In this document: positions 1-64,000 of the stretch, piece after piece | How the letters are laid out: every line of letters starts with the position of its first letter | Position numbering within the stretch: the first letter of the stretch is position 1 | Assembly: GCA_964633925.1 (NCBI GenBank) | Contig: CAZWKB010000003.1 | Coordinates: 4,598-68,597 of the forward strand | Reading direction: 5' to 3' | DNA length: 64,000 bases | Source: an uncultured bacterium | Lineage (GTDB): Bacteria > Margulisbacteria > WOR-1 > JAKLHX01 | Translations under genes and position numbers: made by a program | The notes under the pieces: generated by a model | Database searches by the model: none | What the model was told of the DNA's origin: nothing | The model's input: only the letters and a program-made list of their open reading frames with translations

Positions 1-1
1 A

Positions 2-373
2 AGCGCTGAAGTTATTGAATATAACGAAGGTGGGCAACTAAGACCTCATAAAAGTCCCGGTAAGATTAAGTCGAAAGACCTATCTCTAGAGCGTGGCGAA
101 ACTGATTCTGTAGATATGTTTACTTGGTGGAAGAAGATTGCTGACCGTGCAAATAACTCTGGTGGAGTTGCAGACTCTGAATATAAGAAGGATATCCAAA
201 TCCATCAAATTGACAGGGCTGGAACAATCAGAAAAACATGGAACGTATATGGTTCTTGGCCAAGTACATTCGGTGTAGATGACTGGGACGGCGGCTCTTC
301 AGAGAAGCATGTTGAAAAACTCGTTCTTGTTAACGACGGAATCGATTGTGTATCTGTGACTGCAAAGTCGTAA
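2..373 (+). CDS. Contractile-tail tube protein (T4 gp19 / eCIS tube family), 5' end cut by window edge
   Basis: Frame 2 is open from nt 2 into the listed ORF 116..373. Translated AEVIEYNEGG..KSPGKIK..LSLERG..W resembles the gp19-like tube core. A strong terminator and then chaperone and tape-measure genes follow. Confidence 0.7.
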   Translation, partial: SAEVIEYNEGGQLRPHKSPGKIKSKDLSLERGETDSVDMFTWWKKIADRANNSGGVADSEYKKDIQIHQIDRAGTIRKTWNVYGSWPSTFGVDDWDGGSSEKHVEKLVLVNDGIDCVSVTAKS

Positions 374-423
374 AAATCGAATAAACTAAAACAAAAGAAT
401 AAAATTTCAAATTTTAATGTTCA

Positions 424-456
424 ATGCCTTCATATTTTATTATGAAGGCATTTTCA
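424..456 (+). terminator. Rho-independent terminator after the tube gene
   Basis: 11-bp perfect stem ATGCCTTCATA/TATGAAGGCAT with a 6-nt loop, then TTTT. Confidence 0.7.
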
Positions 457-485
457 TTGTCTAAAAAAAGAATGGAGGAATAAAT

Positions 486-1247
486 ATGAAAGATGACAAG
501 AATTTAGAAAAGAAAGGTGAAGAAACAGTTATTCAGCAGAAACCTGAAGAAAAGAAAATCAGGACCGAAACTGTTCCGTTGCCTTCTGGACACTGGGTTG
601 AACTGAGAGGTATGAAAACCCAGGAAATGGATATCCTTGCAAATAGAAAGGCTATGCGCGACGGAGATGGCATCAATGATATTGCCAAAAACTGTATTGT
701 TGATAAATCTGAAGGCTTCGATTATGATACTGCTTTGCAGGGAGATAGATATCTTATTATAATCAGCATCAGAAAAATCACATATCCAGGGCCGTATTCC
801 TTTGAAGTAGAATGCCCCGAATGTGGTGATAAACATGAGTTCAATGTAAAACTTAACGAACTGCCAATCACTTTATTGGATGGCAGACCTACAAAAGATA
901 TTGAATTTACATTCCCTGTCTGTGGCACTAAGATTAAGTATCACCTTCCTACCGGCACAGATGAAGCTGAAATCATGAAAGCAAGAAAGCAATATCCAGA
1001 AAACATTATCACTCTTTCTGTTATGATTAATACAGACTGGGTTGAAGGTATGCCATTTAAGAGTATCGACTTTTTCAAAAATCTTGATGCTGCAGATATA
1101 TTGGCATTTCAGGAAGATTTGGATGAACATAATTGCGGAGTTGAAACTACGCTTGAACTTAAATGTCCGGTTGAAAAGGAAGTATTCGAAACTGAACTTC
1201 CTATTACAAAGGATTTTTTCTTACCCAAAAAAGCAAAGAAGCGCTAA
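486..1247 (+). CDS. Tail assembly chaperone (G-like, zero-frame product)
   Basis: Lies between the tube and tape-measure genes. GGAGG RBS 7 nt upstream. A slippery heptamer near the 3' end opens into a -1 frame. Contains CPECG...CPVE cysteine pairs. Confidence 0.5.
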   Translation: MKDDKNLEKKGEETVIQQKPEEKKIRTETVPLPSGHWVELRGMKTQEMDILANRKAMRDGDGINDIAKNCIVDKSEGFDYDTALQGDRYLIIISIRKITYPGPYSFEVECPECGDKHEFNVKLNELPITLLDGRPTKDIEFTFPVCGTKIKYHLPTGTDEAEIMKARKQYPENIITLSVMINTDWVEGMPFKSIDFFKNLDAADILAFQEDLDEHNCGVETTLELKCPVEKEVFETELPITKDFFLPKKAKKR

Positions 1248-1402
1248 GAGAGGAAATCTTCACTCTTGCTTATGGAGGGTTGGTTACAATAACTTATAAA
1301 GATGTCATGGAGTGGAGTGAAGAAGAGCGAACATGGTATCTTGAAAGGTTAATAGAAGAAAAGGATAGAGAACAGAAAGAAATAAACAAATCAAAAGCTT
1401 AA
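486..1402 (+). CDS. Tail assembly chaperone, -1 frameshifted long isoform (GT-like)
   Basis: After the slip at 1214-1220 the reading continues LTQKSKEALREEIFTLAYGGLVTITYKDVMEWSEEERTWYLERLIEEKDREQKEINKSKA*. The tail has no RBS or start codon of its own. It ends just before the tape-measure start. Confidence 0.45.
1214..1220 (+). promoter_or_regulatory. Candidate -1 programmed ribosomal frameshift site T_TTT_TTC
   Basis: X_XXY_YYZ heptamer in the correct zero-frame register (GAT TTT TTC). The -1 frame is open from 1196 to the TAA at 1400-1402. Confidence 0.5.
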
Positions 1403-1406
1403 AGGG

Positions 1407-4400
1407 GTGAGGTTAGTGGGTTTAAATACATTAGGTCTTGGAATAATTTTATCTTTAAGAGACGGTGCATCAGTACCTGCTAACAGAGCAGCCGCCTCGC
1501 TAGGACAGTTAGATGCTACCGCACAAAGGTTTTCATCTAGATTCAATACTGCAATGGCAACTGCATTTGAAGGAATGAATATGTTCGCTGCAGGCTTAAT
1601 GGCAGCTGCCGCTCCTATAGGCTTTGTAAAATCTACATTAAAGACGCAACAGGCTTTGGCTTATGTTGCGTCTTCTGGTGTAGAAGATTTAGGTAGATTA
1701 AAAGCTGCAGCAGAAGACTTTACAAACACATGGGCTGGTTCTACTCAAGAATCATTCTTAAATACAGCTTATGAAATCAAATCAGGTTTGTATGAACTGT
1801 CTGATGCTATGGTAACTAAGATGACAACAACCACAGGTGTATTGGCTAAAGCTACAAAATCTACTATGGACGAAATACAATCACTTGTTCCTATTATGTG
1901 GGGTATCTTAAAACCGTCTAGAGGTGGTATTACAGACGAAGCATTTATGAATGAACTTGCTGGTGCTTTGGCACAGTCAGTTAAAATCTATAGAGCTACC
2001 GGTAAAAACATGGGTGATGCGTTTTCTCAAGCAACTGCTATAGCAACACAGCAAGGTATTTCTATGGAAGAACAATTTGCGGTACTTGGTCGTTTGCAAC
2101 AGACAATGACAGGTTCAGAAGCTGGTACTAAGCTTAGAGCATTAGCAGTTAATGCACCGAGAGCAGTTGAATTAGCTAAAAAACATAATGTACCAATTCA
2201 ACTTACAGATGACAAAGGCATGTTATTGCCTATAATCAATATATTAGAAAATGCAAGAGATATATTTTCAACAAAACTTGGCCCAGAGGTTGCAAAAGGA
2301 ATATCTGCTTCATTAAACAATATGGAAATTTCTGATGATAATGTAGTTAGTAATGTTGCACAGCAATACGGAAAATTGACTGCAGATTCTATGGAAGGTT
2401 TAAGAAAGATTTTTGGTTCAAGAGAAGCAACGTCTACGATTATAAACTTACTACCATATATTGACCAGTTAAAAGACGACACACTTCAAATAAAAGATGC
2501 AATGTCAAAAGGCTTACCAGTAGCTTTAGATATGGCAGAAAAAGCAGCAAATAACATGGGAGATGCATGGGAAGTATTCGTACAAAGAGTTAATAACTTA
2601 AAACAGTCTATCGGTGAGTCTCTTTTTGGAATGTTTGGCCCAGGATTAAAGGCTTTAGGGCTTATGGTTGTAGCACTTCAAAAATTTGTTAAAGCGAATC
2701 CTTGGTTGATTAGAATCGCAAGTGCAATTGCTATGGTTGCTGGTTCAGCTCTAATGCTAACTGGTATACTATTCATTTTAAGTGCTGCATTTCAAATAGT
2801 CAATGCTTCTGTTGCATTAATGAAATCAAGAATGGTTCTTCTAAGAGCTGAATTTTTAAAATTCTTAATAACTCTTTGGCCTTTGTTATTACTTGCTGGT
2901 ACTTTATACTTTGCATTTAAAACGAATTTCATGGGCATTTCAGATGCATTCATGAATTCTATAAAGAAAATTAAAGAATTTTTCAATATGGTTAAGTTAG
3001 TATTCCAAGGTTTAGGAGAGTTAATTCATACGTTTTCTAATGACAAAGGTACAATATCTGCAGATTTGCATGATAAGCTGGTTGATGCAGGGCTTTGGGA
3101 TTTAGTTAAAACGCTATTTATGGTTTATACAAGATTAAGATATCTATGGGAAGGTATTAAGGCAGGTTTTAAAGACACATGGACATTTATTCTAAATCAA
3201 GTTCTTAAACCTATTGGTGCAGGAATTAGAGACTATGTCTTAAAACCTTTAGGTGCTTTACTTGCAAAATTCGGTATAGTTTTCCCAGCTTTACAAAAAC
3301 TGATTAACCCTACTCAAGAAAATGCCAATGCTTGGAAAGAGGTTGGTTATTGGATTGGTGTTGCTTTGGCAATTCTTGCTACTGTAGGTACTATATGGAA
3401 AATAATAGCACCAATAATTAAAGTTGCCAAGTTTATTGGCACAATCGTTACAAAACTAGGATGGCTTTGGAAAGCAATCGCATGGATTGGTAAATTGATA
3501 TTTGGTCTAGGCAAATGGTTATGGACTGCATTCATGTGGATTGCCGGTATAGTGGCAGGTATTCTTGGTATTCCTGTTTGGGTGGCTGCTTTAATAGTAG
3601 CTGCAGTCATTGCAATAATAGTTCTAATCGTAATCTTTAGAAAGCAAGTTTGGGCTTTCTTACAAACGATATTCTGGGGAATAGTTGGTGTATTTGCTAC
3701 AATCGGAATCGTTTTATTTCAGGCTATAATGGCTGTTGTCTTAATCATAATTGCAGCAGTAGGTATAATCATAGGTATAATTTGGGGTATCGTCAATGTA
3801 GTCATATCAATAGTTGCTGCAATAGTAGGCGTATTCTTAACTTGCTGGACAATTATTGCAGGAATCTGGATGATGATATTCGAAGTAATAAAAGGCATTG
3901 TTCTAACAATTGTTGCAGTAGTCAAAGCTATTTTCACCGGAGACTTTACAACGCTTGGTGAAACTTTGAAAGGGATTTGGGGCGGAGTTTGGCAAAACAT
4001 TCAAGACATCTGCGCAGGAGTAGTTCAAAAGATTATTGGAATTTGGGATGGAATAAAAGGTGTCTTGGCTGGAGTTTGGGGTTCATTAAAAGATACTGCA
4101 TCAGGATTCTTCAATTGGATTGGTGAAAAATTTGCATGGGTTGGTAGTTTAGTAGATAAAATCAAAGGTGTATGGTCTTCTATGGGAGGCAAAATCAGTG
4201 AGGCATGGAATGCAATAACAGTTAAAGGGCACGCTACAGGCGGTCTTTTCAACGGACCAAGCATCATTGGTATTGGTGAGCAGCCAAATGTTAAAGAAGC
4301 TGCAATCCCATTATCCGGACGACATATGCTACCATTTGCAAATGCCATTGCCTCAGCCATGCCTGAACCTGTTTTAGATGGCCCAAAAAATGGGTATAGA

Positions 4401-4592
4401 AGCACTCCAGTTAACAACGTAATAAATAACAATTATACAACCAACAATAACAACCAGAACCAATCTGGAGCTTCTGGCCAAAACGGTTCAAACCTACCTC
4501 CTGTTCAAATCACCGTACCGGTCAAAATAGATGGTAGGGAAGTTGCAAGGGCTACAGCAGATTATGTAGATTTGCAGAATAGGAGGAAATAA
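1407..4592 (+). CDS. Tail tape measure protein
   Basis: 1,061 aa, alpha-helical and Ala/Gly-rich, with a roughly 220-aa hydrophobic block. Position is canonical. GTG at 1407 or GTG at 1416 (better spaced from GGGG) could be the start. Confidence 0.8.
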   Translation: MRLVGLNTLGLGIILSLRDGASVPANRAAASLGQLDATAQRFSSRFNTAMATAFEGMNMFAAGLMAAAAPIGFVKSTLKTQQALAYVASSGVEDLGRLKAAAEDFTNTWAGSTQESFLNTAYEIKSGLYELSDAMVTKMTTTTGVLAKATKSTMDEIQSLVPIMWGILKPSRGGITDEAFMNELAGALAQSVKIYRATGKNMGDAFSQATAIATQQGISMEEQFAVLGRLQQTMTGSEAGTKLRALAVNAPRAVELAKKHNVPIQLTDDKGMLLPIINILENARDIFSTKLGPEVAKGISASLNNMEISDDNVVSNVAQQYGKLTADSMEGLRKIFGSREATSTIINLLPYIDQLKDDTLQIKDAMSKGLPVALDMAEKAANNMGDAWEVFVQRVNNLKQSIGESLFGMFGPGLKALGLMVVALQKFVKANPWLIRIASAIAMVAGSALMLTGILFILSAAFQIVNASVALMKSRMVLLRAEFLKFLITLWPLLLLAGTLYFAFKTNFMGISDAFMNSIKKIKEFFNMVKLVFQGLGELIHTFSNDKGTISADLHDKLVDAGLWDLVKTLFMVYTRLRYLWEGIKAGFKDTWTFILNQVLKPIGAGIRDYVLKPLGALLAKFGIVFPALQKLINPTQENANAWKEVGYWIGVALAILATVGTIWKIIAPIIKVAKFIGTIVTKLGWLWKAIAWIGKLIFGLGKWLWTAFMWIAGIVAGILGIPVWVAALIVAAVIAIIVLIVIFRKQVWAFLQTIFWGIVGVFATIGIVLFQAIMAVVLIIIAAVGIIIGIIWGIVNVVISIVAAIVGVFLTCWTIIAGIWMMIFEVIKGIVLTIVAVVKAIFTGDFTTLGETLKGIWGGVWQNIQDICAGVVQKIIGIWDGIKGVLAGVWGSLKDTASGFFNWIGEKFAWVGSLVDKIKGVWSSMGGKISEAWNAITVKGHATGGLFNGPSIIGIGEQPNVKEAAIPLSGRHMLPFANAIASAMPEPVLDGPKNGYRSTPVNNVINNNYTTNNNNQNQSGASGQNGSNLPPVQITVPVKIDGREVARATADYVDLQNRRK

Positions 4593-4594
4593 CA

Positions 4595-5044
4595 ATGGCT
4601 ATATATGAAAAAGTTTTTAAAGGTGCCATTGTAGATATGAGCACCAATGAGATTCAATACTTTCAATACAATCCAGAAACATTTTCGGTAAATAGGGCAA
4701 TGAATTACGCTGCAATTACAATACCCGGTCTTGACCGTCCTATTTACCAATTTGTTTCAGGTGGAGAAGATATAATAGATGTTAAGTTATTTCTAAGCGC
4801 TTTAGGGCATGAAAAAGGTGGTCAAGGAATTCTTGATATTTATTTTTGGTTTAAAGACAGGACGTATACAAAAAGGTCAGACAATATATTACAAGTAGCA
4901 CCGCCTAAAGTGTTATGGGTCTGGCCAAAAATCGGTTCTGCAAAGTGTATAATCGATACTTGCAATATAGAATGGCAAGCTTTCTTTCCAGATGGTTTGC
5001 CAAAATATGGAGACTTAACATTAACGCTTAAAAAATCTTATTAG
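4595..5044 (+). CDS. Tube-fold baseplate protein (CIS tube / tube-initiator-like)
   Basis: FQYNPETFSV...PIYQFVSGGEDIIDVKLFL...PPKVLWVWP pattern is typical of small tube-like proteins that precede LysM/gpD genes in contractile systems. Confidence 0.5.
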   Translation: MAIYEKVFKGAIVDMSTNEIQYFQYNPETFSVNRAMNYAAITIPGLDRPIYQFVSGGEDIIDVKLFLSALGHEKGGQGILDIYFWFKDRTYTKRSDNILQVAPPKVLWVWPKIGSAKCIIDTCNIEWQAFFPDGLPKYGDLTLTLKKSY

Positions 5045-5057
5045 GAGGTGGATTATT

Positions 5058-5360
5058 TTGTCAATATTTCAAGGTTCTAGATATGAAAATTCGAAAGTGT
5101 ATAAACATAATAACGCTTTCTATATAGGCTCAAGAAAGATTCTTAAAAAGAAAGAATTTGATGACAACATTATCCATGTCGTAAGAGATGGAGAAAGGCT
5201 TGAGTTAATCGCATATAATTATTGGAAAATGCCTGAGTGGTGGTATATCATATGTGATTGGAATGATATATTTAATCCATTTTTAGCTTTAGAGCCTGGC
5301 ACGATTCTAGTATTACCAAGTTTTAGCAGAATTTCTGGAGGTGACATTTATGATTCCTGA
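5058..5360 (+). CDS. LysM-like tail protein (P2 gpX-like)
   Basis: VVRDGERLELIAYNYW...EPGTILVLPS is a LysM-like motif. TTG start lies 9 nt after AGGAGG. Confidence 0.55.
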   Translation: MSIFQGSRYENSKVYKHNNAFYIGSRKILKKKEFDDNIIHVVRDGERLELIAYNYWKMPEWWYIICDWNDIFNPFLALEPGTILVLPSFSRISGGDIYDS

Positions 5361-6843
5361 AGCTTACGATCCGTTTTTTACTATTAAAATAGACGGTAAA
5401 AAAGCACCTTCAGAACTTGCAGATAAAATAAGTAAGTTTGAATTTGAAGAAGTCGATGATAAAGACGACATGATGACAATTTTGATTGACGATACTCTAT
5501 TGCAATTTGTAGATGACCCTATGCTTGATATTGGTGGGGTTATAACATTTCAATATGGATATCTAAATAGAAGAAGTGCTGTTAAGCAGGCAAAAATAAA
5601 GGATGTCGAAGGCTTAAATGAAATAAAAGTTCAAGCCTATCAAATAAATTCTGGAGTTGTACCACCACCTGCTCCCTCAGCATCTCCTGCACCGGCCAAA
5701 GTAGAGTCTACTTCGTCTGCACCAAAGACATATACAGTAGTCAAAGGCGATAATCTTTCTGCAATTTCAAGAAGATTTGGACTTCCAGGGTGGAAAGATT
5801 TATACAATGCAAATAGAGATGTCATAGGTTCTAATCCAAATCTTATTTATCCTGGGCAGGTTTTAAAAATCCCTGGACAAGAAGAAGAGATTCAGACTCC
5901 TGCTGAAGAGCCGGCACCAGAAGTTGTTGAGGAGGATAGCCCAAATCCTTTAGCAACGCATAGCAGAGTATGGGAAAATATGACTTACTCAGAGATTGCA
6001 ACTTCTATTGCTGAGGAAATGGGGTTACAAGCTGATGTTGAAGTAGTGGAAACAAGATATGATTATACTCCGCAAACAAATGAAGACAATTTGGCTTTTC
6101 TTAAAAGACTTGGCGATAGAATAGGATATACAGTTAAAGTCTATGGTGATAAATTATTTTTCAGAAATGTAGATTTTTCATCAAAAACACAAAGGACTTT
6201 ATATTACTATATTGATGGAGCAGGAGAAGTTGAAAAGTTTTATCCTAAGATTAAAACTAAAGATGCAAAGTCTTCAGCATCATCTACTACAACTAACCCT
6301 ACAAACAAAACTGCTTCTACTACTAAGGCAAACAATACAAATTCGACTAAACTTGGCCAGTATTCTTATGTAATAAATGGTATTACAGGTGAAGAAGAAA
6401 AAGTATTTACGCCAGTTCAAGGGGCTTCTAATAATAAAGTTTCAAATACAACTGATAATGTTGCCGCTGGGGCAATGAAAAATAGCGAGTCTAAAAGTGG
6501 CACTACAAAATGGTTTGAAGCAGATATAGATTGTATTGGAATACCAGAGATAAAGGCTGGAGGTTTAGTAACTATATTCGGTGTAGGCAAAAAATGGTCT
6601 GGAAATTGGTATGTAAAGACAGTAAGGCATACAATTGATAGTGGTGGATATAGGACTTCATTGGAATGCACAAGAAATGGTATCGGCCAAGCTGCTAAAG
6701 TTTCAGACGAAAACGAAGGTCCTATCAACAACCCTACTTCGACTGAAAGCTCTGGTTCAAATAAAACTGCAAGTAAAAACCCTGGCAAGGTTTATATAGT
6801 TGATGGTATAACTGGAGAAGAAACAGTAGGCCAAATGCCATAA
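5350..6843 (+). CDS. Baseplate hub / late control gpD-like protein with inserted LysM domain
   Basis: C-terminal GNWYVKTVRHTIDSGGYRTSLECTRN is a gpD signature. Internal YTVVKGDNLSAISRRFGL...YPGQVLKIP is a LysM domain. ATG 5350 follows GGAGGTGA; the ORF-track start 5341 overlaps that RBS. Confidence 0.7.
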   Translation: MIPEAYDPFFTIKIDGKKAPSELADKISKFEFEEVDDKDDMMTILIDDTLLQFVDDPMLDIGGVITFQYGYLNRRSAVKQAKIKDVEGLNEIKVQAYQINSGVVPPPAPSASPAPAKVESTSSAPKTYTVVKGDNLSAISRRFGLPGWKDLYNANRDVIGSNPNLIYPGQVLKIPGQEEEIQTPAEEPAPEVVEEDSPNPLATHSRVWENMTYSEIATSIAEEMGLQADVEVVETRYDYTPQTNEDNLAFLKRLGDRIGYTVKVYGDKLFFRNVDFSSKTQRTLYYYIDGAGEVEKFYPKIKTKDAKSSASSTTTNPTNKTASTTKANNTNSTKLGQYSYVINGITGEEEKVFTPVQGASNNKVSNTTDNVAAGAMKNSESKSGTTKWFEADIDCIGIPEIKAGGLVTIFGVGKKWSGNWYVKTVRHTIDSGGYRTSLECTRNGIGQAAKVSDENEGPINNPTSTESSGSNKTASKNPGKVYIVDGITGEETVGQMP

Positions 6844-6853
6844 AAGCACGTCC

Positions 6854-6896
6854 CTAGAACCCTGCTAGATTAACAAACGCAAGGTGCCTAATATGT
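6854..6896 (-). repeat. 43-bp intergenic element, copy 1 (inverted relative to 37548..37590)
   Basis: The reverse complement ACATATTAGGCACCTTGCGTTTGTTAATCTAGCAGGGTTCTAG matches 37548-37590 at 41 of 43 positions. Confidence 0.85.
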
Positions 6897-6921
6897 AATC
6901 ATTAACGGTTTTTATGGCAAA

Positions 6922-6939
6922 TTAGACAGTGTCTGGATA
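6922..6939 (+). promoter_or_regulatory. TTAGACAGTGTCTGGATA motif upstream of the spike gene
   Basis: 17 of 18 identical to 22677-22694. Core AGACA-G-TGTCT is palindromic. Lies about 10 nt upstream of the RBS. Confidence 0.4.
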
Positions 6940-6951
6940 GGAGGTAATGAA

Positions 6952-7479
6952 ATGAACCCTGAAGACGTATTTAAAAGTAAATCTGACAAAGATAATGTAG
7001 GAAAATATTTTGGAAAATTTAGGGCTGTCGTTAAAAAGATAGATGACCCTGAAAAGCTTGGAAGAATAAGAGTTACCTGTCCAGATATTTATGGCAAAGA
7101 TATGTCACCATGGGCTTGGCCTTGCCTTCCATATGGTGGTTCTGATGAAACAGGATTCTTTATGATTCCAGAGATTGAATCTGGAGTATGGTTAGAGTTT
7201 GAACAGGGCTGTCCTACAAATCCAATTTGGTCTGGAGTTTGGTGGACAAAACCTAACGATAATAATGAAGTTCCAGATGTAGCAACAGCAAAATATGGTA
7301 AAGTCAAAATGATTAAGACTAAATCTGGACATACTATAGAATTTGACGATGAAGCAAATACAATAAAAGTTTCAAATGGTCAAAGCGGTTCTTATATAAT
7401 TATCGGCTCAAATGTTACTGTTCATTCTGAAGGAAATATAATTTTAGAATGTCCAAATGGCATTGTAGATGTGAGGTGA
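6952..7479 (+). CDS. Baseplate central spike (gpV / gp5 OB-fold, VgrG-like)
   Basis: GRIRVTCPDIYG...WAWPCLPYGG...GFFMIPEIESGVWLEFEQG...PIWSGVWW is the classic Phage_base_V pattern. Confidence 0.8.
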   Translation: MNPEDVFKSKSDKDNVGKYFGKFRAVVKKIDDPEKLGRIRVTCPDIYGKDMSPWAWPCLPYGGSDETGFFMIPEIESGVWLEFEQGCPTNPIWSGVWWTKPNDNNEVPDVATAKYGKVKMIKTKSGHTIEFDDEANTIKVSNGQSGSYIIIGSNVTVHSEGNIILECPNGIVDVR

Positions 7480-7483
7480 TATT

Positions 7484-7828
7484 ATGCCAGGAGTCGCATT
7501 AGTTGGTAGCAACATAAGAGGAACTACAACAGGAGAGCATGCAGGGCATTATGATGAAGATGGAAATCCGATTCATGGCGCTGGAGTGCTAACTGGCACT
7601 ATCACATCCGGTAGTGCTAAAGTAAAAGTTAATGGAGTTTCTGTAGCAATTGAAGGTTCGGCAACGTCAGAACAAGATAATTGTGATTCTGGAGTTGGAA
7701 AGCTTGGAAATGCTACACATAAACTTAGAATAAATGGTGTTTCTGTCCAGTGTATTGGCGATTCGACAGTTCCGCATAATGGGACTGCTTCAATAATTTC
7801 TGGAATTTCTAAATTAATAACTGTATAG
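7484..7828 (+). CDS. PAAR-like spike tip protein
   Basis: 114 aa directly after the spike gene. Repeated xVNGVSVxxxGD beta-strand motifs resemble PAAR cones. Confidence 0.5.
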   Translation: MPGVALVGSNIRGTTTGEHAGHYDEDGNPIHGAGVLTGTITSGSAKVKVNGVSVAIEGSATSEQDNCDSGVGKLGNATHKLRINGVSVQCIGDSTVPHNGTASIISGISKLITV

Positions 7829-7839
7829 GAGGTGTCAAT

Positions 7840-8226
7840 ATGGCTAAACTTGGAATTTCATTCCCATTAAAATCAGACTATAAAGGTTCTGTTGAATATA
7901 CTCAAAGCCTTATAGAGTCTATTGAAGATTCTATGAAGCAGATTTTATTAACAGCTAAAGGCGAAAGAGTTATGAACCCACGCTTTGGTTGCGACTTGAA
8001 AAAAATTATTTTTGAATATGATATTAGAATAATCGAAGAGCTTGCTAAGCAGTATATTATAGACGCAATAACAGAATTCGAAACAAGAGTAGTCGTAAAA
8101 GAAAACGGAATTACAGTTATTAAAGAAGAAGAAGTCATTAAGATTCAAATTGTATATACGATAAAATACTCTAACTTACCATTGCAAATAACAAATATTC
8201 TATATACTCGAAATATTATTGAATAA
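7840..8226 (+). CDS. Baseplate wedge protein gp25/gpW-like
   Basis: FPL...SIEDSMKQILLTAKGERVMNPRFGCDLKKIIFE matches the GPW/gp25 signature. Confidence 0.8.
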   Translation: MAKLGISFPLKSDYKGSVEYTQSLIESIEDSMKQILLTAKGERVMNPRFGCDLKKIIFEYDIRIIEELAKQYIIDAITEFETRVVVKENGITVIKEEEVIKIQIVYTIKYSNLPLQITNILYTRNIIE

Positions 8227-8246
8227 ACAGAAAGTGAGGTGATAAA

Positions 8247-9629
8247 ATGGCTACTGATTATACTTCTCGCGATTTCGATTCGCTAAAACAGGAAATGATA
8301 AGCAGACTGACAGTCCTGCTACCAGAGCTTAATAACAAAAAAGATTCAGAATTTGCAATCGCAATGATTGAGTTGTTTGCATGGGTTGGTGATTTGTTAT
8401 CATATACGCTAGACAGATATTCTAATGAAGTGTATCTTGAAAGTGCTATACAAAAAGAAAATGTCATTAAGATTTGTAATATGCTTGGGTACAAACTAAG
8501 AAACTGGCAACCAGCTAAAGTTACATTGACATTTTCTATAACAGCCCCTGTAAATAAAATGATTATAATACCCGCAAGAACTGTCTGTTTAACTGAAGGC
8601 TCTAACCCTATAAGATTTGAAACAGATGAAATTGCGATTATAGAAGTAGGCCAAACATCTGTAACAGTCACCGCTACGCAAGGCGAAACCAAAGAAGAAA
8701 CTCTTGGGTATAGCAACGGTTCTTCTAATCAAATCTATAATTTAACTTATCAACAGGTTTTAGACGGTGTTAAAATATATGTTGAGGGTGAAGAATATGA
8801 CGAAATCGATAACTTCATTAACAGCTCTTCAGAAGGTAAAGACTTTGTCGTAGAAAGATATGGAAGTAAATCTTCAAGAGTATTATTTGGCAACGGAGTT
8901 AACGGATATATCCCTGAAAACGATTATAGAATTTTCGCTTCTTATCGTATTGGCGGTGGTGAAATTGGCAACGTTAGTATGAACTCTATTACAGTTATTA
9001 AAGGTCAAATCTACAATGAAGACAACATAATTGCAGATGTTTATGTAACAAATCAAGAAGATGCATACGACGGTGAAGATGAGGAGTCAATTGCATCTGC
9101 AAAAGCTAAAGCACCTTCGCAGATTTATACTCTATGGAGAGCTGTTACAAAGGATGACTTCATTAAATTAGCACTCACATTACCGGATGTTGAGAAAGCA
9201 ACAGCTACTGTAGATTCTGCAGGCGGTGCATTGGTCAACATGTATATAAAACTTAAAAACAGTGAAACAATATCTGCAGAAAGACTTGGCGAGATTTATG
9301 CATTCTTTGTTGAAAGAAAGCTTATTGGGGCTAGAGTATCTATAAATCCTCCGATTTATAGAACGAATACAGTAAACATAACAGCTTATACATTCCCAGG
9401 CCTTTCAAATTCTGAAATACGTCTTAAAATAATAGACTTTGTTCAGAACCAATACAAGGTTGGTACATTAGGCTTTGGTGAAGAGCTTTATAGCGGTGAG
9501 ATAATACAGTCTCTAATGGAATGGGTTGACGTTAAAAACGTTGACGTAGACATTGCCGGAGGAGTACCAGCAGAGAATGAAATGGTTAAGATTGTTGCAA
9601 TTAATGTTACAGTGACGGGAGGTAAATAG
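8247..9629 (+). CDS. Baseplate J-like protein
   Basis: N-terminal ...SEFAIAMIELFAWVGDLLSYTLDRYSNEVYLESA is typical of the Baseplate_J family. Size and position fit. Confidence 0.8.
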   Translation: MATDYTSRDFDSLKQEMISRLTVLLPELNNKKDSEFAIAMIELFAWVGDLLSYTLDRYSNEVYLESAIQKENVIKICNMLGYKLRNWQPAKVTLTFSITAPVNKMIIIPARTVCLTEGSNPIRFETDEIAIIEVGQTSVTVTATQGETKEETLGYSNGSSNQIYNLTYQQVLDGVKIYVEGEEYDEIDNFINSSSEGKDFVVERYGSKSSRVLFGNGVNGYIPENDYRIFASYRIGGGEIGNVSMNSITVIKGQIYNEDNIIADVYVTNQEDAYDGEDEESIASAKAKAPSQIYTLWRAVTKDDFIKLALTLPDVEKATATVDSAGGALVNMYIKLKNSETISAERLGEIYAFFVERKLIGARVSINPPIYRTNTVNITAYTFPGLSNSEIRLKIIDFVQNQYKVGTLGFGEELYSGEIIQSLMEWVDVKNVDVDIAGGVPAENEMVKIVAINVTVTGGK

Positions 9630-9630
9630 G

Positions 9631-12258
9631 ATGGCAAATGAAACAATTTTTGATTCCTTAGGCCAAGACTATTTATATAACAACCTGCCAGCTGTTTATA
9701 GAACGTTAGACAACGAGCAAAAACTTATTCTTAAAAGATTGCTTGAAGCCATTCAGGGTGGTGGTTTAGAACCGATACTACAATCGATTATAGATATGGT
9801 TGATGTAAATTTGGTAGATAATCTTAATCAGGAAGAGCTAAAGTTACTTGGTAAGACATTTGGTTATGAATATAGTTATACTCTTCCTATTGAGCGCCAA
9901 AGAAAAATAATCAAAAATATAGTTGAAATATTTAAAAGAAAAGGTACTAAATCATCTGTTATATTTGTAGCTAAAGAGATAACTGGTTTTGATACAGAAA
10001 TCTCTGACCTTGGTAGTAAAGTTTTTAGAACATGGTCTACAAATCAACATAATGAATTAGAAGGATATACTACACCAAGAACATATAAAGCAGGAAATGC
10101 AGATAACTCAAGGTATTTAGGCAAAAAACATAGAGGTTCTAATGTAGTTATTAAGTTAACACCACTCGCTGGTGGAATTTTGAAGTTCGATATGGTCATG
10201 GCTTTAATAGAGATTTTAAAAATGGTATTACCAGTATATACAAATCCATTTTTATTAGTATCTAGTATTGAGCTTCCAGAAGACTATACACCAATACTAG
10301 ACGAATATGACTTATTTGTTTTGAAAGATTTGGAGTCTTATACGGTAAAACCAGATATTGAATATTTGAATATTGACATAAGTATCTTGGCTTCATTAGA
10401 AGATTCAAACCCGTTCAATTATTCATATCAAGAAAATACAATTATAAGATTAATCACAGAAGATGAAATATTCTCTAATGCTCTATCAGAAGTAACTTAC
10501 TTTAATGATAGGTATGTTTATAGAGAAGAATATATTCCTGTTGCAATTGATGAAGATTCAAGTAAGATTATATTCTTACCAATAGAAGAGGCTAAAAACT
10601 TAATTAAATCTAAAACATCAGAAACAAATCTATTCGATATTGTCTCTGAACAAATGCATGTAGATATTGAAGAAGAGGCTGACAGGCATTGGGGTGAAAG
10701 TACTGACGAACATGAAAATCCTTTCTTAATTAAAATTAAGGAATACGAAACGTTCTCAGCTTCAGGGACTACAGAATCTGACTTGCCTATGATTATAAGA
10801 ATAAAATCTTCAGATGAAGTGTTTAATCCAACAGTTCTTGAAGAAATGTTTACAATCGAAGACACTCTAACATCCGGTTATGGATTAATATTAGATGGCA
10901 TTAGCAGTAGAGCATATACTGAAAGCAATCCTTTAAGTTCTGGAGCTAAAACTATTGCAGTCAAAGTAAAACCTTCAGCATCTAATGATGACTATGCTAG
11001 AATTGTTCAGGCTTCTACTGCATCAAATACTGGCTGGAGCATTAGATTATTAGGAAATAAAATTATTGCTCAAGTAAAAGAATATAGCATTGATTATAAT
11101 GCTGCTTCAAGCGATTTAGTATTTGATGGTGAACATGAATATCAAATACATTTAACATTTGACGGAACTAATACTCCAAAATTATTTATCGATGGAGTAT
11201 TACAATCTGGAACGGCAACAGACGAAGCCGGAGACGATGGAGGAACTGGTATTTATGTTGGTGCTAAAACTGGCGGTACGAGCTACTTCTTTGATGGAAT
11301 AGTTAGAGATTTAGTGCTTTATTCAAGAGCTATGTCTGATATAGAAGTAGAAGATGACCAAGACTATAGGCCAAATGGAAACGAATCCGGATTACAAGCA
11401 TACTGGAAATTCGATGACATGAGTGGTTCAGAAGCACAAGACTATACTTTAAACGAAAACAATATGACAGTAGTTTTAGCATCTTGGTTATATACTTTAA
11501 TGAAGCACGACTCCGGTGACGCTTTAGATGATAAGTATGAACAAGCGATAAGCTTGGCTAAAACAGACTCTGGTACTGGTACTGATACAAAATCTGCACA
11601 GGCAGTCAATATTTCCAAAACAGACTCTGGTACTGGTACTGATACAATGAATTCTAACGTTGAAACAAGAGTTATTAATTCTACAGACTCTGGTACAGCT
11701 GCAGAAACAGTTACAGGTATTTCTCAAACGCTTTATATCAGTGTTTCAGACTCTGGTACTGCTACAGAATCGCATACGTTAGATGAAGGTTCTGCAGAAC
11801 CAACAATTACATTGATAATGAATAATTCTAAACTTGAACTAGGCTTAGGTAGCGGTGGAGGATTTGCATACAACTACGGTGCTACAATCGCAGAAGGGCA
11901 AACACCTCTTGATGGAGGTCAAGTAATAAGATGTCAACAAGTATGCGATATGCTAAGGTATCAAACTGGCGTATCAGTTGCTTCTGGAAAAAAAGTAAGA
12001 TTTAGAATGTCAATTAAAGCAGACCCAAGCTATATAAACAACGCGGATACTCAAGTATTTATGTTACTTAGAGTTGGAAGTACAGATACTAGAGTTAACT
12101 TACCAACAGGTTCTGCATTTGATTGGACAGAATTCGATGCAGAATACACACTATCTAGCGCATTCAACGGAGAGATAGACGTTTGGTTTAAAATTGAAGG
12201 AAGCGCTACTGCAAATACTGCTTATTGGGTTAGACAATTTGAAGTTGGATGGTTATAA
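9631..12258 (+). CDS. Baseplate/tail protein gpI-like N-terminus fused to LamG-like jelly-roll, TDSGT repeats and a C-terminal binding domain
   Basis: N-terminus LPAVYRT...KNIVEIFKRKGTKSSV is P2 gpI-like. The middle GYGLILDG...LFIDGVLQ...FDGIVRDLVLYSRAMS is LamG/ConA-like. Four (T/S)DSGT repeats are present. Confidence 0.65.
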   Translation: MANETIFDSLGQDYLYNNLPAVYRTLDNEQKLILKRLLEAIQGGGLEPILQSIIDMVDVNLVDNLNQEELKLLGKTFGYEYSYTLPIERQRKIIKNIVEIFKRKGTKSSVIFVAKEITGFDTEISDLGSKVFRTWSTNQHNELEGYTTPRTYKAGNADNSRYLGKKHRGSNVVIKLTPLAGGILKFDMVMALIEILKMVLPVYTNPFLLVSSIELPEDYTPILDEYDLFVLKDLESYTVKPDIEYLNIDISILASLEDSNPFNYSYQENTIIRLITEDEIFSNALSEVTYFNDRYVYREEYIPVAIDEDSSKIIFLPIEEAKNLIKSKTSETNLFDIVSEQMHVDIEEEADRHWGESTDEHENPFLIKIKEYETFSASGTTESDLPMIIRIKSSDEVFNPTVLEEMFTIEDTLTSGYGLILDGISSRAYTESNPLSSGAKTIAVKVKPSASNDDYARIVQASTASNTGWSIRLLGNKIIAQVKEYSIDYNAASSDLVFDGEHEYQIHLTFDGTNTPKLFIDGVLQSGTATDEAGDDGGTGIYVGAKTGGTSYFFDGIVRDLVLYSRAMSDIEVEDDQDYRPNGNESGLQAYWKFDDMSGSEAQDYTLNENNMTVVLASWLYTLMKHDSGDALDDKYEQAISLAKTDSGTGTDTKSAQAVNISKTDSGTGTDTMNSNVETRVINSTDSGTAAETVTGISQTLYISVSDSGTATESHTLDEGSAEPTITLIMNNSKLELGLGSGGGFAYNYGATIAEGQTPLDGGQVIRCQQVCDMLRYQTGVSVASGKKVRFRMSIKADPSYINNADTQVFMLLRVGSTDTRVNLPTGSAFDWTEFDAEYTLSSAFNGEIDVWFKIEGSATANTAYWVRQFEVGWL
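11560..11647 (+). repeat. In-frame direct repeat (31 bp perfect, 57-bp period) plus two degenerate copies downstream
   Basis: AAAACAGACTCTGGTACTGGTACTGATACAA occurs at 11560-11590 and 11617-11647. CAGACTCTGGTAC recurs near 11684 and 11748. Confidence 0.9.
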
Positions 12259-12270
12259 GGAGGATAAATC

Positions 12271-12396
12271 ATGGACAAAGAAAAAGGAACTGTATCTACG
12301 AATGTGTCTATTGATAAGTATGATGAAAAAATGGTACTAATCGATAGATATAATTCTGAGGATGAAAATCAAATAAACAAAAAGGAGGTTAATTAA
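12271..12396 (+). CDS. Small hypothetical protein (41 aa)
   Basis: ATG lies 7 nt after AGGAGG (12258-12263). Encodes MDKEKGTVSTNVSIDKYDEKMVLIDRYNSEDENQINKKEVN*. It fills the gap between two genes and is below the ORF-track length cutoff. Confidence 0.5.
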   Translation: MDKEKGTVSTNVSIDKYDEKMVLIDRYNSEDENQINKKEVN

Positions 12397-12397
12397 A

Positions 12398-12901
12398 ATG
12401 ACTCTTGATAGTGTAAAGAAGTGGACAGTCAAATCAAAACTTGAAAAATTTCATAACGACAAGGACTTTATTGAAAATAAGCCTTTTGAGGTTATGGAAA
12501 TGGACGGCAATAGCCTTCTTGATGAAGGTATTAATTTGCTGTGGAATCTTGTTTGTGGAGCAGCTGGAACAGCATTCTCAAATGCCAATGCCTTTATTGG
12601 CGTAGGTGATAGCTCAACTGCAGCTGTAAGAACGCAAACTGGATTACAAGGTTCAAACAAGTTCTATAAAGCTATGGACGCAACATATCCGCAGTCAGGT
12701 GCCAGTGCAAAGGCAGTGTTCAAATCTACATTTGCTTCATCTGAAGCCAATTTTGCTTGGAACGAGTGGTCAGTGGCAAACGGCAATGGTACTGCTGGAG
12801 ATACTTCTACGGTTATCAATCTTAATCGTAAAGTAGAATCAATGGGAACAAAAGCTTCAGGTTCAACTTGGGTATTAACTGTAGAAATCAGTCTAACCTA
12901 A
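12398..12901 (+). CDS. Hypothetical virion protein, paralogue of 13032..13559
   Basis: Shares the layout ...G-rich loop...IGVGDS/AIGSGL...NWxEF/AWNEW...K(V/T)xS with the next gene. Sits in the fibre region. Confidence 0.5.
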   Translation: MTLDSVKKWTVKSKLEKFHNDKDFIENKPFEVMEMDGNSLLDEGINLLWNLVCGAAGTAFSNANAFIGVGDSSTAAVRTQTGLQGSNKFYKAMDATYPQSGASAKAVFKSTFASSEANFAWNEWSVANGNGTAGDTSTVINLNRKVESMGTKASGSTWVLTVEISLT

Positions 12902-12904
12902 GGC

Positions 12905-12944
12905 AAATACCTATACATGTGTTTATATTGGTATATGGTATTTC
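12905..12944 (+). terminator. Possible terminator hairpin
   Basis: AAATACC(T)ATAC...GTAT(AT)GGTATTT stem of about 12 bp with one bulge, followed by a weak T-run. Confidence 0.3.
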
Positions 12945-12946
12945 GT

Positions 12947-12964
12947 AATTCTAGCAGGGTCTAG
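12947..12964 (+). repeat. Partial third copy of the 43-bp intergenic element
   Basis: AATTCTAGCAGGGTCTAG compared with AATCTAGCAGGGTTCTAG at 37573-37590. Upstream TGTGTTT is also shared. Confidence 0.5.
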
Positions 12965-13031
12965 TAAAGGCTAAGAAACGTAATAAGCATGGTTTAATAT
13001 TAAAACAAATTAAATAAGGAGGTATTTTATA

Positions 13032-13559
13032 ATGAATGACAAAATGAGTAATGTAAGAAATTTAATGGTCGGCGAATTCAGAGATATTATTCGTCATAAA
13101 GACGGAAAAGTCGAAACTACTGATTGGAATAAAAACCTTATCGTAGATGATATCATTAGAGCAATCGCATGCGCTTTGAAAGGCGATGCCGGTATCAAAT
13201 ACTGGGCAATTGGTAGCGGTTTAAGCGATTGGGATGATGTAAATCCTCCAGCTGCTACTGCTTCTGATGTTGAACTCGTAACAGAGATTGGCAGAAAAGC
13301 ATTAACTTCTGGTGCATTCCAATATGTTGATGGAAGCGGTAACCCTACTGCCTCAATCACAAACAGAATCTTGATTACATTAACATTCACATATGACGAA
13401 TGTAACGGTAACTGGAGAGAATTTTCTATCATTGGTGGTAGTAATGCTACTGCTTCGGCAGATACTGGCATTTGCTTAAACCATAAGACACACGGTTTGA
13501 TTGTTAAAACAAGCAGCATGGAGATTGAAAGACAAATCAGATTTACTTTCAATAATTAA
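13032..13559 (+). CDS. Hypothetical virion protein, paralogue of 12398..12901
   Basis: See 12398..12901. Has a strong AGGAGG RBS. Confidence 0.5.
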   Translation: MNDKMSNVRNLMVGEFRDIIRHKDGKVETTDWNKNLIVDDIIRAIACALKGDAGIKYWAIGSGLSDWDDVNPPAATASDVELVTEIGRKALTSGAFQYVDGSGNPTASITNRILITLTFTYDECNGNWREFSIIGGSNATASADTGICLNHKTHGLIVKTSSMEIERQIRFTFNN

Positions 13560-13577
13560 TGAAAGGAGAGGAATAAC

Positions 13578-14273
13578 ATGGCAGATTTTAGCCAAAACGA
13601 CAAATTCAACCCTGAAGCCGGTTTTTCCTCTATTCGTTTTAGTGGAGATGGTTTTGTTCTTGAAACTGAATTAAATGAAATGCAAAAAATATTTCAGAAT
13701 AAAGTCAAAACCATCTTTAAAAACTATTTGACTGATGGTATTTTCAATCTTGGTACTACTGAATATAATGCAGGAGTGTTTACTATTCGAGATGAAGTAG
13801 CCGTTATTGATGGTGAAATTCTTCAAATTACAACATTGACTATAGAAGCCGATGAGGGCGAAGATATTTATCTTGATATGTGGACAAAGGAAGTTACTTT
13901 CGAAGATGCTTTAAAGAGATTTGGTAATGAGCAGACAGAAGACACTGTTCCAAACGAAATTCTCGACCAAAGAGCTTTGGAAGAAACTACAAGAAGGTTT
14001 GTAACTGCATTCAATATCACAAAAACTACCGGTGAGGAAGACCATCAATATCTATTGCTTGGAACTATAACGGATGGAGAGTTCGAACAGAAAGTTTCTG
14101 GAATAGGCGGCAAACTTGATAAGAGCGGTGGTACTATGGAAGGACCTTTAACTGCCAATTCTAATAATCAATATGCGACACGCCAAGTAAGAAACATTAT
14201 AGTATCTACGGCTGACCCTACTGAAGAAGATGGGCAGAATGGAGATATTTGGTTTAAATATGCAGCAGAATAG
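13578..14273 (+). CDS. Tail fibre / baseplate-attached fibre protein
   Basis: N-terminal FVLETELNEMQ and C-terminal GGKLDKSGGTMEGPL...GDIWFKY are motifs common in phage fibre proteins. Confidence 0.4.
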   Translation: MADFSQNDKFNPEAGFSSIRFSGDGFVLETELNEMQKIFQNKVKTIFKNYLTDGIFNLGTTEYNAGVFTIRDEVAVIDGEILQITTLTIEADEGEDIYLDMWTKEVTFEDALKRFGNEQTEDTVPNEILDQRALEETTRRFVTAFNITKTTGEEDHQYLLLGTITDGEFEQKVSGIGGKLDKSGGTMEGPLTANSNNQYATRQVRNIIVSTADPTEEDGQNGDIWFKYAAE

Positions 14274-14284
14274 GAGGTGCAAGA

Positions 14285-17200
14285 ATGCTTAAAAGAGTTT
14301 TAGTCTATTACGGCTGGCTTAGTGCAATCAATGGTTTGTTTGATGTAGAAGCCGCTGCAGAAAAATTTTCAAATTATGATATAGTCATTATAGGCGATGG
14401 ATTAGAGCATCCTGCACATCCTGACTATGCTAATACAACAGCTATTATAGCTGCTACTAAAACAATTAATGTAGTCACAAAGTTTTTCGGATACATTCCA
14501 GTTGGACAATTAAGTCCATCAAAATTAGACATTTCCACGATGCAAGATTATGCAGATGAGTGGGTTGTTACTGGTGCTGACGGTATATTTCTTGATGAAT
14601 TTGGATATGATTATCATGTATCAAGAAGTTTACAGAATCAAATAGTATCATACTGTAAGAACCTCAATTTACCGGTAATTGTAAATGCTTGGAGCCAAGA
14701 ACACGTATTCGGAAAAGAAGCCTATGTTGATGGAGACTTCCATGCAAATGATTCTGGAGAAATTCCAGTTTTAAATCAAGACGATTTTATCTTATTCGAA
14801 AGTCTATTTACCTATAATGAAGAAGGCACTCAAAAATTCGCAACAGGTAATAGAATTTTTGAAGCAGTAAAATATCTTCAATTTAATAGAGAAGAATATT
14901 CAAATAAGACTTATTATGACCAATACAAAGTTAGGCCTTTGGCAGTTGATACTATTGATAAAAGCCTTGAAGACAAAAACAGGTTATTTGCAATAGGGTA
15001 TTATAGCAGTTATATGCTTAATTTTGTTGGTTATGGCGCATCTTCTCCAAATTATGGTGCTAGTGACCCAGACATAAATCACTACTTACCTTCGCCAAAT
15101 CCTAAATTAGAACCGCCTTCTTGGCATATAGTCGATGTTACTCCATATCAAAGTAGTGGTAGACAGTTTAGAACTGCTTATACAAATGACTTTGGAGACG
15201 TTATAATTAAGCTTATATGGTTAGAAGGAAATCCTGTTTGGGACATAACAAAAGGGGAGCACGTTGTATTTCTGAACGATATTGAAAAAAATACTTTTTC
15301 AGATGATGCGACAGACTTATATCCTCAATTCATAGATGACCCATTGTTTATGAAAAGCACAGAAGGGAATATATCAGTTGTTGGTAGTGAATTTCAAACA
15401 GGATATGGAGCACCAACTGATTCTCATAGATTTATCAGGCCCGGAGGTGGAGGCCTTGCCCCTGATGATTGGTGGTATTGCGGAGGACCAGAATGGCCAG
15501 GTTATGCAATTGCAATTGTTAATGTAAATACAATTGCAGAAAGAAATGCCTTAGCAGCTTCAATCGGAGTCAAACAGGTAAAAGTCCAAGAAAATGATAC
15601 ATTATATAAGTATGATGGTAGTAATTGGGTTTCGATAGTTGGCAACGACCCTAAAGAAAATTATCAAGGATTTTTGGATGCCGGAGGTCAATGGATTGAC
15701 CCTACTGACCAAGACAAAGCTCAATTAGCTTCATTGACAGACAATCCAATATACTATAATATAACCCCATACAAATTGGTTAAACTCGATGCTACAGACC
15801 CCAAAGTAAGGCAAGGGACACCGCCTTCTGATATGCCTCAGAACTATGGTTTAACTCAATGTTTTGAGCTTAATCAAACGAATAAACATTATATGAAGAT
15901 ATCTTTCTTCTATAAAACAGTTGGTTTTTCTGTTACTCCGCAGGTTAATTTCCAGGGATATAGTGCTGCTATTTTAGACAATAACTGGTCTGAAACAAAC
16001 TCTGGTGGTACTTATCTATTTATGGACACAGCATCAACATCATCACCCTGGAGAGAGGCTTCTCAGATTATAACTGCAGAATATCCTTTCTTATATGGAT
16101 TTGTCCATATGCTAGTAAGAGGCGCATCTACTGGACAGTTATTTATTACTGGATTAAAACTAGAACAATTGCAGATTGTAAAAGATGATTCAGTCGTATC
16201 TGACAATTTACTTATAAACGGAGATTTTGCCGTTGCAATTTCAGATATTAATGTTAAAGGAAACGTTCTTGGATTTGAAATGGAAAATGCAACTAAGGCA
16301 ACATACTCAACGCCTCTACCAGTAGTAAATTTCTTGGCCACTGTCGATGTTAAGCCAGAAGGCTATTTTGAACAAAGAGGTATAGTAACAAATTCAAGTT
16401 TGAATATGTATACGCTTAAAGTACCTTATCGCTCGCTTTTAGGATGTCAAGGAAAGATTATTGTTGAACTTAGAGATAGGTTTAAAAATATACTATCTTT
16501 AAAAGAAATTCAATTGGATGTAATAGAGTCTACAGTATGGAAAGAACAGCTAGTAGAATTTATTGCAGGCTATCCAGTTGAATCAGTAGACATTCGTATT
16601 GAAAATACCGGTACTACTGGAAACCTTACAATAGGTAAATTGGCTCTTACTGCTGCTGACTTAGGGATAACAGATGGCGACATAAATGCAGTTAATGGTA
16701 CTGAAGAAGAAATAACTATTAGTCAGATGGCTAGAGCAGACCATACAAGAGTTGTTGGCTTACCAGAACCAATGGGAATAAGCAAAGTTAAAGCTGACTT
16801 TTTCAAAAAATTTACAGAAGAACAGCTAATGCATGAAGATGACCCATACGAGGGAATTGTTTATATCACTGATGGTAATATAAAAGATATTTCTCCAAAA
16901 CTTTGCAGAAGATTATCTACTGTAAAAGTGTATGAAACAGTACCTTTTACACAAGGAGATTTTGAAAGCAATGCATATGATGTAGGTTCTGATACTGATT
17001 CTGTAATGGTCAAATACAATGGAATTATGATGCTGCCATACTTAAAACCACCACATCTTTCGCATATCCATACTTGGAAAGAAACTGGTGCAAATTTTTC
17101 TGCTCAGCATATGGGTAGGAGATATTATTGTGTAACAGCCTATAATGCTCAAGGTGAAACTACTAAATCAAATATTATTGTAGGTAAAGCTGAAGGCGTA

Positions 17201-20200
17201 AACGGTGTGAAAGTATCAGGTGTCATTAAACCACCTCAGTGCAAAGTACCAATAGAAATTACACCAAGTGAAGGTGCTGTTGGTTATAGAATTTATGTAA
17301 CAGAAGAGGCTACGCCTTGGAGTCAGTTACAAAACACAGTTGGTAGAGATTGGTTCTTCTTAGAATCTTCATTCTATTATGTAATGAAAATGAATTATCC
17401 TATTTGGGGAGATAATTGCTTATTAGACGAAATCACTACAGAAGAGCTTAGAGAAATGGGATATGTTTATTATGATGATGGGCATATTGCAAACACTCAG
17501 CAGGGAAAACCACCAACTTCAAATACTGCTTTAGTATATATGCTGAACGATGGGGTTTTATATTTTGATGACTTATTTAAAGACTGGGTATCAAGATATG
17601 ATTATACAAAGCTAAGCATTTTCAAAAGCGTTGATACTACGAAGAAAGAAATGAATGGCGGTATTTATCTGCCAAACAAAAAAATGTTTTATATGTCGGC
17701 AGGAACAAAACTGTTTTATCATGATGAATATCAATTAGCTGAAGTATATCAAATTGGTAATTCAGAACTTGGTGATGTAAAAGGCTGGTGTAATGATAGT
17801 GATGAAGCCTATTATGTAACAGACCAGGGTAAAATAGTTAAGCTGTCTGATGGTTCTGTAATAAGTATTGCAGGTACAGTCTTTACAAATATCTTAGGAA
17901 TTGTAAAAGAAGATAATGGATTTGCAATATTAAGAGGTAATTCTATAACAAAAATAAATATGACTGGAGCTGTGACTAGCCAGTTTAATATTCCTTCTGG
18001 AATTGCTGGTTCTTTAATAGGTTTTTCTAAGGTATTTGATAAATATGTAGTATTTAATGATACTACTAAAAAACTAATATTCTTTGATAACCTTGCAATA
18101 CGTAGTCAAATAACTCCTACTGCCGTACCAAAGTTTTTCAACGTTGTAGGTACTACACTATTTATTTATATAGCACATGAAGAAGACGAACTACCTCACT
18201 CAATGCTGCTATATGATTTGATATGCGAAAAGTACTATGGAGAGATGAATCCAGTAAAGATATTCGACTCAGAACCACAATTTCCAGATGCTGACAGACA
18301 ATTAATTTTATGGGAAAGCGACCCTAACCTATATCCGAATATAGTCCCAAATGGAGACTTCAGATGTAGTTTATTAGGAGACCAAGTATATCCAGCTTAC
18401 ACTGAAATATTCCCTTCACCACCGGCTAACGTACCTTGGTCTGTCGAAAGAGATACTGTTTTAGATGTTGAAAAAAATATAATACATTTTAAGAATGGTG
18501 GAAACACACAGGCAAGACTTTATTATTCTCGCATAGGTATAAAAGGTGGTATGCAATACCAAGTTAATCTCACCGCTAAAGCTCTCGCTTCTGGTGGTTA
18601 TGTAAATATTACATTTGGTGTAAGAAACAAGCATGATAAAGAGCGTTGGGGAATAAATAATCATGGAATTTCAATAGGCACTGAATATAAAACAATAAGC
18701 TTTAAAATCCAAATACAGGAAGAAGCCCTGTCAGTCAACGTAGATTTGAGTTTTGGTGCAGGCATTGAATATAAGGTATCGGCATTCGAAATTATACCGC
18801 TAGACCCAGTTCTAGAGATTCCAGAGTTTCTTGAAAATGGGGATATGAGTATAATAGACCAGGGTGCGAATTATCCTTCGGGCTTCAAAATGTCAAACAT
18901 GCCAAACGAAACAGGATTGGCAAATGTGACTTCATCAATGGTTTTAGATTCTACCAATGGCAATGCATGGAGAATAGTTGATACAAATACAGCTAAAGAA
19001 AAATGGTATATTGACCTACCTATTATGAAAATCACTGCAGGCGACCAATTGAGATTGAAATTTAAGTATAAATGCAGTAGTACAACAGCAGACATGCTTG
19101 TAAGAGTAATAATGTGTTTTGAAGATGGAGCTCCAATACAGAGTCTTAATGATTTTACTGTAAAAGCTTCAGATACAAACGAGCATGAATATGTATTACC
19201 TACGTCTCCATTCATGGAATACTGTACTTATGACCCAGTTCAATATCCAGCCTTTGCAGGAAAACCTTATCCTAAACTGATGGTTCGTATTCATCCGGCT
19301 GCTGGTGCTACAAGCGAATTTAGAATGTTTGCTCCAGAATTATTCGTTTCAGGTAATTCGTTACAGAGAGCAACAAATCCTGAATTTGCAGATGGAATTT
19401 CAGCATGGTATACTACGATGCCAACTCCTGTTGGAAATACGGCAATAACTGCAGAAACAAAAGATGGTGTAAAATGCGCCCACTTTGTACATGCGGGCAA
19501 TGGCACTGCACAGCTTTGCCAAGAATTTGAAATACCAAAAACTAAAAACCCAATTGAAGTTGCAATAACGCTCAAAGGTACATTAACGAGTACGCTTGCA
19601 GATGCTGCCGCTTTAAGATTTAACGATGTATTCTTCTCTAGTCCGAATGGTCAATTCAAAGATAATAGCAATGCAGATTGGCCGTTTGAAAGGATTGCAA
19701 TATATCTAGAAGCGCTTAGCGAAGCAGCTTTCCCAAAAGGTAGTTTAAACTACACTGATTGGACTACATTAAAATTTACTGTTAATCCAAAAGTTGTTGA
19801 TAATGTTACAGACTATATATTCAAATGCTCGTTGAAATGTACTATATCTTCAAACTGGGGATGCACGGCAGCAGACCTTTATATAAGAAGTATCACTTGT
19901 ACTGAAATTTCAAGTGAAGTAGTTGAGGACCCTGATGATATTGAAATAGTTTGTCAAGATACTTTTACGGTTAGTCAGGGATATATACCAATTACGCTTA
20001 AACTTAAAAAAGGTGACGAAAATGTAGCAATAGGAGCACAAACAATTCAATTGACTTCCAATGACCCAGCAGGAGAGATCGAAATTAGCAGCACTAATGT
20101 TTTAGGATATGCAAGGGCTTTGTTTATTCCTAAGGTGTTTGCTGGTATAGTAAAACTAACTGCGACATATGGAAGCGTAACTGCTACAAAAGAAATAGAA

Positions 20201-21571
20201 GTAATGCCTCTGATAACACAGTTTAAGTCATTCAGAGAGATTGTTGGTTTTGATGATTTATTTTCTGATAAACTATATCTTGAAGTTATTTATAAGAAAA
20301 GATTCAAGGACTTCAGGCATGAAGGTGACCAAGTACAAGGATGGACAGTATTTAGGTCTCCTGAGTTTAACAAAGAACAGACAATGGACACTCCAATGAG
20401 TATTTCAACTTTAGATTCTGGATATTTAAGTAGAATGCAAGAACTATTTGATACGTTCCCATATTACTATTGCAATTTTTCTGAATATTTCGACTATGTT
20501 GCAGATAAGAACGAAATGTATGCATCACCGGTAGAGCGTGCACAAGCTTATATTTTCAGAAACAGAAAATGGTGGTATTCTTTAAGCCTTGAGGGTTATA
20601 AATCTCCATTCGGAGCTCCTGACTATAGAAGGTTGTACAATTGGAGGGAAAAGGAAATGTTCCAATGGTATATGGACAGAATAATGTTCATAATGAAACC
20701 GTATGTAGATGGGATTTATTTGGATGACTTTTGGGGAGAAGAATATAAGACATCTGCAGGATTTGACTTCAGCTTTAAGAAAACACCATTGCTCAACTAT
20801 TTAAGCTTTATGGATAGACAATATGCACAGGCAAGGACGCTTAAATATCTTGGGTTTAAATGTAGACTAAAAGGTAAATATCTATGTTGTAACTATGGTG
20901 CTTCAGTTGATGCAAACTATAGTTCAGATGGTTCTCCCAAAAGGCTTACAAACGGAGATATCGACCCTAATTCAGGCAAATACTCACCGGCAGATATGGC
21001 ATTGATTTATCCGTTTGATGGATTCTTAATTGAAAACTTTACAGGTTGGGATGACCAAGTTGGAATGACAGCAGAAAGTTCAATCAACCAGCTTACAAAC
21101 AACATGTGGATGGTTCGTGGTATTATAGAATTGATGAGATATTGTAGGGACCACGGCAAGTTTATTGTTTGTTTGGCAAGAGGAACCCCACAAAACTGGG
21201 ATATAAGGATGATGAACTTCGCATTGTTCTTAATGGGATGGTTCCCAAATGCTTATATGACAATGCATCAGTTAACAGAGTACGGAGAAGATGAAGACGA
21301 AGCAGTAAGGTATGGAGAAGTATTCCATATTCAGATGCTTCCTGAAATGAGGATTCGCTTAGGCGAACCGAAATCAGACTATGTATGGAATAACTACCTA
21401 TTCAGCAGAGAATTTGATAACTGCATCGCACTGGCAAACGCTTCTACATCTTCTGGTAGAAGCTATACATTGCCAGAAGGAATATGGTATGACCTTAAAG
21501 GGAATGCTTACACTGGGACAGTAACAGTTCCAAAAGCATCTGCATTAGTAGTTATGAAAGTAAGACCATAA
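14285..21571 (+). CDS. Giant (2,428 aa) tail fibre / putative polysaccharide depolymerase
   Basis: Single uninterrupted ORF. The N-terminal (VLVYYGW...GIFLDEFGYDY) and C-terminal (YVDGIYLDDFWGEEY) regions resemble GH114/GHL-type TIM-barrel hydrolases. At least four N(G/P)(D/E)F-initiated CBM4/9-like modules and one Ig-like module lie between them. Confidence 0.6.
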   Translation: MLKRVLVYYGWLSAINGLFDVEAAAEKFSNYDIVIIGDGLEHPAHPDYANTTAIIAATKTINVVTKFFGYIPVGQLSPSKLDISTMQDYADEWVVTGADGIFLDEFGYDYHVSRSLQNQIVSYCKNLNLPVIVNAWSQEHVFGKEAYVDGDFHANDSGEIPVLNQDDFILFESLFTYNEEGTQKFATGNRIFEAVKYLQFNREEYSNKTYYDQYKVRPLAVDTIDKSLEDKNRLFAIGYYSSYMLNFVGYGASSPNYGASDPDINHYLPSPNPKLEPPSWHIVDVTPYQSSGRQFRTAYTNDFGDVIIKLIWLEGNPVWDITKGEHVVFLNDIEKNTFSDDATDLYPQFIDDPLFMKSTEGNISVVGSEFQTGYGAPTDSHRFIRPGGGGLAPDDWWYCGGPEWPGYAIAIVNVNTIAERNALAASIGVKQVKVQENDTLYKYDGSNWVSIVGNDPKENYQGFLDAGGQWIDPTDQDKAQLASLTDNPIYYNITPYKLVKLDATDPKVRQGTPPSDMPQNYGLTQCFELNQTNKHYMKISFFYKTVGFSVTPQVNFQGYSAAILDNNWSETNSGGTYLFMDTASTSSPWREASQIITAEYPFLYGFVHMLVRGASTGQLFITGLKLEQLQIVKDDSVVSDNLLINGDFAVAISDINVKGNVLGFEMENATKATYSTPLPVVNFLATVDVKPEGYFEQRGIVTNSSLNMYTLKVPYRSLLGCQGKIIVELRDRFKNILSLKEIQLDVIESTVWKEQLVEFIAGYPVESVDIRIENTGTTGNLTIGKLALTAADLGITDGDINAVNGTEEEITISQMARADHTRVVGLPEPMGISKVKADFFKKFTEEQLMHEDDPYEGIVYITDGNIKDISPKLCRRLSTVKVYETVPFTQGDFESNAYDVGSDTDSVMVKYNGIMMLPYLKPPHLSHIHTWKETGANFSAQHMGRRYYCVTAYNAQGETTKSNIIVGKAEGVNGVKVSGVIKPPQCKVPIEITPSEGAVGYRIYVTEEATPWSQLQNTVGRDWFFLESSFYYVMKMNYPIWGDNCLLDEITTEELREMGYVYYDDGHIANTQQGKPPTSNTALVYMLNDGVLYFDDLFKDWVSRYDYTKLSIFKSVDTTKKEMNGGIYLPNKKMFYMSAGTKLFYHDEYQLAEVYQIGNSELGDVKGWCNDSDEAYYVTDQGKIVKLSDGSVISIAGTVFTNILGIVKEDNGFAILRGNSITKINMTGAVTSQFNIPSGIAGSLIGFSKVFDKYVVFNDTTKKLIFFDNLAIRSQITPTAVPKFFNVVGTTLFIYIAHEEDELPHSMLLYDLICEKYYGEMNPVKIFDSEPQFPDADRQLILWESDPNLYPNIVPNGDFRCSLLGDQVYPAYTEIFPSPPANVPWSVERDTVLDVEKNIIHFKNGGNTQARLYYSRIGIKGGMQYQVNLTAKALASGGYVNITFGVRNKHDKERWGINNHGISIGTEYKTISFKIQIQEEALSVNVDLSFGAGIEYKVSAFEIIPLDPVLEIPEFLENGDMSIIDQGANYPSGFKMSNMPNETGLANVTSSMVLDSTNGNAWRIVDTNTAKEKWYIDLPIMKITAGDQLRLKFKYKCSSTTADMLVRVIMCFEDGAPIQSLNDFTVKASDTNEHEYVLPTSPFMEYCTYDPVQYPAFAGKPYPKLMVRIHPAAGATSEFRMFAPELFVSGNSLQRATNPEFADGISAWYTTMPTPVGNTAITAETKDGVKCAHFVHAGNGTAQLCQEFEIPKTKNPIEVAITLKGTLTSTLADAAALRFNDVFFSSPNGQFKDNSNADWPFERIAIYLEALSEAAFPKGSLNYTDWTTLKFTVNPKVVDNVTDYIFKCSLKCTISSNWGCTAADLYIRSITCTEISSEVVEDPDDIEIVCQDTFTVSQGYIPITLKLKKGDENVAIGAQTIQLTSNDPAGEIEISSTNVLGYARALFIPKVFAGIVKLTATYGSVTATKEIEVMPLITQFKSFREIVGFDDLFSDKLYLEVIYKKRFKDFRHEGDQVQGWTVFRSPEFNKEQTMDTPMSISTLDSGYLSRMQELFDTFPYYYCNFSEYFDYVADKNEMYASPVERAQAYIFRNRKWWYSLSLEGYKSPFGAPDYRRLYNWREKEMFQWYMDRIMFIMKPYVDGIYLDDFWGEEYKTSAGFDFSFKKTPLLNYLSFMDRQYAQARTLKYLGFKCRLKGKYLCCNYGASVDANYSSDGSPKRLTNGDIDPNSGKYSPADMALIYPFDGFLIENFTGWDDQVGMTAESSINQLTNNMWMVRGIIELMRYCRDHGKFIVCLARGTPQNWDIRMMNFALFLMGWFPNAYMTMHQLTEYGEDEDEAVRYGEVFHIQMLPEMRIRLGEPKSDYVWNNYLFSREFDNCIALANASTSSGRSYTLPEGIWYDLKGNAYTGTVTVPKASALVVMKVRP

Positions 21572-21585
21572 GGAGGTGTTTGAAA

Positions 21586-22023
21586 ATGAATATTAAAGTT
21601 TTTACAATGTCAAATGAATATCCCATAAGTTTTGCTTTAGCAAGAAGTACAGTTTTATCGGGAGTTTTTGCAACGTCTTCAAATGCCCCTTCGTCTTATA
21701 CTGTAACGCTTAAAAATTCTTCAGATGCTGAAATCTTTTCAGAAACAATACCAGTATCTGAAACAGTCGGTAACAGATATACTTTCTATGAAGTGCCGTT
21801 TGTTGAAAATATGGCAAGAATTGAAGTTACAGTAGATAATGGAAGTTTTGTAGATTTAAACTATGTAGGTGCAGACTTATCTTCTGGAAGGCTTAAACTT
21901 AGAATAAAAATTGAAGACTTATGGATATTTGTACAAGACGGTTGGGTTAAAATTGAAGGAACGTGGAAACAATTGCAAAGAGGCTATTCAAAAGTCAAAG
22001 GTAAGTGGAAACGTCCCAAATAA
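21586..22023 (+). CDS. Hypothetical protein (last gene of the fibre block)
   Basis: ATG 21586 lies 9 nt after AGGAGG. The ORF-track TTG 21580 is too close to the RBS. Confidence 0.5.
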   Translation: MNIKVFTMSNEYPISFALARSTVLSGVFATSSNAPSSYTVTLKNSSDAEIFSETIPVSETVGNRYTFYEVPFVENMARIEVTVDNGSFVDLNYVGADLSSGRLKLRIKIEDLWIFVQDGWVKIEGTWKQLQRGYSKVKGKWKRPK

Positions 22024-22029
22024 ATTCAT

Positions 22030-22060
22030 GGGCTAGAGCAACTCACTCTAGCCCTATTTT
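22030..22060 (+). terminator. Rho-independent terminator
   Basis: 9-bp stem GGGCTAGAG/CTCTAGCCC with a 7-nt loop, then TATTTT. Confidence 0.7.
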
Positions 22061-22176
22061 CAAATAGATTTGAAAATTCATATATCGATAGATAGTTATA
22101 CATTAATATAAAGTTCTAAACATTTTATTTATATATGTATAGCGAAATATCATCTGGAATGGAGGGGTGTTTCATC

Positions 22177-22644
22177 ATGAATGGAGAAAGCGGAGGCGGA
22201 AGCGTGAGCGTACAAACTTTTAACGAATTCAAGACCAATTATGATAAACAACTTAGCGAACTTGGCAGAGTAACAGAAAAACGGTTAGATTCTCACTCTA
22301 CAGAAATTACAGACTTAAAAGTTATAAGTGAAAGACTATTAATAATATCTGAACAGAATGCTCTACTTTTGAAAGACATGAGGCAGAAACACGAAGATGA
22401 TATTAAAGACATTCGCTGCGAAATAAAGTCTGAAACAAATGAACTTAAAACAAATAAGAGCACTAATCAATCTGATACGTCTGGTAAAAAAGAATCATTT
22501 TGGAATACAGAGGCTGGAAAGCAAACTCCGAAATGGATTGTTATAGGAATTATTTCGATTGCTGTAGTTTTAGTAGCAGCATTAGTAGGCACGAATCTTA
22601 TAGAGCTTCTAAAGGCCGCTAAAGACATCGTACCTGCAAAATAA
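22177..22644 (+). CDS. Coiled-coil protein with C-terminal transmembrane anchor (lysis-associated?)
   Basis: ATG 22177 follows GGAGGGG. C-terminal WIVIGIISIAVVLVAALVG is a TM helix. Sits immediately upstream of the endolysin. Confidence 0.45.
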   Translation: MNGESGGGSVSVQTFNEFKTNYDKQLSELGRVTEKRLDSHSTEITDLKVISERLLIISEQNALLLKDMRQKHEDDIKDIRCEIKSETNELKTNKSTNQSDTSGKKESFWNTEAGKQTPKWIVIGIISIAVVLVAALVGTNLIELLKAAKDIVPAK

Positions 22645-22676
22645 TGGAATTATATATGGGATATATAAAAACCAAC

Positions 22677-22694
22677 TTAGACAGTGTCTAGATA
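22677..22694 (+). promoter_or_regulatory. TTAGACAGTGTCTAGATA motif upstream of the endolysin gene
   Basis: 17 of 18 identical to 6922-6939. Lies about 12 nt upstream of the RBS. Confidence 0.4.
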
Positions 22695-22718
22695 TATCTA
22701 AAGCAAGGAGGAATTGGT

Positions 22719-24137
22719 ATGGCAAAATGGTTTATTGACCCAGGACATGGTGGAAGCGACCCGGGCGCCATAAATAGTAAAGTTACAGAAAAAGCAATAA
22801 ATCTTATAGTAGCTTTGCAGCTTGAAAAGAAATTATTGGCTGCAGGACAGCAAGTAATGATGTCTAGAAGGACAGATATTACAGTTAGTCTAGATGGAAG
22901 ATGTAAAATGGCTAATGACTGGGGTGCAGATTATTTTGTTTCTGTACATCATAATGCTGGAGGTGGCGATGGTTATGAGGTTATCCATTCTATCTATTAC
23001 GGCGTCGGAACTAAAATGGCTGAATCTGTTGCAGCTGGCTTTGCCTCCCTAGGACAAAACGGACATGGTTCTAGAGCAACATATTCAAGAGAAGGCAGCA
23101 ACGGTGACTATTATGCAGTAATAAGAAGCACTAAAATGCCTGCAATTATTACTGAATACGGATTCATGGACAGTAATGACTATTTGGCATTTGATACTGA
23201 AGATGAGCTTATTGCTGAAGGAAATAGTTTGGCAAGCTCTTTGTTAAAATTCATTGGAGCAAATCAAAATACTGCAGAACCTGCAAAAATTATGTACAGA
23301 GTTATTATAGACGATGTGCAAATAATGGCACTTTCTAACTTTGATAATGCTGTTGCTACTATTCATCAAAAAATAAATAATGGCGAAGGGAAAACTGGAA
23401 GAATCCAAAGAAATACAGATTCGCTAGACGTTTATTTCTATGAAAAACCAGAACAAGCACAGCCAGAACCAGTTAAGCATATGATTTGTGGTGGTTCTGA
23501 AGTTTCTGCAGAACATATGGCAGGATATCTGTTAGGTATTAATTCAAACCCAAAAATCAATATTGGCTTAATAACTCCAGAAAATGTAGTTAAGTTCTGT
23601 CAGACATTCATAGATGAAGGCAAAAAAGAAGGTATATCTGGAGATAAAGCATTTTGCCAAAGTCTACACGAAACTGGTAATTTTTCTTTTAGTGGCGATG
23701 TTAAGCCAGAACAAAACAACTTTGCAGGCATTGGAGCAACTGGAGGAGGAGCCGGAGGTGCAAGTTTCGAGAATTATGTCAAAGGCATCATTGCTCAGAT
23801 TCAGCATCTGAAAGCTTATGCAAATACACAACCTCTTGTTGGTGAAAAGATTGACCCAAGATTTGACCTCGTTACAAGAGGCGTCGCACCAAACTGGGAA
23901 GACCTGAATGGTAGATGGGCCGTGCCAGGTACTACGTATGGACAAAGTATTATAGCAATTTTTGAAAAAGTAAAACTCGCACAACCGGTAGTTCTTAAAG
24001 ACTGGAAACAGAAAGGCGTAGATTACTTATTAGAAAAAGGCTATATAACTGAAGTCCATGATAAACTAGAAATATTAGATATGGGGACGTTTGGAACAAT
24101 ATTAAAAAACATTGAAGAAAAGAATGGAGGAAAATGA
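22719..24137 (+). CDS. Bifunctional endolysin: N-acetylmuramoyl-L-alanine amidase (Amidase_3) + glucosaminidase-like domain
   Basis: N-terminal FIDPGHGGSDPGA...VSVHHNAGGG is Amidase_3. C-terminal FCQSLHETGNFSF...NNFAGIGATGGG is LytD-type glucosaminidase. Confidence 0.85.
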   Translation: MAKWFIDPGHGGSDPGAINSKVTEKAINLIVALQLEKKLLAAGQQVMMSRRTDITVSLDGRCKMANDWGADYFVSVHHNAGGGDGYEVIHSIYYGVGTKMAESVAAGFASLGQNGHGSRATYSREGSNGDYYAVIRSTKMPAIITEYGFMDSNDYLAFDTEDELIAEGNSLASSLLKFIGANQNTAEPAKIMYRVIIDDVQIMALSNFDNAVATIHQKINNGEGKTGRIQRNTDSLDVYFYEKPEQAQPEPVKHMICGGSEVSAEHMAGYLLGINSNPKINIGLITPENVVKFCQTFIDEGKKEGISGDKAFCQSLHETGNFSFSGDVKPEQNNFAGIGATGGGAGGASFENYVKGIIAQIQHLKAYANTQPLVGEKIDPRFDLVTRGVAPNWEDLNGRWAVPGTTYGQSIIAIFEKVKLAQPVVLKDWKQKGVDYLLEKGYITEVHDKLEILDMGTFGTILKNIEEKNGGK

Positions 24138-24589
24138 TTATGGACAGTGTAATTTTAAACCACTTGGTAGATATCGTAGCAGCTTTAGTTCAGGCTTTAT
24201 TGCTTGGATTAATTGCATACGGATTTGCCAAAGTAATGCCTAAAATCCAGGATGATAGAGTATGGAAAGCACTTGGTATTCTTCAGGGTGCCATTAACGA
24301 CACAGTCGGTGTTTTAAATCAGACTCTAGTCGAAAAATGGAAAGAGGCAAATTTAGGGAAGCTGACTCCCGAACAGATTAGGCAGTTGGAACAAATTTCT
24401 ATTGAAAAAGTTAAATCTAACTTAACGCAACCGGTGCTCGAATTACTCGATGCAAGCTATGCCAATCTAAATGAAAAGATTAATGATATGATTAAGGCAA
24501 GACTTGATGAAATCAAAAGCAAATCAATCAAAGCAGAACCACTTTTGGAAGTTAAGCAGGAACAAACAGATTGTGAAAAAGACATTTAA
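24134..24589 (+). CDS. Holin (LL-H-like)
   Basis: Has an N-terminal TM helix (VDIVAALVQALLLGLIAYGF), then a charged helical tail. The start overlaps the endolysin stop. Confidence 0.6.
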   Translation: MIMDSVILNHLVDIVAALVQALLLGLIAYGFAKVMPKIQDDRVWKALGILQGAINDTVGVLNQTLVEKWKEANLGKLTPEQIRQLEQISIEKVKSNLTQPVLELLDASYANLNEKINDMIKARLDEIKSKSIKAEPLLEVKQEQTDCEKDI

Positions 24590-24616
24590 AATATAACGTC
24601 TCCTTATCTTTATTTT

Positions 24617-24643
24617 GGAGCCCTTCGGGGCTCCTATTTTTTT
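24617..24643 (+). terminator. Rho-independent terminator closing the late module
   Basis: GGAGCCC-TTCG-GGGCTCC followed by TATTTTTTT. Confidence 0.85.
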
Positions 24644-24834
24644 GCAGATTTTTAAATATAATAGGAAATTCAAATAACATCTAGAATGCTGTCTATTTTA
24701 ACGAATTCGAACCATATAAATTTACATAGGAAGGCAGGCAAAAATAAATCTGGGAATGTCTAACATGGTAATAGAATACTCTGGAAGTTGGTTTAAATTG
24801 GGGTTTATAAATTAAAAAATTATTTTATAAATGC

Positions 24835-24863
24835 ATTAAAAAGAATCGCACTATTGATATAAT
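24835..24863 (+). promoter_or_regulatory. Promoter (ATTAAA-N17-TATAAT, extended TG)
   Basis: TTGATATAATATAATTATAAAGGAGG. Member of the repeated promoter family. Confidence 0.5.
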
Positions 24864-24890
24864 ATAATTATAAAGGAGGTGCGCAAACTG

Positions 24891-26402
24891 ATGGTTAATG
24901 TTGTTATAGATAGCAGGTTAAGACTTAAGTGGAAAGACTTGCCTAAAGATATGTTTAAAGAATTGAAAAAATCTCTAACATATAAAAACCCTTTATACTA
25001 TAAAGCGCAGATGATGGGCTTTGGTACGAAAGGAGTTCCACAAAGTCTTACGAGTTATGACATTGTTAAAGATGAGATGTCTATTGCAAGAGGTGCAACT
25101 TATAAACTAAAGCAAATTGCAAGAGAATATAATGTTGAACTAGAATATATTGACAATAGATTGTCTTTACCATATAAATTTGAATCTTCAATAGTTTTAA
25201 GAGACTATCAGATAAAGCCGTCTAATCAATTATACTATTTCCAGAATGGTTTGATACAGGGACCTTGTGGCTGTGGTAAAACTATAATTTTGCTTAAGAC
25301 TATAGAAAAAATTGGTCAAAGGACTTTAATTATAGTACATGAACAAAAACTACAACAACAATGGTTTGATGAAATACATCAGCTATTTGGAATACCTAAA
25401 AATGAAATCGGTTTGATTGGGGGAATTGCAAAAGGCAAAAACAGAGTCAAACCGATAACAGTAGCTCTACAACAATCACTCCTCAGGTCGGCTATAAAAT
25501 ATAAAGATGAATTTGGATGCATTGTTTGTGATGAAGTTCATAGATATGCAGCATCAACTTTCCAAGAAGTTGTAGATGTATTTCCATCGAAATATAGAAT
25601 TGGAGCTACTGCAACTTTAAAAAGAAAAGACGGTAAGCATTTTCTTGTTGTAGACCAGTTCGGTAAAGTTTTACATGAAATTACTGAAGAAGATTTAAAA
25701 GAAAATAATGTTTCTATGGATGTCAAAATGGTAGTAGTACATACAGACTTTGAATATAAAGGAACTATGAAAGAGTTTAAGAATAGAATTTTTAAAGGTA
25801 ATGATTCTGATGGAAATGCTATTTGGGAAGAACAGGAAATAGAATATATTGACAATAACGAATATCTTGAACAGATAATTTTAGACCAAGACAGAAACAG
25901 ACTAATTTATAGATTCCTTAAAGCAGAAGCAGAAAATGGGGAATTCTGCATACTGCTATCAGATAGGCGTCGATTCTGTCATAATTGGCAAAGATGGCTT
26001 GGCGAAAAAGGTATAGAAGCAAAACTTTTAGTTGGTGGTACAGAATATAAAGCAGAAGGTGACGAAGCTATAAAGAGGATTCAAGAAAAAGGAGACCTCC
26101 ATGTAGTTATTGGAACTACAGTTGCAGACGAAGGCTTAAACATAAAAAGACTAAGCCGAGGCTTTACTTCTACACCGACAGCTTCTAACGAACGTAGAAT
26201 TATCCAGCAAACAGGTAGGATAAAAAGGATTGCAGAAGGTAAGACAAATGCAATCTGGTATTATTTCTTTGATTCTAAAGTTAAAGGTTCTGATAAACAA
26301 CTAAAAATGATTAATAAGCTATTTAAGAATGTTGAAATTCTAGATAATCCAGAGGCGATAGATGAATATCTTCACATAATGGAAATAACGAAAAAGAAAT
26401 AA
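24891..26402 (+). CDS. SF2 DEAD/DExH-box helicase (ResIII + helicase C)
   Basis: Walker A GPCGCGKT, DExH motif CDEVHRY, and TATLKRKDG. ATG 24891 lies 11 nt after AGGAGG; the ORF-track GTG 24879 overlaps the RBS. Confidence 0.75.
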   Translation: MVNVVIDSRLRLKWKDLPKDMFKELKKSLTYKNPLYYKAQMMGFGTKGVPQSLTSYDIVKDEMSIARGATYKLKQIAREYNVELEYIDNRLSLPYKFESSIVLRDYQIKPSNQLYYFQNGLIQGPCGCGKTIILLKTIEKIGQRTLIIVHEQKLQQQWFDEIHQLFGIPKNEIGLIGGIAKGKNRVKPITVALQQSLLRSAIKYKDEFGCIVCDEVHRYAASTFQEVVDVFPSKYRIGATATLKRKDGKHFLVVDQFGKVLHEITEEDLKENNVSMDVKMVVVHTDFEYKGTMKEFKNRIFKGNDSDGNAIWEEQEIEYIDNNEYLEQIILDQDRNRLIYRFLKAEAENGEFCILLSDRRRFCHNWQRWLGEKGIEAKLLVGGTEYKAEGDEAIKRIQEKGDLHVVIGTTVADEGLNIKRLSRGFTSTPTASNERRIIQQTGRIKRIAEGKTNAIWYYFFDSKVKGSDKQLKMINKLFKNVEILDNPEAIDEYLHIMEITKKK

Positions 26403-26428
26403 CAACAGCAATTGGCCGTATGGCCATC

Positions 26429-26465
26429 CTGTCTACCGACAGGTAGACAGTGCATCTATTTTCCC
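26429..26465 (+). terminator. Hairpin / weak terminator after the helicase gene
   Basis: 9-bp stem CTGTCTACC/GGTAGACAG with loop GACA, followed by TGCATCTATTTT. Confidence 0.4.
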
Positions 26466-26627
26466 TGGTAAAAATCTGGAATAAAAAATTTCCTCCCCAC
26501 ACCCCTCCTTTTAAAAGCTATATAAGCTATATAAATATATTATAAGGGGTGTATTCCTCAGATGTAAACATCTTCGGAAGATGTAAATCTCTTTCAGAGC
26601 TTTACAGAAGCTGTTGTTTATAGAATT

Positions 26628-26693
26628 TTAGTCTATTTTTAGACTTAAGAGAAAATTCTAGTCTTAAAGAAAGCTTGGTCTTGAGAAAGACTA
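26628..26693. repeat. Cluster of five TAGTCT/AGACTA motifs in alternating orientation (iteron-like)
   Basis: TAGTCT at 26629 and 26659, AGACT at 26641, GGTCTT at 26677 and AAGACTA at 26687. The cluster lies inside a 442-bp non-coding region. Confidence 0.5.
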
Positions 26694-26752
26694 TGCAGTT
26701 TCTAGCGAAAAGCCATTTTGACAGTTTTTGGTTTTCAAATAAATACTCTTGA

Positions 26753-26781
26753 GTTAACAATTGAAAACATTTTGATATAAT
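26753..26781 (+). promoter_or_regulatory. Promoter (GTTAAC-N17-TATAAT, extended TG)
   Basis: GAGTTAACAATTGAAAACATTTTGATATAAT. Confidence 0.55.
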
Positions 26782-26844
26782 TTTATTATGGTTAAATTTA
26801 CAGTCAGAGTATAGCATTTGTCAAATGTTTGTGAGGTGAAATAA

Positions 26845-27411
26845 TTGCAAAAAATAAAAAAACAAAACCCGATAAAGCCAGTTAAAAACTGTTTAAGTGC
26901 TGATGATATCGTTTCATTTATAAAAACTGACAAAAAGGAGCCAAAGCGGAAAGGTAAAACAGGGCCAAGGACTGATAGGTCTCAGCCTTCAAAATTTCCA
27001 TCACTTAGTCATTGGAAAAGCAAGACTGTTGACAAATGGACTATGTCTGATTTTATTGGTTTTTATTTACAGAATTATTTAGACGCTGTTGGTAAAGAAG
27101 ATTCATTTTTTATTGGAAGGCCTCGAAACGACATGATGTCTAAAGAAAGAAGTAAAATTGAAAGTTATTTGAAAATGTACTTTGTAAACAATAAAACGGA
27201 ATTGAAAGATTATATCTGCTTTATTGTAAAATGGTGGATGACTGAAGAAGCTTTTCCAGATGGATTACCAAATTTCAATAGTATTTTTGGGCCACGCGGT
27301 TATTTTATTAAGGAATTTCAAAATTCTCAAATAAAGGTTAAGAAAAAAGTTCTTAAAAAAAGAAAAGAAGGGGATGCAAATTATGCTGAGAAGGATATTT
27401 GGAATAAGTAA
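26845..27411 (+). CDS. Hypothetical protein (first gene of the replisome-loading operon)
   Basis: TTG start lies 5 nt after GAGGTGA. Basic N-terminus. Function is not recognisable from sequence. Confidence 0.45.
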   Translation: MQKIKKQNPIKPVKNCLSADDIVSFIKTDKKEPKRKGKTGPRTDRSQPSKFPSLSHWKSKTVDKWTMSDFIGFYLQNYLDAVGKEDSFFIGRPRNDMMSKERSKIESYLKMYFVNNKTELKDYICFIVKWWMTEEAFPDGLPNFNSIFGPRGYFIKEFQNSQIKVKKKVLKKRKEGDANYAEKDIWNK

Positions 27412-27631
27412 AATCAAAACTGCAATATGCAAATTGATATGCAGATTGTATTGGAAATATGGCAGGCCTTATGATGGAAATGATTTTTGGAAGAAGTTTG
27501 TTGTCTATTATGTGCCAGCCAACATCGAAGGTAAGATATTCATTGCACAGCTGAACGATATGATGAATAAATTGGATTTGAAAGAAGAGTTTACACTTCC
27601 TATTATCGGACATGTAAAAGGAGGTAAATGA
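27383..27631 (+). CDS. Small hypothetical protein
   Basis: ORF 27374..27631. ATG 27383 is better spaced from GGGG. The stop overlaps the next start (ATGA). Confidence 0.4.
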   Translation: MLRRIFGISKIKTAICKLICRLYWKYGRPYDGNDFWKKFVVYYVPANIEGKIFIAQLNDMMNKLDLKEEFTLPIIGHVKGGK

Positions 27632-28326
27632 TGTATACAGTTGAAAGACTCAAATCACAGTCGTATAAGAAATACGCTCGCTCAAACCTTCCAATAAAAT
27701 ATATCGATAACGACATAAGCGAGTTTAGAATAATAGGAGACAATGCAAAACAGAAAAAAAGAAATGAAGAAATGTTCAATAAGTTTATGAATTACTATGA
27801 CAATGTTGGAGAATATCTGAAACAAGGCAGGGGATTGTATCTGTGCGGTCCTGTAGGGGTTGCAAAAACTTGGTTGCTTACTCATTTGGCTAAAAAAATT
27901 ATAGATATTTTTGAACAAGAAAATTCTAAACTTATAGAAGAGGAACAGGAAGGCAATTTAAAAGAACCGACTATGAACAACTTTTACTACATACAAGGAA
28001 CTACAGTTGGTCAGCTAATCTTCCCATCAGGTTTAAATGAGAAAGAGCTTAATATCAGAAGAGGCATAAAAACAATTGCAGGACTTTGGATTGATGATAT
28101 TTCAAAAATTGCTGAAACAAAGAGCGGCCACGAAATATCATTTTTAGACGATGTTATTCGTTGGAGGGATTTGAATATGCTTCCTACATTTTATACTTCA
28201 CAAATACCTTTCGATGCAATTGATGAAGATTTACCAGGGCTTGATAAGTTAATTTCAAAACCAATTCATGATATGATTCGTGGTAACTGTGATATACTTA
28301 CATTCGTTGGTGATAGTCAGAGATAA
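27628..28326 (+). CDS. DnaC/IstB-like AAA+ helicase loader
   Basis: GLYLCGPVGVAKTWLL is a Walker A variant and LWIDDI is Walker B. Sits immediately upstream of DnaB. Confidence 0.6.
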   Translation: MMYTVERLKSQSYKKYARSNLPIKYIDNDISEFRIIGDNAKQKKRNEEMFNKFMNYYDNVGEYLKQGRGLYLCGPVGVAKTWLLTHLAKKIIDIFEQENSKLIEEEQEGNLKEPTMNNFYYIQGTTVGQLIFPSGLNEKELNIRRGIKTIAGLWIDDISKIAETKSGHEISFLDDVIRWRDLNMLPTFYTSQIPFDAIDEDLPGLDKLISKPIHDMIRGNCDILTFVGDSQR

Positions 28327-28342
28327 AGAATAGAATCATTGC

Positions 28343-28371
28343 GTTAATATGATTAATTCAATGGATATAAT
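28343..28371 (+). promoter_or_regulatory. Promoter (GTTAAT-N17-TATAAT)
   Basis: GCGTTAATATGATTAATTCAATGGATATAAT. Lies inside the 5' end of the ORF-track DnaB ORF. Confidence 0.45.
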
Positions 28372-28393
28372 TAAATGGAACGGGGGTGATACT

Positions 28394-29815
28394 GTGGCAG
28401 AAAAAACCAAAATAGCTTCATTCAACATTCAAAACGAAATGATAGTCCTTGCTAACATGTTTAAATCTACAAAAATTCGTAAAAGACTTGCTAAAGATTT
28501 AAAACCCTACCATTGGATTGGTAAGAAGCATAGGACTATTTTTAATGTTTTATGTAGAATGGTAGATAAAAATTTGGAGTTTGATTTAGATACATTCGAG
28601 TCATTGGTGTCAGAAGATGAAGAGTTTGGTGGTTTAATTTACATACAAAAAATTGAACTATTGTTTGATGAGAATGCTAATATAGATTATCACGTAGAAT
28701 TACTTAAAGTTGATTCTGTTAAGTATCATATTAAAGAAAGGCGCTTAACGAAATTAACTGATGCAATAGAAGACCCGCATTCAGAGCTTTCAAAAATAAC
28801 TGAAATAATTGAAAGTATTAAGCGTGAGATAATTGAGAATTTCAGTCAAGCCAATTTATTATCTGGAGTAGAATTACGTAAGTCTTGGTGGAAGGATTTT
28901 CAACAAAGAAAAAAGGAAAGCATATTCATCCCAACTGGAATACAGGGTCTGGATAAAAAATTAGCAGAAGGTTTAGCAAGAAAGAAATGTTCAATTTGGT
29001 CTGCACGTCCTGGTATGGGAAAATCTACTACGATGGCAAATATAGCATTAAGAATATCCAGAGGTAAGATGGCAGATGGTGAGTTTATATGCGAACCAAA
29101 GAAAGTTTTGTTAGTTCCATTAGAAACTGGACACCTACCTTATTTAGATATTATGGTATCAATTCTTGTAAAGGAAAAAATTAAACAAGAAATTGAACAA
29201 AATGTCGTAATACCAAACGGTATGTATGGCGTCCCTTTGGAAAAGCTTGTTAGATATACAAATCAAATTACTGCAGACGAAGATAAATATATCAAATGGG
29301 CTTTAGATGAAATTTTTTCAAACGATAATTTAGTTACGACTGATAACCCTAGTTTGAGTCTGTCAGAACTTGAAGCTATATTAGAGGAAAATACTTTTGA
29401 TGTTTGCATTATGGACTTATGGGAAAAGCTAACTGACGTTAAAATAGAAGCTTCCTGTATAGCAGAAAAACTGAATAAAACACAGGCAATAGCTAAGGAA
29501 TGCAATGTTCATATGGCAATAGTACAGCAGATAAAAAGAAGTGAAGATAGAAAAGGTAAAAGAAATAAACGTCCAAACATAGAGTTATTGAAAAACTCCG
29601 GTGGTTATGAAGAAATTGCTGACTTAATTGTAATGATGCATAGAGAAAAATATTATGACCCAGAGATTGAGGACGACATAATTGAATATATAATTGGTAA
29701 ACAAAGACGTGGTGCTATGAATAAGTCTGTTTACCATAGATTTGAATCTGCATATGGAGTAATAGGAGAATATGTTAAAGCATATGCAAATAATCAAAAC
29801 GACGATGTATTTTGA
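28394..29815 (+). CDS. dnaB: Replicative DNA helicase DnaB
   Basis: GIQGLDKKL...IWSARPGMGKST (Walker A) and a RecA-like C-terminal domain. GTG 28394 follows GGGGGTGAT. The ORF extends upstream to 28349. Confidence 0.8.
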   Translation: MAEKTKIASFNIQNEMIVLANMFKSTKIRKRLAKDLKPYHWIGKKHRTIFNVLCRMVDKNLEFDLDTFESLVSEDEEFGGLIYIQKIELLFDENANIDYHVELLKVDSVKYHIKERRLTKLTDAIEDPHSELSKITEIIESIKREIIENFSQANLLSGVELRKSWWKDFQQRKKESIFIPTGIQGLDKKLAEGLARKKCSIWSARPGMGKSTTMANIALRISRGKMADGEFICEPKKVLLVPLETGHLPYLDIMVSILVKEKIKQEIEQNVVIPNGMYGVPLEKLVRYTNQITADEDKYIKWALDEIFSNDNLVTTDNPSLSLSELEAILEENTFDVCIMDLWEKLTDVKIEASCIAEKLNKTQAIAKECNVHMAIVQQIKRSEDRKGKRNKRPNIELLKNSGGYEEIADLIVMMHREKYYDPEIEDDIIEYIIGKQRRGAMNKSVYHRFESAYGVIGEYVKAYANNQNDDVF

Positions 29816-29824
29816 GGTGATATT

Positions 29825-31096
29825 ATGGCAGATATGATTCATAGCATAGTTAAAAGAGGAAAGCTTAAAAAAATAAAGAAAATGATTGACATTAAGGTAT
29901 TGCTTAAAGCTATAAACGCAACTACTAAATCTGCTAAGCCTTATGGTTCTGAACTTTGGGATGTATGCCCAAACCCAAAGCATAAAGACTCATCACCTTC
30001 TTGGTCAATTAACATAAATCCAGATGACGATAAGTTTGGCGTTCACAGTTGCTTTTCTTGCGGCTATAGAGGTAACTTTATAACGCTGACTGCAGATAAA
30101 CTTACGCAGTCTATGGGAAGAAAGGTTGATAATAAAGAAGCTTTAGAGTTTATCGTCAAACTGTTCACCCTGGATGAAGTAGATGAAGATGCTTTATATG
30201 GTTTAATATTAGATGAAAGACAGCAGATAAGAGAAGATTTAACTAAAGGTCCTGAAGGTCCAAAAGAATCGCAATTACCGAATGATGACAAAACAGGTCA
30301 TTTTAAATTATTAAAACCTTGCCATAAAATATATTGGAATTACCTTACTAAACCATTGCTAGAGGGCGGTAGAGAAATCAAACCCGAGCTTATTGATAAA
30401 TATGGTATTGGGTTGTGCGATGATGGTCTATATCGCAAAAGAATCATCATACCATTTTATCAGAAAGATGTTTTAATTTCATTTTTAGCAAGAAGTATTT
30501 TGCCTACTATTAAATCAATAAAAAAGGGTGGAGACGAATTTGTTATTTGCCCTGAATGCGGTAAAGCAAATATGTTTACAGCTTTAGAATGTATTAAGTG
30601 TGACTATGTATTGACAGGGTACGTTGTTAAGAAAGCTCGCTCACGATATCCAAAAGGAAGCACTATGGAATTTATGCTTTGGTCTTATGATGATTTGGAT
30701 GACAGTTTGGATTATGTAATTATTGTCGAAGGTGCGATGGATAAGCTAAGACTTGAAAGTTTGTGTTATAAGAATGTACTTTGCGCATTCGGAAATAAAA
30801 TATCTGATTTTCAGGTAGAATTGTTAAAGGAATATGAAAAGAGAGTTATTGAAAATACTGGTAAGAAATTAAGAATATTTTTATTTCCAGATGCAGATGA
30901 AGGTGGAGACCATTTTATTGAAGTGGCAAATCTAAAAATAAAATATACTTTTCAATGTTTCGTAGTCCAATTACCCTGGAATGAGAAAAATCCTTTAGAC
31001 CCAGGCAGTGCAACTCCAAAACAAATAAGAACTGCATTTAATACTTGTGAAAAACTGTATAAAGTTTATATGAAAAAATTTGAAAATTTGAACTAA
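29825..31096 (+). CDS. dnaG: DNA primase (DnaG-like: CHC2 zinc finger + TOPRIM) with an extra zinc ribbon
   Basis: CPNPKHKDSSPSWSIN...HSCFSCGYRGN is a zf-CHC2 motif. IIVEGAMDKL...FPDADEGGD is TOPRIM. CPECGKANMFTALECIKCDY is inserted. Confidence 0.75.
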   Translation: MADMIHSIVKRGKLKKIKKMIDIKVLLKAINATTKSAKPYGSELWDVCPNPKHKDSSPSWSININPDDDKFGVHSCFSCGYRGNFITLTADKLTQSMGRKVDNKEALEFIVKLFTLDEVDEDALYGLILDERQQIREDLTKGPEGPKESQLPNDDKTGHFKLLKPCHKIYWNYLTKPLLEGGREIKPELIDKYGIGLCDDGLYRKRIIIPFYQKDVLISFLARSILPTIKSIKKGGDEFVICPECGKANMFTALECIKCDYVLTGYVVKKARSRYPKGSTMEFMLWSYDDLDDSLDYVIIVEGAMDKLRLESLCYKNVLCAFGNKISDFQVELLKEYEKRVIENTGKKLRIFLFPDADEGGDHFIEVANLKIKYTFQCFVVQLPWNEKNPLDPGSATPKQIRTAFNTCEKLYKVYMKKFENLN

Positions 31097-31147
31097 GTCT
31101 GCATTTAATTTTTATAATCTATGGATATAATATATAGGGGCGGTGTT

Positions 31148-31348
31148 ATGCGAAACATTACAAAATTCAAAACTAAAGATGGCATAATTAAGTATAGAAT
31201 TAAATGGATTGATTTGACTTCAGACAGTAAAGAACCTATAGTGGAGTGGGTTACTGAAAACGAGTTTGAATTGCTTATGAATTCAGCAGATTTTAACGAA
31301 AATGCCAATCTGATTGAGTGGCCGCGCATTAACTATAAGGGGGGATAA
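31148..31348 (+). CDS. Small hypothetical protein
   Basis: ATG 31148 follows AGGGGCGGTG. The ORF-track start is 31121. Confidence 0.4.
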   Translation: MRNITKFKTKDGIIKYRIKWIDLTSDSKEPIVEWVTENEFELLMNSADFNENANLIEWPRINYKGG

Positions 31349-31352
31349 ATAT

Positions 31353-31655
31353 ATGTATAATCTTGCAGATATTCAAAACTTAATAGAAAGTACTGTTGAA
31401 GAATTTTATAGTTTAGACGAACGTCGCAGAAGTTTTATTACAGACTTGGTAAAAAACAAAAATGTAAAATGGTCTCGTATAGAACTAATGAAGATGTTGA
31501 TGATTTATAATAAATCTATTGAATTAAATTGCAGTATTACTTCACCAAACATAATTACGTTTTCATCTTTTATAGATAATAATTCTCAAACCATTAACAA
31601 TCTATTAAAAGAGTATGATTTTAAATATAGAATTATGTGTGGTGTTTCAGTTTAA
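31353..31655 (+). CDS. Small hypothetical protein
   Basis: ATG 31353 follows AGGGGGGA. The ORF-track start is 31314. Confidence 0.4.
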   Translation: MYNLADIQNLIESTVEEFYSLDERRRSFITDLVKNKNVKWSRIELMKMLMIYNKSIELNCSITSPNIITFSSFIDNNSQTINNLLKEYDFKYRIMCGVSV

Positions 31656-31680
31656 GGTAGGCGTCGGCCTACCTTTTTAT
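31654..31680 (+). terminator. Rho-independent terminator
   Basis: GGTAGGC-GTCG-GCCTACC followed by TTTTT. Confidence 0.8.
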
Positions 31681-31762
31681 ATTATATAATAAGGAAAATC
31701 ATTGGTTTATGCATTATAAAGATTAAAAATTTAATAACTTAATGCAATTTTAACTATCTTTT

Positions 31763-31791
31763 GTTAAAATGAGCCAACCTTTTAATATAAT
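31763..31791 (+). promoter_or_regulatory. Promoter (GTTAAA-N17-TATAAT)
   Basis: TTGTTAAAATGAGCCAACCTTTTAATATAATATAATTATA. Confidence 0.5.
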
Positions 31792-31822
31792 ATAATTATA
31801 GATAAACAAAGGGGTTGTTAGA

Positions 31823-33715
31823 ATGGCGTTAAAAATAGTAAAGCAGAAAAAACAATTTAATGAGCAGCAAATGGAAGTTATAAACCATAATGATGGAGCT
31901 TGCGTTGTTGTTGCAGTGGCAGGGGCCGGAAAAACTACTGCTGTTGTTGAGAGAATAAGTCGTATGATTAAACAGAAAGTTGCTAAACCAAGTGAGATTC
32001 TGGCAACTACGTTTACCAAAAAGGCAGCTAACGAAATGAACGAAAGGCTTAAAGCATTGGGTGTAGATACTGAAGAAATACAGGTTTCCACATTCCATTC
32101 AATATGTTATAAGATTCTTTTAGAAGAACTTAGAAAAGTTAAAGCTAAATACGACCTTGATGCATCCGGCAGTAAATCAAAAACTCTTTTGAAATATGTT
32201 CTTGGATATCAATGCATGAACTGGAAGGACGCAAGGATAAGCGAAGTCGAAAGTTTCATTTCTAATTGTAAAAATTCTCTGGTAAGGCCATGCGATGTAG
32301 ATATTCAGCTGCACGGTCTTTTGCTTAAACAGGCTTATGAAAAATTTGAAAAATATCGTGAAGAAAGACAGTTTTTAACTTTTGATGATATGTTAATTCG
32401 GTGTTGGGAGATTTTTGATGAACATCCAGAAATTTTAGAGTATTGGCAGAAAAAGTTTAAATATGTTATTGTCGATGAGTTTCAGGACACAAATAAAGCA
32501 CAGTATGAGATAATGAAGATGATGACTCTGCCAGGTAATAATATAATGGTTGTTGGAGACGATGACCAGTCAATATATTCTTGGCGAGGTGCTGTACCAG
32601 AATATATGATTAATTTTGAACAGAATTTTGGTGCTAGAGTAATAAGGATGGAGAAAAATTATAGATGCCCGCAAATTGTAGGTAAACTTGCAAATCCACT
32701 TATTTCCAATAATATTAAAAGGCTGCAGAAAGTTCTTTCTGCACAGAAACAAAAGGATGGAAGTTTAAAGATAATTGATAGTGCTGATTTTGATGAAGAG
32801 GCATTAAGGGTTGTCGAATATATTAAAAGTCTTCCTGAGTTTGAAGAAAAGAAATATGGACAAATCGCAGTCCTCTATAGAACTAACGCACAATCTAGAG
32901 CTATGGAGGACTGCTTAATTATAGAAAATATACCATATGAGCTTGTTGGTGGGATGAATTTTTATCAAAGAAAAGAAATAAAAGATATATTACATTATTT
33001 CTATGCTGCTTTGGATTGCGGTGGTAGGACTGATGAAGGATTTGAAAGAATAATCAATGTCCCTTTTAGGTTTTTAGGTAAAGCTTTTATTGATGGGATT
33101 GCAGAATTTAGAAAAAACAATGGATGTAGTTTTGAACAAGCTTTAAAAGATATGCCGACTACAAGGAACCAAGAATCACAGATAAGCGATTTGTTACAGA
33201 CTATTGAAGATATTAGAAAAAGGAAAGATGATTCTCCTCAGACGTTAATATCTTGGTTAGTTGAATCTATAAAATATTATGAATATATTGCAAAACAAGA
33301 AGGAGAAGCAGATGAAGAAAGTAATAGGTCGTCTAATATAAAAGAACTTATTCGTGCATCCGGAAAATTCCCTACAATTATGAAATTTATCGAATATATA
33401 GATATGTTAAACACTAAAAAGAAAAAACGCGAACCAAAGAATAAAGTAATTTTATCTACAATACATAGGTCAAAAGGACTTGAATGGGATAACGTAATTA
33501 TGATTGGAGTGAACGAAGCAATTTTACCGCATGGTAGAAATTCAGACCCAATAGGTTTAGAAGAGGAAAGGCGCTTAGCATATGTTGGAGTTACGAGAGC
33601 AAAGGAAAGATTGCTATTAAGTTTTGTTCAAAGCGCTACTGTTGGTGGTGGAGTTAGAGAATTAAAACCGAGTAGGTTTTTGACTGAAATGAATCTCATG
33701 ACAAATAGACACTAA
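31823..33715 (+). CDS. UvrD/PcrA/Rep-family SF1 DNA helicase
   Basis: VVAVAGAGKTT (motif I), VIVDEFQDTN (motif II), GDDDQSIYSWRGA, TIHRSKGLEW and YVGVTRAK. Confidence 0.85.
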   Translation: MALKIVKQKKQFNEQQMEVINHNDGACVVVAVAGAGKTTAVVERISRMIKQKVAKPSEILATTFTKKAANEMNERLKALGVDTEEIQVSTFHSICYKILLEELRKVKAKYDLDASGSKSKTLLKYVLGYQCMNWKDARISEVESFISNCKNSLVRPCDVDIQLHGLLLKQAYEKFEKYREERQFLTFDDMLIRCWEIFDEHPEILEYWQKKFKYVIVDEFQDTNKAQYEIMKMMTLPGNNIMVVGDDDQSIYSWRGAVPEYMINFEQNFGARVIRMEKNYRCPQIVGKLANPLISNNIKRLQKVLSAQKQKDGSLKIIDSADFDEEALRVVEYIKSLPEFEEKKYGQIAVLYRTNAQSRAMEDCLIIENIPYELVGGMNFYQRKEIKDILHYFYAALDCGGRTDEGFERIINVPFRFLGKAFIDGIAEFRKNNGCSFEQALKDMPTTRNQESQISDLLQTIEDIRKRKDDSPQTLISWLVESIKYYEYIAKQEGEADEESNRSSNIKELIRASGKFPTIMKFIEYIDMLNTKKKKREPKNKVILSTIHRSKGLEWDNVIMIGVNEAILPHGRNSDPIGLEEERRLAYVGVTRAKERLLLSFVQSATVGGGVRELKPSRFLTEMNLMTNRH

Positions 33716-33731
33716 AAATGCAAAAAAAGAA

Positions 33732-33760
33732 TTTACTTTTAGATTAAAGAGGTGTATAAT
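33732..33760 (+). promoter_or_regulatory. Promoter (TTTACT-N17-TATAAT); the -10 lies within an 11-bp inverted repeat
   Basis: GGTGTATAATTATATTATAA. GGTGTATAATT (33751-33761) pairs with AATTATACACC (33797-33807). Confidence 0.45.
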
Positions 33761-33850
33761 TATATTATAATAAATATTATTTCCAAATAGATATAAAATT
33801 ATACACCGTTAAGACAATTTGTTTTAATGGTTAAAATGGGGGTTTACAAA

Positions 33851-34594
33851 ATGGAGGAAAGGAAATTTGATGAGGCTAAATTTTTGCTTTATAAAGAAAC
33901 TGGAGACGAAGCGATATTTGAGGATATTATAAAGAGCAGTGAGGTTAGGAATTACATATACTCTGTATGTCAACAAAAAATGCGTAATTATCCTTCAACC
34001 TTAATGGCATTAGATGATTTTATCAATATCGCTTATTTAGTCGTTTGGCAATGTATTCATAAATATAGATTTAGATGCCCTATATGCGGAATACAGGCTA
34101 AGACAGAATCTGTCTATAAGCTTCATGTTATAACAAAACACGGAGATTATCACGAACCTTCGACTAGCATTTCAAAATATATAAAGTTCAATTTAGGAGC
34201 CTATCTTCAAAACGAATTAAGAAGAGAATACAGTGAAGAAAGAAAATCTAATGTAATGTCGGTAAGTATATTTTCACCATCTTCCGGTGAAGAGGATGAT
34301 GAAACACTTTCTGATAGAATGGAATTTGAAATTTCACAAAATGGAAGTTTTGAAGATGAAGTAACGTTTAATCATTGCTTGAATGGTATTGTTGATAAGT
34401 TTGACAAACAAACTAAAGAAATTTTTATAATGCTGTTTAGAGATAATATGAAACAGATTGATATTGCTAATAAACTATTCAATGATAAACGTTATGCGTC
34501 TGAACAATCTGCATCTGTGGTGGTTTCTAGAACTATAAAAAATAAAATATATCCAGTTTTAAAAGACATTTATAACAAAATCCATTTATTATAA
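33851..34594 (+). CDS. Sigma-70-family-like factor with an embedded classical C2H2 zinc finger
   Basis: DFINIAYLVVWQCIHKY is region-2-like. The C-terminal KEIFIMLF..MKQIDIANKL..SVVVSRTIK is a region-4-like HTH. CPICGIQAKTESVYKLHVITKH has C-x2-C-x12-H-x4-H spacing. ATG 33851 follows GGGGG; alternative starts are 33827 and 33836. Confidence 0.55.
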   Translation: MEERKFDEAKFLLYKETGDEAIFEDIIKSSEVRNYIYSVCQQKMRNYPSTLMALDDFINIAYLVVWQCIHKYRFRCPICGIQAKTESVYKLHVITKHGDYHEPSTSISKYIKFNLGAYLQNELRREYSEERKSNVMSVSIFSPSSGEEDDETLSDRMEFEISQNGSFEDEVTFNHCLNGIVDKFDKQTKEIFIMLFRDNMKQIDIANKLFNDKRYASEQSASVVVSRTIKNKIYPVLKDIYNKIHLL

Positions 34595-34612
34595 ACTTTT
34601 TTACTAAAAGTC

Positions 34613-34641
34613 GTTTATTTTAGAAAAAAAGATGATATATT
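34613..34641 (+). promoter_or_regulatory. Promoter (GTTTAT-N17-TATATT, extended TG)
   Basis: TCGTTTATTTTAGAAAAAAAGATGATATATTATAAT. Confidence 0.45.
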
Positions 34642-34696
34642 ATAATTAACAGTTATTTAAACTGAATAAATTAAAATCAAAGAAGGAGATGCAATT

Positions 34697-35521
34697 ATGG
34701 GTAAAATTACTGTTTCTTCCTTGCAAAGCGGCTGCAAGGACTTGGGGATTGAAACATCCTCAAAAAAAGCAAAAGAACTTGAGGGACTTATCGACGAAAA
34801 GCTTTCTGAAATGGAACTTGGTTATGAATGCCCTTCATGTGCAAAAGACATTCCTGATGTAAAAACATGCCCCTACTGCGGCGAGTCTTTTGAAGAGGCT
34901 GATGAAGATGCAGAAGCTGGCGGCGAAGACACTGGTGATGAAGATGCAGAAGCTGGGGAAGATGCGGATGCAGAAGCTGGCGAAGATACTGAAGCTGGGG
35001 AAGATGCAGATGCAGAAGCTGGCGACGGTGACGGCGAAGCCGACCCTGACAAAGAAATTGAAAAAGCAGCAAGCGACGTTGCTAAAAAGGTAGCTGATAA
35101 GAAAAGCACTAAGGCTGTCGACAAAGGCAAAGCAAAAGGTAAAGAAGAAAAGAAAGAGTCAGGCAAGAAAGGTCGTCCCGAAGGCACAACTGTAGATACT
35201 CAAAAGAAGAATGAGGAATTTGCAGCTTTCACTGCAGAAATTGACGAACTTCTTGGTGAAGATTTTGAAAAGCGTGAAAGAAAAACCGGCGTAACATATG
35301 TTAAGGACGGCAAAAGGTTGCTCAAGGCTGTTTCCACCGGCAAAACTCTTGTAGTAGAGCTTAATGCTGAAGTTTCTTCCGACGTTGACGGTATCACAAA
35401 ATACACAGAAGAGGAAGCAAAACAAAAGCACTTAGGAACAACAAAGGCAATTTATGATGGCGGCGATACTGCCGTAGCTTTAAAGCTTATCAAGGAAGCT
35501 TTAAAGAATTTTGGAAAGTAA
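34697..35521 (+). CDS. Zinc-ribbon protein with a highly acidic tandem-repeat tract and a Lys-rich segment (monocistronic)
   Basis: CPSCAKDIPDVKTCPYCGE zinc ribbon. (E/D)DA(D/E)AEAGED repeats. Has its own promoter and terminator. Confidence 0.6.
   Translation: MGKITVSSLQSGCKDLGIETSSKKAKELEGLIDEKLSEMELGYECPSCAKDIPDVKTCPYCGESFEEADEDAEAGGEDTGDEDAEAGEDADAEAGEDTEAGEDADAEAGDGDGEADPDKEIEKAASDVAKKVADKKSTKAVDKGKAKGKEEKKESGKKGRPEGTTVDTQKKNEEFAAFTAEIDELLGEDFEKRERKTGVTYVKDGKRLLKAVSTGKTLVVELNAEVSSDVDGITKYTEEEAKQKHLGTTKAIYDGGDTAVALKLIKEALKNFGK
34898..35040 (+). repeat. Imperfect in-frame tandem repeats (GAAGATGCAGAAGCTGG units)
   Basis: At least four copies of GATGCAGAAGCTGG, encoding the acidic tract. 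Confidence 0.85.
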
Positions 35522-35535
35522 ATATAACTTTAAAA

Positions 35536-35570
35536 AAGGGGGAGGCTTAAACCTCTCCCTTTTATTTTGC
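35536..35570 (+). terminator. Rho-independent terminator
   Basis: GGGGGAGG-CTTAAA-CCTCTCCC (one G-U pair) followed by TTTTATTTT. Confidence 0.75.
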
Positions 35571-35633
35571 AAATTTTTCTGCATAGAATAAAATGACAAT
35601 ACTGTTTTTGAAAGAAAAAATAAAACTCAATGC

Positions 35634-35662
35634 GTTAATAAGTGTATTAAATGTGATATAAT
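35634..35662 (+). promoter_or_regulatory. Promoter (GTTAAT-N17-TATAAT, extended TG) of the modification island
   Basis: GCGTTAATAAGTGTATTAAATGTGATATAATTATATTATAAAG. Confidence 0.6.
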
Positions 35663-35692
35663 TATATTATAAAGCAGTAGGAGGTTTTGAGG

Positions 35693-36604
35693 TTGTCAAA
35701 GTATATTATTGGTGGAGGGATTGCCGGTTTAATTGCGGCTTATTATAATAAAGAATATAAGATTATTTCTCAAGATATTGGCGGTCAAATGGTTTCTAAA
35801 AATGTTGGCCCAAGAATATTAGAAGTAAATCAATATTCTAAAGAATTTCTTAATGATTTAGGCATAAAAGAATGCCCTATCAAAATCGCTAAAATAGGTT
35901 ATAAAGTAGAAGGAAAGCTTGTAAATTCAATATCTGAAGACTTAAGAAAAAAATATTATATTAAGTCAAGATGTTTACATACGGCAGCTATTGTACCAAG
36001 TTCAATAATGTCAGACGGTAAGAGTTTTATTGAATATTTCGATATTGATTGGGACAAAGTTGTTAGTATTTTAGTAAATAGTATAGAAAAACCTATAAAC
36101 GGTAAAGTTAGTTTAATCGATACTACAAATCATATCTTAAAAGTAGAATCTGATGGTTCTGAAATTTTAAGATATGATAGTTTGGTATCGACAATTCCTG
36201 CACCGGTATTCTTTAAAATTTCAAACTTGCAACCAGAACAAGAACTTAAGTATGTTCAAAAGGTTTTTGTAGTAATGAATGAAGACCAAATTGACTTTGG
36301 GGAGTTTGATTATATATATTTCCCAGACTCAGCTCACGGATATCATAGGATATCTAAAACAGGAAATGGAAAGGCTTCAATAGAATATACGACAAATAAG
36401 AGTTATAAGTCTATAATTCAAACTTGGTCAATGTATTCTCGCGAACATCACGTTATTCCTGTTGGTCAGATTCAGAGCGGTAAGGTTCAAGAAATAAATG
36501 ATATTTTGTTTCTTGGAAGATATGCAAGTTGGGACCATGATATAAAAACAGATGATATTGTCAAAATTTGTAGAGATGGGGGTTTGATTAATGCAAAACG
36601 ATAA
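35693..36604 (+). CDS. FAD/NAD(P)-binding Rossmann flavoprotein (UDP-galactopyranose mutase / amine-oxidase-like)
   Basis: IIGGGIAGLIAAYY is GxGxxG at the N-terminus. C-terminal FLGRYASWDHD resembles the UGM GRxxxYxYxxMD motif. TTG 35693 lies 8 nt after AGGAGG. Confidence 0.55.
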   Translation: MSKYIIGGGIAGLIAAYYNKEYKIISQDIGGQMVSKNVGPRILEVNQYSKEFLNDLGIKECPIKIAKIGYKVEGKLVNSISEDLRKKYYIKSRCLHTAAIVPSSIMSDGKSFIEYFDIDWDKVVSILVNSIEKPINGKVSLIDTTNHILKVESDGSEILRYDSLVSTIPAPVFFKISNLQPEQELKYVQKVFVVMNEDQIDFGEFDYIYFPDSAHGYHRISKTGNGKASIEYTTNKSYKSIIQTWSMYSREHHVIPVGQIQSGKVQEINDILFLGRYASWDHDIKTDDIVKICRDGGLINAKR

Positions 36605-37547
36605 AGACAAGCTTAAGCATTTGTGGGACGTTCAGTTAGAATTTAACAGGAAGTTTTACAGGGCAAAGATAGGTAAAGAAATGGAAGACATGACTATGGA
36701 AGAAAAAGTATTTTGGTCTAAAAACCAATTGCTTTCTATAGTAAAAGAATCAATGGAAGTGCTGGATGAAATTCCGAATTGGAAAGAGCATCGCAATATT
36801 GAAACAGAATTTATTCCTTCGAATTTATATGAAGAAATAATCGATGTCAATAAATTCTCAGTAGGACTTGCACAAATCTGGGGTATGACCTTTGAAGATT
36901 ATTATGAGGAATATCTTAGAAAAAGCTGGGTTGTTGACCAGAGATGGACACAAGAACATGATTTAAAACTTATTGACAAAGACGAAAAGATTGCAGCAGT
37001 TGACATTGATGGCGTCTTAGGAGAATATCCATTTTGGTTCTTGGAGTTTGTTCGGGCGAGAGTTGGACAGAAATTTAATTCATTAGAAGAAGCAAAGGCA
37101 GGGCTTGGTACGATTTATTATGAAAGACTTAAGTCTGACTATCGCCAGTCAGGATGGAAATCTTCTATGCCTGCTTGCAAACATGCTTCAGAATTTACTA
37201 ATTTACTTCATCAAAAAGGATATAAAGTGGTAATTCTTACAGCACGCCCTTATAAGGAATATTACACTATTTATCCGGACACATTAAAGTTCCTTAAGGA
37301 AAACAATATATATTTCGACGCTATTATTTGGGATAAAGAGAAACATCTTAAAATCATAAAAGAATTTCCTAAAATGCTTTTTATGGTAGAAGATTGTATT
37401 GAGATTGCGATCGATGTTGCAAAAGAAGGTTATGTGGTTTTTCTTAAAGATTGTTATGACAATACTAATCGTATTCCATCTGAATTAAGTAATTTGATTA
37501 TACCGTTTATAGACCTTCTAGATATAGTCGAAAAGTGGAACATATAA
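36591..37547 (+). CDS. Fusion: all-alpha NTP pyrophosphatase (dimeric dUTPase/MazG-like) + HAD 5'(3')-deoxyribonucleotidase-like domain
   Basis: N-terminal half: LWDVQLEFNRKF...ESMEVLDEIPNWKEHR...EEIIDVNKF...EYLRKSWVVDQRW. C-terminal half: AAVDIDGVLGEY (DxDxV), VVILTARP and FMVEDC. Confidence 0.6.
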   Translation: MQNDKDKLKHLWDVQLEFNRKFYRAKIGKEMEDMTMEEKVFWSKNQLLSIVKESMEVLDEIPNWKEHRNIETEFIPSNLYEEIIDVNKFSVGLAQIWGMTFEDYYEEYLRKSWVVDQRWTQEHDLKLIDKDEKIAAVDIDGVLGEYPFWFLEFVRARVGQKFNSLEEAKAGLGTIYYERLKSDYRQSGWKSSMPACKHASEFTNLLHQKGYKVVILTARPYKEYYTIYPDTLKFLKENNIYFDAIIWDKEKHLKIIKEFPKMLFMVEDCIEIAIDVAKEGYVVFLKDCYDNTNRIPSELSNLIIPFIDLLDIVEKWNI

Positions 37548-37590
37548 ACATATTAGGCACCCTGTGTTTGTTAATCTAGCAGGGTTCTAG
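37548..37590 (+). repeat. 43-bp intergenic element, copy 3
   Basis: ACATATTAGGCACCCTGTGTTTGTTAATCTAGCAGGGTTCTAG. Internal ACCCTG/CAGGGT 6-bp stem. Contains a GTTAAT hexamer. Confidence 0.85.
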
Positions 37591-37624
37591 AAGGTGTATA
37601 TTTAAGGTGAAGGGGGTTTTTAAA

Positions 37625-38053
37625 ATGGCAATTTTGCTTTTCGTCGGCTGCGATAAGACTGGCAAAAGTACACTTATGAAAAATATCTTAAAAAGAACAA
37701 ACCAACATATTTGCGTGGACAGGTTTACTCCATGTCAGTATGTTTATGGGAGGCTTCATAATAAAAATTCAACTCCAAGTTTGGAAAGTTTTAGAAATTT
37801 GGAAAGTTTTTTAACAAAATCTCCTATTCCAGTTATGTTTGTTCATGTTTTTGCCGATACTGAAGATATTAAGAAAAGGTTTATAGAACATGATGAAAAA
37901 GATATTGATTTACAACAGATTGATTATGTAAAGCAACAATATAGGCAGTATTTAGAAAATACTTCTTTAAAAGTATTAAATATAAACACTTCTAAATATT
38001 GTATAGATGAGTGTATGGAACAAATTCTGTTAACAGCTGAACGCTTATTATAA
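37625..38053 (+). CDS. Small P-loop (deoxy)nucleotide kinase-like protein
   Basis: MAILLFVGCDKTGKST has Walker A at the extreme N-terminus, as in dNMP/thymidylate kinases. 142 aa. ATG 37625 follows GAAGGGGG. Confidence 0.5.
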   Translation: MAILLFVGCDKTGKSTLMKNILKRTNQHICVDRFTPCQYVYGRLHNKNSTPSLESFRNLESFLTKSPIPVMFVHVFADTEDIKKRFIEHDEKDIDLQQIDYVKQQYRQYLENTSLKVLNINTSKYCIDECMEQILLTAERLL

Positions 38054-38066
38054 GGAGAGATTTAAT

Positions 38067-39104
38067 ATGAAAGCAAAATTGGGAATGGGTGGTTACTTTG
38101 TAAATCCTGTTGACCATCCTGAAAGAATAATCAGATATGCATATGATATGCTAGATATTAGGATTTTTGATACTTCTCCAGCATATGGTGCTAGTGAAGA
38201 ATTTTTTGGGCATGCGCTTAGAGACTATCAGAGGGAGTCCTATTTATTGTCTACTAAGACAAAGGCAGCTACAGTCAAAGAACTTCATTTGTCTTTGGTA
38301 AATAGTTTAGGTAAACTCAATACTGACTATGTAGACTTTTATTTTGGCCATTCGTTTATAGATGATGACGAAACCTTGGAAAAATCTATGAACGTTTTAC
38401 ATGAGATGAAAAATATTAAGGACAAAGGGTTTATAAAAAGTGTAGGTGTTTCTGGGCATTCAGTTACTGCTGCAATGACTGCAATAGAAAGTGGATTTGT
38501 AGATATAATAATGGTACCATTTTCTTTAATGCATAGGGAGTTTGAATCTATTATTCAATGTGCAAAAGAAAAAGGAATTAGTGTAGTCACTATGAAAAAC
38601 TTCGCAAGCGGAATATTGCTTGGAGGGCCTTCTGATAATGAATTTAAACGCACTGTGACATTGCAAAAAGTTATGAATTTTTCTGCATACAATGGTGACT
38701 TAATCATTCCGGCTTATCGTTCTATAGAACAATTACAACAAATAGCAAATGCATATTGCTTTGCTGAAAAACTATCTGAAAAAGAAATTATGATTTTAGA
38801 AAATCAGATAGTTGATTTTTTTGGTTCTGACTTTTGTAGGTTTTGCAACGAATGCAGGCCATGCCAGAAATATGGTTGGGCAATGTCGCAGCCCGGTATA
38901 TTAAAATGCGCAATATATCAAGAAAAGTTTGGACTTGACATGAAAGACAGTTATGAAAAATATAAATATAATGTAAATGACTGTAAAGACTGTGACAGCC
39001 AATGTTCTTCTAATTGCCCGTTTGGAATAAATATTAAAGAGAAAATGCAACAGGCACATGATTTATTTTCAGGAGTTGATAAAGATGAAACGATATCTAA
39101 ATAA
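38067..39104 (+). CDS. Aldo/keto reductase with C-terminal Fe-S (ferredoxin-like) cysteine clusters
   Basis: AKR-like FDTSPAYGASEEFFGHAL...DYVDFYFGHS. The C-terminus carries CRFCNECRPC and CKDCDSQCSSNCP. Confidence 0.6.
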   Translation: MKAKLGMGGYFVNPVDHPERIIRYAYDMLDIRIFDTSPAYGASEEFFGHALRDYQRESYLLSTKTKAATVKELHLSLVNSLGKLNTDYVDFYFGHSFIDDDETLEKSMNVLHEMKNIKDKGFIKSVGVSGHSVTAAMTAIESGFVDIIMVPFSLMHREFESIIQCAKEKGISVVTMKNFASGILLGGPSDNEFKRTVTLQKVMNFSAYNGDLIIPAYRSIEQLQQIANAYCFAEKLSEKEIMILENQIVDFFGSDFCRFCNECRPCQKYGWAMSQPGILKCAIYQEKFGLDMKDSYEKYKYNVNDCKDCDSQCSSNCPFGINIKEKMQQAHDLFSGVDKDETISK

Positions 39105-39576
39105 GGAAGACAGATATAATACTATTATTTTAGGGACTCTCGTTGACTTCATGAATAATTTGATTATCAAGTTTGAAGAACTTAAAAGACCAAAGTCTGT
39201 AATTAAGTTTATGAAAATGTCAAGGTCATTCTGCCTAAAAGTTATAGATTGGTACTTTCAAAATCTTGATGACAAATATAAGCATGATGTAATAAATGAA
39301 ATGAAAAAACTTGAAATAATAGTAAAACAAAAGACTGAAGCCATTAGGGAATTTAAAGAAATGGAAAAAATAGAATCAAATATGGTTGTTGTTACAGAAG
39401 ATTTTTATGAAATTTGTGAATATGCTTTGCTTGTCTGTATGAAATGTAAGGCAGGCAAAGAACAAATTGCAGAATGCAAGTTAAAGGAAGCTATGATAAG
39501 AAATAACGTTCCAGTTATGCATTTGGAAATTTCTGATGATGGTTGCCCTTATAAATATAATCAGGAGGTGCTTTAA
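39085..39576 (+). CDS. Hypothetical helical protein with C-terminal Cys motif
   Basis: ATG 39085 follows AGGAG and overlaps the AKR 3' end by 20 nt. Carries CMKCKAGKEQIAEC...GCPY. Confidence 0.4.
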   Translation: MKRYLNKEDRYNTIILGTLVDFMNNLIIKFEELKRPKSVIKFMKMSRSFCLKVIDWYFQNLDDKYKHDVINEMKKLEIIVKQKTEAIREFKEMEKIESNMVVVTEDFYEICEYALLVCMKCKAGKEQIAECKLKEAMIRNNVPVMHLEISDDGCPYKYNQEVL

Positions 39577-39577
39577 C

Positions 39578-40669
39578 ATGGATGTAGTTAGAGAAAAGAC
39601 AGTTAAGAAAATATTGCCGTATGTAAAGCTTATTGAAAAAGAAGCTTTGAAAGGCCCGATATCGTTGCATATTTTAGTTACTGACTACTGCGTCAACCGG
39701 TGTAATATGTGCGGTCATTGGAAAACTAAAAATCGCAATAATTTGGACATTTCTATTTTAAAAGAAATATGGGATGACTGTAATGAAAATGAAGTAGAGT
39801 CAATCTGCTTAACTGGCGGTGACCCAATTCTCCATCCAGATTTTGATAAAATTCTGGATATGAAAAGAAATTTTGACCTTGGAATTATTTGCACAGGTAA
39901 TTTTAAAAAGAATTTCGATTTTTCGAAATTGGCAAGCTTAAGGTGGATACGCTTTTCTATTGATTCTCTAGACCCTGCTAGATACACTTTTATTAGGGGC
40001 CTCGATAATTTATATGGAACGATTTTGCCTAACGTTAGAAAGGCTCAAGAGCATCAAAAAGAGGTTGGAATAAATTTCACAATACAGAAAAGTAATTGCA
40101 TGGACATTCGCGACATTATTAAGTTTTCTGCAGAAAATAATATCTATAGACTTATGATTTATCCTATGCACGGTGATGGAAACCTCTGTATTGGTAGAGA
40201 TGAAATTGAAATAATTTTAGAACAACTAAACGATATGATAAGTAAGAACTATCACAAAAGAATACCCGAAAACAATTTGCAGTTTCTTTATGACAGCCTT
40301 ATACAGGCATATTCACAAGATGAAGATGTTAGAAAAGTGACATTCGGTAATTATCCATGCATCATAAATAAAATTCATTTAGCTATAGGTTCTGATGGAA
40401 ATGTATTTCCGTGCGAGATGATTGCTGATGATACAGATGAATATGGAGAAAGAACATTTTGGGAATTGCAAAAGTTCAGCGATTGCTTAATGGAAAGACA
40501 AACTTCATTTACAGGCCTTGGCAATGTTAATTCTGAAAGCATTATAAAAATATGGAAAAGAAATTTCAACAAAACATTCTGTTCCGGAAAATGTGATAAT
40601 TGCTTTAGTAGATATCAGCCAATAAACCAAGCATACTATGAAAATCGTAATAAAAAGGTATTTATATAA
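39578..40669 (+). CDS. Radical SAM enzyme with SPASM/twitch-type C-terminal cysteine clusters
   Basis: CVNRCNMCGHW is CxxxCxxC, with LTGGDPILHPDF following. C-terminal YPCIINKIHLAIGSDGNVFPCE and CSGKCDNCFSRY. ATG 39578 follows AGGAGGTG. Confidence 0.7.
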   Translation: MDVVREKTVKKILPYVKLIEKEALKGPISLHILVTDYCVNRCNMCGHWKTKNRNNLDISILKEIWDDCNENEVESICLTGGDPILHPDFDKILDMKRNFDLGIICTGNFKKNFDFSKLASLRWIRFSIDSLDPARYTFIRGLDNLYGTILPNVRKAQEHQKEVGINFTIQKSNCMDIRDIIKFSAENNIYRLMIYPMHGDGNLCIGRDEIEIILEQLNDMISKNYHKRIPENNLQFLYDSLIQAYSQDEDVRKVTFGNYPCIINKIHLAIGSDGNVFPCEMIADDTDEYGERTFWELQKFSDCLMERQTSFTGLGNVNSESIIKIWKRNFNKTFCSGKCDNCFSRYQPINQAYYENRNKKVFI

Positions 40670-40691
40670 AGAAAATTGCCGTCTATAATGT

Positions 40692-40720
40692 GTTAATAAA
40701 TGATTCTTTTGTGATATAAT
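40692..40720 (+). promoter_or_regulatory. Promoter (GTTAAT-N17-TATAAT, extended TG)
   Basis: TGTTAATAAATGATTCTTTTGTGATATAATAATATTATAAAC. Confidence 0.6.
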
Positions 40721-40749
40721 AATATTATAAACCAATAAAGGAGGATATT

Positions 40750-41805
40750 ATGAGTAACGAAACTACGCGTATCAATGAACTTAGGAGAGTTATGGGGACA
40801 CTTCCAGACCAAGACCCAAAACTTGAAACAAAATTTTTAAAAGGTGTTGAAGGAATTTCGGTAAAACTTATCGAATCTGTCATTGCAAACCCTTATAAAC
40901 CAATGTATATTCTGGCTACTACATGCTGGGGTAAAGAGGTAGATAAATGGGAAATGACATCGCCTGAAAACAGATTTGAAGTTGTTAAGGCAGCTTTAAG
41001 AGGCCAAGCGTTACCATTGGCATTGGAAGTACCTCAATTTGCTTTTGCAGTAGAAGGGCCATCACGTGCGGCATTCGATCAGATTGCAAGAGCAAGACTT
41101 GGTGTTGTATTTTCTGCAAGAGGTATGAGGGATAACAATTGGAAAGATGCTTCAATAAGGATTCCAACTGCACTTTGGCCAACAGAAGATGAAATTCAAA
41201 TTTTCGATGAATGGCGCAGTAATATCATCAAAACACCTACAGCAGAGCAGCAAAAAGCAATTGACAAATGCAATATTTTTTGGAATATCAAGCGTGTTAT
41301 GTGCGATGTTAAACAGACATATGCAGATATTGTTGACGTTGGTAAAGGTTCTTGGCAGGCAGCTCGCTGTGTACTACCTCTTTATGTAGTTTATGGTTTT
41401 TCGTTTTCGATTAACTTTATGGCATTGAGGAATATGTGCAGTACCAGAATGAAATTCTGCGAAATGGAAGATACAGTTGCTATTGCATGGCAAACAGCTA
41501 GGGCTGTGTCGGAAGCATATCCGTTGCTTGGTTCATTTTTAAGACCTGGTTGTGATTGGGCAGGCAAATGCCAGTACCACAAATCTTATACACTGTCTGA
41601 AATGTTTGGCTGTTTGTTTAAGGAGTGTGGAAGGAATTCATGTCCCGACAGCAATGACTATGCGGAGTTTAATGAAACATGCACAAACTATAAGGACCTT
41701 GAGGAACAGCTCGGTATTCATATTACAAGGCCCGATGAATGGCCTAATTTCGAAACTTTTGATAGCCTTCCCGATATTGAAAAAGCAAGGTTTATGGAAG
41801 ACTAA
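40750..41805 (+). CDS. Divergent ThyX-fold (flavin-dependent thymidylate synthase-like) protein with a Cys-rich C-terminal extension
   Basis: FAFAVEGPSRAAFDQIARARLGVVFSARGMR aligns to the ThyX RHRxxSxxxxSxRY motif but with RHR changed to RAR. AARCVLPLYVVYGFSFSINFMALRNMCSTR aligns to the ThyX ARxVLPL...N.R.L.NF..LR helix. 351 aa. Confidence 0.6.
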   Translation: MSNETTRINELRRVMGTLPDQDPKLETKFLKGVEGISVKLIESVIANPYKPMYILATTCWGKEVDKWEMTSPENRFEVVKAALRGQALPLALEVPQFAFAVEGPSRAAFDQIARARLGVVFSARGMRDNNWKDASIRIPTALWPTEDEIQIFDEWRSNIIKTPTAEQQKAIDKCNIFWNIKRVMCDVKQTYADIVDVGKGSWQAARCVLPLYVVYGFSFSINFMALRNMCSTRMKFCEMEDTVAIAWQTARAVSEAYPLLGSFLRPGCDWAGKCQYHKSYTLSEMFGCLFKECGRNSCPDSNDYAEFNETCTNYKDLEEQLGIHITRPDEWPNFETFDSLPDIEKARFMED

Positions 41806-41817
41806 ATTTTAATAAGG

Positions 41818-41852
41818 TGGGCCAATGAGCTTTGCGCCATTGGCCCATTTTA
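41818..41852 (+). terminator. Rho-independent terminator
   Basis: 10-bp stem TGGGCCAATG/CATTGGCCCA with a 10-nt loop, then TTTTA. Confidence 0.65.
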
Positions 41853-41870
41853 TAACAAGGAGAGACTAAT

Positions 41871-42404
41871 ATGCATGGATTAGGTTTAAGGCAAGTGATT
41901 GAAAATCTTCAATTGTTTGTAGTTGAAAAAGGAAAGCCTGTCTTAGTTGACGGACAAGGTACTATTGAAGTCCTCAATCATAGTTTTAATATTTCTTATA
42001 ACAGTCAAATTGATATTGCTGATATTAAGAAAAATATGGTTGAATATTATAATAGTCACAAGATAGACTTGAAAAGCATCGAGGAACTGGAAAAGGAAGA
42101 ATACAGTAAAATCGAAAATGAACTTTTATCAAAGTTTTCATTATTTGATGAAGATTTGCATTCCAGAAGAGTTTTATGGTCGGATGACTGTTGTATCAGT
42201 TTAATTCACTATCTCGTTCGGGATTCAAAAATTTACTGCTATGTACACCTAAGAAGCTCTGAAGTTGAACAGAAATTATTTTCTGATATGTACTTAGTGC
42301 ATAAAATAACAAGAGCTTTACAAGACAAATTAAATATAGATGTTGCAATGATTTTTGTAAATGGGCATAGTATGCATAAGCTTGTATTTAAAGTTAATGA
42401 GTAG
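41871..42404 (+). CDS. Truncated ThyA-fold enzyme (thymidylate synthase / dCMP hydroxymethylase superfamily), 177 aa
   Basis: Ungapped match to the E. coli ThyA core: Cys108 = C146, exactly 20 residues before Arg128-Ser129 = R166-S167; Asp139 = N177; His169 = H207 (GHSMHKL against GGDTHLY). SRR = R126/R127. Confidence 0.65.
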   Translation: MHGLGLRQVIENLQLFVVEKGKPVLVDGQGTIEVLNHSFNISYNSQIDIADIKKNMVEYYNSHKIDLKSIEELEKEEYSKIENELLSKFSLFDEDLHSRRVLWSDDCCISLIHYLVRDSKIYCYVHLRSSEVEQKLFSDMYLVHKITRALQDKLNIDVAMIFVNGHSMHKLVFKVNE

Positions 42405-42423
42405 GTTTTGCCCAATCATAAAT

Positions 42424-42465
42424 GGCCCTGTCGTATATCTTGACTGCATGGAATGCGACAGGGCC
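42424..42465 (+). promoter_or_regulatory. GC-rich 10-bp perfect hairpin between the TS-like gene and the polymerase gene
   Basis: GGCCCTGTCG (42424-33) pairs with CGACAGGGCC (42456-65); 22-nt loop; no T-run. Confidence 0.5.
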
Positions 42466-42486
42466 TGCATTAAAGAGGTGAATAAA

Positions 42487-45400
42487 TTGTCAGTAAAAAA
42501 GATTAAAAAGGTTGTAAAACAGCCAGAACCTCCAGTTAAGAAAGTTGTTAAAAAGGTTAAGAAGACATCAGATATTGACAAACAGGTCGAAAAAGCTAAA
42601 AAAGCAGTCGAAAAGATTATACCTATTATGGACAAAAAATATTCTGGTATGATTAGTGCTAGAAAAGTCCCTATGCCTACTATCGACACAATACCATTTA
42701 TTCCGGTACATAATCATACAGATTATTCAACAAAAGATTCTGTAATGTCTATTGATGAATATATTAATAGAGTTGCTGAATTAGGTCTCCCAGGTGCAAC
42801 AGTAACAGAGCATGGAAACATGTCAAGTGCTTTGAAATTTTATAAAGCTTGTAAGGCTTTTAAAGATTCAGACCGTCCAGATTATTCAATCAAACCAATT
42901 CTTGGTAATGAGATTTATACTGATGACAATATCGAATTGAAAATTGAAGCTTCACTTGAAAGGCAAAAAAGGAAAAAAGATGATGAGGCTATAGATAGTG
43001 GTTATTTGGATGACGATTATGGCCATTTAGTCCTGCTTTCTCCAACAAAGGAAGCGTATCATGAATTGCTAATGACTAATGCAAAAGGATTTAGGGACGG
43101 GTTTTATAAACGCCCCAGATTAACTCACGAATATATATTGAACGAAGCTTCTAAGCATCAAATTGCAACGTCTGCTTGCTTGGCATCGAAGTTTAATTAT
43201 TATATAAGGTGTGGTCAGGATAAAGCCGCTAAACAGCTTCTTAGTGATTATAGAGATGCTTTTGGTGATAGGTTTTATGTGGAACTCCATTTTAACGAAC
43301 TTGAAATACAGAGATATTGCACCAATAAAATTCTTGAATTTGCAAAGGAATTAGGAATACCTTGGATTGTTGGTCTTGATGCACATTATGCAAGAAAAGA
43401 ACACGTGCAGTATCATGATTATTTTAAGGATATGTATTACGGCGGTTCTATTGCAGAACCTTCAAAATTTAGATATAGTACTAGAGAATTATATCTAAAA
43501 GATTCTAATGAAATAATACATTCTGCAATGAAATGGGATTATGGAATTGACAGAAAAGATATTATTTCAGGTTTACATAAGACAATGGAAATTTATGATA
43601 GAACTGATTTCGAAATGGAGACTGGCGTTCTTAAATTCCCAAGGTTTAGTATGGAACCAAACTTTGACGCTAATGCAGAATTAAAAAGGAAATGTATTAG
43701 AGGTTATAACAAAAGAAAACGGCAAGGATTACTTCCTGCACCGGGATTTACTGAACAAGATTATAAAGACCGTTTTAATAAGGAATTTCCAGTAATAGTC
43801 GGAAAAGGATATGCAGATTACTTCTTAATTGTTTCAGAATTTACAGACTATTGCGTTGAAACTGACTTATTCAAAGGTCCAGGTAGAGGTAGTGCTGCAG
43901 GTGCTCTTATATCATGGTTGTTAGAAATAACAAAGGTTGACCCAATAAGATATGGATTATTCTTTGAAAGGTTTTTGAACGAAGAACGTGCCGACCCGCC
44001 AGATATTGACCTTGACTTTGACAGCGAAAGAAGATATGAAATTGAGGAGCTGTTAATAAAGAAAAATGGTCCTGAAAAAGTTGCTCATATAATGTCGTTT
44101 GGTACTTGGGGTTGTAAAAGTGTAATTGGAGAATTATCTAAGGTATTTGGCTTACCGTGGGGAATTATAGATAAATTCAAAAAATTGTGTAATGATGACC
44201 AGACTATTCAGCAAAATTTGGATAGAATAATGGGTGTATCTTGTATTAAGCGAATGCGAAAAGGCGAAGAAGTTGAAATTCGCGAAACTCCAGCACCAGA
44301 TATTAAAGAGTTTGTAGAAAATAATACAGAATTTTTTGAGGCTTGTAAGTTCTATGAAGGTAAAGTAAGGAACTATTCAATGCATGCTTCAGGCGTTGTT
44401 GTAACTCCTGGAAAAATGGAAGAATTAGCACCTATTAATAGAGCATCAGGACAAATCGTTACAGGCTTACAAGAAGGTGGAGATATTCGTGAAATATCAG
44501 ATATAGGGTTACTTAAGTTTGATATTTTGGGATTAAATAACTGTACTATTCTTAATCGAGCATTACAATCTGTTAAAAGAAGAAAAGGAATAAATATTGA
44601 CATTGATGCAATAGACCTTGAAGACGACAAACTGTTAGAACGATTTAGGCAAGGTCATACAGCTGGAATATTTCAGTTCGAATCATCAGGTATTACAAAG
44701 TTTATAAAAGACATTCAGCCGCAACGATTTGAAGATTTAATTATTGTTAATGCTGCATATCGCCCCGGTACATTAAGAGCTGGCGGTGTTGATATGATTA
44801 TCGAAAATAGGCATTCAGATGATATTGACTATATGCATCCAGAGATTGAGGCAGTGTTAGGGCCGACATATAATGTTTTGGTTTATCAAGAACAGCAAAT
44901 GGCTTTAATGCATAGAGTTGGCGGTTTTACAATGGTTGAAGCTGATAAATCAAGAAAAACAATAAAGTATATAAACAAAGCGTCTACTGCATCTCCTGAA
45001 AATCTTAAAAAATTCTATGATATGATTGAACATTTTAAAGAAGGTGCTCATCAAAAAACTGGATTGGCATATGAAAAACTACAAAAGCTTGTTGATGCTA
45101 TGGCATCCGCAGCTGATTATTCTTTTAATAAATCTCACAGTTGTAGTTATGCTATAATAGCTATGCAAAATATGTTCTTGAAACATTACTATCCAGCAGA
45201 CTATGCAGCTGCATTCCTAAGCAGGACAAAAAATGAGGAAAAGAAAGGTAAAGCAGGGCATAAAACTGGTGAAAACAAAATAGAAAAATACGTTAAAATG
45301 GCAATTTCAGAAATGAAATTAGAGATTGGTACGCCCGACATCTCCATATCCGGAATCGATTGGGTACCGAAAGATGATAAAACGATTATTCCTTCTTTAA

Positions 45401-46086
45401 CGTTTATTAAAGGTGTTGGAGAGGCTGCAGTTCCTGAAATTGTCGCACACCAACCATACACCTCGCTAGAGTCATTCTTTGGAGCTGACATGCAGTGGAG
45501 GTTAGTTAATAAGAGGGTTGTGGAGGCTTTAATCCAGACAGGGTCTTTCGATTCTCTATATCAGCATAGGAAAACGTTATTGGAAGCATATACAAGGTGG
45601 AATAATGGCGGTAAAAAGAATTTTTCAAAAATATTGGCAAAAGTTGAAGAAGAAATGGGACAAGAGGATTTGACTTTTGATGAAAAAATGGCTTTGGAAA
45701 AAGATTTGTTTGGGTTTTATTTTAGTGCTAACCCTTTAGATAAATATGGCGATGTTATCCAGAAAAAAGGTATTAAAGAAGTTAGCGAACTTGCCAAAGG
45801 TAAGAAATGGAAACGAGGAACACTTTATGGCATAGTTACTAAAGCTTATCCATATAAAATTTCTAAAGGTACAATGTGTTTTGTAGATATTCAAGGCAAG
45901 GATGAAACAAAGGCAAGTATCACTGTATGGCCAGAGATGTATACTCCATATAAAGATTTGCTTAAAGAAGGAAATATAGTTGCGATTAAAGTTAAACCTG
46001 GTAAGAGTAAAAATGATGAACCTTGTTTTTATATAGATGAGGACGATGAAAGAAAAAAGGTTATTTTGATGGACGATTTGATATAA
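42487..46086 (+). CDS. dnaE: DNA polymerase III alpha subunit (DnaE-type, PHP domain) with Lys-rich N-terminal extension
   Basis: PHP motif FIPVHNHTDYS...TEHGNM, a palm/fingers core (GPGRGSAAGALISW, DIDLDF, YSMHASGVV) and a C-terminal OB region. TTG 42487 lies 6 nt after AAGAGGTG. The ORF is open from 42361. Confidence 0.8.
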   Translation: MSVKKIKKVVKQPEPPVKKVVKKVKKTSDIDKQVEKAKKAVEKIIPIMDKKYSGMISARKVPMPTIDTIPFIPVHNHTDYSTKDSVMSIDEYINRVAELGLPGATVTEHGNMSSALKFYKACKAFKDSDRPDYSIKPILGNEIYTDDNIELKIEASLERQKRKKDDEAIDSGYLDDDYGHLVLLSPTKEAYHELLMTNAKGFRDGFYKRPRLTHEYILNEASKHQIATSACLASKFNYYIRCGQDKAAKQLLSDYRDAFGDRFYVELHFNELEIQRYCTNKILEFAKELGIPWIVGLDAHYARKEHVQYHDYFKDMYYGGSIAEPSKFRYSTRELYLKDSNEIIHSAMKWDYGIDRKDIISGLHKTMEIYDRTDFEMETGVLKFPRFSMEPNFDANAELKRKCIRGYNKRKRQGLLPAPGFTEQDYKDRFNKEFPVIVGKGYADYFLIVSEFTDYCVETDLFKGPGRGSAAGALISWLLEITKVDPIRYGLFFERFLNEERADPPDIDLDFDSERRYEIEELLIKKNGPEKVAHIMSFGTWGCKSVIGELSKVFGLPWGIIDKFKKLCNDDQTIQQNLDRIMGVSCIKRMRKGEEVEIRETPAPDIKEFVENNTEFFEACKFYEGKVRNYSMHASGVVVTPGKMEELAPINRASGQIVTGLQEGGDIREISDIGLLKFDILGLNNCTILNRALQSVKRRKGINIDIDAIDLEDDKLLERFRQGHTAGIFQFESSGITKFIKDIQPQRFEDLIIVNAAYRPGTLRAGGVDMIIENRHSDDIDYMHPEIEAVLGPTYNVLVYQEQQMALMHRVGGFTMVEADKSRKTIKYINKASTASPENLKKFYDMIEHFKEGAHQKTGLAYEKLQKLVDAMASAADYSFNKSHSCSYAIIAMQNMFLKHYYPADYAAAFLSRTKNEEKKGKAGHKTGENKIEKYVKMAISEMKLEIGTPDISISGIDWVPKDDKTIIPSLTFIKGVGEAAVPEIVAHQPYTSLESFFGADMQWRLVNKRVVEALIQTGSFDSLYQHRKTLLEAYTRWNNGGKKNFSKILAKVEEEMGQEDLTFDEKMALEKDLFGFYFSANPLDKYGDVIQKKGIKEVSELAKGKKWKRGTLYGIVTKAYPYKISKGTMCFVDIQGKDETKASITVWPEMYTPYKDLLKEGNIVAIKVKPGKSKNDEPCFYIDEDDERKKVILMDDLI

Positions 46087-46102
46087 ATTTAATTCATTCC
46101 GT

Positions 46103-46131
46103 GTTAATTTTTGTTACTAGACTGATATAAT
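46103..46131 (+). promoter_or_regulatory. Promoter (GTTAAT-N17-TATAAT, extended TG)
   Basis: GTGTTAATTTTTGTTACTAGACTGATATAATTATATTATAAAGGAGG. Confidence 0.6.
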
Positions 46132-46154
46132 TATATTATAAAGGAGGGGTTAAA

Positions 46155-46856
46155 ATGCAGATTATTAAACCTGGCTTCGCAATAGAAGAAGGCATTGATG
46201 GTTTAGCTATCCTTAGAAAAATCGAAAAAGCAGGTAGAACTTGCTATAAATCTGAGGATAAAATAACTGATGAGTCGGCAAAAAAGTTCGTTGCTTCTTT
46301 AATTAAAAGCGGCCACGAGGCAATGATTGAACATCATTTTGTAACTGTAACTTTTACTGTAGATAGAGGAGTTACACATGAAATTGTTCGGCACCGTATT
46401 GCTTCATATGCACAAGAATCTACAAGGTATTGCAATTATGGTAAAGAAAAAAGCGGCTCAGAAATTACCGTAATTGATATTCGTGAAATTATGGAAGCAG
46501 AAGTTGGTAAGACCTATAAGCATCCAGTTAATAATGAACAGATTCTTGTAACTGCAGAACTTGTTAATTACTGGATTTCTGAATGGTTAGGTGCTATCGA
46601 AGACTCTGAAAGGCACTACATATCGCTTGTAAATTCTGGTTGTCCTGCACAATTGGCACGTTCGGTGCTATTACATTCTGTCAAGTCTGATATCGTTGTT
46701 ACAATGGACTTAAGAGAGTGGAGGCATTTCTTTAGGCTTCGCGCATTAGGTACTACTGGAAAACCTCATCCACAGATGGTGCAAGTAGCTAAACCTTTGT
46801 TGGACGAAATGAAAGTCCAAATCCCGGTTGTCTTTGATGACCTTTCATATGCTTAA
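46155..46856 (+). CDS. thyX: Flavin-dependent thymidylate synthase ThyX (canonical)
   Basis: GVTHEIVRHRIASYAQESTRY contains the full RHRxxSxxxxSxRY signature. 233 aa. Confidence 0.9.
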   Translation: MQIIKPGFAIEEGIDGLAILRKIEKAGRTCYKSEDKITDESAKKFVASLIKSGHEAMIEHHFVTVTFTVDRGVTHEIVRHRIASYAQESTRYCNYGKEKSGSEITVIDIREIMEAEVGKTYKHPVNNEQILVTAELVNYWISEWLGAIEDSERHYISLVNSGCPAQLARSVLLHSVKSDIVVTMDLREWRHFFRLRALGTTGKPHPQMVQVAKPLLDEMKVQIPVVFDDLSYA

Positions 46857-46867
46857 GGGGTGATATT

Positions 46868-47506
46868 ATGCCTGAAGTAAAAATTGGCGGAACTAAAAAA
46901 GTTCTTAAAAAAACTAAAACTTTAGATGAAGATGCATTCGAAAAATCTGAAGAAATTGATGATTCTGGTCTTGATAATGAAGATTTAGACGAGCCTGTTA
47001 CAAGGTTTGGGTTTTTGATTAAAGACTTAAACCAAATAAATATTGAAGATGTTTATGAACAGCTCAAGAAACATATCAAAGTTGGTAAGTCAAGATTGGA
47101 CCCAGATATTCTTTCAGAAGCAATAGATGCTGCTCCCGAATGGGCATTTAAAGCAACACAGATTTATGTTATAGCCAAAGAAAAATTAGCAAAATTTAAC
47201 GACCTCACCTTCCGGGTCAAATATGCTACATTGGCTACTCGTGCTTCAGAGGAATTGGAAAAAATGAGGAAGGAAAAGAAATTGAATGGGCAAATCACTA
47301 AGGAGAAAATTGAAAATTGGATTGTCCTTCATGTTCCAGAATATAAGCGGTTATTAAGAGAAAAAAGGGAATTGGAAACGGCTGTAGAACTTCTTAAATC
47401 TTTGGCTGCACAATTTGAAAGTAAAAAATCAATGTTGCAGACACAAGGTAGGCTTTCTGAAAAGAAAAAGATAGTTGTTACTCCAAATAAAGGGGGTGAG
47501 GATTAA
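46868..47506 (+). CDS. Hypothetical coiled-coil protein
   Basis: Good RBS. Acidic N-terminus and helical C-terminus. No motif recognised. Confidence 0.45.
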   Translation: MPEVKIGGTKKVLKKTKTLDEDAFEKSEEIDDSGLDNEDLDEPVTRFGFLIKDLNQINIEDVYEQLKKHIKVGKSRLDPDILSEAIDAAPEWAFKATQIYVIAKEKLAKFNDLTFRVKYATLATRASEELEKMRKEKKLNGQITKEKIENWIVLHVPEYKRLLREKRELETAVELLKSLAAQFESKKSMLQTQGRLSEKKKIVVTPNKGGED

Positions 47507-47730
47507 TGGAGAAGAAGGTAAAGAAAAATCAGGATGACGAGGCAGTAGTAGAGCCTAAAACAGGACAGCCCGAAGTAACTTTGGTAAGGTCGCAGTCTTC
47601 TGTTCAGATTGAAACAGATTCTAAAGGGACAAAAAAATATTCTATTAAAGTTTATGCTGATGACCCTGAAGAAGCTGCTAACACTGCGTTAAGGCTTTCT
47701 GAAAAAATTGAAAAAGAATTAAATAAATAA
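47506..47730 (+). CDS. Small hypothetical protein
   Basis: The start overlaps the previous stop (TAATG). 74 aa. Confidence 0.45.
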   Translation: MEKKVKKNQDDEAVVEPKTGQPEVTLVRSQSSVQIETDSKGTKKYSIKVYADDPEEAANTALRLSEKIEKELNK

Positions 47731-47744
47731 GGAGTGAAGTTCAA

Positions 47745-48947
47745 ATGGCAAAAGGTAAAATGGGTATCGACGAATTTATGAAAGACACCAAGCCCCGCGG
47801 TGGAGATATGGAAAGCCTTGATTTGAAAGAACTTGGCAAGGCGATTGTTTGGCTGCATCCAGCAAGCGGAATTTTCAAAAGAGATGCACATTATTTTCCG
47901 GTTTATGCAAACGTAATGGAAGATAATAAAAAGGTTAAGAAAGTTTACATGGCGATGATTATTCACGAAGATGTAAAATCTTGTCTTATCTGCCAGCTAC
48001 GTAAAGCACTTAGAGATGATGAGGATATCGACAACGATGAAATTATCCTTCGCGTTGGTGAAGGCGATGAAGAAGTAGAGTATAACAAGGGAGAAATTAT
48101 CGGCGCTGAAGGTTATGGTTGGAAGAAAAATCTTTCATATAAAACAGAATATCTGTTTGGCGTAATCAACAATGCAAAGCCAGAAAAGGTATTGAAGCTT
48201 ACTGCTCCCAAATCGCTCGGCAAAAAAATCACAAAGGTTATTGAAGACCAGATTGAAGAGGAAGGTGAAGAGGAAGGTAATCCTTTCAAAAACCCATATG
48301 CTTTCAAATTGGTATTTGATAAAGATGCACAGGCGAGTGAAATGTATGATGCCACTTGGAATAAGGCTGAAGTTACTGAAGAAATTCAGGAGCTGCTTGA
48401 TGGCGAAGGCCTTGACCTTTCAATTTTGACAGAAATTACAGACGAGGCTAAAGTTGCATATATCATCAGGGAATCGCTTGTATATGATGCTGACGACCTT
48501 GGCCTTGACCTTTCTGCTGCTGATGATTTTGACCCAAAAGAACTTGATCGTACCGGTGGACAAAATGAAAAGGCTGACGATTCTAAGGAAGAATCTTCTA
48601 AAAAATCTTCAAAATCTGAAGAAAAGGCTGACAAAAAACCAGTTAAGAAGGATGCAAAAGCAGTTAAGAAAACCGAAAAACCTGCTAAAAAGGATGACGA
48701 TTCTGACGATGAAAAACCAGCTCCTTCAAACAAAAAGGTTGTTAAGAAAACCGAAAAGCCAAAAGCTAAACCTCAAGTTGAATGCCCTTCATGCGGTAAG
48801 ATGATTGATGAAGATGCAAGCGTTTGCCCTCACTGCGAGGCTGAATTTGAAGAAGAAGAAATAATCGAATGCCCATCTTGCGGAAAAGATATTCCTGCTG
48901 ATAGTAAAACATGCCCTGAATGCGGCGAGGATGTAAGTCCTTTTTAA
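47745..48947 (+). CDS. Candidate gp32-like ssDNA-binding protein with Lys-rich linker and two C-terminal zinc ribbons
   Basis: IVWLHPASG, CLICQ, KVLKLTAPKSLGKKITKVI and NPYAFKLVFDK follow the order of T4 gp32 OB-fold landmarks. The tail carries CPSCGKMIDEDASVCPHCE and CPSCGKDIPADSKTCPECGE. Confidence 0.4.
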   Translation: MAKGKMGIDEFMKDTKPRGGDMESLDLKELGKAIVWLHPASGIFKRDAHYFPVYANVMEDNKKVKKVYMAMIIHEDVKSCLICQLRKALRDDEDIDNDEIILRVGEGDEEVEYNKGEIIGAEGYGWKKNLSYKTEYLFGVINNAKPEKVLKLTAPKSLGKKITKVIEDQIEEEGEEEGNPFKNPYAFKLVFDKDAQASEMYDATWNKAEVTEEIQELLDGEGLDLSILTEITDEAKVAYIIRESLVYDADDLGLDLSAADDFDPKELDRTGGQNEKADDSKEESSKKSSKSEEKADKKPVKKDAKAVKKTEKPAKKDDDSDDEKPAPSNKKVVKKTEKPKAKPQVECPSCGKMIDEDASVCPHCEAEFEEEEIIECPSCGKDIPADSKTCPECGEDVSPF

Positions 48948-48973
48948 TAAACTGCAGACCCACACCCCCAATT

Positions 48974-49002
48974 AAGCCCCACAAACGTGGGGCTTCTTTT
49001 TT
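48974..49002 (+). terminator. Rho-independent terminator
   Basis: AAGCCCCAC-AAAC-GTGGGGCTT followed by CTTTTTT. Confidence 0.85.
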
Positions 49003-49003
49003 C

Positions 49004-49032
49004 GTTAATATGAGACAAAATAATGATATAAT
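49004..49032 (+). promoter_or_regulatory. Promoter (GTTAAT-N17-TATAAT, extended TG)
   Basis: TCGTTAATATGAGACAAAATAATGATATAATATAAATATAAATG. Confidence 0.6.
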
Positions 49033-49059
49033 ATAAATATAAATGTAAGGAGGTTAAGT

Positions 49060-49233
49060 ATGAAAAGTAAAGAACCGTTTAAAGTAAAGGTAAGATGGTT
49101 TGATGGGTATATTGAAGAGTTTGATGCTGTAGAAGCAAGAGCCGGTGCTTATCTTCTTTGGATTAAACTCGAAGACGGCGATACTCGTCATATACCATTA
49201 GCTCAAGTTCGTTGGTTTAATGGATTAAAATAA
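49060..49233 (+). CDS. Small hypothetical protein (57 aa)
   Basis: ATG lies 5 nt after AGGAGG. Encodes MKSKEPFKVKVRWFDGYIEEFDAVEARAGAYLLWIKLEDGDTRHIPLAQVRWFNGLK*. Below the ORF-track length cutoff. Confidence 0.55.
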   Translation: MKSKEPFKVKVRWFDGYIEEFDAVEARAGAYLLWIKLEDGDTRHIPLAQVRWFNGLK

Positions 49234-49246
49234 GGGAGGTTAGAAT

Positions 49247-49543
49247 ATGTGCAAATGTAATCCAAATGTCAGAACTCCGTTTTGCGGAAAGCCAGGGTGC
49301 GAAATGCCAAAACAGATGACTAAAAAAGAACAATCAATTAATGACATTGAAACCAGATTTAGTTATCATGCACCAAAACCGGGTCAGCCGGAGATTTATC
49401 AAAACGTTAGGGATAAGGCTAAAGAATTGGCTTTAATGTTTAATGAATTTTGCCCTGAAAGTAGGGAAAAATCTTTAGCTATTACAAAACTTGAAGAAGC
49501 AGTGTTTTGGGCTAATGCTTCTATTGCAAGGGAGGTAGAATAA
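49247..49543 (+). CDS. Small protein with FxYHxP...LAxTKLEEAVFWAN signature (possible Phage_gp49_66/Acb2-like) plus N-terminal Cys knuckle
   Basis: RFSYHAPKPGQPEIYQNVRDKAKELALMFNEFCPESREKSLAITKLEEAVFWANASIA. The N-terminus is CKCNPNVRTPFCGKPGC. Confidence 0.4.
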   Translation: MCKCNPNVRTPFCGKPGCEMPKQMTKKEQSINDIETRFSYHAPKPGQPEIYQNVRDKAKELALMFNEFCPESREKSLAITKLEEAVFWANASIAREVE

Positions 49544-50724
49544 TGGCACCCCCTATTAAGAAAAAGATACAACAGAAAGCACCAGTTAAAAAGGCAGTTC
49601 CAAGTAAAAATAATGATGAGCAATTAGACATGCTTAAAATGATTGCAGGAGACATTAAAGGCGGTATGACTTTTGATGAAAAAGAAGAATTGAAATTTGT
49701 ACCTGCAAGACTGCTGTCTTATAACAGAGCTTCTATTTTCGGTGGCTATCCTACCGGCGGTATATACGAATTACATGGCCCTAACGGAGGCGGCAAAACA
49801 GCGCTCGGAATTGAAATTCTTGCTTCAGCTCAAAGAGCTGGACATCTTACAGCAATGTGGGACCATGAAAGAGCAGCAAATGATAAGAAATGGATTGAGG
49901 CACTTGGTTTAAATCTTGAAAATTGTCTTTATAGAAAGCAAGGTAAAGATGGTAAGTCAATTATGACTTTGGAAGACAGTGCTCAAGAAATAAACGAAAT
50001 GATTATTAACTTTAATGAAAAGAAGCAAAAAGGTTTGATTCCAGCACATGTGCTTCTGTATATTCTATTTGACTCAGTTGCTTCTGCAGTTCCAGCAGCA
50101 AAGCTTGCCAAAGGAGCAAAGGTAGGCGATGCTAATTATGGTTTGACTGCTAGACTTATGTCAGACTGGTTGCAAACACTGAATGCTTTAGTTGGAGGTA
50201 CTGATGTTGCCGTTATATTCATAAATCAAGAACGTGTCAATGTTGGTGCAAAACCATGGGAACCAAAATGGAAGTCTTTTGGTGGTGAAGCATTACAGTT
50301 CTACGCATCAATTAGGATTCGTGTTAATCGTTCCGGTGAGATTAAAGAAAAAGTTGGTTCAGATGAAGTCATTGCAGGTAGGAGCCATAGATTTAAACTT
50401 GAAAAGAATAAGCTTGGTTATCCAATGCAAGAAGGTTCGTTCTATACTTCGAATGGTATTGGCGAATGTCCGCTAGGATTTGACGATGTAAGGGCGACTT
50501 TGGAAGAAGCAATGATGCAGGGCATTATTTCAAAAGCAACTACTACTTCGTATGAAAGCGAATTTTTTACATCGAATCTCGTTGGTGAAAGAAAGGTAAG
50601 GATGTTCCTTAGAGAAAATCCGAAGATTTTGGAAAAAATCAAGGACAAGGCATACCAAATGATTCTTGAAGGAAATATTAAAATGTCTGAATCTGATAAA
50701 GATGATGACGATGACGAAGATTAA
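49543..50724 (+). CDS. recA: RecA-family recombinase
   Basis: GGYPTGGIYELHGPNGGGKTALGIEIL is Walker A, ILFDSVAS is Walker B, FINQER is present, and the C-terminal tail DKDDDDDED is acidic. Confidence 0.8.
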   Translation: MAPPIKKKIQQKAPVKKAVPSKNNDEQLDMLKMIAGDIKGGMTFDEKEELKFVPARLLSYNRASIFGGYPTGGIYELHGPNGGGKTALGIEILASAQRAGHLTAMWDHERAANDKKWIEALGLNLENCLYRKQGKDGKSIMTLEDSAQEINEMIINFNEKKQKGLIPAHVLLYILFDSVASAVPAAKLAKGAKVGDANYGLTARLMSDWLQTLNALVGGTDVAVIFINQERVNVGAKPWEPKWKSFGGEALQFYASIRIRVNRSGEIKEKVGSDEVIAGRSHRFKLEKNKLGYPMQEGSFYTSNGIGECPLGFDDVRATLEEAMMQGIISKATTTSYESEFFTSNLVGERKVRMFLRENPKILEKIKDKAYQMILEGNIKMSESDKDDDDDED

Positions 50725-50734
50725 TACTATTTTA

Positions 50735-50764
50735 AAGCCCTGTTTGTTATAAACAGGGCTTTTT
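50735..50764 (+). terminator. Rho-independent terminator
   Basis: AAGCCCTGTTT-GTTAT-AAACAGGGCTT followed by TTT. Confidence 0.85.
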
Positions 50765-50767
50765 AGC

Positions 50768-50796
50768 GTTAATTTTTAATACTTTGTTGATATAAT
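50768..50796 (+). promoter_or_regulatory. Promoter (GTTAAT-N17-TATAAT, extended TG)
   Basis: GCGTTAATTTTTAATACTTTGTTGATATAATTATATTAGG. Confidence 0.6.
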
Positions 50797-50831
50797 TATA
50801 TTAGGACAAAATTAAATTATGAGGTGATTTT

Positions 50832-51269
50832 ATGGGAGAATTAGTCAAAAACATTATTATCAAAACCGACATTGGTTATTTTTGCAAAGAGGAAAAGAAT
50901 TTACTAACAGTAAATATTGATAGGGCTACTCTGCTAAACAAGATTGAAGCAAGCACTTATTTTCAAGCAATCTGTGCAGATATTGCAAAAATAAACAATT
51001 CGAAAGTCTCTGCTATGGCTGTAATTTATAACGGTTTTAGATTTGAGATTGGAAAATATTATGAAAATACTGACGGGTTTAAGGTTCATATTCTTGCAGC
51101 ACATCATATGACTGCATACGGCAAGTGCTTTGTGGCTGAAACAAATGCAGAAGTTCCATTGATTCCTTTAGGTATGGCAGAAGAATCTACTATAGGTTTC
51201 CATGAAATAACAAAAGAAAGATGGATGTCTGATTTTAAAGTTGTTGGTACGGATAAGGTGGTGCAATAA
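50832..51269 (+). CDS. Hypothetical protein
   Basis: GAGGTGA RBS. 145 aa. No motif recognised. Confidence 0.45.
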   Translation: MGELVKNIIIKTDIGYFCKEEKNLLTVNIDRATLLNKIEASTYFQAICADIAKINNSKVSAMAVIYNGFRFEIGKYYENTDGFKVHILAAHHMTAYGKCFVAETNAEVPLIPLGMAEESTIGFHEITKERWMSDFKVVGTDKVVQ

Positions 51270-51970
51270 TGGCACATTTCATATCTGACAGAAATGAGAA
51301 TTTGACAAATAAGATAAGACAATTACTCAAATTGTCTGAAAAAGCCGGAACGTATGAAGAAGGGCAAGCCGCCCTTCTAAAGGCTCAAGATATGATGATT
51401 AAGCATAAAATCGATTTGAGCCAAATAAAAGATGCAGAGGAAAAGCATGAAGTAAAAGATATAGTCGATGAAGAATTTACTCCAAGAAAGCGCAATAGAT
51501 GGTGGGTTAAGCAATTGGCCTATGTAGTTGCAAAGAACTTTAAATGTACGTCTTATATTAAAAATTTTAAAAATGCAAATTGTGTTTGTATGATAGGTTT
51601 AAAGGAGGATGTTGATGTTGCGCGTGAAGTATTCAGCTACGCCGGTTTTGAAATTGAAAAATTTTCAAAAGAATATGCAGATGCCAAATGTAGTAGTTCG
51701 TTTTTCTTTCAAGATAAGTCATATAAGAGTGGTATAAAGAACGATTATATCAATGGTTATATTGCAGGCCTTGATGCAAAATTTACTGAGCAAGTTGACA
51801 AGAACGGTTGGGGATTAATGCTTGTTCAAGATAAAGCTGTTATTAAAGCAGTTGAAGATAAAGGTTTTAAGAAAGGTCGTAACGCACCTGTTAATAATAG
51901 CAATGATGGTAATGCTTATAAGAAAGGTTATCATGATGGAAATAGTTTTGGAAGAAAGATAGGTGAGTAA
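51269..51970 (+). CDS. DUF2786-like protein
   Basis: N-terminal KIRQLLKLSEKAGTYEEGQAALLKAQDMMIKHKI is the typical DUF2786 helix pair. Confidence 0.5.
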   Translation: MAHFISDRNENLTNKIRQLLKLSEKAGTYEEGQAALLKAQDMMIKHKIDLSQIKDAEEKHEVKDIVDEEFTPRKRNRWWVKQLAYVVAKNFKCTSYIKNFKNANCVCMIGLKEDVDVAREVFSYAGFEIEKFSKEYADAKCSSSFFFQDKSYKSGIKNDYINGYIAGLDAKFTEQVDKNGWGLMLVQDKAVIKAVEDKGFKKGRNAPVNNSNDGNAYKKGYHDGNSFGRKIGE

Positions 51971-52745
51971 TTTGGCAATAGTTCATTTAATAATTAGCGG
52001 CGACAATCATTATGACTTAAAGACTGAAGGTATTGACAGAAATGCAGATATATTTAAAGCAAAACAGCAGTCAATAGACTATGCAATAGATTTAAAGCGA
52101 AATGGAAACGAAGTATATTATTTAGAACCAGGCGATATATTTCATGGGGTAAGACCTCGCGCTGAATCTATTGCTTTTGCAATATCGCAATATCGCCATT
52201 TAGATGTTATGAAAATCCCGACATTTGTTATTGCCGGCAACCACGATGTTATTGACGAACGAGGTAAATCGTCGGCGCTAGAGCCTATTAGAGCTGCTGA
52301 TTTCGATTGCCTTAATATTTACCATGATGTTGTTAATCGCGAAATTAGACGGGGTCTAAATTTAATTACATTGCCTCATATATCAAAATCTATGGCAGCG
52401 GCTGAAGGTTATAAAACTGCACAAGAGTTTATTAATCATAAGTCTGAATTGCTTGAAGAAGATTTGGATGAAAATGAATGCAATATAGTTATGGGACATA
52501 TGGATATTTCTGGTGCCAAGGTTGGTTCTGAAGAAATAATGATAAAAGGTGCTCATGAAGACTTCCCTGATGTTTTAAAGAAAAGCAAGAAAATAAGCTA
52601 TATTTTTAACGGTCATTATCATAAGCCTCAGATTATACCAAATCTTGCAGGTGCTCCGATTATAATAACAGGGAGCGTATCTATAAACGATTTTGGAGAA
52701 AGAACTGAGACTAAATCATTCTTTCACTTAGAGGTAGAAATATGA
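51963..52745 (+). CDS. sbcD: SbcD/Mre11-like metallophosphoesterase nuclease
   Basis: ISGDNH, GDIFH, AGNHD, MGHMD and NGHYH motifs appear in the canonical order. The start is GTG 51963 or TTG 51972. Confidence 0.75.
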   Translation: MSNLAIVHLIISGDNHYDLKTEGIDRNADIFKAKQQSIDYAIDLKRNGNEVYYLEPGDIFHGVRPRAESIAFAISQYRHLDVMKIPTFVIAGNHDVIDERGKSSALEPIRAADFDCLNIYHDVVNREIRRGLNLITLPHISKSMAAAEGYKTAQEFINHKSELLEEDLDENECNIVMGHMDISGAKVGSEEIMIKGAHEDFPDVLKKSKKISYIFNGHYHKPQIIPNLAGAPIIITGSVSINDFGERTETKSFFHLEVEI

Positions 52746-52933
52746 GCGAAATAAAAATAGGCGACAATGTAAAGATAATATTTAAAGATAAGAAAAGAAG
52801 AGACAAGGTGTATTATGGTATAGTTCTAAATTTTGTTTTAAATGATTATTTTATAGATTGTGAGGGATATGTTGGACTTTATAGCAGAAAATCTCGCCAC
52901 TATAAAGTAGAAAGGAATGAATATAATGGCTGA
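52742..52933 (+). CDS. Small hypothetical protein
   Basis: The start overlaps the previous stop (ATATGA). 63 aa. Confidence 0.4.
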   Translation: MSEIKIGDNVKIIFKDKKRRDKVYYGIVLNFVLNDYFIDCEGYVGLYSRKSRHYKVERNEYNG

Positions 52934-53399
52934 AAAACCGATTAAAAAGGTTAAGAAGGTTATTGCTAAACAACAAAAAGTTAAAGAGCTTTTAGATGTT
53001 TCTTCAATACCAGGGTTGAAGGCAATACCTATTGAAACAAGGAAGTTTACTCAATATGATTTTGACTTTACATACCCAGGTTGCAGAGTTGAAATACCTA
53101 AAATAGACATTGATGAAATAAAAGATGCTATTGTCAAAGTTAATATAAAAGTAAATCAAGACGATGCATTTAAGATTAATGTAAAAGAATTGTTTGAATT
53201 TTTAAGTCAGCATGCATATGTGGTTAAACCTATAGTTCCGTCAGTTCTTAAAAAGCGCAGAGCAAGAATTAAAAAGCTAACTGCAGACATATCACCACTT
53301 AGGGCCGTAGAGGTTTGGCTTTTAGAAAAGAAACATAAGGATGCTGACGAAGTTCAAAAAATTGCAGAAAATATAATTAGAAAGGTAGGTGCAATCTGA
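52917..53399 (+). CDS. Hypothetical protein
   Basis: ATG 52917 or ATG 52926. Basic N-terminus. Confidence 0.4.
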   Translation: MNIMAEKPIKKVKKVIAKQQKVKELLDVSSIPGLKAIPIETRKFTQYDFDFTYPGCRVEIPKIDIDEIKDAIVKVNIKVNQDDAFKINVKELFEFLSQHAYVVKPIVPSVLKKRRARIKKLTADISPLRAVEVWLLEKKHKDADEVQKIAENIIRKVGAI

Positions 53400-55561
53400 T
53401 GGACTTAAGAAGAATTGGATGTCAATATTTCCTTCATTTTGGAGATTGGAGTGAAATAACATTCGGCGAAGAACAGAAAATTATAAGCATTGTCGGTGAA
53501 TGGGCAAATGAACCAAAACGCTCCAATCGTTCCGGTAAATCTTCTTTTGTAGAAATTATATCGTATGTATTGTACGGTAAGACCCGTGCTAAAAAGGAAA
53601 TATTTCTAATCAATAAAAACTATCCAGAAGAGGATATGATTTGTGAATTAGAATTTGATGACGGTATGATTATAAGGAGAGGCAGAACAAGCGATAATCA
53701 GATTATTCTTGAAATGACAGGGCATGAAGGCGCCGATAAAAAAGTTGTTCAGGAAGAGATTGATAATTATATTGGCTTAAGTTATGAAGACTTTATAATG
53801 ACTTCGTTTTTCTTGCAAGGCGATATTCATACTTTTATGGATGCAGGACCTACTGGTCAAAGCCAAATTATCAGGCGCTGGCTTGAAAAAGGATATTGGA
53901 AACAGTTTGAGGAAGAGGCTAAAAACAGGGCTTCAGAAATTCAGTCTCAAATCGATAAGTTGCAATTGGTGGTAGACGATAATCCAGACCCTGATAGAGA
54001 TAATCAAATTCGCGAACGTATTAACATATTAAATAACCAAAAAAACCAAATAGAGACGCAATTAGAGGCCCTTAATAAGGCTCTGGAAGGTTTTAATAAC
54101 CAATTAAAAAAGGCCGGCGAAAAGGCTGATGTTTCTAAATCTATTAAACAGATTAAACAAGCAATTCAGCAGGCTGAAGAGGATATTGTAGATTATGAAT
54201 CTGATATTAAAGAGTTTGATGAAAAGAAAGTTGTAGCAATTGAAACTGAAAAAAAGATAAAACAGCATAAGAGTGATGAAGACTATAATAAAGCAATTGC
54301 TACTTTAAAAGAAAAGATTTTAGAATTAAAAAAATCTTTTAAAACTACACAATCTAAACTATCAGACCTTAAGGCAGAATTTAATAGGCTTAAGAAGCAG
54401 TTTGAGTCACTAAAGGAATTCGATGCAATTTGCCCTGTTACAGGAAATGAATGCACATCACTGGAAACAATTGAGACTTCAAAAGCTGATTTAAGAAAAG
54501 AAGGTACGATAAAGCAGAAAGAGATAACTGAATTAGATGCAGAATTAAAAGTTATTTCTGATAAGATTGAATCGTTGGAAGAAGAAAGTGCTGTACATGT
54601 TGAAAATTTAAACGAACTCAAAAGACTTAAAAAGGAACAAACTGTATCTGAAATTGATGAAAAAATAAAATCTCTTAATGAAAAAATAAAGTCTAAAAAA
54701 TCTTTATTAATAGAACAAAAGGCATTATTAAAACAGAAAGAGAAACAATTAGAGTCTCTTGAGTCAATCGATACTGACGATTTGCAGGCGCAAAAAAATG
54801 CAACAAATGCGCAAATAGCTGATAATAAAAAAATTCTTAGTGATATAATAAATAATGTGGCACTACAACAAGCAGAGCTGCAACAAATAAAGCAAAAGAG
54901 ACAGAAAGCTGCTGAGGCAGCAAAACAAATAGAAGGTTTAACTAAAAAGCATAGTTTACATAAATATGTTGCTTATATGTTTGGAAAAAACGGTATACCT
55001 TCTAACCAGATTGAATCTGCATTTGGCGAAATTGAGGAAGAAGCTAATTTAATATTAGAGAGTATCGGTTCTGATATTTCAATAGAATTTACTCCAGATA
55101 GGGAATTAGATTCTTGGGAACCAAATTGTTTGGTATGTGGTATTCCATTTCCTAAGAATTATAGAAAAACTGAATGTCCTGAATGCGGAAATGAAAGGCA
55201 AAAGAAAAAGAAGGACGAATTAAATATCATTATCACTACCGGAGGAAACGAAATAGATTTTAATCTTGAGTCTGGTGGCGGGAAGGTACTTATTTCATTG
55301 GCAATACGGTTGGCATTTGTAAGATTATTACAGAGAAGAATCGGAGTAAATCTAAAACTAATAGTATTTGATGAAATTTTTGGGATGTTGGATGAAGTCA
55401 ATAGGCAATATGTTTTTAAATTACTTGCAAAAACATTAATAGATGATTTTGACTTTAGCCAGATATTTGCTATATCACATGAGCCAGAGATAAGGGATTC
55501 GCTACCGAATGTCATTAAAGTAACAAAGCATAATAAATATTCTACATTCGGGTGGGATTAA
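53399..55561 (+). CDS. sbcC: SbcC/Rad50-like SMC ATPase
   Basis: Walker A NRSGKSS, a long coiled coil with the CPVTGNEC zinc hook, signature SGGGK and Walker B LIVFDE. An additional CLVCG...CPECG ribbon is present. Confidence 0.8.
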   Translation: MDLRRIGCQYFLHFGDWSEITFGEEQKIISIVGEWANEPKRSNRSGKSSFVEIISYVLYGKTRAKKEIFLINKNYPEEDMICELEFDDGMIIRRGRTSDNQIILEMTGHEGADKKVVQEEIDNYIGLSYEDFIMTSFFLQGDIHTFMDAGPTGQSQIIRRWLEKGYWKQFEEEAKNRASEIQSQIDKLQLVVDDNPDPDRDNQIRERINILNNQKNQIETQLEALNKALEGFNNQLKKAGEKADVSKSIKQIKQAIQQAEEDIVDYESDIKEFDEKKVVAIETEKKIKQHKSDEDYNKAIATLKEKILELKKSFKTTQSKLSDLKAEFNRLKKQFESLKEFDAICPVTGNECTSLETIETSKADLRKEGTIKQKEITELDAELKVISDKIESLEEESAVHVENLNELKRLKKEQTVSEIDEKIKSLNEKIKSKKSLLIEQKALLKQKEKQLESLESIDTDDLQAQKNATNAQIADNKKILSDIINNVALQQAELQQIKQKRQKAAEAAKQIEGLTKKHSLHKYVAYMFGKNGIPSNQIESAFGEIEEEANLILESIGSDISIEFTPDRELDSWEPNCLVCGIPFPKNYRKTECPECGNERQKKKKDELNIIITTGGNEIDFNLESGGGKVLISLAIRLAFVRLLQRRIGVNLKLIVFDEIFGMLDEVNRQYVFKLLAKTLIDDFDFSQIFAISHEPEIRDSLPNVIKVTKHNKYSTFGWD

Positions 55562-55565
55562 GATG
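55532..55565 (+). repeat. 34-bp perfect direct repeat, copy 1 (sbcC 3' end + stop + next ATG)
   Basis: AATAAATATTCTACATTCGGGTGGGATTAAGATG is identical to 55798-55831. Confidence 0.95.
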
Positions 55566-55802
55566 AAGTATAATTATTCTATAGTCGTACATGACGATAA
55601 AAGAAATTGTTTAGTTAAAACTTGTTCTGAATGTTGTAAGACAGAAATAGACGGTAAGTTTAATATTAGAGGTATGCTTCATAGACAGCAATATAGGGCT
55701 AAATGGGGCGGGTTAGATTGTAGCAATTGCCCAGTTCATTTAAAGTCTAGGGAGACTGGAGAATTTGATGAAATATGTAGATTAATGGATGGAGAAAAAT
55801 AA
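55563..55802 (+). CDS. Small Cys-rich protein bracketed by the 34-bp direct repeats
   Basis: 79 aa carrying CSECC...CSNCP. Confidence 0.5.
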   Translation: MKYNYSIVVHDDKRNCLVKTCSECCKTEIDGKFNIRGMLHRQQYRAKWGGLDCSNCPVHLKSRETGEFDEICRLMDGEK

Positions 55803-55831
55803 ATATTCTACATTCGGGTGGGATTAAGATG
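55798..55831 (+). repeat. 34-bp perfect direct repeat, copy 2
   Basis: Identical to 55532-55565. Provides the RBS and ATG of the DUF2493 gene. Confidence 0.95.
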
Positions 55832-56188
55832 TTTAAAGTTATAGTTGCAGGTTGTAGAGATTTTTCAGATTATGAAGGATTAGAAAAATATTTAGATTAT
55901 GTTTTTAAAGATATAGACAAATCTGAATTAGAAATTGTTTGCGGTTGTGCAAGAGGCGCAGATAAATTGGGTTCTAAATATGCTGAAAATCGCGGAATAA
56001 AAGTTTCTATGTTTCCGGCTGACTGGGATAATTACGGAAAGTCTGCTGGATATAGAAGGAACGCAGAAATGGCTAATTATTCAGATGCTTTAGTAGCTTT
56101 TTGGGATGGAAAATCTAAAGGGACTAAACATATGATTGATTTAGCAAAAACTAAGAAATTAAAGATTAGGATAAAATATTTTAAGTAG
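55829..56188 (+). CDS. DUF2493 / SLOG-family (YspA-like) protein
   Basis: IVAGCRDFSDY...IVCGCARGADKLGSKYA...FPADWDNYGKSAGYRRNAEMA...AFWDGKSKGTKHMI. Confidence 0.7.
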   Translation: MFKVIVAGCRDFSDYEGLEKYLDYVFKDIDKSELEIVCGCARGADKLGSKYAENRGIKVSMFPADWDNYGKSAGYRRNAEMANYSDALVAFWDGKSKGTKHMIDLAKTKKLKIRIKYFK

Positions 56189-56201
56189 GGGGTGATGCCA
56201 A

Positions 56202-56864
56202 GTGCAAAAAGTATTAAAGAAGGTTAGTGCAATTGAAAAAGTCTCACCAGAATCGGCTATTATATTAGGTATAGACCCTAGTTTAAATGGTACTGCATTC
56301 GTCAAAATGCAAAACTTCAAAGTACTAGATTTTTGGTTTTTTACAGGAGTTATTAAGAATAGTAAAAACGAACATGCAATATTAAATAGGGACACAGAAA
56401 CAAAGCGCCTTAATAATATTTTCGAATTCTTAATCAATCTGACTAAAAAACATAAATTTGACTATGCAGCAGTTGAAGACTATGCTTTTGGAGCAAAATC
56501 AAATTCGGTATTTCAGATAGGTGGAGTTGGCGAAATGGTAAGACTTCAACTTTACCGTTCCGGAATACCGTTTAGAGATTATGAACCATCTAAGGTAAAG
56601 AAATTTGCAACAGGCAGCGGTTCGGCAGAAAAATCTGAAATGGTTCTGGCTGCATATAAGACTGGTTTCGATGTTGGTCAGTTTGGTAAGAACGGTGAAG
56701 ACTTAGCAGATGCTTTTTGGATAGGGTCAATGCTTACCAGTGAGCTCTTTTTACATAAGAATAAAGACTATATTGGTAGTTTAAATAAAAAACAATTAGA
56801 GACTTTTAATGAAATTACGAAGGCTTATCCAATTCCTCTTTTGAATCGACCATTTTACAAATAA
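56202..56864 (+). CDS. ruvC: RuvC-like Holliday junction resolvase
   Basis: ILGIDPSLNGTAF (catalytic Asp), AVEDYAF and EDLADAFWIG. GTG start follows AGGGGGTGA. Confidence 0.65.
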   Translation: MQKVLKKVSAIEKVSPESAIILGIDPSLNGTAFVKMQNFKVLDFWFFTGVIKNSKNEHAILNRDTETKRLNNIFEFLINLTKKHKFDYAAVEDYAFGAKSNSVFQIGGVGEMVRLQLYRSGIPFRDYEPSKVKKFATGSGSAEKSEMVLAAYKTGFDVGQFGKNGEDLADAFWIGSMLTSELFLHKNKDYIGSLNKKQLETFNEITKAYPIPLLNRPFYK

Positions 56865-56880
56865 TTAGGAGGTGATGATT

Positions 56881-57390
56881 GTGTCTAAAAAATGGTATGT
56901 TGGCTATTTTTATAAAGGGTATCTTAATCAATTGATTAATTCGTTTCATAAACACGAAGAATTTGCAGATGTTAAGATGTGGTATCCGATGCTTTCTAAA
57001 GTAGTAGTAAAAGATGGAAAAAAAGAAATCATCACCTATCCTATGTTTGAAAATTATGTATTATTCGAATTTGAAGAAGATTCTCTAATATGGAAAGAAA
57101 TTTTAAGGTCTACTCCAGTTATCTCGTTTTTAAAAGAAGGTTCTAGACCTGTGGCAATAAAAGATTATGAAGTTGAGCATATAAAAAATCTTGAAGATAA
57201 GCAAAGCGTTGTAGATTATAGTTCTTTAATAAATAAGAGAGTTATGATTATTGGTGGACCTTTTGCAAATTTTGTTGGTACATGCAAATCTATTATCAAA
57301 AACAAATATAAGGCTAGAGTTTATGTAGAAATGTTCGGAGTTGTCGAAAGGTCTTTGGAAATAAACCTTGAACATTTAAAGCCGTTATAG
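56881..57390 (+). CDS. NusG/RfaH/LoaP-like transcription elongation factor (NGN + KOW)
   Basis: SKKWYVGYF...YPMFENYVLFEF is NGN-like. KRVMIIGGPFANFVGTCKSI is a KOW motif. GTG 56881 lies 8 nt after AGGAGG; the ORF-track start is 56872. Confidence 0.6.
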   Translation: MSKKWYVGYFYKGYLNQLINSFHKHEEFADVKMWYPMLSKVVVKDGKKEIITYPMFENYVLFEFEEDSLIWKEILRSTPVISFLKEGSRPVAIKDYEVEHIKNLEDKQSVVDYSSLINKRVMIIGGPFANFVGTCKSIIKNKYKARVYVEMFGVVERSLEINLEHLKPL

Positions 57391-57400
57391 GTGGTGCAAA

Positions 57401-57622
57401 ATGATTAAGTATATTGTATATCCCGGTAGTATGATGAGTAAAAACGACAACCAAATACATCATATAAGTGCTCATCAACTTATATGTCTTTATGGAGTTA
57501 AACGTGAAGAATGCATTATTGCAAGTTCCACAGACAGAATACAAAAAATGGACTCTTCACATTTAACTCCATTATATCCTCGTTATGATGGGAACTATAA
57601 ATTAGATAAGGAAGGTGTTTAA
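57401..57622 (+). CDS. Small hypothetical protein
   Basis: 73 aa, preceded by GGTGGTG. No motif recognised. Confidence 0.4.
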   Translation: MIKYIVYPGSMMSKNDNQIHHISAHQLICLYGVKREECIIASSTDRIQKMDSSHLTPLYPRYDGNYKLDKEGV

Positions 57623-57626
57623 TTTG

Positions 57627-58232
57627 ATGGAAATTATTGCATTCGAGGGAATTGACAAATGTGGTAAAGCTACTCAGACAAATGTTTTAGTAGAAAAGCT
57701 TAGAAAAGCTGGTAAGAATGTAGTCAAATCTGAATTTCATAGGTATGATACACCAACTGGCAAGCTCATACAGGAATGGTTATACAAGAAATATGATGTT
57801 GACGACCAAACAATTGAATTTATTATGGCGGCAGACAAACAGGCTCAACAACAATGGTTTAAGCAATTAAATCATGATGGTGTTGACTTTTTAGTTTTGG
57901 ACAGATATATTTTAAGTCAAGAAGTTTATGCTATATCAAAAGGTCTTAATAAAATTTTCGTTCAGATGTTACAGAGCTGTTTAATAAAGCCAGGCGTGGA
58001 AATTCTTATCGATATACCGGCAGATTTGAGCATGAATAGAAAAGGCAAGCATGGCGATAATGATAGATATGAAGAGGATTTTAAGTTCTTAAATTCAGTC
58101 AGAACCAATTATCTAAGCTTATGTTCTCAAAATGGTATCGATAGGTTAAGGACCATAATCGATGGTACTCAGACAATCGATAAAGTCAGCGATGATATTT
58201 GGAACTATGTAAAAAAATTATACAAAATTTAA
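57627..58232 (+). CDS. tmk: Thymidylate (dTMP) kinase
   Basis: IAFEGIDKCGKATQ P-loop, DRY motif (LVLDRYILS) and a lid region. ATG 57627 follows AAGGAAGGTG. Confidence 0.8.
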   Translation: MEIIAFEGIDKCGKATQTNVLVEKLRKAGKNVVKSEFHRYDTPTGKLIQEWLYKKYDVDDQTIEFIMAADKQAQQQWFKQLNHDGVDFLVLDRYILSQEVYAISKGLNKIFVQMLQSCLIKPGVEILIDIPADLSMNRKGKHGDNDRYEEDFKFLNSVRTNYLSLCSQNGIDRLRTIIDGTQTIDKVSDDIWNYVKKLYKI

Positions 58233-58250
58233 AATATTTTTAACAAAAGC

Positions 58251-58279
58251 GTTTACTTTTGGCGTTTTTGTAATATAAT
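58251..58279 (+). promoter_or_regulatory. Promoter (GTTTAC-N17-TATAAT)
   Basis: GCGTTTACTTTTGGCGTTTTTGTAATATAATTATATTAAC. Confidence 0.5.
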
Positions 58280-58298
58280 TATATTAACAACGGTTTAT

Positions 58299-58437
58299 CG
58301 CCTTAAAAATTCCTTGACAATTGCAAAAGGAGTCGCAATCCGCTTAATATGCTATTCTAGGTGGCACGGTTAAAGAACTAACGTTCGAGAGGTTCGAATC
58401 CTCAATATTGAGGCTTTGTCGAGGAATTTTTAAGGTG
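58299..58437 (+). ncRNA. Structured RNA: 22-bp terminal stem enclosing a tRNA-like acceptor/T-arm minihelix (not a canonical tRNA)
   Basis: 58299-58320 pairs with 58416-58437 (22 bp, 2 G-U). Inside, the 7-bp stem TTAATAT (58344-50)/ATATTGA (58405-11) abuts a T-arm that contains GGTTCGAATCC (58391-58401). It lies between the promoter and the HU gene RBS. Confidence 0.45.
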
Positions 58438-58470
58438 TTAAACCGAATAAAAATTAGGAGGTAATTTATT

Positions 58471-58833
58471 ATGGCAGGAATCGGTGATATCGCAAAAGCG
58501 GCAGGCGTAAAATACGAAGCCGTAGCATCAACAATCGAAGGAATCAGACAGCTTTTATTCGCAGGTGAGAAAATCACACTGCAGGACTTCGGTACATTTT
58601 ATATCGACGTTCAGGATAAAAAGACAGCCCGCAAAGTTGCAACAGCTGAGGAAATTAAGGTGCCTGAGAAATCAGTTCCTAAGTTCCGTTTCAACTATAC
58701 TTTCAAAACCAAAATCGCTGAAAGCGTAAAGGTTGACAAGGATAAGTTGAAAAAGAAAAGAGAACGTAAAGCAAAGTACGATGCGAAAATGGCTGAAAAA
58801 GCTGAGGCCGGCACAAAGGCAAAGAAGAAGTAA
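58471..58833 (+). CDS. HU/IHF-family DNA-binding protein with Lys-rich C-terminal tail
   Basis: IAKAAGV...IEGIRQLL..GEKITLQDFGTFYI......KTARKVATAEEIKVPEKSVPKFRF is the HU fold pattern. The KKKRERKAKYDAK tail follows. Confidence 0.7.
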   Translation: MAGIGDIAKAAGVKYEAVASTIEGIRQLLFAGEKITLQDFGTFYIDVQDKKTARKVATAEEIKVPEKSVPKFRFNYTFKTKIAESVKVDKDKLKKKRERKAKYDAKMAEKAEAGTKAKKK

Positions 58834-58853
58834 TTTCGTTTGCCCGCTGCTAA

Positions 58854-58882
58854 AGCCGACCTATAATAGGTCGGCTTTTTTA
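58854..58882 (+). terminator. Rho-independent terminator
   Basis: AGCCGACCT-ATAAT-AGGTCGGCT followed by TTTTT. Confidence 0.85.
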
Positions 58883-58901
58883 TTTAGAAAGAAGGGTTAA
58901 A

Positions 58902-59327
58902 ATGAAATATACTGTAGTTTTTATATTTAGTCAGAATATGTCGCAAGTATTAATGATTGATAAAACTAAGGGTCCATACCCTGGTTGTCTTAATGGAGTT
59001 GGTGGTAAAATAGATGTTACTGACATTACCGAAGAATATGGGGCTTTAAGAGAAGTAGAAGAGGAGACTGGATTAACACAAACAGATATTGAGCCTTTGA
59101 GTTTTCTTACAAGACAGATATTTCCTAACGGTGTTGAACTCAATGTTTATTATACAAAGATTAAACATTTCGCAGTCGCTAAACAAATGGAAGAAGAAGT
59201 AATAGGTTGGTATAATACTAAAGAGTTATTAGATGTAACAAATCCAAGACTTGCGGGTGAAGGCAATATTGCATATTTCTTAAATTATGCTTTAATTCTT
59301 GAAATGCAATATCACGCTTCTAGATAA
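58902..59327 (+). CDS. NUDIX hydrolase
   Basis: GGKIDVTDITEEYGALREVEEETGL matches the Nudix box GX5EX7REUXEEXGU. Confidence 0.8.
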   Translation: MKYTVVFIFSQNMSQVLMIDKTKGPYPGCLNGVGGKIDVTDITEEYGALREVEEETGLTQTDIEPLSFLTRQIFPNGVELNVYYTKIKHFAVAKQMEEEVIGWYNTKELLDVTNPRLAGEGNIAYFLNYALILEMQYHASR

Positions 59328-59384
59328 GTTCTATTTGGTTAAACCTGATAAAACCTATAATAGGTTAAAATAGAAAGCAACTAG

Positions 59385-59426
59385 AACAAACTGCTTGAAT
59401 TATTTTAGGCAGTTTGTTTATTTTTG
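59385..59426 (+). terminator. Rho-independent terminator
   Basis: 10-bp stem AACAAACTGC/GCAGTTTGTT with a 14-nt loop, then TATTTTT. Confidence 0.6.
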
Positions 59427-59491
59427 CGTCTCGTTTAATATTATAATAATAGGTATAAAAATATTAAAACTGAACTGTTAGGGGTGATGGC

Positions 59492-60406
59492 ATGGCGAAA
59501 AAGTATGATGTGGCAATTGTTGATGGGAATAACATGTTTTTTAAGGGCTTTTCGGTTCATAAAGATGCATCTGTAAAAATAGAAGGTAAAGAGGTTTTTA
59601 CAGGTGGAGCTTTTGGACTTATCAATACATTGCTAACAATTCGTAAAATGTATTTGAAAGAAGATTCAACTATTTTAGTAGCCTGGGATAGAGGTTATGT
59701 AAGAAGGTCACTTATCTATCCGGAATATAAAGCTAATAGAAACAAAGAAGAATGGGACGAATATGAGAATTTCAAAACTCAGCTTAAGCAAGCACAATAT
59801 ATTCTAAACATTCTTGGTATTAGGCAGGCTTTCAAACAAGGTGAAGAAGCAGATGATATCTGTGGAACCCTGTCTAAGCTACAAAAGGATGCCGGCAAGG
59901 AGGTTATAGTGGTAAGCGCTGATAAGGATTACCAGCAGCTTCTAGATGACTCTGTCGACCTTTTAGCACATAAAGGTGCCAATAATATAAAGCTTTGGAA
60001 TACACAATCATGGGCTGAAAATAGAGGATATCATCCAAAGTATTTTTCATATTTCTTGGCATTAAACGGAGATGCTGGCGACAATATCCCAGGAATACTT
60101 GGTATTGGAGAAAAAACTGCAGATAAGTTCATTATAGAAAATTTTGAACTTATAGATGCTATGATTCATGGAAGACCTTACGATGCTTTCATACCGGAAA
60201 AGAAGAGTGCAGCTTTGACAAAATTGCTTGCTGGTGTTTCTAATTTACAATTATCATACAAGCTTGCATTAATAGACAAAGATATAAAGGGAATTAAAAT
60301 CCAGAAGCATACTAAAAACATGGAAATGCTTGAAGAGATATTTGAAACATTCAAATTCCATAGTCTTTTAAAGGAGAATAACTGGAAACTATTGGAGGTG
60401 TTATAA
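59492..60406 (+). CDS. 5'-3' exonuclease / flap endonuclease (Pol I N-terminal domain-like)
   Basis: AIVDGNNMFFKGF, VAWDRG...YPEYKANR, GEEADDICG, SADKDYQQL and GDAGDNIPGILGIGEKTA (H3TH). Confidence 0.8.
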   Translation: MAKKYDVAIVDGNNMFFKGFSVHKDASVKIEGKEVFTGGAFGLINTLLTIRKMYLKEDSTILVAWDRGYVRRSLIYPEYKANRNKEEWDEYENFKTQLKQAQYILNILGIRQAFKQGEEADDICGTLSKLQKDAGKEVIVVSADKDYQQLLDDSVDLLAHKGANNIKLWNTQSWAENRGYHPKYFSYFLALNGDAGDNIPGILGIGEKTADKFIIENFELIDAMIHGRPYDAFIPEKKSAALTKLLAGVSNLQLSYKLALIDKDIKGIKIQKHTKNMEMLEEIFETFKFHSLLKENNWKLLEVL

Positions 60407-61038
60407 TGAAAAGACGCTCATCAAGCCATTTTGCAACAAAAGGTGACCTCGGCTATATTCCTTTAGAAGAAGCTATAGAACTGTATGAATTTGCCGACCT
60501 TGAAATAGCAGAGGAAGATGAAGAATTAAAAGAGCAAAGACGATTAATGTTTGATGAAATTGATGAGCTTGCTAAAAAGCATCTTAATACTAAAGAGTTT
60601 TGTATCTACCAATTAGTTATTCACGAAAATAAAAAAACTTCTGAAATAGTTGAAATAATGAACTATAACAGTTGGCGCACAACGCAGAATGCTATTGAAA
60701 GAATATTTAAAATTCTTAAAATTTATTATGATTATTCAAAAATTGATAGGGAAGATTTGGAATATGAGATATCAAGAAATTTTAGCAAGTTTGAACAGAG
60801 AATAGTCAAATACTTAGAAGAGCGTCTTACTATACAGCAGATAAATAATAAGCTTGGCAAAAAAAGATTTTGCTATACGAAAACACATTCTTTAGTTAAA
60901 AACATCATGAGTCGTTTAGATGATATGGGTGGCAGTTGCAGGCAGTTTTATAATTTCTTAGACCAGATTAGGAAGTTTAAAGATTCTTGCAATTTTGATA
61001 ATAGTGACGGTGTCACAATAATAAATAAGGAGGTGTAA
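60406..61038 (+). CDS. Putative transcription regulator with two sigma-region-4/LuxR-like HTH modules
   Basis: FCIYQLVIHENKKTSEIVEIMNYNSWRTTQNAIERIFKIL and FEQRIVKYLEERLTIQQINNKLGKKRFCYTKTHSLVKNIMSRL. Confidence 0.4.
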   Translation: MKRRSSSHFATKGDLGYIPLEEAIELYEFADLEIAEEDEELKEQRRLMFDEIDELAKKHLNTKEFCIYQLVIHENKKTSEIVEIMNYNSWRTTQNAIERIFKILKIYYDYSKIDREDLEYEISRNFSKFEQRIVKYLEERLTIQQINNKLGKKRFCYTKTHSLVKNIMSRLDDMGGSCRQFYNFLDQIRKFKDSCNFDNSDGVTIINKEV

Positions 61039-61040
61039 AA

Positions 61041-61529
61041 ATGGAAAGCAGAATTAGTTGGGACCATTATTTTTTACTTATGGCAAAGGTTGCAGCCACA
61101 AGAGCAACTTGTTTTAGTGACCCAAAAGGGGCAGTCATCGTATCAAACAAGAACATTGTGTCTACCGGATATAACGGTGCTCCGAGTGGTATTAAAGATT
61201 GTAAGTATGGCTACGGTGTCTGTCTTAAAAGGGAAATGGGATTTGAGCATGGAACTGGACATCATGTTTGCAGAGCGTCGCATGCTGAAGCTAATGCAAT
61301 TATTCAGGCAGCTAAAAACGGTATTAGCATCAACGAAGGGACTTTATATTCTACACATAAGCCATGTCATGAATGTGCTAAACTAATAATTAATTCTGGC
61401 ATAAAGAAAGTCGTTTACATTCATGATTATGCCGGAACTGACTGTTTAGAATTGTTTGGCGAAGCCGGAATTAGATGTGTTCATGTTGTCGATTTCGACT
61501 TACAGAAAATGTTAAATCAAATAAAATAA
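61041..61529 (+). CDS. dCMP deaminase (ComEB/Cd-like)
   Basis: HAEANAI and PCHECAKLI zinc-binding motifs, with NGAPSG upstream. Confidence 0.85.
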   Translation: MESRISWDHYFLLMAKVAATRATCFSDPKGAVIVSNKNIVSTGYNGAPSGIKDCKYGYGVCLKREMGFEHGTGHHVCRASHAEANAIIQAAKNGISINEGTLYSTHKPCHECAKLIINSGIKKVVYIHDYAGTDCLELFGEAGIRCVHVVDFDLQKMLNQIK

Positions 61530-61543
61530 TGGAGGGTATTGAA

Positions 61544-62098
61544 ATGAAAAAAGGTTTAATCGTAACTCTAAGTATTATTGGGGCTCTTCTGTTGTCACTG
61601 TTAATTGGTGGTTCTACGCTTTGGTCTCATCGTAATGTTGCAGTAGAGCTTGAGGAAAAAATTGCAGCACAATACAAGGCAAATCAAAACAGCTATGACA
61701 ACATGTGGAAGAAATTTATGGAACTTACACAGGTCACTGAATTGCAGGCGAAGCAAATGAAAGATGTTTATTCTGGTATAATTTCTGGTAGATATCAAGA
61801 CCAAGATTTGCTTTTCAAAATGGTAAAAGAAGATAATCCAAAACTTGATTCTGGAGTTTATACACAGCTTCAAAGACAGATAGAATCTGGTAGAAATTCA
61901 TTTAAAAATGACCAAGATAAAATATTAGATATTGTACGAGAGTATAATTCTAATATACGAAAATGGATTGTAATGTCTGCAATCACCGGCAGGCATAGAA
62001 TGGATGAAAATCAGTTTATTATTACTTCAGATAGAACTGACAAAGCCTTTGAAGATAAAAAGGACGATGTAATAGACTTGACTGGTGGCAAAAAATAA
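61544..62098 (+). CDS. LemA-family membrane protein
   Basis: N-terminal TM helix, then LemA-like helices (ELEEKIAAQY...SYDNMWKKF). ATG 61544 follows GGAGGG; the ORF-track start is 61475. Confidence 0.5.
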   Translation: MKKGLIVTLSIIGALLLSLLIGGSTLWSHRNVAVELEEKIAAQYKANQNSYDNMWKKFMELTQVTELQAKQMKDVYSGIISGRYQDQDLLFKMVKEDNPKLDSGVYTQLQRQIESGRNSFKNDQDKILDIVREYNSNIRKWIVMSAITGRHRMDENQFIITSDRTDKAFEDKKDDVIDLTGGKK

Positions 62099-62110
62099 GG
62101 AGGGTTTGAA

Positions 62111-63178
62111 ATGATATTTATTCCGTTAATAATCTTTCTTGCAATTTTGGTATTCTGTATTATAAAGTTTAATCTAAACTATCAATATGCAATTGTTTTT
62201 GCAGTAATTGCAGTTGTCATTACAGCTGCCACTATATGCATTGACCAATCCGTCCGGACTTCAGATACTGAAGTCTGGTCTGGATATATAACTGATTGGG
62301 ACCATGATGAAGAATATGATGAGACTGTATATGATTATGATGATAAAGGAAATGTAAAAGGTAGTCATACTGTTCATCACGATGCAGAAAATAGAATTAA
62401 AACTTCAGACGGTGGTTGGATTAGCGTATCAAAGGCACCAAATGGTAAGAAGTTTAATGATTTTTGGCCAAATAAAGCTTCTGAACTTAAAGAACTGTGG
62501 CCAGAAGGAACACCTACTGCATCGACTCATACTTATAAAAACAAAGTTCAGGCTTCATATTCTATTTATAGGCATAAAGATATAGATTTGAAACAATATA
62601 AAGACTTACCAAAATATCCGAAAGAAGTATATGACAAGCTTTATATAGATAGGGTAGTTGGTGAGTTTCCAAATGAGTTAGCTGCTAGAAAGCTTTTAGA
62701 TAAATGGAATACTGAACTAAATAAATTTATTCAAGACCCAGAAAAACCAGGTAAAATGCGTTCTTGGAAGCAAGTGAATTTGATTTTTGTCAATGTCGGT
62801 TCCGGAAAACCAATTGAATATGGTTATGCTCTTCAAGATTATTGGGAGGGTGGAAACAAAAACGATTTTGTTGTTTGTGTAAGCATGGAAGAAGATGGTA
62901 GACTTAATTGGGTTTATCCGTTTAGTTGGAGTGAAGTAGAAATTCTGAAATTAGAGACAAGAGATTATATGATGGGTAAAGCAATTATAACAGACCTTTG
63001 CCCAATTGTAGAAGATATATCAAAGCTTGTTGCTGATAAGTTTGAACGTAAGCAATTTGCAGATTATAATTATTTGCAGATTGATACTAGCCTTGCTGCA
63101 ATAATAGTTTTATATATATTGATTGCAGTATTATCTTTCTTTGCAATATGCGCTGCAGTTTCTGAAAATAATTATTGA
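62111..63178 (+). CDS. Membrane protein (two N-terminal TM helices, one C-terminal TM) of unknown function
   Basis: Hydrophobic segments lie at both ends. Immediately follows LemA, as LemA partner genes do in bacteria. Confidence 0.45.
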   Translation: MIFIPLIIFLAILVFCIIKFNLNYQYAIVFAVIAVVITAATICIDQSVRTSDTEVWSGYITDWDHDEEYDETVYDYDDKGNVKGSHTVHHDAENRIKTSDGGWISVSKAPNGKKFNDFWPNKASELKELWPEGTPTASTHTYKNKVQASYSIYRHKDIDLKQYKDLPKYPKEVYDKLYIDRVVGEFPNELAARKLLDKWNTELNKFIQDPEKPGKMRSWKQVNLIFVNVGSGKPIEYGYALQDYWEGGNKNDFVVCVSMEEDGRLNWVYPFSWSEVEILKLETRDYMMGKAIITDLCPIVEDISKLVADKFERKQFADYNYLQIDTSLAAIIVLYILIAVLSFFAICAAVSENNY

Positions 63179-63187
63179 GCTATTATT

Positions 63188-63216
63188 GTTAATTTTTGCT
63201 TCTTTTATGGTATAAT
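63188..63216 (+). promoter_or_regulatory. Promoter (GTTAAT-N17-TATAAT, extended TG)
   Basis: TTGTTAATTTTTGCTTCTTTTATGGTATAATATAAATAGG. Confidence 0.6.
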
Positions 63217-63247
63217 ATAAATAGGACCAAATAAAAGGGGTGGCAAT

Positions 63248-63673
63248 ATGGGTGATGAAGCTGAGTATTTATTCGGCGAATCAATTGATTTACTTGTTGA
63301 AGAAAATATGGCAGTTCATAACTGCGAAAGGAGGTCAAAAATGTCTATTTTAGATAGTCAACGTATGACAAAGTTTAAGGTTGTTGGAGCCACACATCCA
63401 AATCCCGATGGTTCGTCAAGGCAAGAAATTATTTCGCATATGACAAAAAATTCAAAAATAACTTTGGTAAGAGAACCCAGCAATCCTTATGACAAAAACG
63501 CAATTGCAGTACATTCAAATGGTAAGCAAATTGGATATTTAAGTGCTGCTTATGCAGAAACATTTGCTCCGCGTTTGGATGCTGGTAAGAAATTCGAATG
63601 CTATGTAGATACAATAGGGCATCGAAAAACTAAAAAGAAAGAAACTTGGTATGTTACTATTGTAGTTAAGTAA
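63248..63673 (+). CDS. HIRAN-domain protein
   Basis: FKVVGATHPNPDG...LVREPSNPYDKNAIAVHSNGKQIGYLS is the HIRAN signature. An alternative strong start is ATG 63341 (AAGGAGG 6 nt upstream). Confidence 0.65.
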   Translation: MGDEAEYLFGESIDLLVEENMAVHNCERRSKMSILDSQRMTKFKVVGATHPNPDGSSRQEIISHMTKNSKITLVREPSNPYDKNAIAVHSNGKQIGYLSAAYAETFAPRLDAGKKFECYVDTIGHRKTKKKETWYVTIVVK

Positions 63674-63687
63674 AGGCGGTGTCAAAT

Positions 63688-63864
63688 ATGTCAAAAGGTC
63701 CAAGAGTTTTTGTATTCCCAGGCAATGTCCCAATTAAAAAATCATTAGGTATTGTCAGTGACATAATAGATGAAAATATGCCACAAGAAGTAATTGATGA
63801 TTTTTGTGAAAATATGTGCCCAATAACTGGTGAATATTTCCCAGACGATGATGGTGATATGTAG
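63688..63864 (+). CDS. Small hypothetical protein
   Basis: ATG 63688; the ORF-track GTG is 63679. 58 aa with an acidic C-terminus. Confidence 0.35.
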   Translation: MSKGPRVFVFPGNVPIKKSLGIVSDIIDENMPQEVIDDFCENMCPITGEYFPDDDGDM

Positions 63865-63877
63865 AGGAGGTTAAACA

Positions 63878-64000
63878 ATGAAAGTATCAAAATTAATGGA
63901 ACAAGCTAAAAAAATGACTGCAGAGCTTGGCGAAATTGCAGAGGCAATCAAAAGTCATAGCAACATTAAGAATGACAAAGACTGGGAGTCTAAAGCGGCA
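63878..64000 (+). CDS. Hypothetical protein, 3' end beyond the window
   Basis: ATG lies 7 nt after GAGGAGG. Open to the window edge (41 codons). Confidence 0.5.
   Translation, partial: MKVSKLMEQAKKMTAELGEIAEAIKSHSNIKNDKDWESKAA

Follow-up and report, generated by a model that had tools for sequence, protein, structure and literature searches.

A virus-only family of ThyX-like proteins with a changed active-site motif and a Cys-rich C-terminal domain, encoded in a conserved phage gene module

The ThyX-like gene and the ordinary thymidylate genes

The window, which is the whole 64,000-nucleotide stretch of DNA that was analysed, encodes two proteins with the ThyX fold, as a sequence-only reading had proposed. 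One is a canonical ThyX with 132.6 bits for Pfam Thy1 and the other, at 40750, is a longer and divergent protein with 51.8 bits for the same profile (PF02511; cut-off 24.8 bits, E = 1.1e-13, aa 46-258). The features discussed in this section are:

40693..40720, + strand: promoter-like sequence (-35 TTAATA, 16-nt spacer, extended -10 TGaTATAAT), from a consensus scan and a footprint against the relative L005
40737..40745, + strand: Shine-Dalgarno sequence AAAGGAGGA, 4 nt before the ATG, read directly and conserved in L005
40750..41805, + strand: ThyX-like protein, 351 aa, with the ThyX core at aa ~38-259 and a novel Cys-rich tail at aa ~260-351
41812..41853, + strand: terminator-like hairpin (inverted repeat) followed by a U-run
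46155..46856, + strand: canonical ThyX, 233 aa, with the full RHRxxSxxxxSxRY signature (RHRIASYAQESTRY at aa 79)
57615..58232, + strand: canonical full-length thymidylate kinase (TMK; Pfam Thymidylate_kin, 97.1 bits, profile positions 1-185 of 185)
61041..61529, + strand: dCMP deaminase (Pfam dCMP_cyt_deam_1, 86.2 bits)

The 40750 protein does not reach the NCBIfam equivalog for thyX (TIGR02170; 26.9 against 87.9 bits). Its AlphaFold2 model (pLDDT 90.4, pTM 0.88) was compared with the PDB by Foldseek, and the best 50 matches were all ThyX/FDTS or PolB (E ~5e-9) with target-normalised TM-scores of 0.62-0.74. Alignment of the family with canonical ThyX by hhalign gave a probability of 99.3% and E = 2.5e-20. 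The relationship to ThyX thus held in both profile and fold comparison and, judged by these sequence profiles and the predicted structure, the product is a relative or derivative of the flavin-dependent thymidylate synthase ThyX.

The idea of a paralogue that is not redundant with the canonical copy also stands, as the protein fails TIGR02170 and lacks the residues equivalent to Ser88 and Tyr91 of Thermotoga maritima (Tm) ThyX, while canonical ThyX, TMK and dCMP deaminase are encoded in the window as well. Two thymidylate synthases side by side are known in some bacteria and therefore their co-existence is no proof of different functions. Purifying selection is stronger on the 40750 gene (dN/dS 0.08) than on the canonical thyX copy (dN/dS 0.20).

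The gene had been credited with a promoter and a terminator of its own. The terminator was borne out: the hairpin at 41812-41853 (dG -26.5 kcal/mol, z = -5.7, followed by UUUUAU) was matched in stability by 0 of 200 shuffles, and L005, a relative with 75% identity, has an equally strong hairpin of different sequence at the same place. The hairpin loop is longer than the limit of the scan, and it was found by direct folding instead. The promoter stands only in part. The TTAATA-16-TATAAT sequence with its TGn extension lies in a block of about 60 nt (40692-40749, which takes in the -35 element and ends behind the Shine-Dalgarno sequence) that shares ~90% identity with the DNA in front of the L005 orthologue, and the sequences further upstream are unrelated between the two; however, promoter-like consensus matches around the gene are no commoner than in shuffles (47 against 46.5). 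With a promoter count at chance level, the support of the footprint and a strong terminator hairpin, it is therefore plausible that the 40750 gene is monocistronic.

Active-site residues, split form and Cys-rich tail

Three stretches of the protein carry the differences from ThyX:

41074..41136, + strand: remodelled ThyX motif FDQIARARLGVVFSARGMRDN, aa 109-129, placed by alignment to Mycobacterium tuberculosis (Mtb) and Tm ThyX, by its invariance in 115 members and by intein sites
41446..41463, + strand: R233-M-K-F-C237-E238, in which R233 aligns with Tm Arg174 and C237 with Tm His178
41527..41802, + strand: Cys-rich C-terminal domain PGC268D-x4-C274xY...FGC288LFxxC293GR...FNxxC311, with five Cys conserved in both subgroups

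The altered active-site motif was confirmed: the 40750 protein has FDQIARARLGVVFSARGMRDNNW at the motif position and reads RARLGVVFSARGMRD instead of the signature RHRxxSxxxxSxRY. The His is replaced by Ala or Thr, the first Ser by Val, the second Ser by an invariant Gly and the Tyr by an invariant Asp, and the family consensus is R-[AT]-R-x-G-x-x-F-S-x-x-G-x-R-D-N. In this mapping R114 and R116 are the arginines of RHR, G125 takes the place of Tm Ser88, R127 that of Tm Arg90 and D128 that of Tm Tyr91. Ser88 and Tyr91 are strictly conserved in ThyX and critical for catalysis, Tyr91 mutants of the Tm enzyme being ~1000-fold slower (PMC11940539). Further changes relative to ThyX are His79 to Ala/Thr, His178 to Cys and Glu144 to Gln. 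The position of the folate-stacking Tm His53 holds A87/L88 without a His (hhalign), and the folate loop is lengthened and rebuilt, with W60, G61, K66 and W67 invariant.

The arginines of the nucleotide side are retained. Invariant in 115 of 115 members are R106, R114, R116, G125, R127, D128, N129, R206, R233, E238, C268, C274, C288 and C293, and C237 and C311 are each kept in 113; the C237 position is Ser or Thr in a few members. Among these are the counterparts of all ThyX arginines that bind dUMP by its phosphate and base (Mtb R87, R95, R107 and R199, plus R97 and R172; Tm R78, R80, R90, R147 and R174), namely R106, R114, R116, R127, R206 and R233. The suggestion of a remodelled nucleotide pocket was therefore not upheld, as the changes sit on the catalytic, folate and flavin side, among the residues by which ThyX passes the methylene from folate over the flavin to C5 and reduces it. 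Of the two options that had been derived from it, there is consequently more support for a different chemistry or co-substrate than for a different nucleotide.

In a marine subgroup the ThyX-like protein is split into two paralogues. Of these, o1 (n = 34) alone keeps the 'chain C' residues R106, G125, R127, D128, N129 and R206, and o2 (n = 31) alone keeps the 'chain A' residues R114, R116, R233, C237 and E238 together with the whole Cys tail, in both cases at 100%. This division matches the A/C partition of the dUMP site in Mtb ThyX, where the binding residues are shared out between chains A and C and roles were given to the individual arginines (PMC6514825). It provides indirect but strong evidence, at the level of residues, that the family would form a ThyX-like oligomer with active sites built across subunits. 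Inteins are inserted at F/DQ, FS/xxGxRDN, G/xRDN, RDN/ and F/C237E (the slash marks the insertion point), in P0122, P0152, P0160 and P0169 within the remodelled motif and in P0121 and P0126 exactly before C237. The loss of key catalytic residues of ThyX could also mean that the protein is a catalytically dead, ThyX-derived nucleotide-binding regulator or scaffold. This is extremely improbable in view of ~30 residues outside the structural core that are invariant in the 115 members, the complementary retention of catalytic-type residues in the split form, the several inteins that target the invariant motifs and the dN/dS of 0.08.

The tail (~95 aa, aa ~260-351) does contain the six Cys that had been read from the sequence (268, 274, 288, 293, 298 and 311), but only five are conserved across the family and C298 is variable. 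The tail had no match in Pfam at E<=10 and no meaningful match in the PDB, and its spacing (C-x5-C-x13-C-x4-C-x17-C) is not a standard metal-binding motif. On these grounds, the tail does not fall into a described Fe-S or zinc-binding domain family by sequence.

These residue patterns raise the possibility that the enzyme has left one-carbon chemistry and instead may reduce the C5=C6 bond much as dihydropyrimidine dehydrogenase or dihydroorotate dehydrogenase (DHODH) does, an option modelled on flavin, Fe-S and a Cys/Ser acid, or may carry out a flavin-dependent 5-hydroxylation. Exactly the residues for folate and carbinolamine are lost (His53, Ser88, Tyr91) with the nucleotide cage kept, and the alternation of Cys237 with Ser/Thr is typical of an acid/base residue and not of a metal ligand. 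The latter pattern resembles the Cys/Ser alternation that occurs between DHODH classes. The five-Cys domain could hold an Fe-S cluster, and for ThyA homologues a conversion into flavin hydroxylases has already been demonstrated (PMC13326640). Still, such chemistry is decidedly improbable, being drawn purely from residue patterns, and members from phages of probable anaerobes are unlikely to carry out a hydroxylation that needs O2 (there are genes for radical-SAM and Fe-S proteins in the window, and a close relative was binned with Sedimentibacter). For the reduction, moreover, we know of no dihydropyrimidine that serves as a programmed DNA base.

Distribution of the family and its gene module

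In total, 209 close homologues of the ThyX-like protein were found, and representative clusters numbered 78 at E<=1e-30, 580 at E<=1e-10 and 2357 at E<=1e-3. The close homologues and the clusters at E<=1e-30 all derive from uncultivated viral or MAG contigs, with 62 IMG/VR loci, while 185,579 species genomes yielded only 5 MAG contigs. A tblastn search with both subgroups against 50,697 GenBank phage records gave no match, structural matches in BFVD were only ordinary ThyX (10-18% identity), and a literature search for a described ThyX-like phage family returned none, the only related work being a hypothesis on Bacillus phage SP-15 and precedents on the ThyA side. This is a large, virus-only family without prior characterisation. 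Its long members are intein-containing, and among 268 family proteins there is no fusion with mini-ThyA or other partners from the gene module that surrounds it:

35687..36604, + strand: c3, a minimised UDP-galactopyranose-mutase (UGM)-like FAD protein, 305 aa; in 35 of 36 loci
36591..37547, + strand: c2, a MazG/dUTPase_2-like NTP pyrophosphatase fused to an NT5C/HAD 5'-deoxynucleotidase, 318 aa; in 35 of 36 loci
37607..38053, + strand: short P-loop dNMP (TMK-like) kinase, 148 aa; in 34 of 36 loci
41871..42404, + strand: mini-ThyA, 177 aa; in 32 of 36 loci

The module thus comprises the ThyX-like protein, MazG-NT5C, the UGM-like flavoprotein, the short kinase and mini-ThyA, and the partners recur in 32-35 of the 36 full-flank loci (+/-10 kb each), counts that are not independent because many of the loci come from related phages. 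It is seen in both PolIII-alpha- and PolA-type phage backbones and the ThyX-like gene adjoins the replicative polymerase. The assignment of c3 is based on a profile match to the PDB (E = 1.6e-6) and on an AlphaFold2 model (pLDDT 94.4) whose top Foldseek matches are UGMs (TMq ~0.7, E ~1e-14). The c2 gene adjoins the ThyX-like gene in 17 loci, and its orthologue in L024 matches dUTPase_2 (2.4e-6), MazG (8.7e-5) and NT5C (1.2e-4). The short kinase is fused to mini-ThyA in L017, L024 and L055.

Other genes next to the ThyX-like gene in the window, which encode a radical SAM/SPASM protein (39536), an AKR-FeS protein (38067) and DUF5651 (39058), were considered as partners and rejected, since L005, the closest relative of the window, is the only other locus in which they accompany the gene. 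The co-occurrence survey that had been suggested thus did not single out the adjacent radical-SAM and AKR genes. In 24/36 other loci an RmlD-like reductase takes the slot of the AKR gene, possibly a case of analogous replacement. Several genes of the conserved neighbourhood are unannotated, and none in it was clearly identified as a glycosyltransferase or another enzyme of post-replicative modification; one recurrent neighbour has a sub-threshold GT1 match (E = 0.009, 16.7 bits).

The mini-ThyA retains the catalytic Cys, RS and His and lacks the N-terminal ~85 residues of ThyA. It adjoins the ThyX-like gene in 14 loci and in many others only Pol III alpha lies between the two. The position of Escherichia coli (Ec) Asn177 is Asp in 42 of 42 mini-ThyA sequences (cytosine-type) and the D169 position is Asn in 21 of 42, the diagnostic of 5hodCMP synthases (PMC13326640). 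This proximity, truncation and residue pattern would suit a ThyX-like protein that acts on a cytosine nucleotide, or that is the flavin-bearing partner of mini-ThyA in a two-component dCMP C5-modifying system, in which methylation, hydroxymethylation or hydroxylation may feed a glycosylated-cytosine pathway like those of RB69, DLP3 and RL38J1. There is a parallel to the RL38J1 cluster in the UGM-like and TMK-like partners, and the invariant D128 lies beside a base-binding Arg. We consider a role in cytosine modification improbable, however, as the arginines that hydrogen-bond the uracil carbonyls (Tm R90 and R174) are kept where a change would be expected for a 4-amino pyrimidine, the ThyX-like protein has a complete nucleotide site of its own, the two proteins are never fused in the 268 family members and no glycosyltransferase was identified nearby.

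The wider neighbourhood bears on another alternative, namely that the protein is a true dTMP synthase that has diverged strongly and would take its electrons from ferredoxin or thioredoxin, and not from NADPH, with the Cys domain as an Fe-S or dithiol relay. It would then be the main thymidylate synthase of most carrier phages, and the canonical ThyX of the window clade a later addition. In 33 of the 36 full-flank loci there is no other thymidylate synthase within 10 kb, and canonical ThyX or full-length ThyA is found within that distance only in the window, L005 and L006. An ordinary trimeric dUTPase, dCMP deaminase, RNR and TMK-like kinase are among the neighbours of the loci, and both the place beside the replicative polymerase and the retention of every dUMP-binding Arg agree with such a function. 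What makes it unlikely is the invariant Gly and Asp at the ThyX-critical Ser88 and Tyr91, the missing His at the folate-stacking position and the score far under the thyX equivalog cut-off. Furthermore, the window has a canonical ThyX and TMK, that ThyX is under less constraint than the ThyX-like gene, and the module adds a second kinase and a nucleotide-clearing MazG-NT5C beside an ordinary dUTPase.

Proposed reaction and comparison with known systems

Since the family is virus-only and sits in a conserved nucleotide-modification gene set, the 40750 enzyme probably makes something other than ordinary thymidylate. We tentatively favour, at somewhat less than even confidence, that it is a neofunctionalised, nucleotide-modifying derivative of ThyX and not a dTMP synthase, although the nearby dUTPase, dCMP deaminase and TMK-like kinase would also make up a plain dTTP pathway. 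On the evidence of conserved residues, a pyrimidine deoxynucleoside monophosphate, most likely dUMP, would be bound over the flavin, whose retention is assumed. The Cys domain, as a metal or Fe-S site or as a dithiol relay, may supply or hold reducing equivalents and so replace the NADPH/His53 site, and the nucleotide would be converted to a non-canonical C5-modified pyrimidine dNMP. A first guess for the product, itself distinctly unlikely, is 5-hydroxymethyl-dUMP, by analogy with ThyA-type hydroxymethylases: with the solvent-excluding Tyr lid changed to a carboxylate, water would capture the exocyclic-methylene intermediate, comparable to the effect of the Leu143-to-Asp/Glu change in those enzymes. 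A hydroxymethylase that still works by the folate/flavin methylene relay should have retained His53, Ser88 and Tyr91, all of which are lost, and the product assignment is therefore weak. The short dNMP kinase of the module would phosphorylate the product and the phage Pol III would incorporate it, the MazG-NT5C fusion would clear the competing canonical nucleotide, and in the phage of the window the canonical ThyX, TMK and dCMP deaminase would supply dTTP in parallel. Taken as a whole, the five-gene module has the look of a pathway for DNA-base (hyper)modification.

With ThyX/FDTS (PF02511, TIGR02170; T. maritima TM0449 and M. tuberculosis ThyX) the family shares the fold, the inter-subunit nucleotide pocket with its arginines, a context of phage replication and nucleotide metabolism and the role of intein target, but it differs in the changed signature, the longer folate loop, the ~95-aa five-Cys domain and the two-gene heteromeric version. 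PolB (PDB 4p5b), a homologue of ThyX that methylates UMP/dUMP at C5 in polyoxin biosynthesis, offers an example of a ThyX-fold enzyme recruited beyond dTMP supply and ranks 16 and 26 among the Foldseek matches with 15-16% identity. PolB retains the catalytic apparatus and the methylation chemistry of ThyX, differs mainly in loops that admit UMP and has no Cys-rich domain. In contrast, the catalytic residues themselves are changed in the 40750 family, so it lacks the retained motif that marks PolB-type proteins. A ThyX-fold protein beside another thymidylate synthase, matching in structure and sequence, is also found in Corynebacterium glutamicum (PDB 3ge9, an atypical ThyX that is dispensable for thymidylate synthesis), but that protein keeps an RHR...SQRF-type motif in the alignment, has no Cys-rich domain and is cellular and not viral.

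Among phages, SP-15 encodes two Thy1-domain proteins (gp9 and gp130), one of which was hypothesised to be a hydroxymethyl-dUMP synthase (PMC5977210). It thus resembles the window in having two ThyX-fold proteins, and an SP-15 protein is a weak structural match (rank 15), but it differs in architecture and length (413 aa) and tblastn finds no sequence relationship to the 40750 family. On the ThyA side, phage thymidylate synthase homologues have gained new C5 chemistry, cases being the T4 gp42 dCMP hydroxymethylase, the SPO1-type dUMP hydroxymethylase and the 5-hydroxy-dCMP synthases RB69 gp48, DLP3 gp80 and that of RL38J1, and there is a precedent for such a gene beside a UGM and a TMK-like kinase; in these homologues a change of a hydrophobic, water-excluding residue to Asp/Glu correlates with non-methyl products (PMC13326640). 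The likeness lies in a thymidylate synthase scaffold with few substitutions and a non-canonical pyrimidine dNMP, the latter predicted for the 40750 family, and, for pathways of the T4, RB69 and RL38J1 type, in a thymidylate synthase superfamily enzyme encoded together with a dedicated dNMP kinase and a dNTP pyrophosphatase, to which RL38J1 adds a UGM. However, those enzymes have the ThyA fold and a Cys nucleophile, and in the 40750 module the ThyA-type member is the separate, truncated mini-ThyA.

It is possible, though on the unlikely side, that an undescribed pathway, with the ThyX-like protein as its signature enzyme, puts a new non-canonical pyrimidine into the DNA of widespread uncultivated phages from marine and anaerobic habitats, with the cytosine-type mini-ThyA, the UGM-like protein, MazG-NT5C and the short kinase as partners. 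Such a pathway would use a flavin plus Cys- or metal-dependent reaction that is new for the ThyX fold, in a composite site that in some phages is made from two different subunits; candidate reactions are an O2-independent C5 hydroxymethylation or hydroxylation, or C5=C6 reduction.

ThyX is a drug target and the textbook example of flavin-N5 covalent catalysis, and to our knowledge PolB is its only neofunctionalised relative that has been characterised. Phage homologues of the ThyA superfamily, on the other side, have repeatedly yielded new DNA bases through a few substitutions in the active site, the latest being 5-hydroxycytosine after 5hmC and 5hmU, and each of these bases opened anti-restriction biology and enzymatic tools. 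The natural two-subunit version assigns residues to the active-site halves and the window genome has an ordinary dTMP route alongside for comparison, both of which give an experimental handle. With its intact nucleotide cage, rewritten catalytic side, five-Cys domain and kinase/pyrophosphatase module, the 40750 family would be the ThyX-side counterpart of these phage ThyA homologues.

The ThyX-like gene and the ordinary dTTP route

The open reading frame described by the sequence-only reading is present, and residues 46-258 of its product match Thy1 (PF02511) in Pfam (51.8 bits; cut-off 24.8). The canonical ThyX of the window (46155..46856) reaches 132.6 bits and bears RHRIASYAQESTRY, where the ThyX-like protein has FDQIARARLGVVFSARGMRDNNW, so the altered motif noticed earlier is real. 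The six tail cysteines also proved to be in place (Cys268, 274, 288, 293, 298 and 311), all within the terminal ~95 residues. An AlphaFold2 model with 30 homologues as input had a pLDDT of 90.4 and a pTM of 0.88, and its 50 top PDB matches were all ThyX/FDTS or PolB, a ThyX-like methylase (E~5e-9, TM ~0.7 on the target). Profile-profile alignment of canonical ThyX with the family gave 99.3% probability. The objection that there is no significant ThyX relationship therefore falls away. With the NCBI thyX equivalog model the protein reaches 26.9 bits, below the cut-off of 87.9.

Gene and expression signals
40693-40720, + strand: promoter-like TTAATA-16-TGaTATAAT, consensus match
40750..41805, + strand: ThyX-like ORF, 351 aa
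41812-41853, + strand: terminator-like hairpin, 16-bp stem, dG -26.5 kcal/mol, z=-5.7, then UUUUAU

A AAAGGAGGA Shine-Dalgarno precedes the gene, and the hairpin begins 7 nt past its stop codon. The gene had been credited with its own promoter and terminator. Motif statistics do not support this, as promoter consensus matches in the AT-rich region show no excess over shuffles (47 vs 46.5), but conservation supports both: the stretch of ~60 nt between the -35 element and the ATG shares ~90% identity with L005, the window's close relative, with unrelated DNA farther upstream, and the L005 orthologue (about 75-76% amino acid identity) has an equally strong 3' hairpin of different sequence.

The ordinary dTTP route is complete in the window, with a dCMP deaminase (61041), ThyX (46155) and a full-length TMK (57615, 97 bits), and the gene set containing the ThyX-like gene stands beside it as a second one. 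Compared with L005, the ThyX-like protein is 76% and canonical ThyX 63% identical, with dN/dS of ~0.08 and ~0.20, respectively, at dS near saturation. The ThyX-like gene is the more conserved of the two and is not a decaying duplicate.

Nucleotide site, split subgroup and cysteine domain

Residue conservation was counted over 115 full-length members and equivalences were taken from alignment to Mycobacterium tuberculosis (Mtb) and Thermotoga maritima (Tm) ThyX. Invariant in the core are L88, P89, E93, R106, F109, D110, Q111, R114, R116, G125, R127, D128, N129, Y191, Q203, R206, R233 and E238, and in the tail C268, D269, C274, Y276, F286-G-C288-L-F290, C293 and R295; C237 and C311 are kept in 113/115. 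The equivalent of the 'folate loop' is five residues longer than in ThyX, with W60, G61, K66 and W67 invariant.

Residue equivalences of the ThyX-like protein
A87 / L88: Tm His53 position, no His
R106: Mtb R87
R114 / A115 / R116: RHR triplet of ThyX
G125: Tm Ser88
R127: Tm Arg90
D128: Tm Tyr91
Q203: Tm Glu144
R206: Tm Arg147
R233: Tm Arg174
C237: Tm His178

In Mtb ThyX, one chain binds dUMP through Arg95 and Arg199 and a second chain through Arg87, Ser105 and Arg107; Tyr108 is the lid that keeps solvent off uracil C5 and flavin N5 (PMC6514825). In Tm ThyX, Ser88 and Tyr91 show strict conservation and are critical, Y91 mutants being ~1000-fold slower, and His53 is stacked on folate and flavin (PMC11940539). 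Together with these roles, the equivalences show that the family retains the entire nucleotide cage and that its catalytic and folate side has been rewritten. The sequence-only reading had proposed a remodelled nucleotide pocket; the pocket is instead the conserved part and the changes lie on the catalytic and folate side, while a different chemistry, as it also proposed, remains likely.

In a subgroup of mostly marine origin with ~30% identity (L024-L066), two adjacent, overlapping genes, o1 and o2, replace the ThyX-like gene (e.g., L025:9974-10789 and L025:10782-11492). When 34 distinct o1 and 31 distinct o2 proteins were aligned to the family model, o1 retained L88, E93, R106, G125, R127, D128, N129, W202, Q203 and R206 in 34/34 and lacked Q111, R114, R116, R233, C237, E238 and the entire tail; o2 retained exactly those six residues plus the five tail cysteines in 31/31, without the o1 set. 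This split matches exactly the partition of the Mtb ThyX dUMP site, o1 having the chain C and o2 the chain A residues (PMC6514825). The complementary retention shows that the active site is inter-subunit and of ThyX type, that function resides in the family-invariant positions and that the 'A-side' residues act together with the Cys domain. Many marine loci carry phage GroES/GroEL genes downstream of the pair, and in L044 a GIY-YIG homing endonuclease gene lies between o1 and o2.

Longer metagenome members (P0121, P0126, P0122, P0152, P0160 and P0169) carry inteins with homing-endonuclease domains at F|DQ, FS|xxGxRDN, G|xRDN, RDN| and F|C237-E. These are at least five distinct positions, every one within family-invariant motifs, and one intein directly precedes Cys237, which is its +1 residue. 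Inteins occupy sites of this kind in essential nucleotide-metabolism enzymes, and their placement lends independent support to a functional role of the invariant residues.

The tail pattern PxC-D-x4-C-x-Y ... F-G-C-L-F-x2-C-[GN]-R ... F-N-x2-C is kept in both subgroups and had zero relatives in Pfam or PDB; the remaining tail cysteine of the window protein, C298, is not conserved. The five invariant cysteines suggest a putative metal (Fe-S or Zn) site or dithiol relay. For core C237 an acid/base role fits better than that of a metal ligand, since a few members have Ser or Thr there.

A viral family with a conserved module

A search of 5.8 billion proteins yielded 209 full-length homologues (317-360 aa, all with the tail). 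When 1.84 billion representatives were searched exhaustively with a profile, there were 78 clusters at E<=1e-30, rising to 580 at E<=1e-10. IMG/VR contains 62 loci with the family. Among 185,579 species-representative genomes there were only five matches, every one a MAG contig, and 50,697 GenBank phages gave zero matches for either subgroup. BFVD contained only ordinary ThyX (10-18% identity), and a literature search found no description of the family. The relatives include a deposit named 'MAG: Thymidylate synthase complementing protein [Sedimentibacter sp.]'. The family is viral. The exhaustive search also returned P0164, P0171, P0179, P0185 and P0202, which belong to a broader radiation of viral proteins resembling ThyX. 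They share R-x-R ... G-x-RDN or variants, but their Cys motifs differ or are incomplete and their C-terminal extensions are of other kinds, which suggests several further neofunctionalised ThyX lineages.

The window itself is part of a large phage genome, on a source contig of 111 kb. Its gene-like ORFs of at least 120 aa (1-64000) are without exception on the + strand, GC is 32-37%, GC skew is positive throughout and no tRNA genes were found in 1-64000. It encodes primase, a UvrD-like helicase, Pol III alpha and RecA among its replication and recombination genes, as well as SbcCD, FEN, RuvC and a NusG-like protein. A 2428-aa ORF (14285-21571) is presumably a structural or tail protein.

Neighbouring genes in the window
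35687-36604: c3, 305 aa, without Pfam family
36591-37547: c2, MazG/dUTPase_2-like NTP pyrophosphatase plus NT5C/HAD 5'-deoxynucleotidase
37607-38053: short P-loop kinase, 148 aa, within the module
38067-39104: AKR with Cys-rich, Fe-S-like C-terminus
39058-39576: DUF5651
39536-40669: radical SAM/SPASM
41871-42404: mini-ThyA, truncated ThyA homologue
57615-58232: canonical TMK, 205 aa, outside the module

Partners at the 36 loci flanked on both sides by at least 8 kb
c2, MazG/dUTPase_2 + NT5C fusion: 35/36
c3, minimised UDP-galactopyranose-mutase-like flavoprotein (profile E=1.6e-6, AF2 pLDDT 94, Foldseek TMq ~0.7): 35/36
short TMK-like P-loop kinase: 34/36
mini-ThyA, truncated ThyA homologue: 32/36
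c4, RmlD-like SDR: 24/36
dCMP deaminase: 15/36

The module is retained in phages with Pol III alpha and in those with Pol A replication modules. No relative of c3 was found among cultured phages, and no clear glycosyltransferase in the conserved neighbourhood. The two domains of c2 would together carry out a two-step conversion of a dNTP to its nucleoside; c2 is present even in marine loci that also encode an ordinary trimeric dUTPase and is therefore not merely the dUTPase. The overlapping AKR, DUF5651 and radical SAM/SPASM ORFs were rejected as conserved partners because they occur only in the window and L005. They occupy the slot (38067-40669) of the RmlD-like SDR and small protein c7 of other phages and may have taken over the reductase step by non-orthologous replacement.

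Mini-ThyA, found in the window and at 44 related loci, has 146-250 aa or is fused to the kinase. It lacks ~85 N-terminal and ~55 C-terminal residues of ThyA, and retains Cys146, Arg126, Arg166, Ser167 and His207 (Escherichia coli numbering). The Asn177 position is Asp in 42/42, and 21/42 have Asn in place of Asp169. N177D is the mark of cytosine-specific enzymes, and D169N that of flavin-dependent 5-hydroxy-dCMP synthases (PMC13326640). The nearest cultured relatives of mini-ThyA are Clostridium perfringens phage 'thymidylate synthases' (29% identity). Fusion of kinase and mini-ThyA in one protein (L017:12939-13820, L024:8969-9937, L055:5080-6147) argues that both act on the same nucleotide. 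The UGM-like c3 and short kinase resemble the RL38J1 pathway, which contains UGM and a TMK-like kinase (PMC13326640).

Proposed reaction

The family has a ThyX fold, a composite nucleotide site, a five-Cys domain, restriction to viruses and a conserved module, and has lost residues essential for the ThyX methylene relay. For the ThyX-like protein, a cytosine-directed activity or a two-component system with mini-ThyA is unlikely, and so is non-C1 chemistry (C5=C6 reduction or hydroxylation). That it is a dTMP synthase after all, supplied by a new reductant, is possible if doubtful; in its favour, 33/36 loci have no other thymidylate synthase within 10 kb. We predict a flavin-dependent enzyme that would convert a pyrimidine dNMP to a non-canonical nucleotide for phage DNA. 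The retention of the uracil-binding arginines makes dUMP its most likely substrate. Our preferred product for it, 5-hydroxymethyl-dUMP, is in itself unlikely and is suggested by analogy, the change of the Tyr lid to Asp resembling Leu143-to-Asp/Glu in ThyA hydroxymethylases; joint loss of His53 and Ser88 weakens this preference. The same idea exists for phage SP-15, as a hypothesis only (PMC5977210). This ThyX-derived family is new in its rewritten catalytic side, added domain, heteromeric form and dedicated module, and is a good target for experiments.

Follow-up and report, generated by a model that had tools for sequence, protein, structure and literature searches.

The window, a 64-kb stretch of DNA from an uncultured bacterium assembly, carries a gene for a 177-residue protein of the thymidylate synthase (TS) fold, here called mini-TS (Table 1). 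The open reading frame exists as described in the first-pass annotation of this DNA. The inverted repeat that separates the ThyX-like and mini-TS genes has the potential to fold into a hairpin and might act as a partial terminator or stability element; it was not called in a simple terminator scan. The DnaE gene probably starts at the TTG at position 42486, not at the ATG at position 42361 given in the list of open reading frames.

A fragment or pseudogene of a normal thyA is ruled out, because 14 close homologues and over 200 distant ones keep the length. The confident compact predicted fold, the conserved synteny, and the good ribosome-binding site also count against it.

Table 1 Features of the mini-TS locus, in window coordinates.
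Feature	Coordinates	Strand	Remarks
FAD/NAD(P)-Rossmann protein, 305 aa	35687..36604	+	GGGIAG motif; distantly similar to UDP-galactopyranose mutase / amine-oxidase family
Fusion of dimeric-dUTPase-like NTP pyrophosphatase (N-terminal) and HAD/NT5C-like nucleotidase (C-terminal)	36591..37547	+	DxDG in the nucleotidase part; Pfam dUTPase_2 and NT5C in homologues
P-loop dNMP-kinase-like protein, 148 aa	37607..38053	+	homologue fused to mini-TS in L026
Long ThyX-like protein, 351 aa	40750..41805	+	ThyX fold; RAR replacing the RHR motif; Cys-rich C-terminal extension
Inverted repeat	41807..41858	+	core GGGCCAATG/CATTGGCCC, then ATTTTAT; between ThyX-like and mini-TS genes
Ribosome-binding region	41856..41870	+	Shine-Dalgarno-like AAGGAGA, 7 nt upstream of the mini-TS ATG, read from sequence
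mini-TS gene, TS-fold protein, 177 aa	41871..42404	+	ATG to TAG
Key residues of mini-TS			Cys108 nucleophile, Arg99/Arg100, Arg117, Arg128-Ser129, Glu131 (E. coli D169), Asp139 (E. coli N177), Tyr78 (aligned to E. coli Y94), Ser167/His169
Inverted repeat	42424..42465	+	GGCCCTGTCG/CGACAGGGCC; just 3' of the mini-TS stop codon, ahead of the likely DnaE start
DnaE-type DNA polymerase III alpha subunit	42486..46086	+	directly downstream of mini-TS

Genes that accompany mini-TS

The ThyX-like protein is the conserved genomic partner of mini-TS. All three loci first retrieved through ThyX-like homologues encode a mini-TS. In a set of 33 non-redundant ThyX-like loci, each at least 14 kb long, the dUTPase/HAD protein is present in 33, the FAD protein in 31, and mini-TS in 29. 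The genes of the module lie in the same direction and are tightly packed, in permuted orders and together with DnaE or PolA polymerases; DnaE homologues occur in 38 analysed loci, often between the mini-TS and ThyX-like genes. A Pfam search with the FAD protein family returned nothing useful, and the pointer to UDP-galactopyranose mutase or amine oxidases comes from the PDB profile search only.

Many members of the mini-TS family are forms of about 300 residues, in which an N-terminal thymidylate-kinase-like P-loop domain is followed by mini-TS. The kinase-like protein of the window shares 43% identity (E 8e-23) with the N-terminal half of one kinase–mini-TS fusion (L026), and at another locus (L011) its homologue is encoded immediately upstream of mini-TS. 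BLASTP of the window protein against a second fusion (P0029) detected no similarity. In an independent sample of fusion loci, a ThyX-like gene lies within 10 kb in only 13 of 42.

A canonical ThyX (PF02511, 1.9e-38), Tmk, and a zinc dCMP deaminase are also encoded by the window phage, so some of the surrounding genes serve ordinary nucleotide metabolism. The co-occurrence of the module genes could partly reflect common descent of a replication module within one phage lineage, rather than a single pathway.

Clustering at 50% identity (E < 1e-3) gives at least 243 protein clusters in the mini-TS family, mostly of 150–220 residues, and the family occurs in phage contigs from marine, gut, and anaerobic-digester sources. 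The scaffold does not stand alone: it belongs to a large family, often fused to a dNMP kinase and encoded alongside a ThyX-like flavoprotein in a conserved module, a context not noted at first pass. The close alignment of the family (A1) retrieved only one viral contig when used as query, and the broad alignment (A2) is too diverse to serve as a locus query. Only one outlier (P0117) connects the family to ordinary TS genes of phages, for example SPO1 gp29. When mini-TS, a kinase fusion, a marine mini-TS, and the ThyX-like protein were compared with 50,697 phage records by tblastn, there were no matches, and a close-family pattern scan over one genome per GTDB species found no relative in cellular genomes. 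A literature search on mini or truncated TS, on ThyX paralogues in phage DNA modification, and on AfhB found the family and the module undescribed. One contig that encodes a close homologue of mini-TS was binned as Sedimentibacter, and the window contains a radical SAM gene. From these two observations, the phage host is probably an anaerobe.

Homology and fold of mini-TS

The first-pass annotation had aligned the protein to the catalytic core of E. coli ThyA without gaps. Using an E. coli ThyA reference sequence identical to that of PDB 1aob, we find that Cys108–His169 of mini-TS indeed aligns without gaps to Cys146–His207, a stretch of 62–64 residues, and that C108, R128-S129, D139, and H169 correspond exactly to C146, R166-S167, N177, and H207, respectively. 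The string quoted in the annotation begins one residue early, at C107, with correct numbering. The ungapped 64-residue alignment contains 12 identities and has a BLOSUM62 score of 42, compared with 30 for the best of 2000 shuffles (z = 5.4). Taken alone, this pairwise score is only modestly above chance.

The homology of mini-TS to the TS superfamily is solid, and it is the profile and structure evidence that makes it secure. Searched against the PDB, the family profile A2 matches T4 dCMP hydroxymethylase (T4 dCH) over its full length (E 2.7e-14), followed by AfhB (5.6e-14), E. coli ThyA (1.6e-9), and MilA (7e-8). In accordance, hhalign of A2 against a TS alignment gives a probability of 99.3% and an E value of 2.3e-20. 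The AlphaFold2 model of mini-TS (pLDDT 92.8, pTM 0.89) has the TS α/β fold with its large central β-sheet and matches T4 dCH, AfhB of phage HY126, and ThyA, which agrees with the fold assigned at first pass. Foldseek of the model against the PDB returns 394 matches at E < 1e-3, and the best 50 of these are TS, dCH, or AfhB chains, except for one design built on E. coli ThyA; the matches listed have a probability of 1.0 and query TM-scores of 0.52–0.68. Structure matches in BFVD are phage TS proteins. The assignment of mini-TS as a true compact TS-fold protein, not a fragment, is supported.

The earlier estimate of about 90 missing residues is close to the actual shortfall of 87 relative to E. 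coli ThyA (264 versus 177 residues). The statement that the scaffold is smaller than any known TS or hydroxymethylase needs tempering, as the model for methanogen-type TS is 201 positions long and phage TS homologues have about 210–230 residues.

Published surveys detect TS-fold modifiers by Pfam PF00303 together with the N177D signature (PMC8670742; bioRxiv 10.1101/2024.12.05.627091). The window mini-TS has no PF00303 match at E ≤ 1, and two relatives (P0020 and P0021) reach 14–16 bits, below the gathering cut-off of 24.3. The family is below the Pfam threshold, and PF00303-based screens are therefore blind to it. Against NCBIfam TIGR03283, mini-TS scores 17.2 bits and does not reach the cut-off of 174.55.

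Active-site residues and the folate site

All 14 close homologues have Cys108, as do 160 of 163 family proteins. The residues equivalent to the phosphate clamp of E. coli ThyA (R166-S167) are Arg128, found in 163 of 163 proteins, and Ser129, found in 162. Arg99, which corresponds to the Arg contributed by the partner subunit (E. coli R126), is conserved in 158 of 163, and position 100 is Arg, Gln, or Lys. Arg117 is conserved in 160 of 163, and His169 in all 114 sequences that are ungapped at that position. Seven columns do not vary at all across 47 diverse full-length members: R99, C108, R117, R128, S129, D139, and H169. This pattern indicates catalysis, not mere binding. The fourth phosphate ligand (E. 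coli R21, T4 K28) has no conserved counterpart in the family; the invariant Arg117 may replace it.

A non-catalytic protein is very improbable. Such a protein would serve as a nucleotide-binding regulatory or adaptor subunit for a kinase or polymerase, or as a dominant-negative inhibitor that heterodimerises with host ThyA. The AlphaFold model retains the dimer-forming β-sheet, the folate site is lost (see below), and thymidine-replacing phages are known to shut down dTMP supply (PMC12697855, PMC8989533), all of which fit this role. However, the near-absolute conservation of the Cys, Asp139, and His169 at only 21–30% identity is hard to explain without catalysis, and the phage makes its own dTMP via canonical ThyX and Tmk.

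Asp139, positioned exactly 11 residues past Arg128, is Asp in 158 of 163 family members, consistent with the earlier assignment of an Asp to the N177 specificity position. Asp at this position is associated with cytosine modification (PMC8670742) and is needed for dCMP use by T4 dCH (PMC6400193), and experiments tie the residue to cytosine specificity (PMC8670742, PMC6400193, PMC13326640). The first-pass proposal of a cytosine-C5-directed enzyme is upheld in part: besides the conservation of Asp139, the top profile matches in the PDB are the dCMP-acting phage enzymes T4 dCH and HY126 AfhB, which are also among the top structural matches. A dUMP-directed TS supplying dTMP is ruled out by the Asp at the N177 position together with the phage's own canonical ThyX and Tmk.

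The position of E. coli D169 is occupied by Asp in 97, Asn in 52, and Glu in 8 of the 163 proteins, and varies among ThyX-linked members too. The window protein has Glu131, and 13 of 13 close homologues have Asp. Asn at this position is diagnostic of 5hodCMP synthases (PMC13326640), which bears on whether mini-TS is a flavin-dependent dCMP 5-hydroxylase, like HY126 AfhB or RB69 gp48, that yields 5-hydroxy-dCMP with the ThyX-like or FAD-Rossmann protein as flavin reductase. We regard such an enzyme as improbable. AfhB (9iqu/9iqc) is the best single-sequence PDB match and has the highest query TM-score (0.68) among the matches listed; the marine members, within the Asn-bearing third or so of the family (52 of 163), carry RSQN like AfhB; and two flavoprotein homologues are co-encoded, the ThyX-like protein and the FAD protein (31 of 33 ThyX-like loci). 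However, the diagnostic Asn is replaced by Glu or Asp in the window protein and its close homologues, and the reaction needs O2 (PMC13326640), whereas the host of this phage, which encodes a radical SAM enzyme, is probably an anaerobe. In addition, Asp and Asn members share the same module, so the position may not discriminate function in this family.

Tyr78, which does not vary within the close clade and is found in 107 of 144 relatives, is aligned by hhalign to T4 Tyr96 (E. coli Y94), although the alignment is weak there and Tyr78 is in a helix instead of the usual loop. Asp105 and Asp106 are located at −3 and −2 from Cys108, and in the close clade position 105 is Asp or Asn and position 106 is an invariant Asp; their equivalence to E. 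coli L143 and T4 Asp145, the site at which pyrimidine hydroxymethylases of the T4 dCH type have a polar or acidic residue that lets water in, hinges on the placement of a 16-residue gap.

Judged by its residues, the mini-TS family retains what covalent catalysis requires, whereas its folate site has been lost. The Glu that activates CH2-THF (E. coli E58, T4 E60) is described as conserved in all TS, CH, and dCH enzymes (PMC6400193). In mini-TS, Met56 lies opposite T4 E60 (hhalign), and the equivalent of the E58 helix (residues 44–65) has no conserved acidic residue, no position being more than 52% acidic in the family. The PABA and pterin moieties of folate are contacted in T4 dCH by Trp82, Phe174, Arg177, Tyr218, and Arg220 (PMC6400193). 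Further folate-binding elements are E. coli F176 and T4 Tyr56. In the mini-TS alignments, the segment with E. coli I79/W80/W83 (T4 Ile81/Trp82/Val85) is deleted, Gln134 stands in place of Phe174, Phe137 in place of Arg177, and Leu171 in place of Tyr218, and there is no equivalent of Arg220. E. coli Tyr209 has no conserved counterpart in the family, and mini-TS ends 8 residues past His169, so that the C-terminal tail is absent. Lacking the E58 Glu, the Trp80/Trp83 segment, Tyr209, and the tail, the family is doubtful for canonical folate chemistry. With the folate-activating Glu and most folate contacts missing, the C5 substituent probably does not come from canonically bound CH2-THF, and the loss of the Glu conserved in TS, CH, and dCH raises the possibility that one-carbon transfer does not occur at all. 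The CH2-THF-dependent methylase or hydroxymethylase implied by the first-pass annotation is called into question by the absence of the E58/E60 Glu and the loss of the folate contacts.

The same losses weigh against a miniaturised enzyme of the T4 gp42 or XP12 type, a folate-dependent dCMP methylase or hydroxymethylase working on its own, in which CH2-THF would occupy a reduced pocket and Glu74, Glu77, or Glu33 would replace E. coli E58. Free variation among Asp, Asn, and Glu at the D169 position is also not expected of a pterin ligand. T4 dCH is nonetheless among the top sequence and structure matches, the window clade has an acid at the D169 position, and Asp106 and Asp105 at −2 and −3 from the Cys resemble Ser144/Asp145 in T4 dCH. 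The alignment of Tyr78 to the catalytic Tyr, the activity of T4 dCH without a C-terminal tail (PMC6400193), and a probable anaerobic host, which favours O2-independent chemistry, point the same way. Overall, we consider this enzyme unlikely.

Proposed function and relation to known TS-fold enzymes

Together with the conserved gene set that includes the ThyX-like flavoprotein, the residue set suggests that the probable product of mini-TS is a modified cytosine nucleotide destined for phage DNA. Building on the observed fold, conserved residues, and genomic linkage, we favour, with some reserve, a Cys-dependent, homodimeric dCMP C5-modifying enzyme with a minimal TS fold that would feed a modified dCTP pool. 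By residue homology, the dCMP phosphate would be held by Arg128/Ser129 and the partner-subunit Arg99/Arg100, probably with Arg117. Asp139 would recognise and protonate the cytosine, and the attack of Cys108 on C6 would turn C5 into a nucleophile, as happens in T4 dCMP hydroxymethylase. The role of E. coli Tyr94 may fall to Tyr78, possibly together with Glu74, which lies one helical turn away. From the gene context, the product would be a C5-modified dCMP, which would be phosphorylated by the associated P-loop kinase (a separate gene here, fused to mini-TS in many relatives) and incorporated by the phage's own DnaE polymerase, and the dUTPase-like/HAD protein would adjust the competing canonical nucleotide pool. 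The co-encoded ThyX-like and FAD-Rossmann proteins are obvious candidates to supply the C5 donor or to process the product.

TS homologues that make 5hodCMP with flavin show that the TS fold can switch cofactor (PMC13326640). With a lower probability, mini-TS could be a folate-independent "nucleotide activator", whose Cys-C6 chemistry would be coupled to the ThyX-like flavoprotein, and perhaps to the FAD-Rossmann protein, in a two-component system that equips dCMP with a novel C5 substituent. The module as a whole, with its five to six genes (NTP pyrophosphatase/nucleotidase, kinase, mini-TS, ThyX-like protein, FAD protein, and DnaE), would then be a hitherto unrecognised and environmentally widespread pyrimidine-replacement pathway for phage DNA, including in phages of anaerobes.

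In five loci (L011, L013, L015, L016, and L033), a second, larger TS homologue with Asp at the N177 position is encoded beside the ThyX-like gene, with mini-TS 2–3 kb away. Therefore, mini-TS need not be the primary C5 transferase, and in these phages it may act on something other than plain dCMP. Mini-TS could accordingly work on an already modified nucleotide, or perform cofactor-free Cys-C6 chemistry, downstream of the other TS homologue or of the ThyX-like enzyme. Examples are conversion of 5-hydroxymethyl or 5-phosphomethyl pyrimidines via an exocyclic methylene intermediate, C5 exchange, and deamination by covalent catalysis. The loss of the folate site is expected if no external one-carbon donor is needed, and the module contains a kinase-like protein and a HAD phosphatase. 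However, a second TS homologue is not seen for the window clade in the available 64 kb, the canonical zinc dCMP deaminase makes a second deaminase unnecessary, and a role of this kind has no precedent among characterised TS-fold enzymes. Taken jointly, these downstream or cofactor-free reactions have little probability in our assessment.

Nearly all known pyrimidine modifications introduced into phage DNA by a pre-replicative route (5mC, 5hmC, 5hmU, and recently 5hoC) begin with a TS-fold enzyme. If mini-TS makes a modified dCMP, it would be the smallest working TS scaffold and probably another cofactor switch in the TS fold, and a large set of uncultured phages would be likely to have non-canonical DNA. 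Such DNA would bear on restriction and CRISPR evasion, on sequencing bias in viromes, and on enzyme discovery.

Compared with E. coli and L. casei ThyA (PF00303), mini-TS keeps the equivalents of Arg166-Ser167, Arg126-Arg127, and His207, but has Asp for Asn177, lacks E58, W80/W83, Y209, R21, and the C-terminal tail, and is 87 residues shorter. The methanogen-type TS (TIGR03283), an archaeal family presumed to act on dUMP with a different C1 carrier, is likewise short and ends a few residues past the His207 equivalent; residues 107–169 of mini-TS align to positions 130–192 of the 201-position model. The CMP hydroxymethylase MilA (PDB 5b6d, 5jnh) has the TS fold, an Asp at the N177 position, and a cytosine-nucleotide substrate (PMC5175136), and is matched by the family profile at 7e-8. 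Unlike mini-TS, MilA has 325 residues, is folate-dependent and ribonucleotide-specific, and belongs to an antibiotic pathway rather than to phage DNA modification.

The 5-hydroxy-dCMP synthases HY126 AfhB and RB69 gp48 (PDB 9iqu, 9iqc) combine the TS fold and a dCMP substrate with a flavin cofactor instead of folate (PMC13326640). AfhB has the Asp at the N177 position, and its RSQN motif recurs in some mini-TS relatives. It is longer (234 versus 177 residues), has Asn where the window clade has Glu or Asp, and has no ThyX-like partner reported in the cited sources; its O2-dependent reaction is unlikely for a phage of an anaerobe.

T4 gp42 dCH (PDB 1b49, 6a9a, 6l18) has the same fold as mini-TS (Foldseek E 7e-8, probability 1.0) and is the best PDB profile match of the family. 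Both proteins contain the motifs TIE..G.SF, SRR, C...QYLIRD..., RS.D, and S.H near the end, both have Asp at the N177 position (D179 in T4 dCH), and both have polar or acidic residues just ahead of the Cys and no long C-terminal tail. Relative to the 246 residues of T4 dCH, mini-TS lacks about 26 residues between helix B and SRR, among them the folate gate Ile81/Trp82/Val85, a further 16 between SRR and the Cys, and the last 27 or so, and Glu60 of T4 dCH is replaced by Met56.

Homology and extent of the mini-TS family

The 177-aa mini-TS protein aligns with E. coli ThyA (sequence identical to PDB 1aob) over 62–64 residues without a gap, as the first-pass annotation had claimed. The residue equivalences it proposed are exact: C108 with C146, R128-S129 with R166-S167, H169 with H207, and Asp139 with N177. 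The ungapped stretch contains 12 identities and has a BLOSUM62 score of 42, whereas the best of 2000 shuffles scores 30 (z = 5.4), a pairwise signal that exceeds chance but is modest. Single-sequence evidence for a TS homologue is weak: a Pfam search gives no match, PHROG_160 'thymidylate synthase' matches at 3.6e-4 and TIGR03283 at 0.0027, and a PDB search gives AfhB (the flavin-dependent 5-hydroxy-dCMP synthase of phage HY126) at 0.013 and T4 dCH (gp42 dCMP hydroxymethylase) at 0.037. Profiles make the homology secure. The profile of 14 close homologues (175–228 aa) matches T4 dCH at 6e-5. In the PDB, the profile of 47 diverse relatives matches T4 dCH over its full length at 2.7e-14, AfhB at 5.6e-14, E. 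coli ThyA at 1.6e-9, and the CMP hydroxymethylase MilA at 7e-8; against a small TS alignment, hhalign gives this profile 99.3% probability (E 2.3e-20).

The AlphaFold2 model (pLDDT 92.8, pTM 0.89; six strands and four helices) is confident and matches TS-family chains in the PDB. Foldseek gives 394 matches at E<1e-3; the 50 matches listed are all TS-family chains except one design based on E. coli ThyA, and T4 dCH, AfhB, and ThyA are among the best. In BFVD, the matches are TS proteins of phages, together with a small number of uncharacterised viral proteins (150–175 aa). By its fold, mini-TS belongs to the TS superfamily.

Mini-TS is a family rather than a truncated protein. Searched with a profile, 1.84 billion representative proteins yield 243 clusters at E<1e-3, most of them 150–220 aa long; in a second class of ~300 aa, the mini-TS domain is C-terminal and follows a thymidylate-kinase-like P-loop domain (motif EGxDxxGKT). 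The C-terminus lies at most ~10 residues past the His169 equivalent in nearly all members. No member is found by tblastn in cultured phage genomes (50,697 phage records), and a literature search gives no account of the family or of its gene module.

Residues kept and lost

Mini-TS keeps the nucleophile Cys108, His169, and an Asp at the base-specifying position. The phosphate clamp is kept as well, with Arg128 and Ser129 joined by Arg99 and Arg100 of the SRR motif; in TS, the Arg residues of this motif are contributed by the other subunit. Among 163 retrieved sequences, Arg128 is present in all, Ser129 in 162, Cys108 and Arg117 in 160 each, and Asp139 and Arg99 in 158 each, while His169 occurs in 114 of 114 ungapped sequences. 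Two further acidic residues, Asp105 and Asp106, are just N-terminal of Cys108. We conclude from the sequence that both nucleotide binding and covalent activation have been preserved.

From helix B to the SRR motif, mini-TS is ~26 residues shorter than T4 dCH, in which the missing stretch holds the Ile81/Trp82/Val85 folate gate. It is also short of 16 residues from SRR to the Cys, and the final ~27 residues are missing. In a direct alignment, Phe174, Arg177, and Tyr218 of T4 dCH are replaced by Gln134, Phe137, and Leu171. Activation of CH2-THF depends on a Glu (E58 in ThyA, E60 in T4 dCH) that is reported to be conserved in all TS/CH/dCH enzymes (PMC6400193). Met56 of mini-TS is opposite this Glu according to hhalign, and no position of helix 44–65, in any register, is acidic in more than 52% of the family. 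Tyr78 is opposite T4 Tyr96 and ThyA Tyr94 in the hhalign alignment, which is weak there, and Glu74 is one helical turn off. The position of ThyA D169, a pterin ligand in TS, is acidic in the window protein (Glu131) and in 13 close homologues (Asp); across the 163 sequences, it is Asp in 97, Asn in 52, and Glu in 8, and the Asp and Asn forms share otherwise identical gene contexts. Canonical folate binding by mini-TS is very doubtful. That the folate-activating Glu and the folate contacts are gone speaks against mini-TS being simply a small dCH.

Gene neighbourhood and the conserved module

The phage genes around mini-TS (32–37% GC) serve replication and nucleotide metabolism, with DnaB helicase, primase, and UvrD helicase among those upstream and RecA, SbcCD-like nuclease, RuvC, and FEN-type exonuclease among those downstream. 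AAGGAGA stands 7 nt 5′ of the ATG, and stop codons are abundant on the reverse strand. A simple terminator scan calls neither of the flanking inverted repeats. The true start of DnaE is probably not the longest-ORF ATG but a TTG at 42486 with AAGAGGTG in front, which gives an 81-nt spacer after mini-TS with a hairpin inside.

Features of the mini-TS region and of related loci (window positions unless a locus is named; occurrence among 33 ThyX-like loci)
Feature	Position	Strand	Occurrence	Remarks
305-aa protein	35687-36604	+	31/33	
318-aa protein	36591-37547	+	33/33	
P-loop kinase-like protein	37607-38053	+		148 aa
Insert between kinase-like and ThyX-like genes	38067-40669	+		close clade only
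ThyX-like protein	40750-41805	+		351 aa; immediately upstream of mini-TS; Pfam Thy1 1e-13
GC-rich inverted repeats either side of mini-TS	41807-41858 and 42424-42465			9–10 bp perfect cores
mini-TS	41871-42404	+	29/33	ATG to TAG, 177 aa
DnaE polymerase	longest-ORF start ATG 42361			adjoins mini-TS 3′ side; 44-nt overlap from this ATG
Canonical ThyX	46155-46856			
Tmk (thymidylate kinase)	57615-58232			
NUDIX hydrolase	58902-59327			
Zinc dCMP deaminase	61041-61529			
Second TS homologue (related phage loci)	L011 4454-5188, L013 5302-5973, L015 9324-9986, L016 9033-9788, L033 9222-9983			220–254 aa

In the ThyX-like protein, the RHR motif is RAR; its AlphaFold model (pLDDT 90.9) matches ThyX at 4e-9 in Foldseek. 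The equivalents of the dUMP-binding Arg residues of ThyX (R114, R116, R127, R206, and R233) are kept, and the substrate of the protein may be a uracil nucleotide, in a branch that runs in parallel. Its C-terminal extension, conserved and rich in Cys (PGCD...CQYH...FGCLFKECGRN.C...FNE.C), may hold a metal or an Fe-S cluster. The canonical ThyX of the window gives no match to the ThyX-like HMM; two ThyX-fold genes in a single phage are unusual. Canonical ThyX, Tmk, the NUDIX hydrolase, and zinc dCMP deaminase form a complete ordinary dTTP route beside the ThyX-like/mini-TS module. The insert encodes three proteins: an aldo-keto reductase whose C-terminal tail is rich in Cys and Fer4-like (Fe-S-like), a DUF5651 protein whose gene overlaps those on either side, and a radical SAM/SPASM protein. 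The insert might serve a further (hyper)modification step or be unrelated.

Elsewhere, the window encodes a very large 2428-aa ORF in the structural region (14285-21571, +), and YspA/SLOG-family (55829-56188, +) and HIRAN-domain (63248-63673, +) proteins in the replication/repair region. A 98-aa protein (49247-49543, +) has the hairpin domain of Acb2/Tad1 (Pfam 4e-22) and is homologous to sponge proteins acting against cyclic-nucleotide defence signals; a related locus, L006, carries a Tad2-like gene.

Three close relatives on long contigs share the order 305 aa, 317 aa, kinase-like, aldo-keto reductase, radical SAM, others, ThyX-like, mini-TS, and DnaE. The long ThyX-like family has at least 209 clusters, with no member found in cultured phages. 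Three loci fetched via ThyX-like homologues (43–63% identity) are from phages with PolA in place of DnaE; all three have mini-TS within 4 kb, kinase-fused in one. Scanned with the ThyX-like alignment, IMG/VR gives 62 loci; our counts use those that are non-redundant and span 14 kb or more (33 loci). The module genes invariably point the same way and are tightly packed, with permuted order, and a DnaE homologue often sits between the mini-TS and ThyX-like genes. In an independent marine sample obtained via kinase–mini-TS fusions, 13 of 42 loci have a long ThyX-like variant within 10 kb. Therefore, by raw counts, the association is frequent but not obligatory within 10 kb. In the marine relatives L064 (10001-10825 and 10828-11529), L034, L035, L052, L058, and L074, the ThyX-like gene is two adjacent ORFs, the first without the RxR motif and the second with RxR and the Cys-rich tail, which look like a heteromeric or duplicated pair.

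Pfam gives no match for the 305-aa and 318-aa window proteins. Profile searches identify the 318-aa family as a fusion of a dimeric-dUTPase-like NTP pyrophosphatase and a HAD (DxDG, NT5C-like) nucleotidase, and the 305-aa family as an FAD/NAD(P)-Rossmann protein with distant likeness to UDP-galactopyranose mutase. The dTMP phosphatase of PBS1 belongs to the PF06941 family (PMC12697855). In a kinase–mini-TS fusion (L026, 12921-13817), the N-terminal half shares 43% identity (E 8e-23) with the kinase-like protein of the window, a Rosetta-stone link that ties the latter, by homology, to mini-TS. The second TS homologue is directly upstream of the ThyX-like gene in all five loci. It is recognised by PF00303 in L011 and L013. 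Like mini-TS, it has Asp at the N177 position; its GSxH motif is immediately followed by the C-terminus, and an E58 equivalent seems to be missing. With this larger homologue present, mini-TS may act downstream in these loci.

Proposed reaction and comparison with known TS homologues

The conserved residues argue for a dimeric dCMP-binding enzyme. The mini-TS dimer would bind dCMP, Asp139 would protonate N3, and Cys108 would add to C6; T4 dCH uses the same dCMP chemistry (PMC6400193). The kinase fusions point to a dNMP product for which a kinase of its own is needed, as is typical for modified nucleotides (PMC13326640, PMC8989533). With the pyrophosphatase/nucleotidase and the dedicated polymerase added, the set looks like a pathway replacing a canonical pyrimidine.

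AfhB sets a precedent for a TS fold that exchanges folate for flavin (PMC13326640), and by the same swap mini-TS would be an O2-dependent hydroxylase. However, the window clade lacks the diagnostic D169N, and such an enzyme would not work in an anaerobe, the probable host of the phage: a close relative is binned as Sedimentibacter, and the window contains a radical SAM gene. Given the constant ThyX-fold flavoprotein and a second FAD protein, a coupled, flavin-linked route is attractive but unproven; the possible uracil substrate of the ThyX-like protein and the second TS homologue of five related loci call for caution. That mini-TS is a folate-independent activator coupled to the ThyX-like partner in a new base-replacement pathway is a tentative proposal, possible but rather unlikely.

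Judged by its residues, mini-TS would work like a cytosine-directed TS homologue. It differs from the folate-dependent TS/dCH family in falling below the Pfam threshold and in lacking E58 and the folate-binding elements, and from the flavin-dependent 5-hydroxy-dCMP synthases in their diagnostic residue (D169N). Published screens depend on PF00303 (bioRxiv 10.1101/2024.12.05.627091), and screens of this kind would miss the mini-TS family. The first-pass annotation considered the scaffold much smaller than any TS or hydroxymethylase known to it. The small size stands, but the break with known sizes does not: the methanogen-type TS model (TIGR03283) has 201 positions and is already a small TS, and phage TS homologues of 210–230 aa are known. 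Since small TS proteins are already known, the size of mini-TS alone is extreme rather than a break.

Follow-up and report, generated by a model that had tools for sequence, protein, structure and literature searches.

What is encoded by the strongly self-complementary sequence in front of the gene for an HU-like DNA-binding protein in the window, i.e., the whole 64-kb stretch of DNA that was analyzed? The initial annotation had read it as an RNA with a long terminal stem around a tRNA-like acceptor/T-arm minihelix, and had likened it to bacterial Y RNAs. As judged from the encoded proteins, the window comes from a large tailed phage that has not been cultivated; it contains genes for baseplate and tail proteins, a DnaB-like helicase, a primase, a Pol III alpha-like polymerase and RecA, together with those for ThyX, a dCMP deaminase, RuvC and a NusG-like protein, and its HU protein was located on a 111-kb contig (about 111 kb of phage in total). 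Searches by DNA similarity revealed no close cultured relative of this phage, only a weak match of the dTMP kinase to a Bacillus phage. The sole hint at a host is the MAG label Sedimentibacter. Our analysis showed that the element is a folded, untranslated 5′ leader in which a 30-bp stem clamps a degenerate tRNA look-alike (Table 1).

Table 1. Coordinates of the HU leader element and its surroundings in the window
Feature	Position	Strand	Evidence and remarks
Thymidylate kinase (dTMP kinase) gene	57615-58232		Upstream neighbor of the element
Sigma-70-type promoter, TTTACT-16-TATAAT	58252-58279	+	Promoter scan; preceded by a conserved GCG
P1, 5′ strand of closing stem	58291-58320	+	Fold, inverted-repeat search
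P2, small hairpin GGA-GTCGCAA-TCC	58329-58341	+	Between P1 and the 7-bp helix, 2 nt upstream of the helix
P3, 5′ strand TTAATAT of 7-bp acceptor-like helix	58344-58350	+	Pairs with 58405-58411
D-like connector	58351-58374	+	Alignments; conserved CUAGG motif at 58357-58361
P4, inner hairpin GAAC-TAAC-GTTC in anticodon-arm position	58375-58386	+	Conserved, covarying
T-arm, stem GAGG/CCTC, loop TTCGAAT (58393-58399)	58389-58403	+	Comparison of nine loci
P3, 3′ strand ATATTGA	58405-58411	+	After unpaired A 58404; followed by the GGCT linker 58412-58415
P1, 3′ strand of closing stem	58416-58445	+	Pairs with 58291-58320
Shine-Dalgarno sequence AGGAGG	58456-58461	+	Read from sequence and fold; 10 nt past the stem, 9 nt before the ATG
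HU-like DNA-binding protein gene (120 aa, Lys-rich C-terminal tail)	58471-58833	+	Pfam PF00216, E = 1.4e-13
Intrinsic terminator ending the leader-plus-HU transcript	58852-58878	+	Terminator scan

The closing stem described by the initial annotation (22 bp with two G-U pairs, 58299-58320/58416-58437) is present at these coordinates, and the helix is longer still, because seven more base pairs follow beyond a U-U mismatch (58298/58438). P1 comprises 27 Watson-Crick pairs, two G-U pairs and the U-U mismatch (29 pairs over 30 positions), and its 30-nt arms, with 90% complementarity, make up an inverted repeat longer than any other in the 64-kb window. The hairpin formed by the arms only was calculated at about −41 kcal/mol (duplexfold, −42.5). 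The 156-nt RNA folded at −60.9 kcal/mol, compared with −33.0 ± 4.1 kcal/mol for 200 dinucleotide shuffles (z = −6.9), none of which was as good, and the minimum-energy fold already held the 7-bp helix, the small inner hairpin and the T hairpin. Inside the stem, the 7-bp helix pairs as it had been drawn. It had also been described as directly continuous with the T hairpin, and here an unpaired A (58404) intervenes. The T-arm was confirmed with a refinement: the tRNA T-loop is present, and the stem consists of four Watson-Crick pairs (58389-92/58400-03) with an A-A opposition at the fifth position. The remaining segment, which had been counted as 37 nt without further arms, measures 38 nt and includes the small conserved hairpin P4, which carries no anticodon because its loop is of four nucleotides. 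In the D-like connector, both a canonical D-arm and U8 are absent, and RNAalifold predicted just a weak 3-bp helix there. The T-loop sequence GGTTCGAATCC occurs a single time in the 64-kb window, and a descriptor scan for a T-loop hairpin plus a 7-bp closing helix matched this intergenic site alone in the window.

The promoter that had been proposed upstream of the element was confirmed (Table 1). It belongs to a class of phage promoters (GCGTTwA..TGnTATAAT-TATATTA), and the same motif was found upstream of HU in L001, L002, L005, L008, L009, L013-15, L045, L046 and L053. Three other copies of this class occur in the window, all with short leaders, and only the HU promoter among the four is followed by a structured one. 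Transcription is predicted to start at about 58286-58287, which puts the beginning of P1 about 5 nt after the start. The terminator scan detected no terminator between the element and HU (58280-58470), and none was found between the kinase gene and the promoter. As a promoter lies before the element and the sole terminator lies after HU, the element was assigned to the 5′ leader of the HU mRNA; it is probably carried on read-through transcripts as well. The Shine-Dalgarno sequence is unpaired in the predicted fold and thus not sequestered.

To find relatives, HU homologs were traced to contigs from the IMG/VR, JGI and Logan assemblies, all of them uncultivated. The 7-bp helix and the T-arm were kept in the orthologous HU leader at eight further independent loci, seven of which also kept the closing stem and the first hairpin. 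In L001 and L009/L010 (HU 86% identical), the same element was found, with a long stem that differs in sequence and stays complementary around the same tRNA-like interior. L002 and L008 (HU 83-87%; type B) retained a 26-28-bp stem and the first hairpin, and their interiors are unrelated to the tRNA-like one, differ from each other and are devoid of a T-arm. In L005 and L012, the same promoter is followed by a short unstructured leader without any element, suggesting that the element is dispensable for HU expression. More distant loci, namely L013, L014, L015/16, L045 and L053/54 (HU 69-74%), have multi-module leaders of 400-500 nt, and the last module in L013-16, L045 and L053/54 is a GC-rich version of the window architecture. 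Its 5′ part consists of a 9-12-bp closing stem, an A-rich linker, a small hairpin and the 7-bp helix, and its 3′ part of a substitute for the D and anticodon arms (22-68 nt, carrying a CUAG motif), the T-arm, the 3′ strand of P3, one A and the 3′ strand of the closing stem. The module lies directly upstream of HU whichever gene precedes it, be it that of dTMP kinase, a 75-aa ORF or a 154-aa ORF. The HU leader of L046 contains, at 694-777, a tRNA-scoring sequence without a closing stem (Rfam, 44.3 bits; tRNA-Ile by ARAGORN), with an anticodon stem of 7 bp and a loop of 14 nt; since this leader is orthologous, the module looks tRNA-derived. The L003/L004 leader showed no significant fold (z = −0.8).

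Further relatives were few in the collections searched. IMG/VR yielded two related contigs only, and a metagenome scan yielded three distant loci; the species-genome collection contained none. An exact-string search with the T-arm gave no match, and a degenerate pattern of the D region gave 23 chance matches in coding sequence together with the known L001 contig, which was the only genuine match in IMG/VR.

Comparison of these loci supported every helix. Across nine loci, 62 of the 63 cells of P3 hold a standard pair, with two to five pair types per column, as illustrated by TTAATAT/ATATTGA, CTAAATG/CATTTAG, CCGAATG/CATTCGG, GCGGAGC/GTTCCGC, CTGAGTG/CACTCAG and CCCGTTA/TGACGGG. The T-arm conforms to GG-TTCRAnn-CC at all nine loci, and its outer stem pairs covary. 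P4 covaries as well (window, GAAC/GTTC; L001, GAGTC/GGCTC; L009, GAATC/GATTC; L013, CACTCGGG/CTCGAGTG). P2, the weakest helix (85% of cells paired), stands at the same place with different sequences in every member that has the closing stem, and P1 shows compensatory changes in L001, L009, L002 and L008, where it has 26-28 pairs. In an alignment across types (window, L001, L009, L013 and L045), 95.8% of the cells are paired and 21 of 35 pairs have changed on both sides; the GC-rich relatives alone gave 96.8% paired cells and compensatory changes in 17 of 26 pairs, these sets being of few sequences in alignments fitted to the model. The covariation score across types was 0.669, against 0.238 in shuffles (0/500) and at most 0.115 with a slid partner, and RNAalifold recovered the same five helices independently. 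Thus, the compensatory changes that the initial annotation had suggested looking for in related phages were found, with both the stem and the T-arm-like hairpin conserved, and the anatomy it had drawn was correct. The tRNA-like features are under purifying selection.

Because MAFFT misregisters the T-loop by one column, covariance models were seeded from near-identical pairs with hand-set structures. With the model built from L009/L010 only, the element of the window scored 81.4 bits (E = 1e-18); L001 was recovered as well, as were, among the GC-rich loci, L013 and L045 (both at a rough E of about 2e-3), and the alignments span all helices. The reciprocal model with a GC-rich seed aligned the window element correctly, but at 10.8 bits (E = 1.9). 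The link between the two subtypes rests on the L009/L010-seeded model together with synteny.

We then asked whether the element belongs to a described RNA family. In line with the initial view that it is not a tRNA gene, ARAGORN found no tRNA gene in the window, L001, L009, L013-15, L045 or L053; in the Rfam 15 covariance search, no family matched the element and no tRNA match was obtained within 58150-58550, in both cases even at E ≤ 10. A canonical tRNA was rejected also on its inner hairpin, which has a 4-nt loop instead of a 5-bp/7-nt anticodon arm. The likeness to tRNA nevertheless extends to a 7-bp acceptor stem and a T-arm (G53, T54, psi55, C56, R57, A58 and C61) at all nine loci, within limits: a spacer of 1-2 nt lies between the T stem and the acceptor 3′ strand, the T stem is 4 bp in the window, and tertiary positions of the tRNA core, U8 among them, are not retained. 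A tmRNA was rejected for want of an ARAGORN or Rfam match and of a tag reading frame.

The proposed likeness to YrlA and a Ro60 partner was not borne out. YrlA has the order T-arm, acceptor hairpin and D-arm, the anticodon position being taken by the Ro-binding 5′/3′ stem (Chen et al., 2014; PMC4201824), whereas the element follows the order of tRNA, i.e., acceptor 5′ strand, D-like strand, hairpin, T-arm and acceptor 3′ strand, relative to which YrlA is circularly permuted. Y RNAs bind Ro60/Rsr through a GNCGAA/GGUCCGA-type motif; YrlA carries GNCGAAN0-1G near its 5′ end, as the putative Rsr contact, and lies within about 4 kb of rsr, on the strand of that gene (PMC4201824). Neither feature was found here: a regular expression for GNCGAAN0-1G, applied to eight family members, found no match in the window, L001 and L009, and one incidental match inside the acceptor strand of L013, and a Pfam search detected no TROVE domain in 30 ORFs (all 27 of at least 270 aa in the window and three shorter ones beside the element). 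The element further differs from Y RNAs in its position in an mRNA leader, its additional P2 hairpin and its true 7-bp acceptor-like helix. Only the atypical Yrn1 of Deinococcus radiodurans shares its topology, namely a long stem formed by the ends and carrying a tRNA-like module with a canonical T-arm, in the same order of terminal stem, D-loop-like strand, short "anticodon" hairpin and T-arm (PMC4201824).

Several non-tRNA readings of the leader were rejected as well. A leader peptide starting from the ATG at 58349, which is conserved in position, would have 3, 12 and 30 codons in the window, L009 and L001, respectively, and is not preceded by a proper ribosome-binding site. The minus-strand ORF 58344-58577, overlapping the element and HU, was treated as spurious. 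Pairing of the T-stem CCUC with the Shine-Dalgarno sequence would involve only 4 bp and is not conserved. A terminator, attenuator or riboswitch was dismissed on the basis of the terminator scan, the unpaired Shine-Dalgarno sequence and the Rfam search.

The structure is solid and its function unproven; the element probably shapes the HU message. We tentatively favor, with a probability of roughly 40%, a cis-acting processing and stability cassette for this message. The transcript, starting about 5 nt before the stem, would have its 5′ end buried in the 30-bp helix; the duplex would be cut by host RNase III in this AT-rich lineage, and the acceptor/T minihelix may also engage the tRNA-maturation machinery (RNase P, RNase Z). 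Cutting would split a compact tRNA-like RNA of about 100-130 nt from the HU mRNA, which would keep a short leader with a very strong ribosome-binding site (perfect AGGAGG) and become independent of transcripts that read through from the nucleotide-metabolism genes upstream. These nuclease steps and their effect on HU expression are inferred. The module would be a tRNA-derived domain whose acceptor-like helix is stacked on the T-arm and whose D and anticodon parts have degenerated. For RNase P and RNase Z, an acceptor/T minihelix is the smallest unit that suffices for recognition, and T-loop enzymes recognize it as well. The cassette is favored because the minihelix has been kept while the D and anticodon parts decayed, because of the linkage to HU, and because the 30-bp stem lies about 5 nt from the 5′ end. 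The constant location in the HU leader and the short leaders at the three other promoters of the class tie the module to HU expression.

The alternative of the initial annotation, an RNase III processing stem that would yield a mature HU mRNA along with a released small RNA, agrees with all observations and would form part of this preferred explanation. A 30-bp stem near the 5′ end has the geometry of RNase III processing stems and of 5′-terminal stabilizers, and processing stems of this kind are found in rRNA, scRNA and SP82 early mRNA (PMC4838370, PMC1935012). Near-perfect duplexes of at least 20 bp, or about two helical turns, the length of an RNase III substrate, occur in the window, L001, L009, L002 and L008, and the closing stems of L013-15, L045 and L053 are of 9-12 bp, too short for RNase III alone, so that an RNase III step cannot be the ancestral or shared function. 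Moreover, RNase III of B. subtilis has been described as an enzyme of narrow specificity (PMC4838370), so that a long duplex is not automatically a substrate. RNase P cuts tRNA-like substrates other than tRNA, among them certain mRNAs and, from phages, the M3 and C4 RNAs (PMC11143913). The minihelix would probably be a poor substrate for it, given the closing stem (P1 is entered 0-4 nt downstream), the P2 hairpin abutting position −1 (0-2 nt upstream) and the lack of a 3′ CCA. A domain destined for release by RNase P or RNase Z would need just the reverse of such a clamp, which counts against the cassette, as do the replaced tRNA-like interiors of the close relatives L002 and L008 and the element-free leaders of L005 and L012.

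At the DNA level, the element could be read as a miniature mobile element bounded by inverted repeats, as a cruciform, or as a signal for replication or packaging, and the 30-nt terminal inverted repeats and the clean presence or absence at one site between related phages would fit such readings. However, the closing stems contain eight G-U against two C-A oppositions and the plus strand folds better than its reverse complement at four of five loci, which indicates an RNA feature of the coding strand; the interior helices likewise covary as plus-strand RNA, the arms diverge between relatives yet stay complementary, and the 95-nt spacer disfavors cruciform extrusion. With a single copy in the window and no flanking target-site duplication, a MITE-like element was rejected, and we regard any DNA-level role as highly improbable. 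An autoregulatory operator, in which HU binds the long duplex, three-way junction and tRNA-like L-shape of its own leader and thereby represses or tunes translation or stability, appears rather unlikely, and several observations speak for it. The leader shape would mimic the distorted nucleic acids that HU prefers, and E. coli HU has been reported to bind tRNA, tmRNA and structured and hairpin RNAs (PMC12152304); structured modules travel with the HU gene whatever is upstream, most of the distant relatives have another conserved pseudoknot module in the same leader, and of the four promoters of the class only that of HU has such a leader. The persistence of the stem and junction around a replaceable interior in type B would also suit a protein that reads shape rather than sequence. 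But shape reading leaves the kept T-loop (GGTTCRAnnCC) and the exactly 7-bp helix unexplained, the Shine-Dalgarno sequence lies 10-30 nt off, outside the structure, and L005 and L012 have no structured leader at all.

Conservation of the T-loop would be explained if the element were a stable tRNA mimic on a double-stranded stalk that acts in trans, as a decoy or scaffold for a tRNA-recognizing factor of the host or the phage, and merely profits from the strength of the HU promoter. T4 species 1 RNA and the tRNA-like domain of tmRNA can be cited as analogs. The purifying selection on the tRNA-like features and the topology shared with D. radiodurans Yrn1 fit this proposal, and the tRNA-scoring sequence of L046 suggests that tRNA-type small RNAs are made from the HU-leader region. 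We nevertheless consider it improbable: the 30 ORFs searched in the window include no Ro/TROVE gene and the element has no Ro-binding motif and no Rfam match, it has neither a terminator nor a promoter of its own, core positions such as U8 are lost, and every occurrence found is in an HU leader (one copy in the 64 kb and, in IMG/VR, the match in L001). Similarly improbable is a passive relic, that is, a decaying tRNA gene held in a 5′-terminal hairpin that shields the mRNA from 5′ exonuclease, with functionless tRNA details. The start of the stem about 5 nt from the predicted 5′ end, the interior swapped in type B or lost in other relatives, and the degenerate D and anticodon parts of 22 to 68 nt would all agree with a relic, but P3 and the T-arm have been maintained by compensatory substitutions across HU proteins only 60-75% identical, and the GC-rich module, about 300 nt from the 5′ end and behind other modules, is no 5′-terminal stabilizer. 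A broader proposal, which we regard as doubtful, is that HU leaders carry an undescribed family of tRNA mimics on a double-stranded stalk that acts via a tRNA-recognizing partner, either through translational autoregulation by bound HU or as a released scaffold or decoy of a host factor; the released version might have a Ro-independent function like that of Y RNAs, or protect against tRNA-targeting defense nucleases.

tRNA-like modules in RNAs other than tRNA are of a known kind, while the architecture and context described here are without a match in Rfam 15, and our literature searches found nothing that combines a closing stem, a hairpin and a minihelix in a phage HU leader. tRNA-shaped modules recur where RNAs borrow the machinery that handles tRNA, as in tmRNA, Y RNAs, viral 3′ ends and mascRNA, and the element would add a covariation-supported case in an mRNA leader of a bacterial virus, tied to a gene whose abundant product coats the chromosome. 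A module that directs processing, as in the preferred cassette, would be a counterpart of "tRNA punctuation" in bacterial phages; should the module be bound by HU or another factor, a nucleoid protein would be controlled post-transcriptionally in a new way. In this uncultivated phage group, the HU leaders form a hotspot of modular, exchangeable RNA domains that are missing from current family databases.

Among known systems, the RNase III stems around rRNA and B. subtilis scRNA precursors and in early mRNAs of SP82, T7 and lambda likewise place a long duplex around a structured RNA or before a cistron, and the phage sites, like the element, closely precede a strong ribosome-binding site within an early or middle mRNA. 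The classic phage sites, however, are simple hairpins with internal loops and have no clamped tRNA-like domain, the relatives with 9-12-bp stems would not qualify, and cleavage of the element is a prediction. T4 gp32 regulates its own expression via a leader pseudoknot. Like the element, this gene 32 operator is a structured 5′ leader that goes specifically with one gene, encoding an abundant DNA-binding protein, but its structure is of another type, and binding of the leader by HU is hypothetical. An acceptor/T-arm minihelix without a decoding role is shared with the C4 antisense precursor of P1/P7, the M3 RNA of phi80, the T4 stable RNAs, plant-virus TLS and mascRNA of MALAT1. Those tRNA-like RNase P substrates are also embedded in longer transcripts, and several are of phage or viral origin; the element differs in that its 3′ side enters the closing helix without a single-stranded RCCA, its 5′ side abuts a hairpin and one nucleotide breaks the acceptor/T stack, and its cleavage is only predicted. 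The tRNA-like domain of tmRNA similarly combines an acceptor helix, a T-arm and a reduced D-analog with a long helix that substitutes for one of the usual arms. In tmRNA, however, the anticodon stem is the arm so replaced, and CCA is carried on free acceptor ends. tmRNA itself has been reported among the RNAs bound by HU in E. coli (PMC12152304).

The leaders of the HU-like gene were compared between the window and the loci on contigs of uncultivated relatives that were reached via HU homologues (handles beginning with L). Two of these leaders, termed type B, share their closing stem and first hairpin (P2, the small hairpin between the closing stem and the 7-bp acceptor-like helix) with the window element, while unrelated hairpins occupy the place of the window-type interior. 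The type B interiors are replaced inside a conserved stem, and those of L002 and L008 are also unlike each other; this pattern suggests that RNA domains are exchanged in a cassette-like manner within this stem.

More distant relatives carry a second conserved leader module upstream of HU, an H-type pseudoknot formed between ACCnnnnGG in the loop of a hairpin and GCCnnnnGG further downstream. The pseudoknot covaries clearly, and 3′ of it lies the hairpin TTCCTACTnAGTGGAA, which is invariant. The module matched nothing in Rfam and does not occur in the window; it appears to be an undescribed RNA motif, putatively binding a protein or a ligand. Within the HU leader of L046, one of these relatives, a sequence that lies within the pseudoknot module rather than where a window-type element would lie was scored as a tRNA (Rfam, 44.3 bits; ARAGORN, tRNA-Ile gat), and its anticodon stem of 7 bp encloses a loop of 14 nt. 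The GC-rich relatives, with long multi-module leaders and short closing stems, additionally possess a small covarying hairpin (GGCTA..TAGCC, GCTGA..TCAGC, GGGCT..AGCCC) that overlaps in part with the 3′ strand of the closing stem. This hairpin could serve as a 5′ stabiliser of a processed mRNA or represent an alternative pairing.

Coordinates of features in the window and in the HU loci of relatives
Feature	Location	Remarks
Type B leaders	L002:2789-2967; L008:479-639	
Pseudoknot module	L013:~790-950	also L014, L015, L017, L045, L046, L047-50, L053/54, L003/04
tRNA-scoring sequence	L046:694-777	
Small covarying hairpin	L013:1150-1170	also L014, L015, L045, L053; between tRNA-like module and Shine-Dalgarno sequence
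Recurrent promoter-like motif	window 28341, 35632, 50766, 58249 (+)	GCGTTwA - ~17 nt - TGnTATAAT, then TATATTA
NusG/KOW-like protein gene	window 56872-57390	
Inverted repeat	window 57492-57520 / 57544-57572	29 nt, 86% complementary, 23-nt loop; inside conserved 73-aa ORF (57401-57622)
GIY-YIG endonuclease ORF	L001:1606-1914; L009:385-693	between NusG-like gene and 75-aa ORF
HU-like gene	window 58471-58833	
210-aa ORF	window 60406-61038	

The recurrent motif is probably the signature of one temporal class of phage promoters, and only the HU copy among its four copies in the window is followed by a long leader. The inverted repeat was not conserved at the corresponding place in L001, L002 and L009. 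The inserted GIY-YIG ORF of L001 and L009, which has no counterpart in the window, is probably a free-standing homing endonuclease. A Pfam search of the 210-aa ORF returned no match; putative helix-turn-helix segments that recall region 4 of sigma factors were discerned in it by eye. The HU-like protein of the window extends about 35 aa past the HU fold as a Lys/Arg-rich C-terminal tail, which is kept in relatives.
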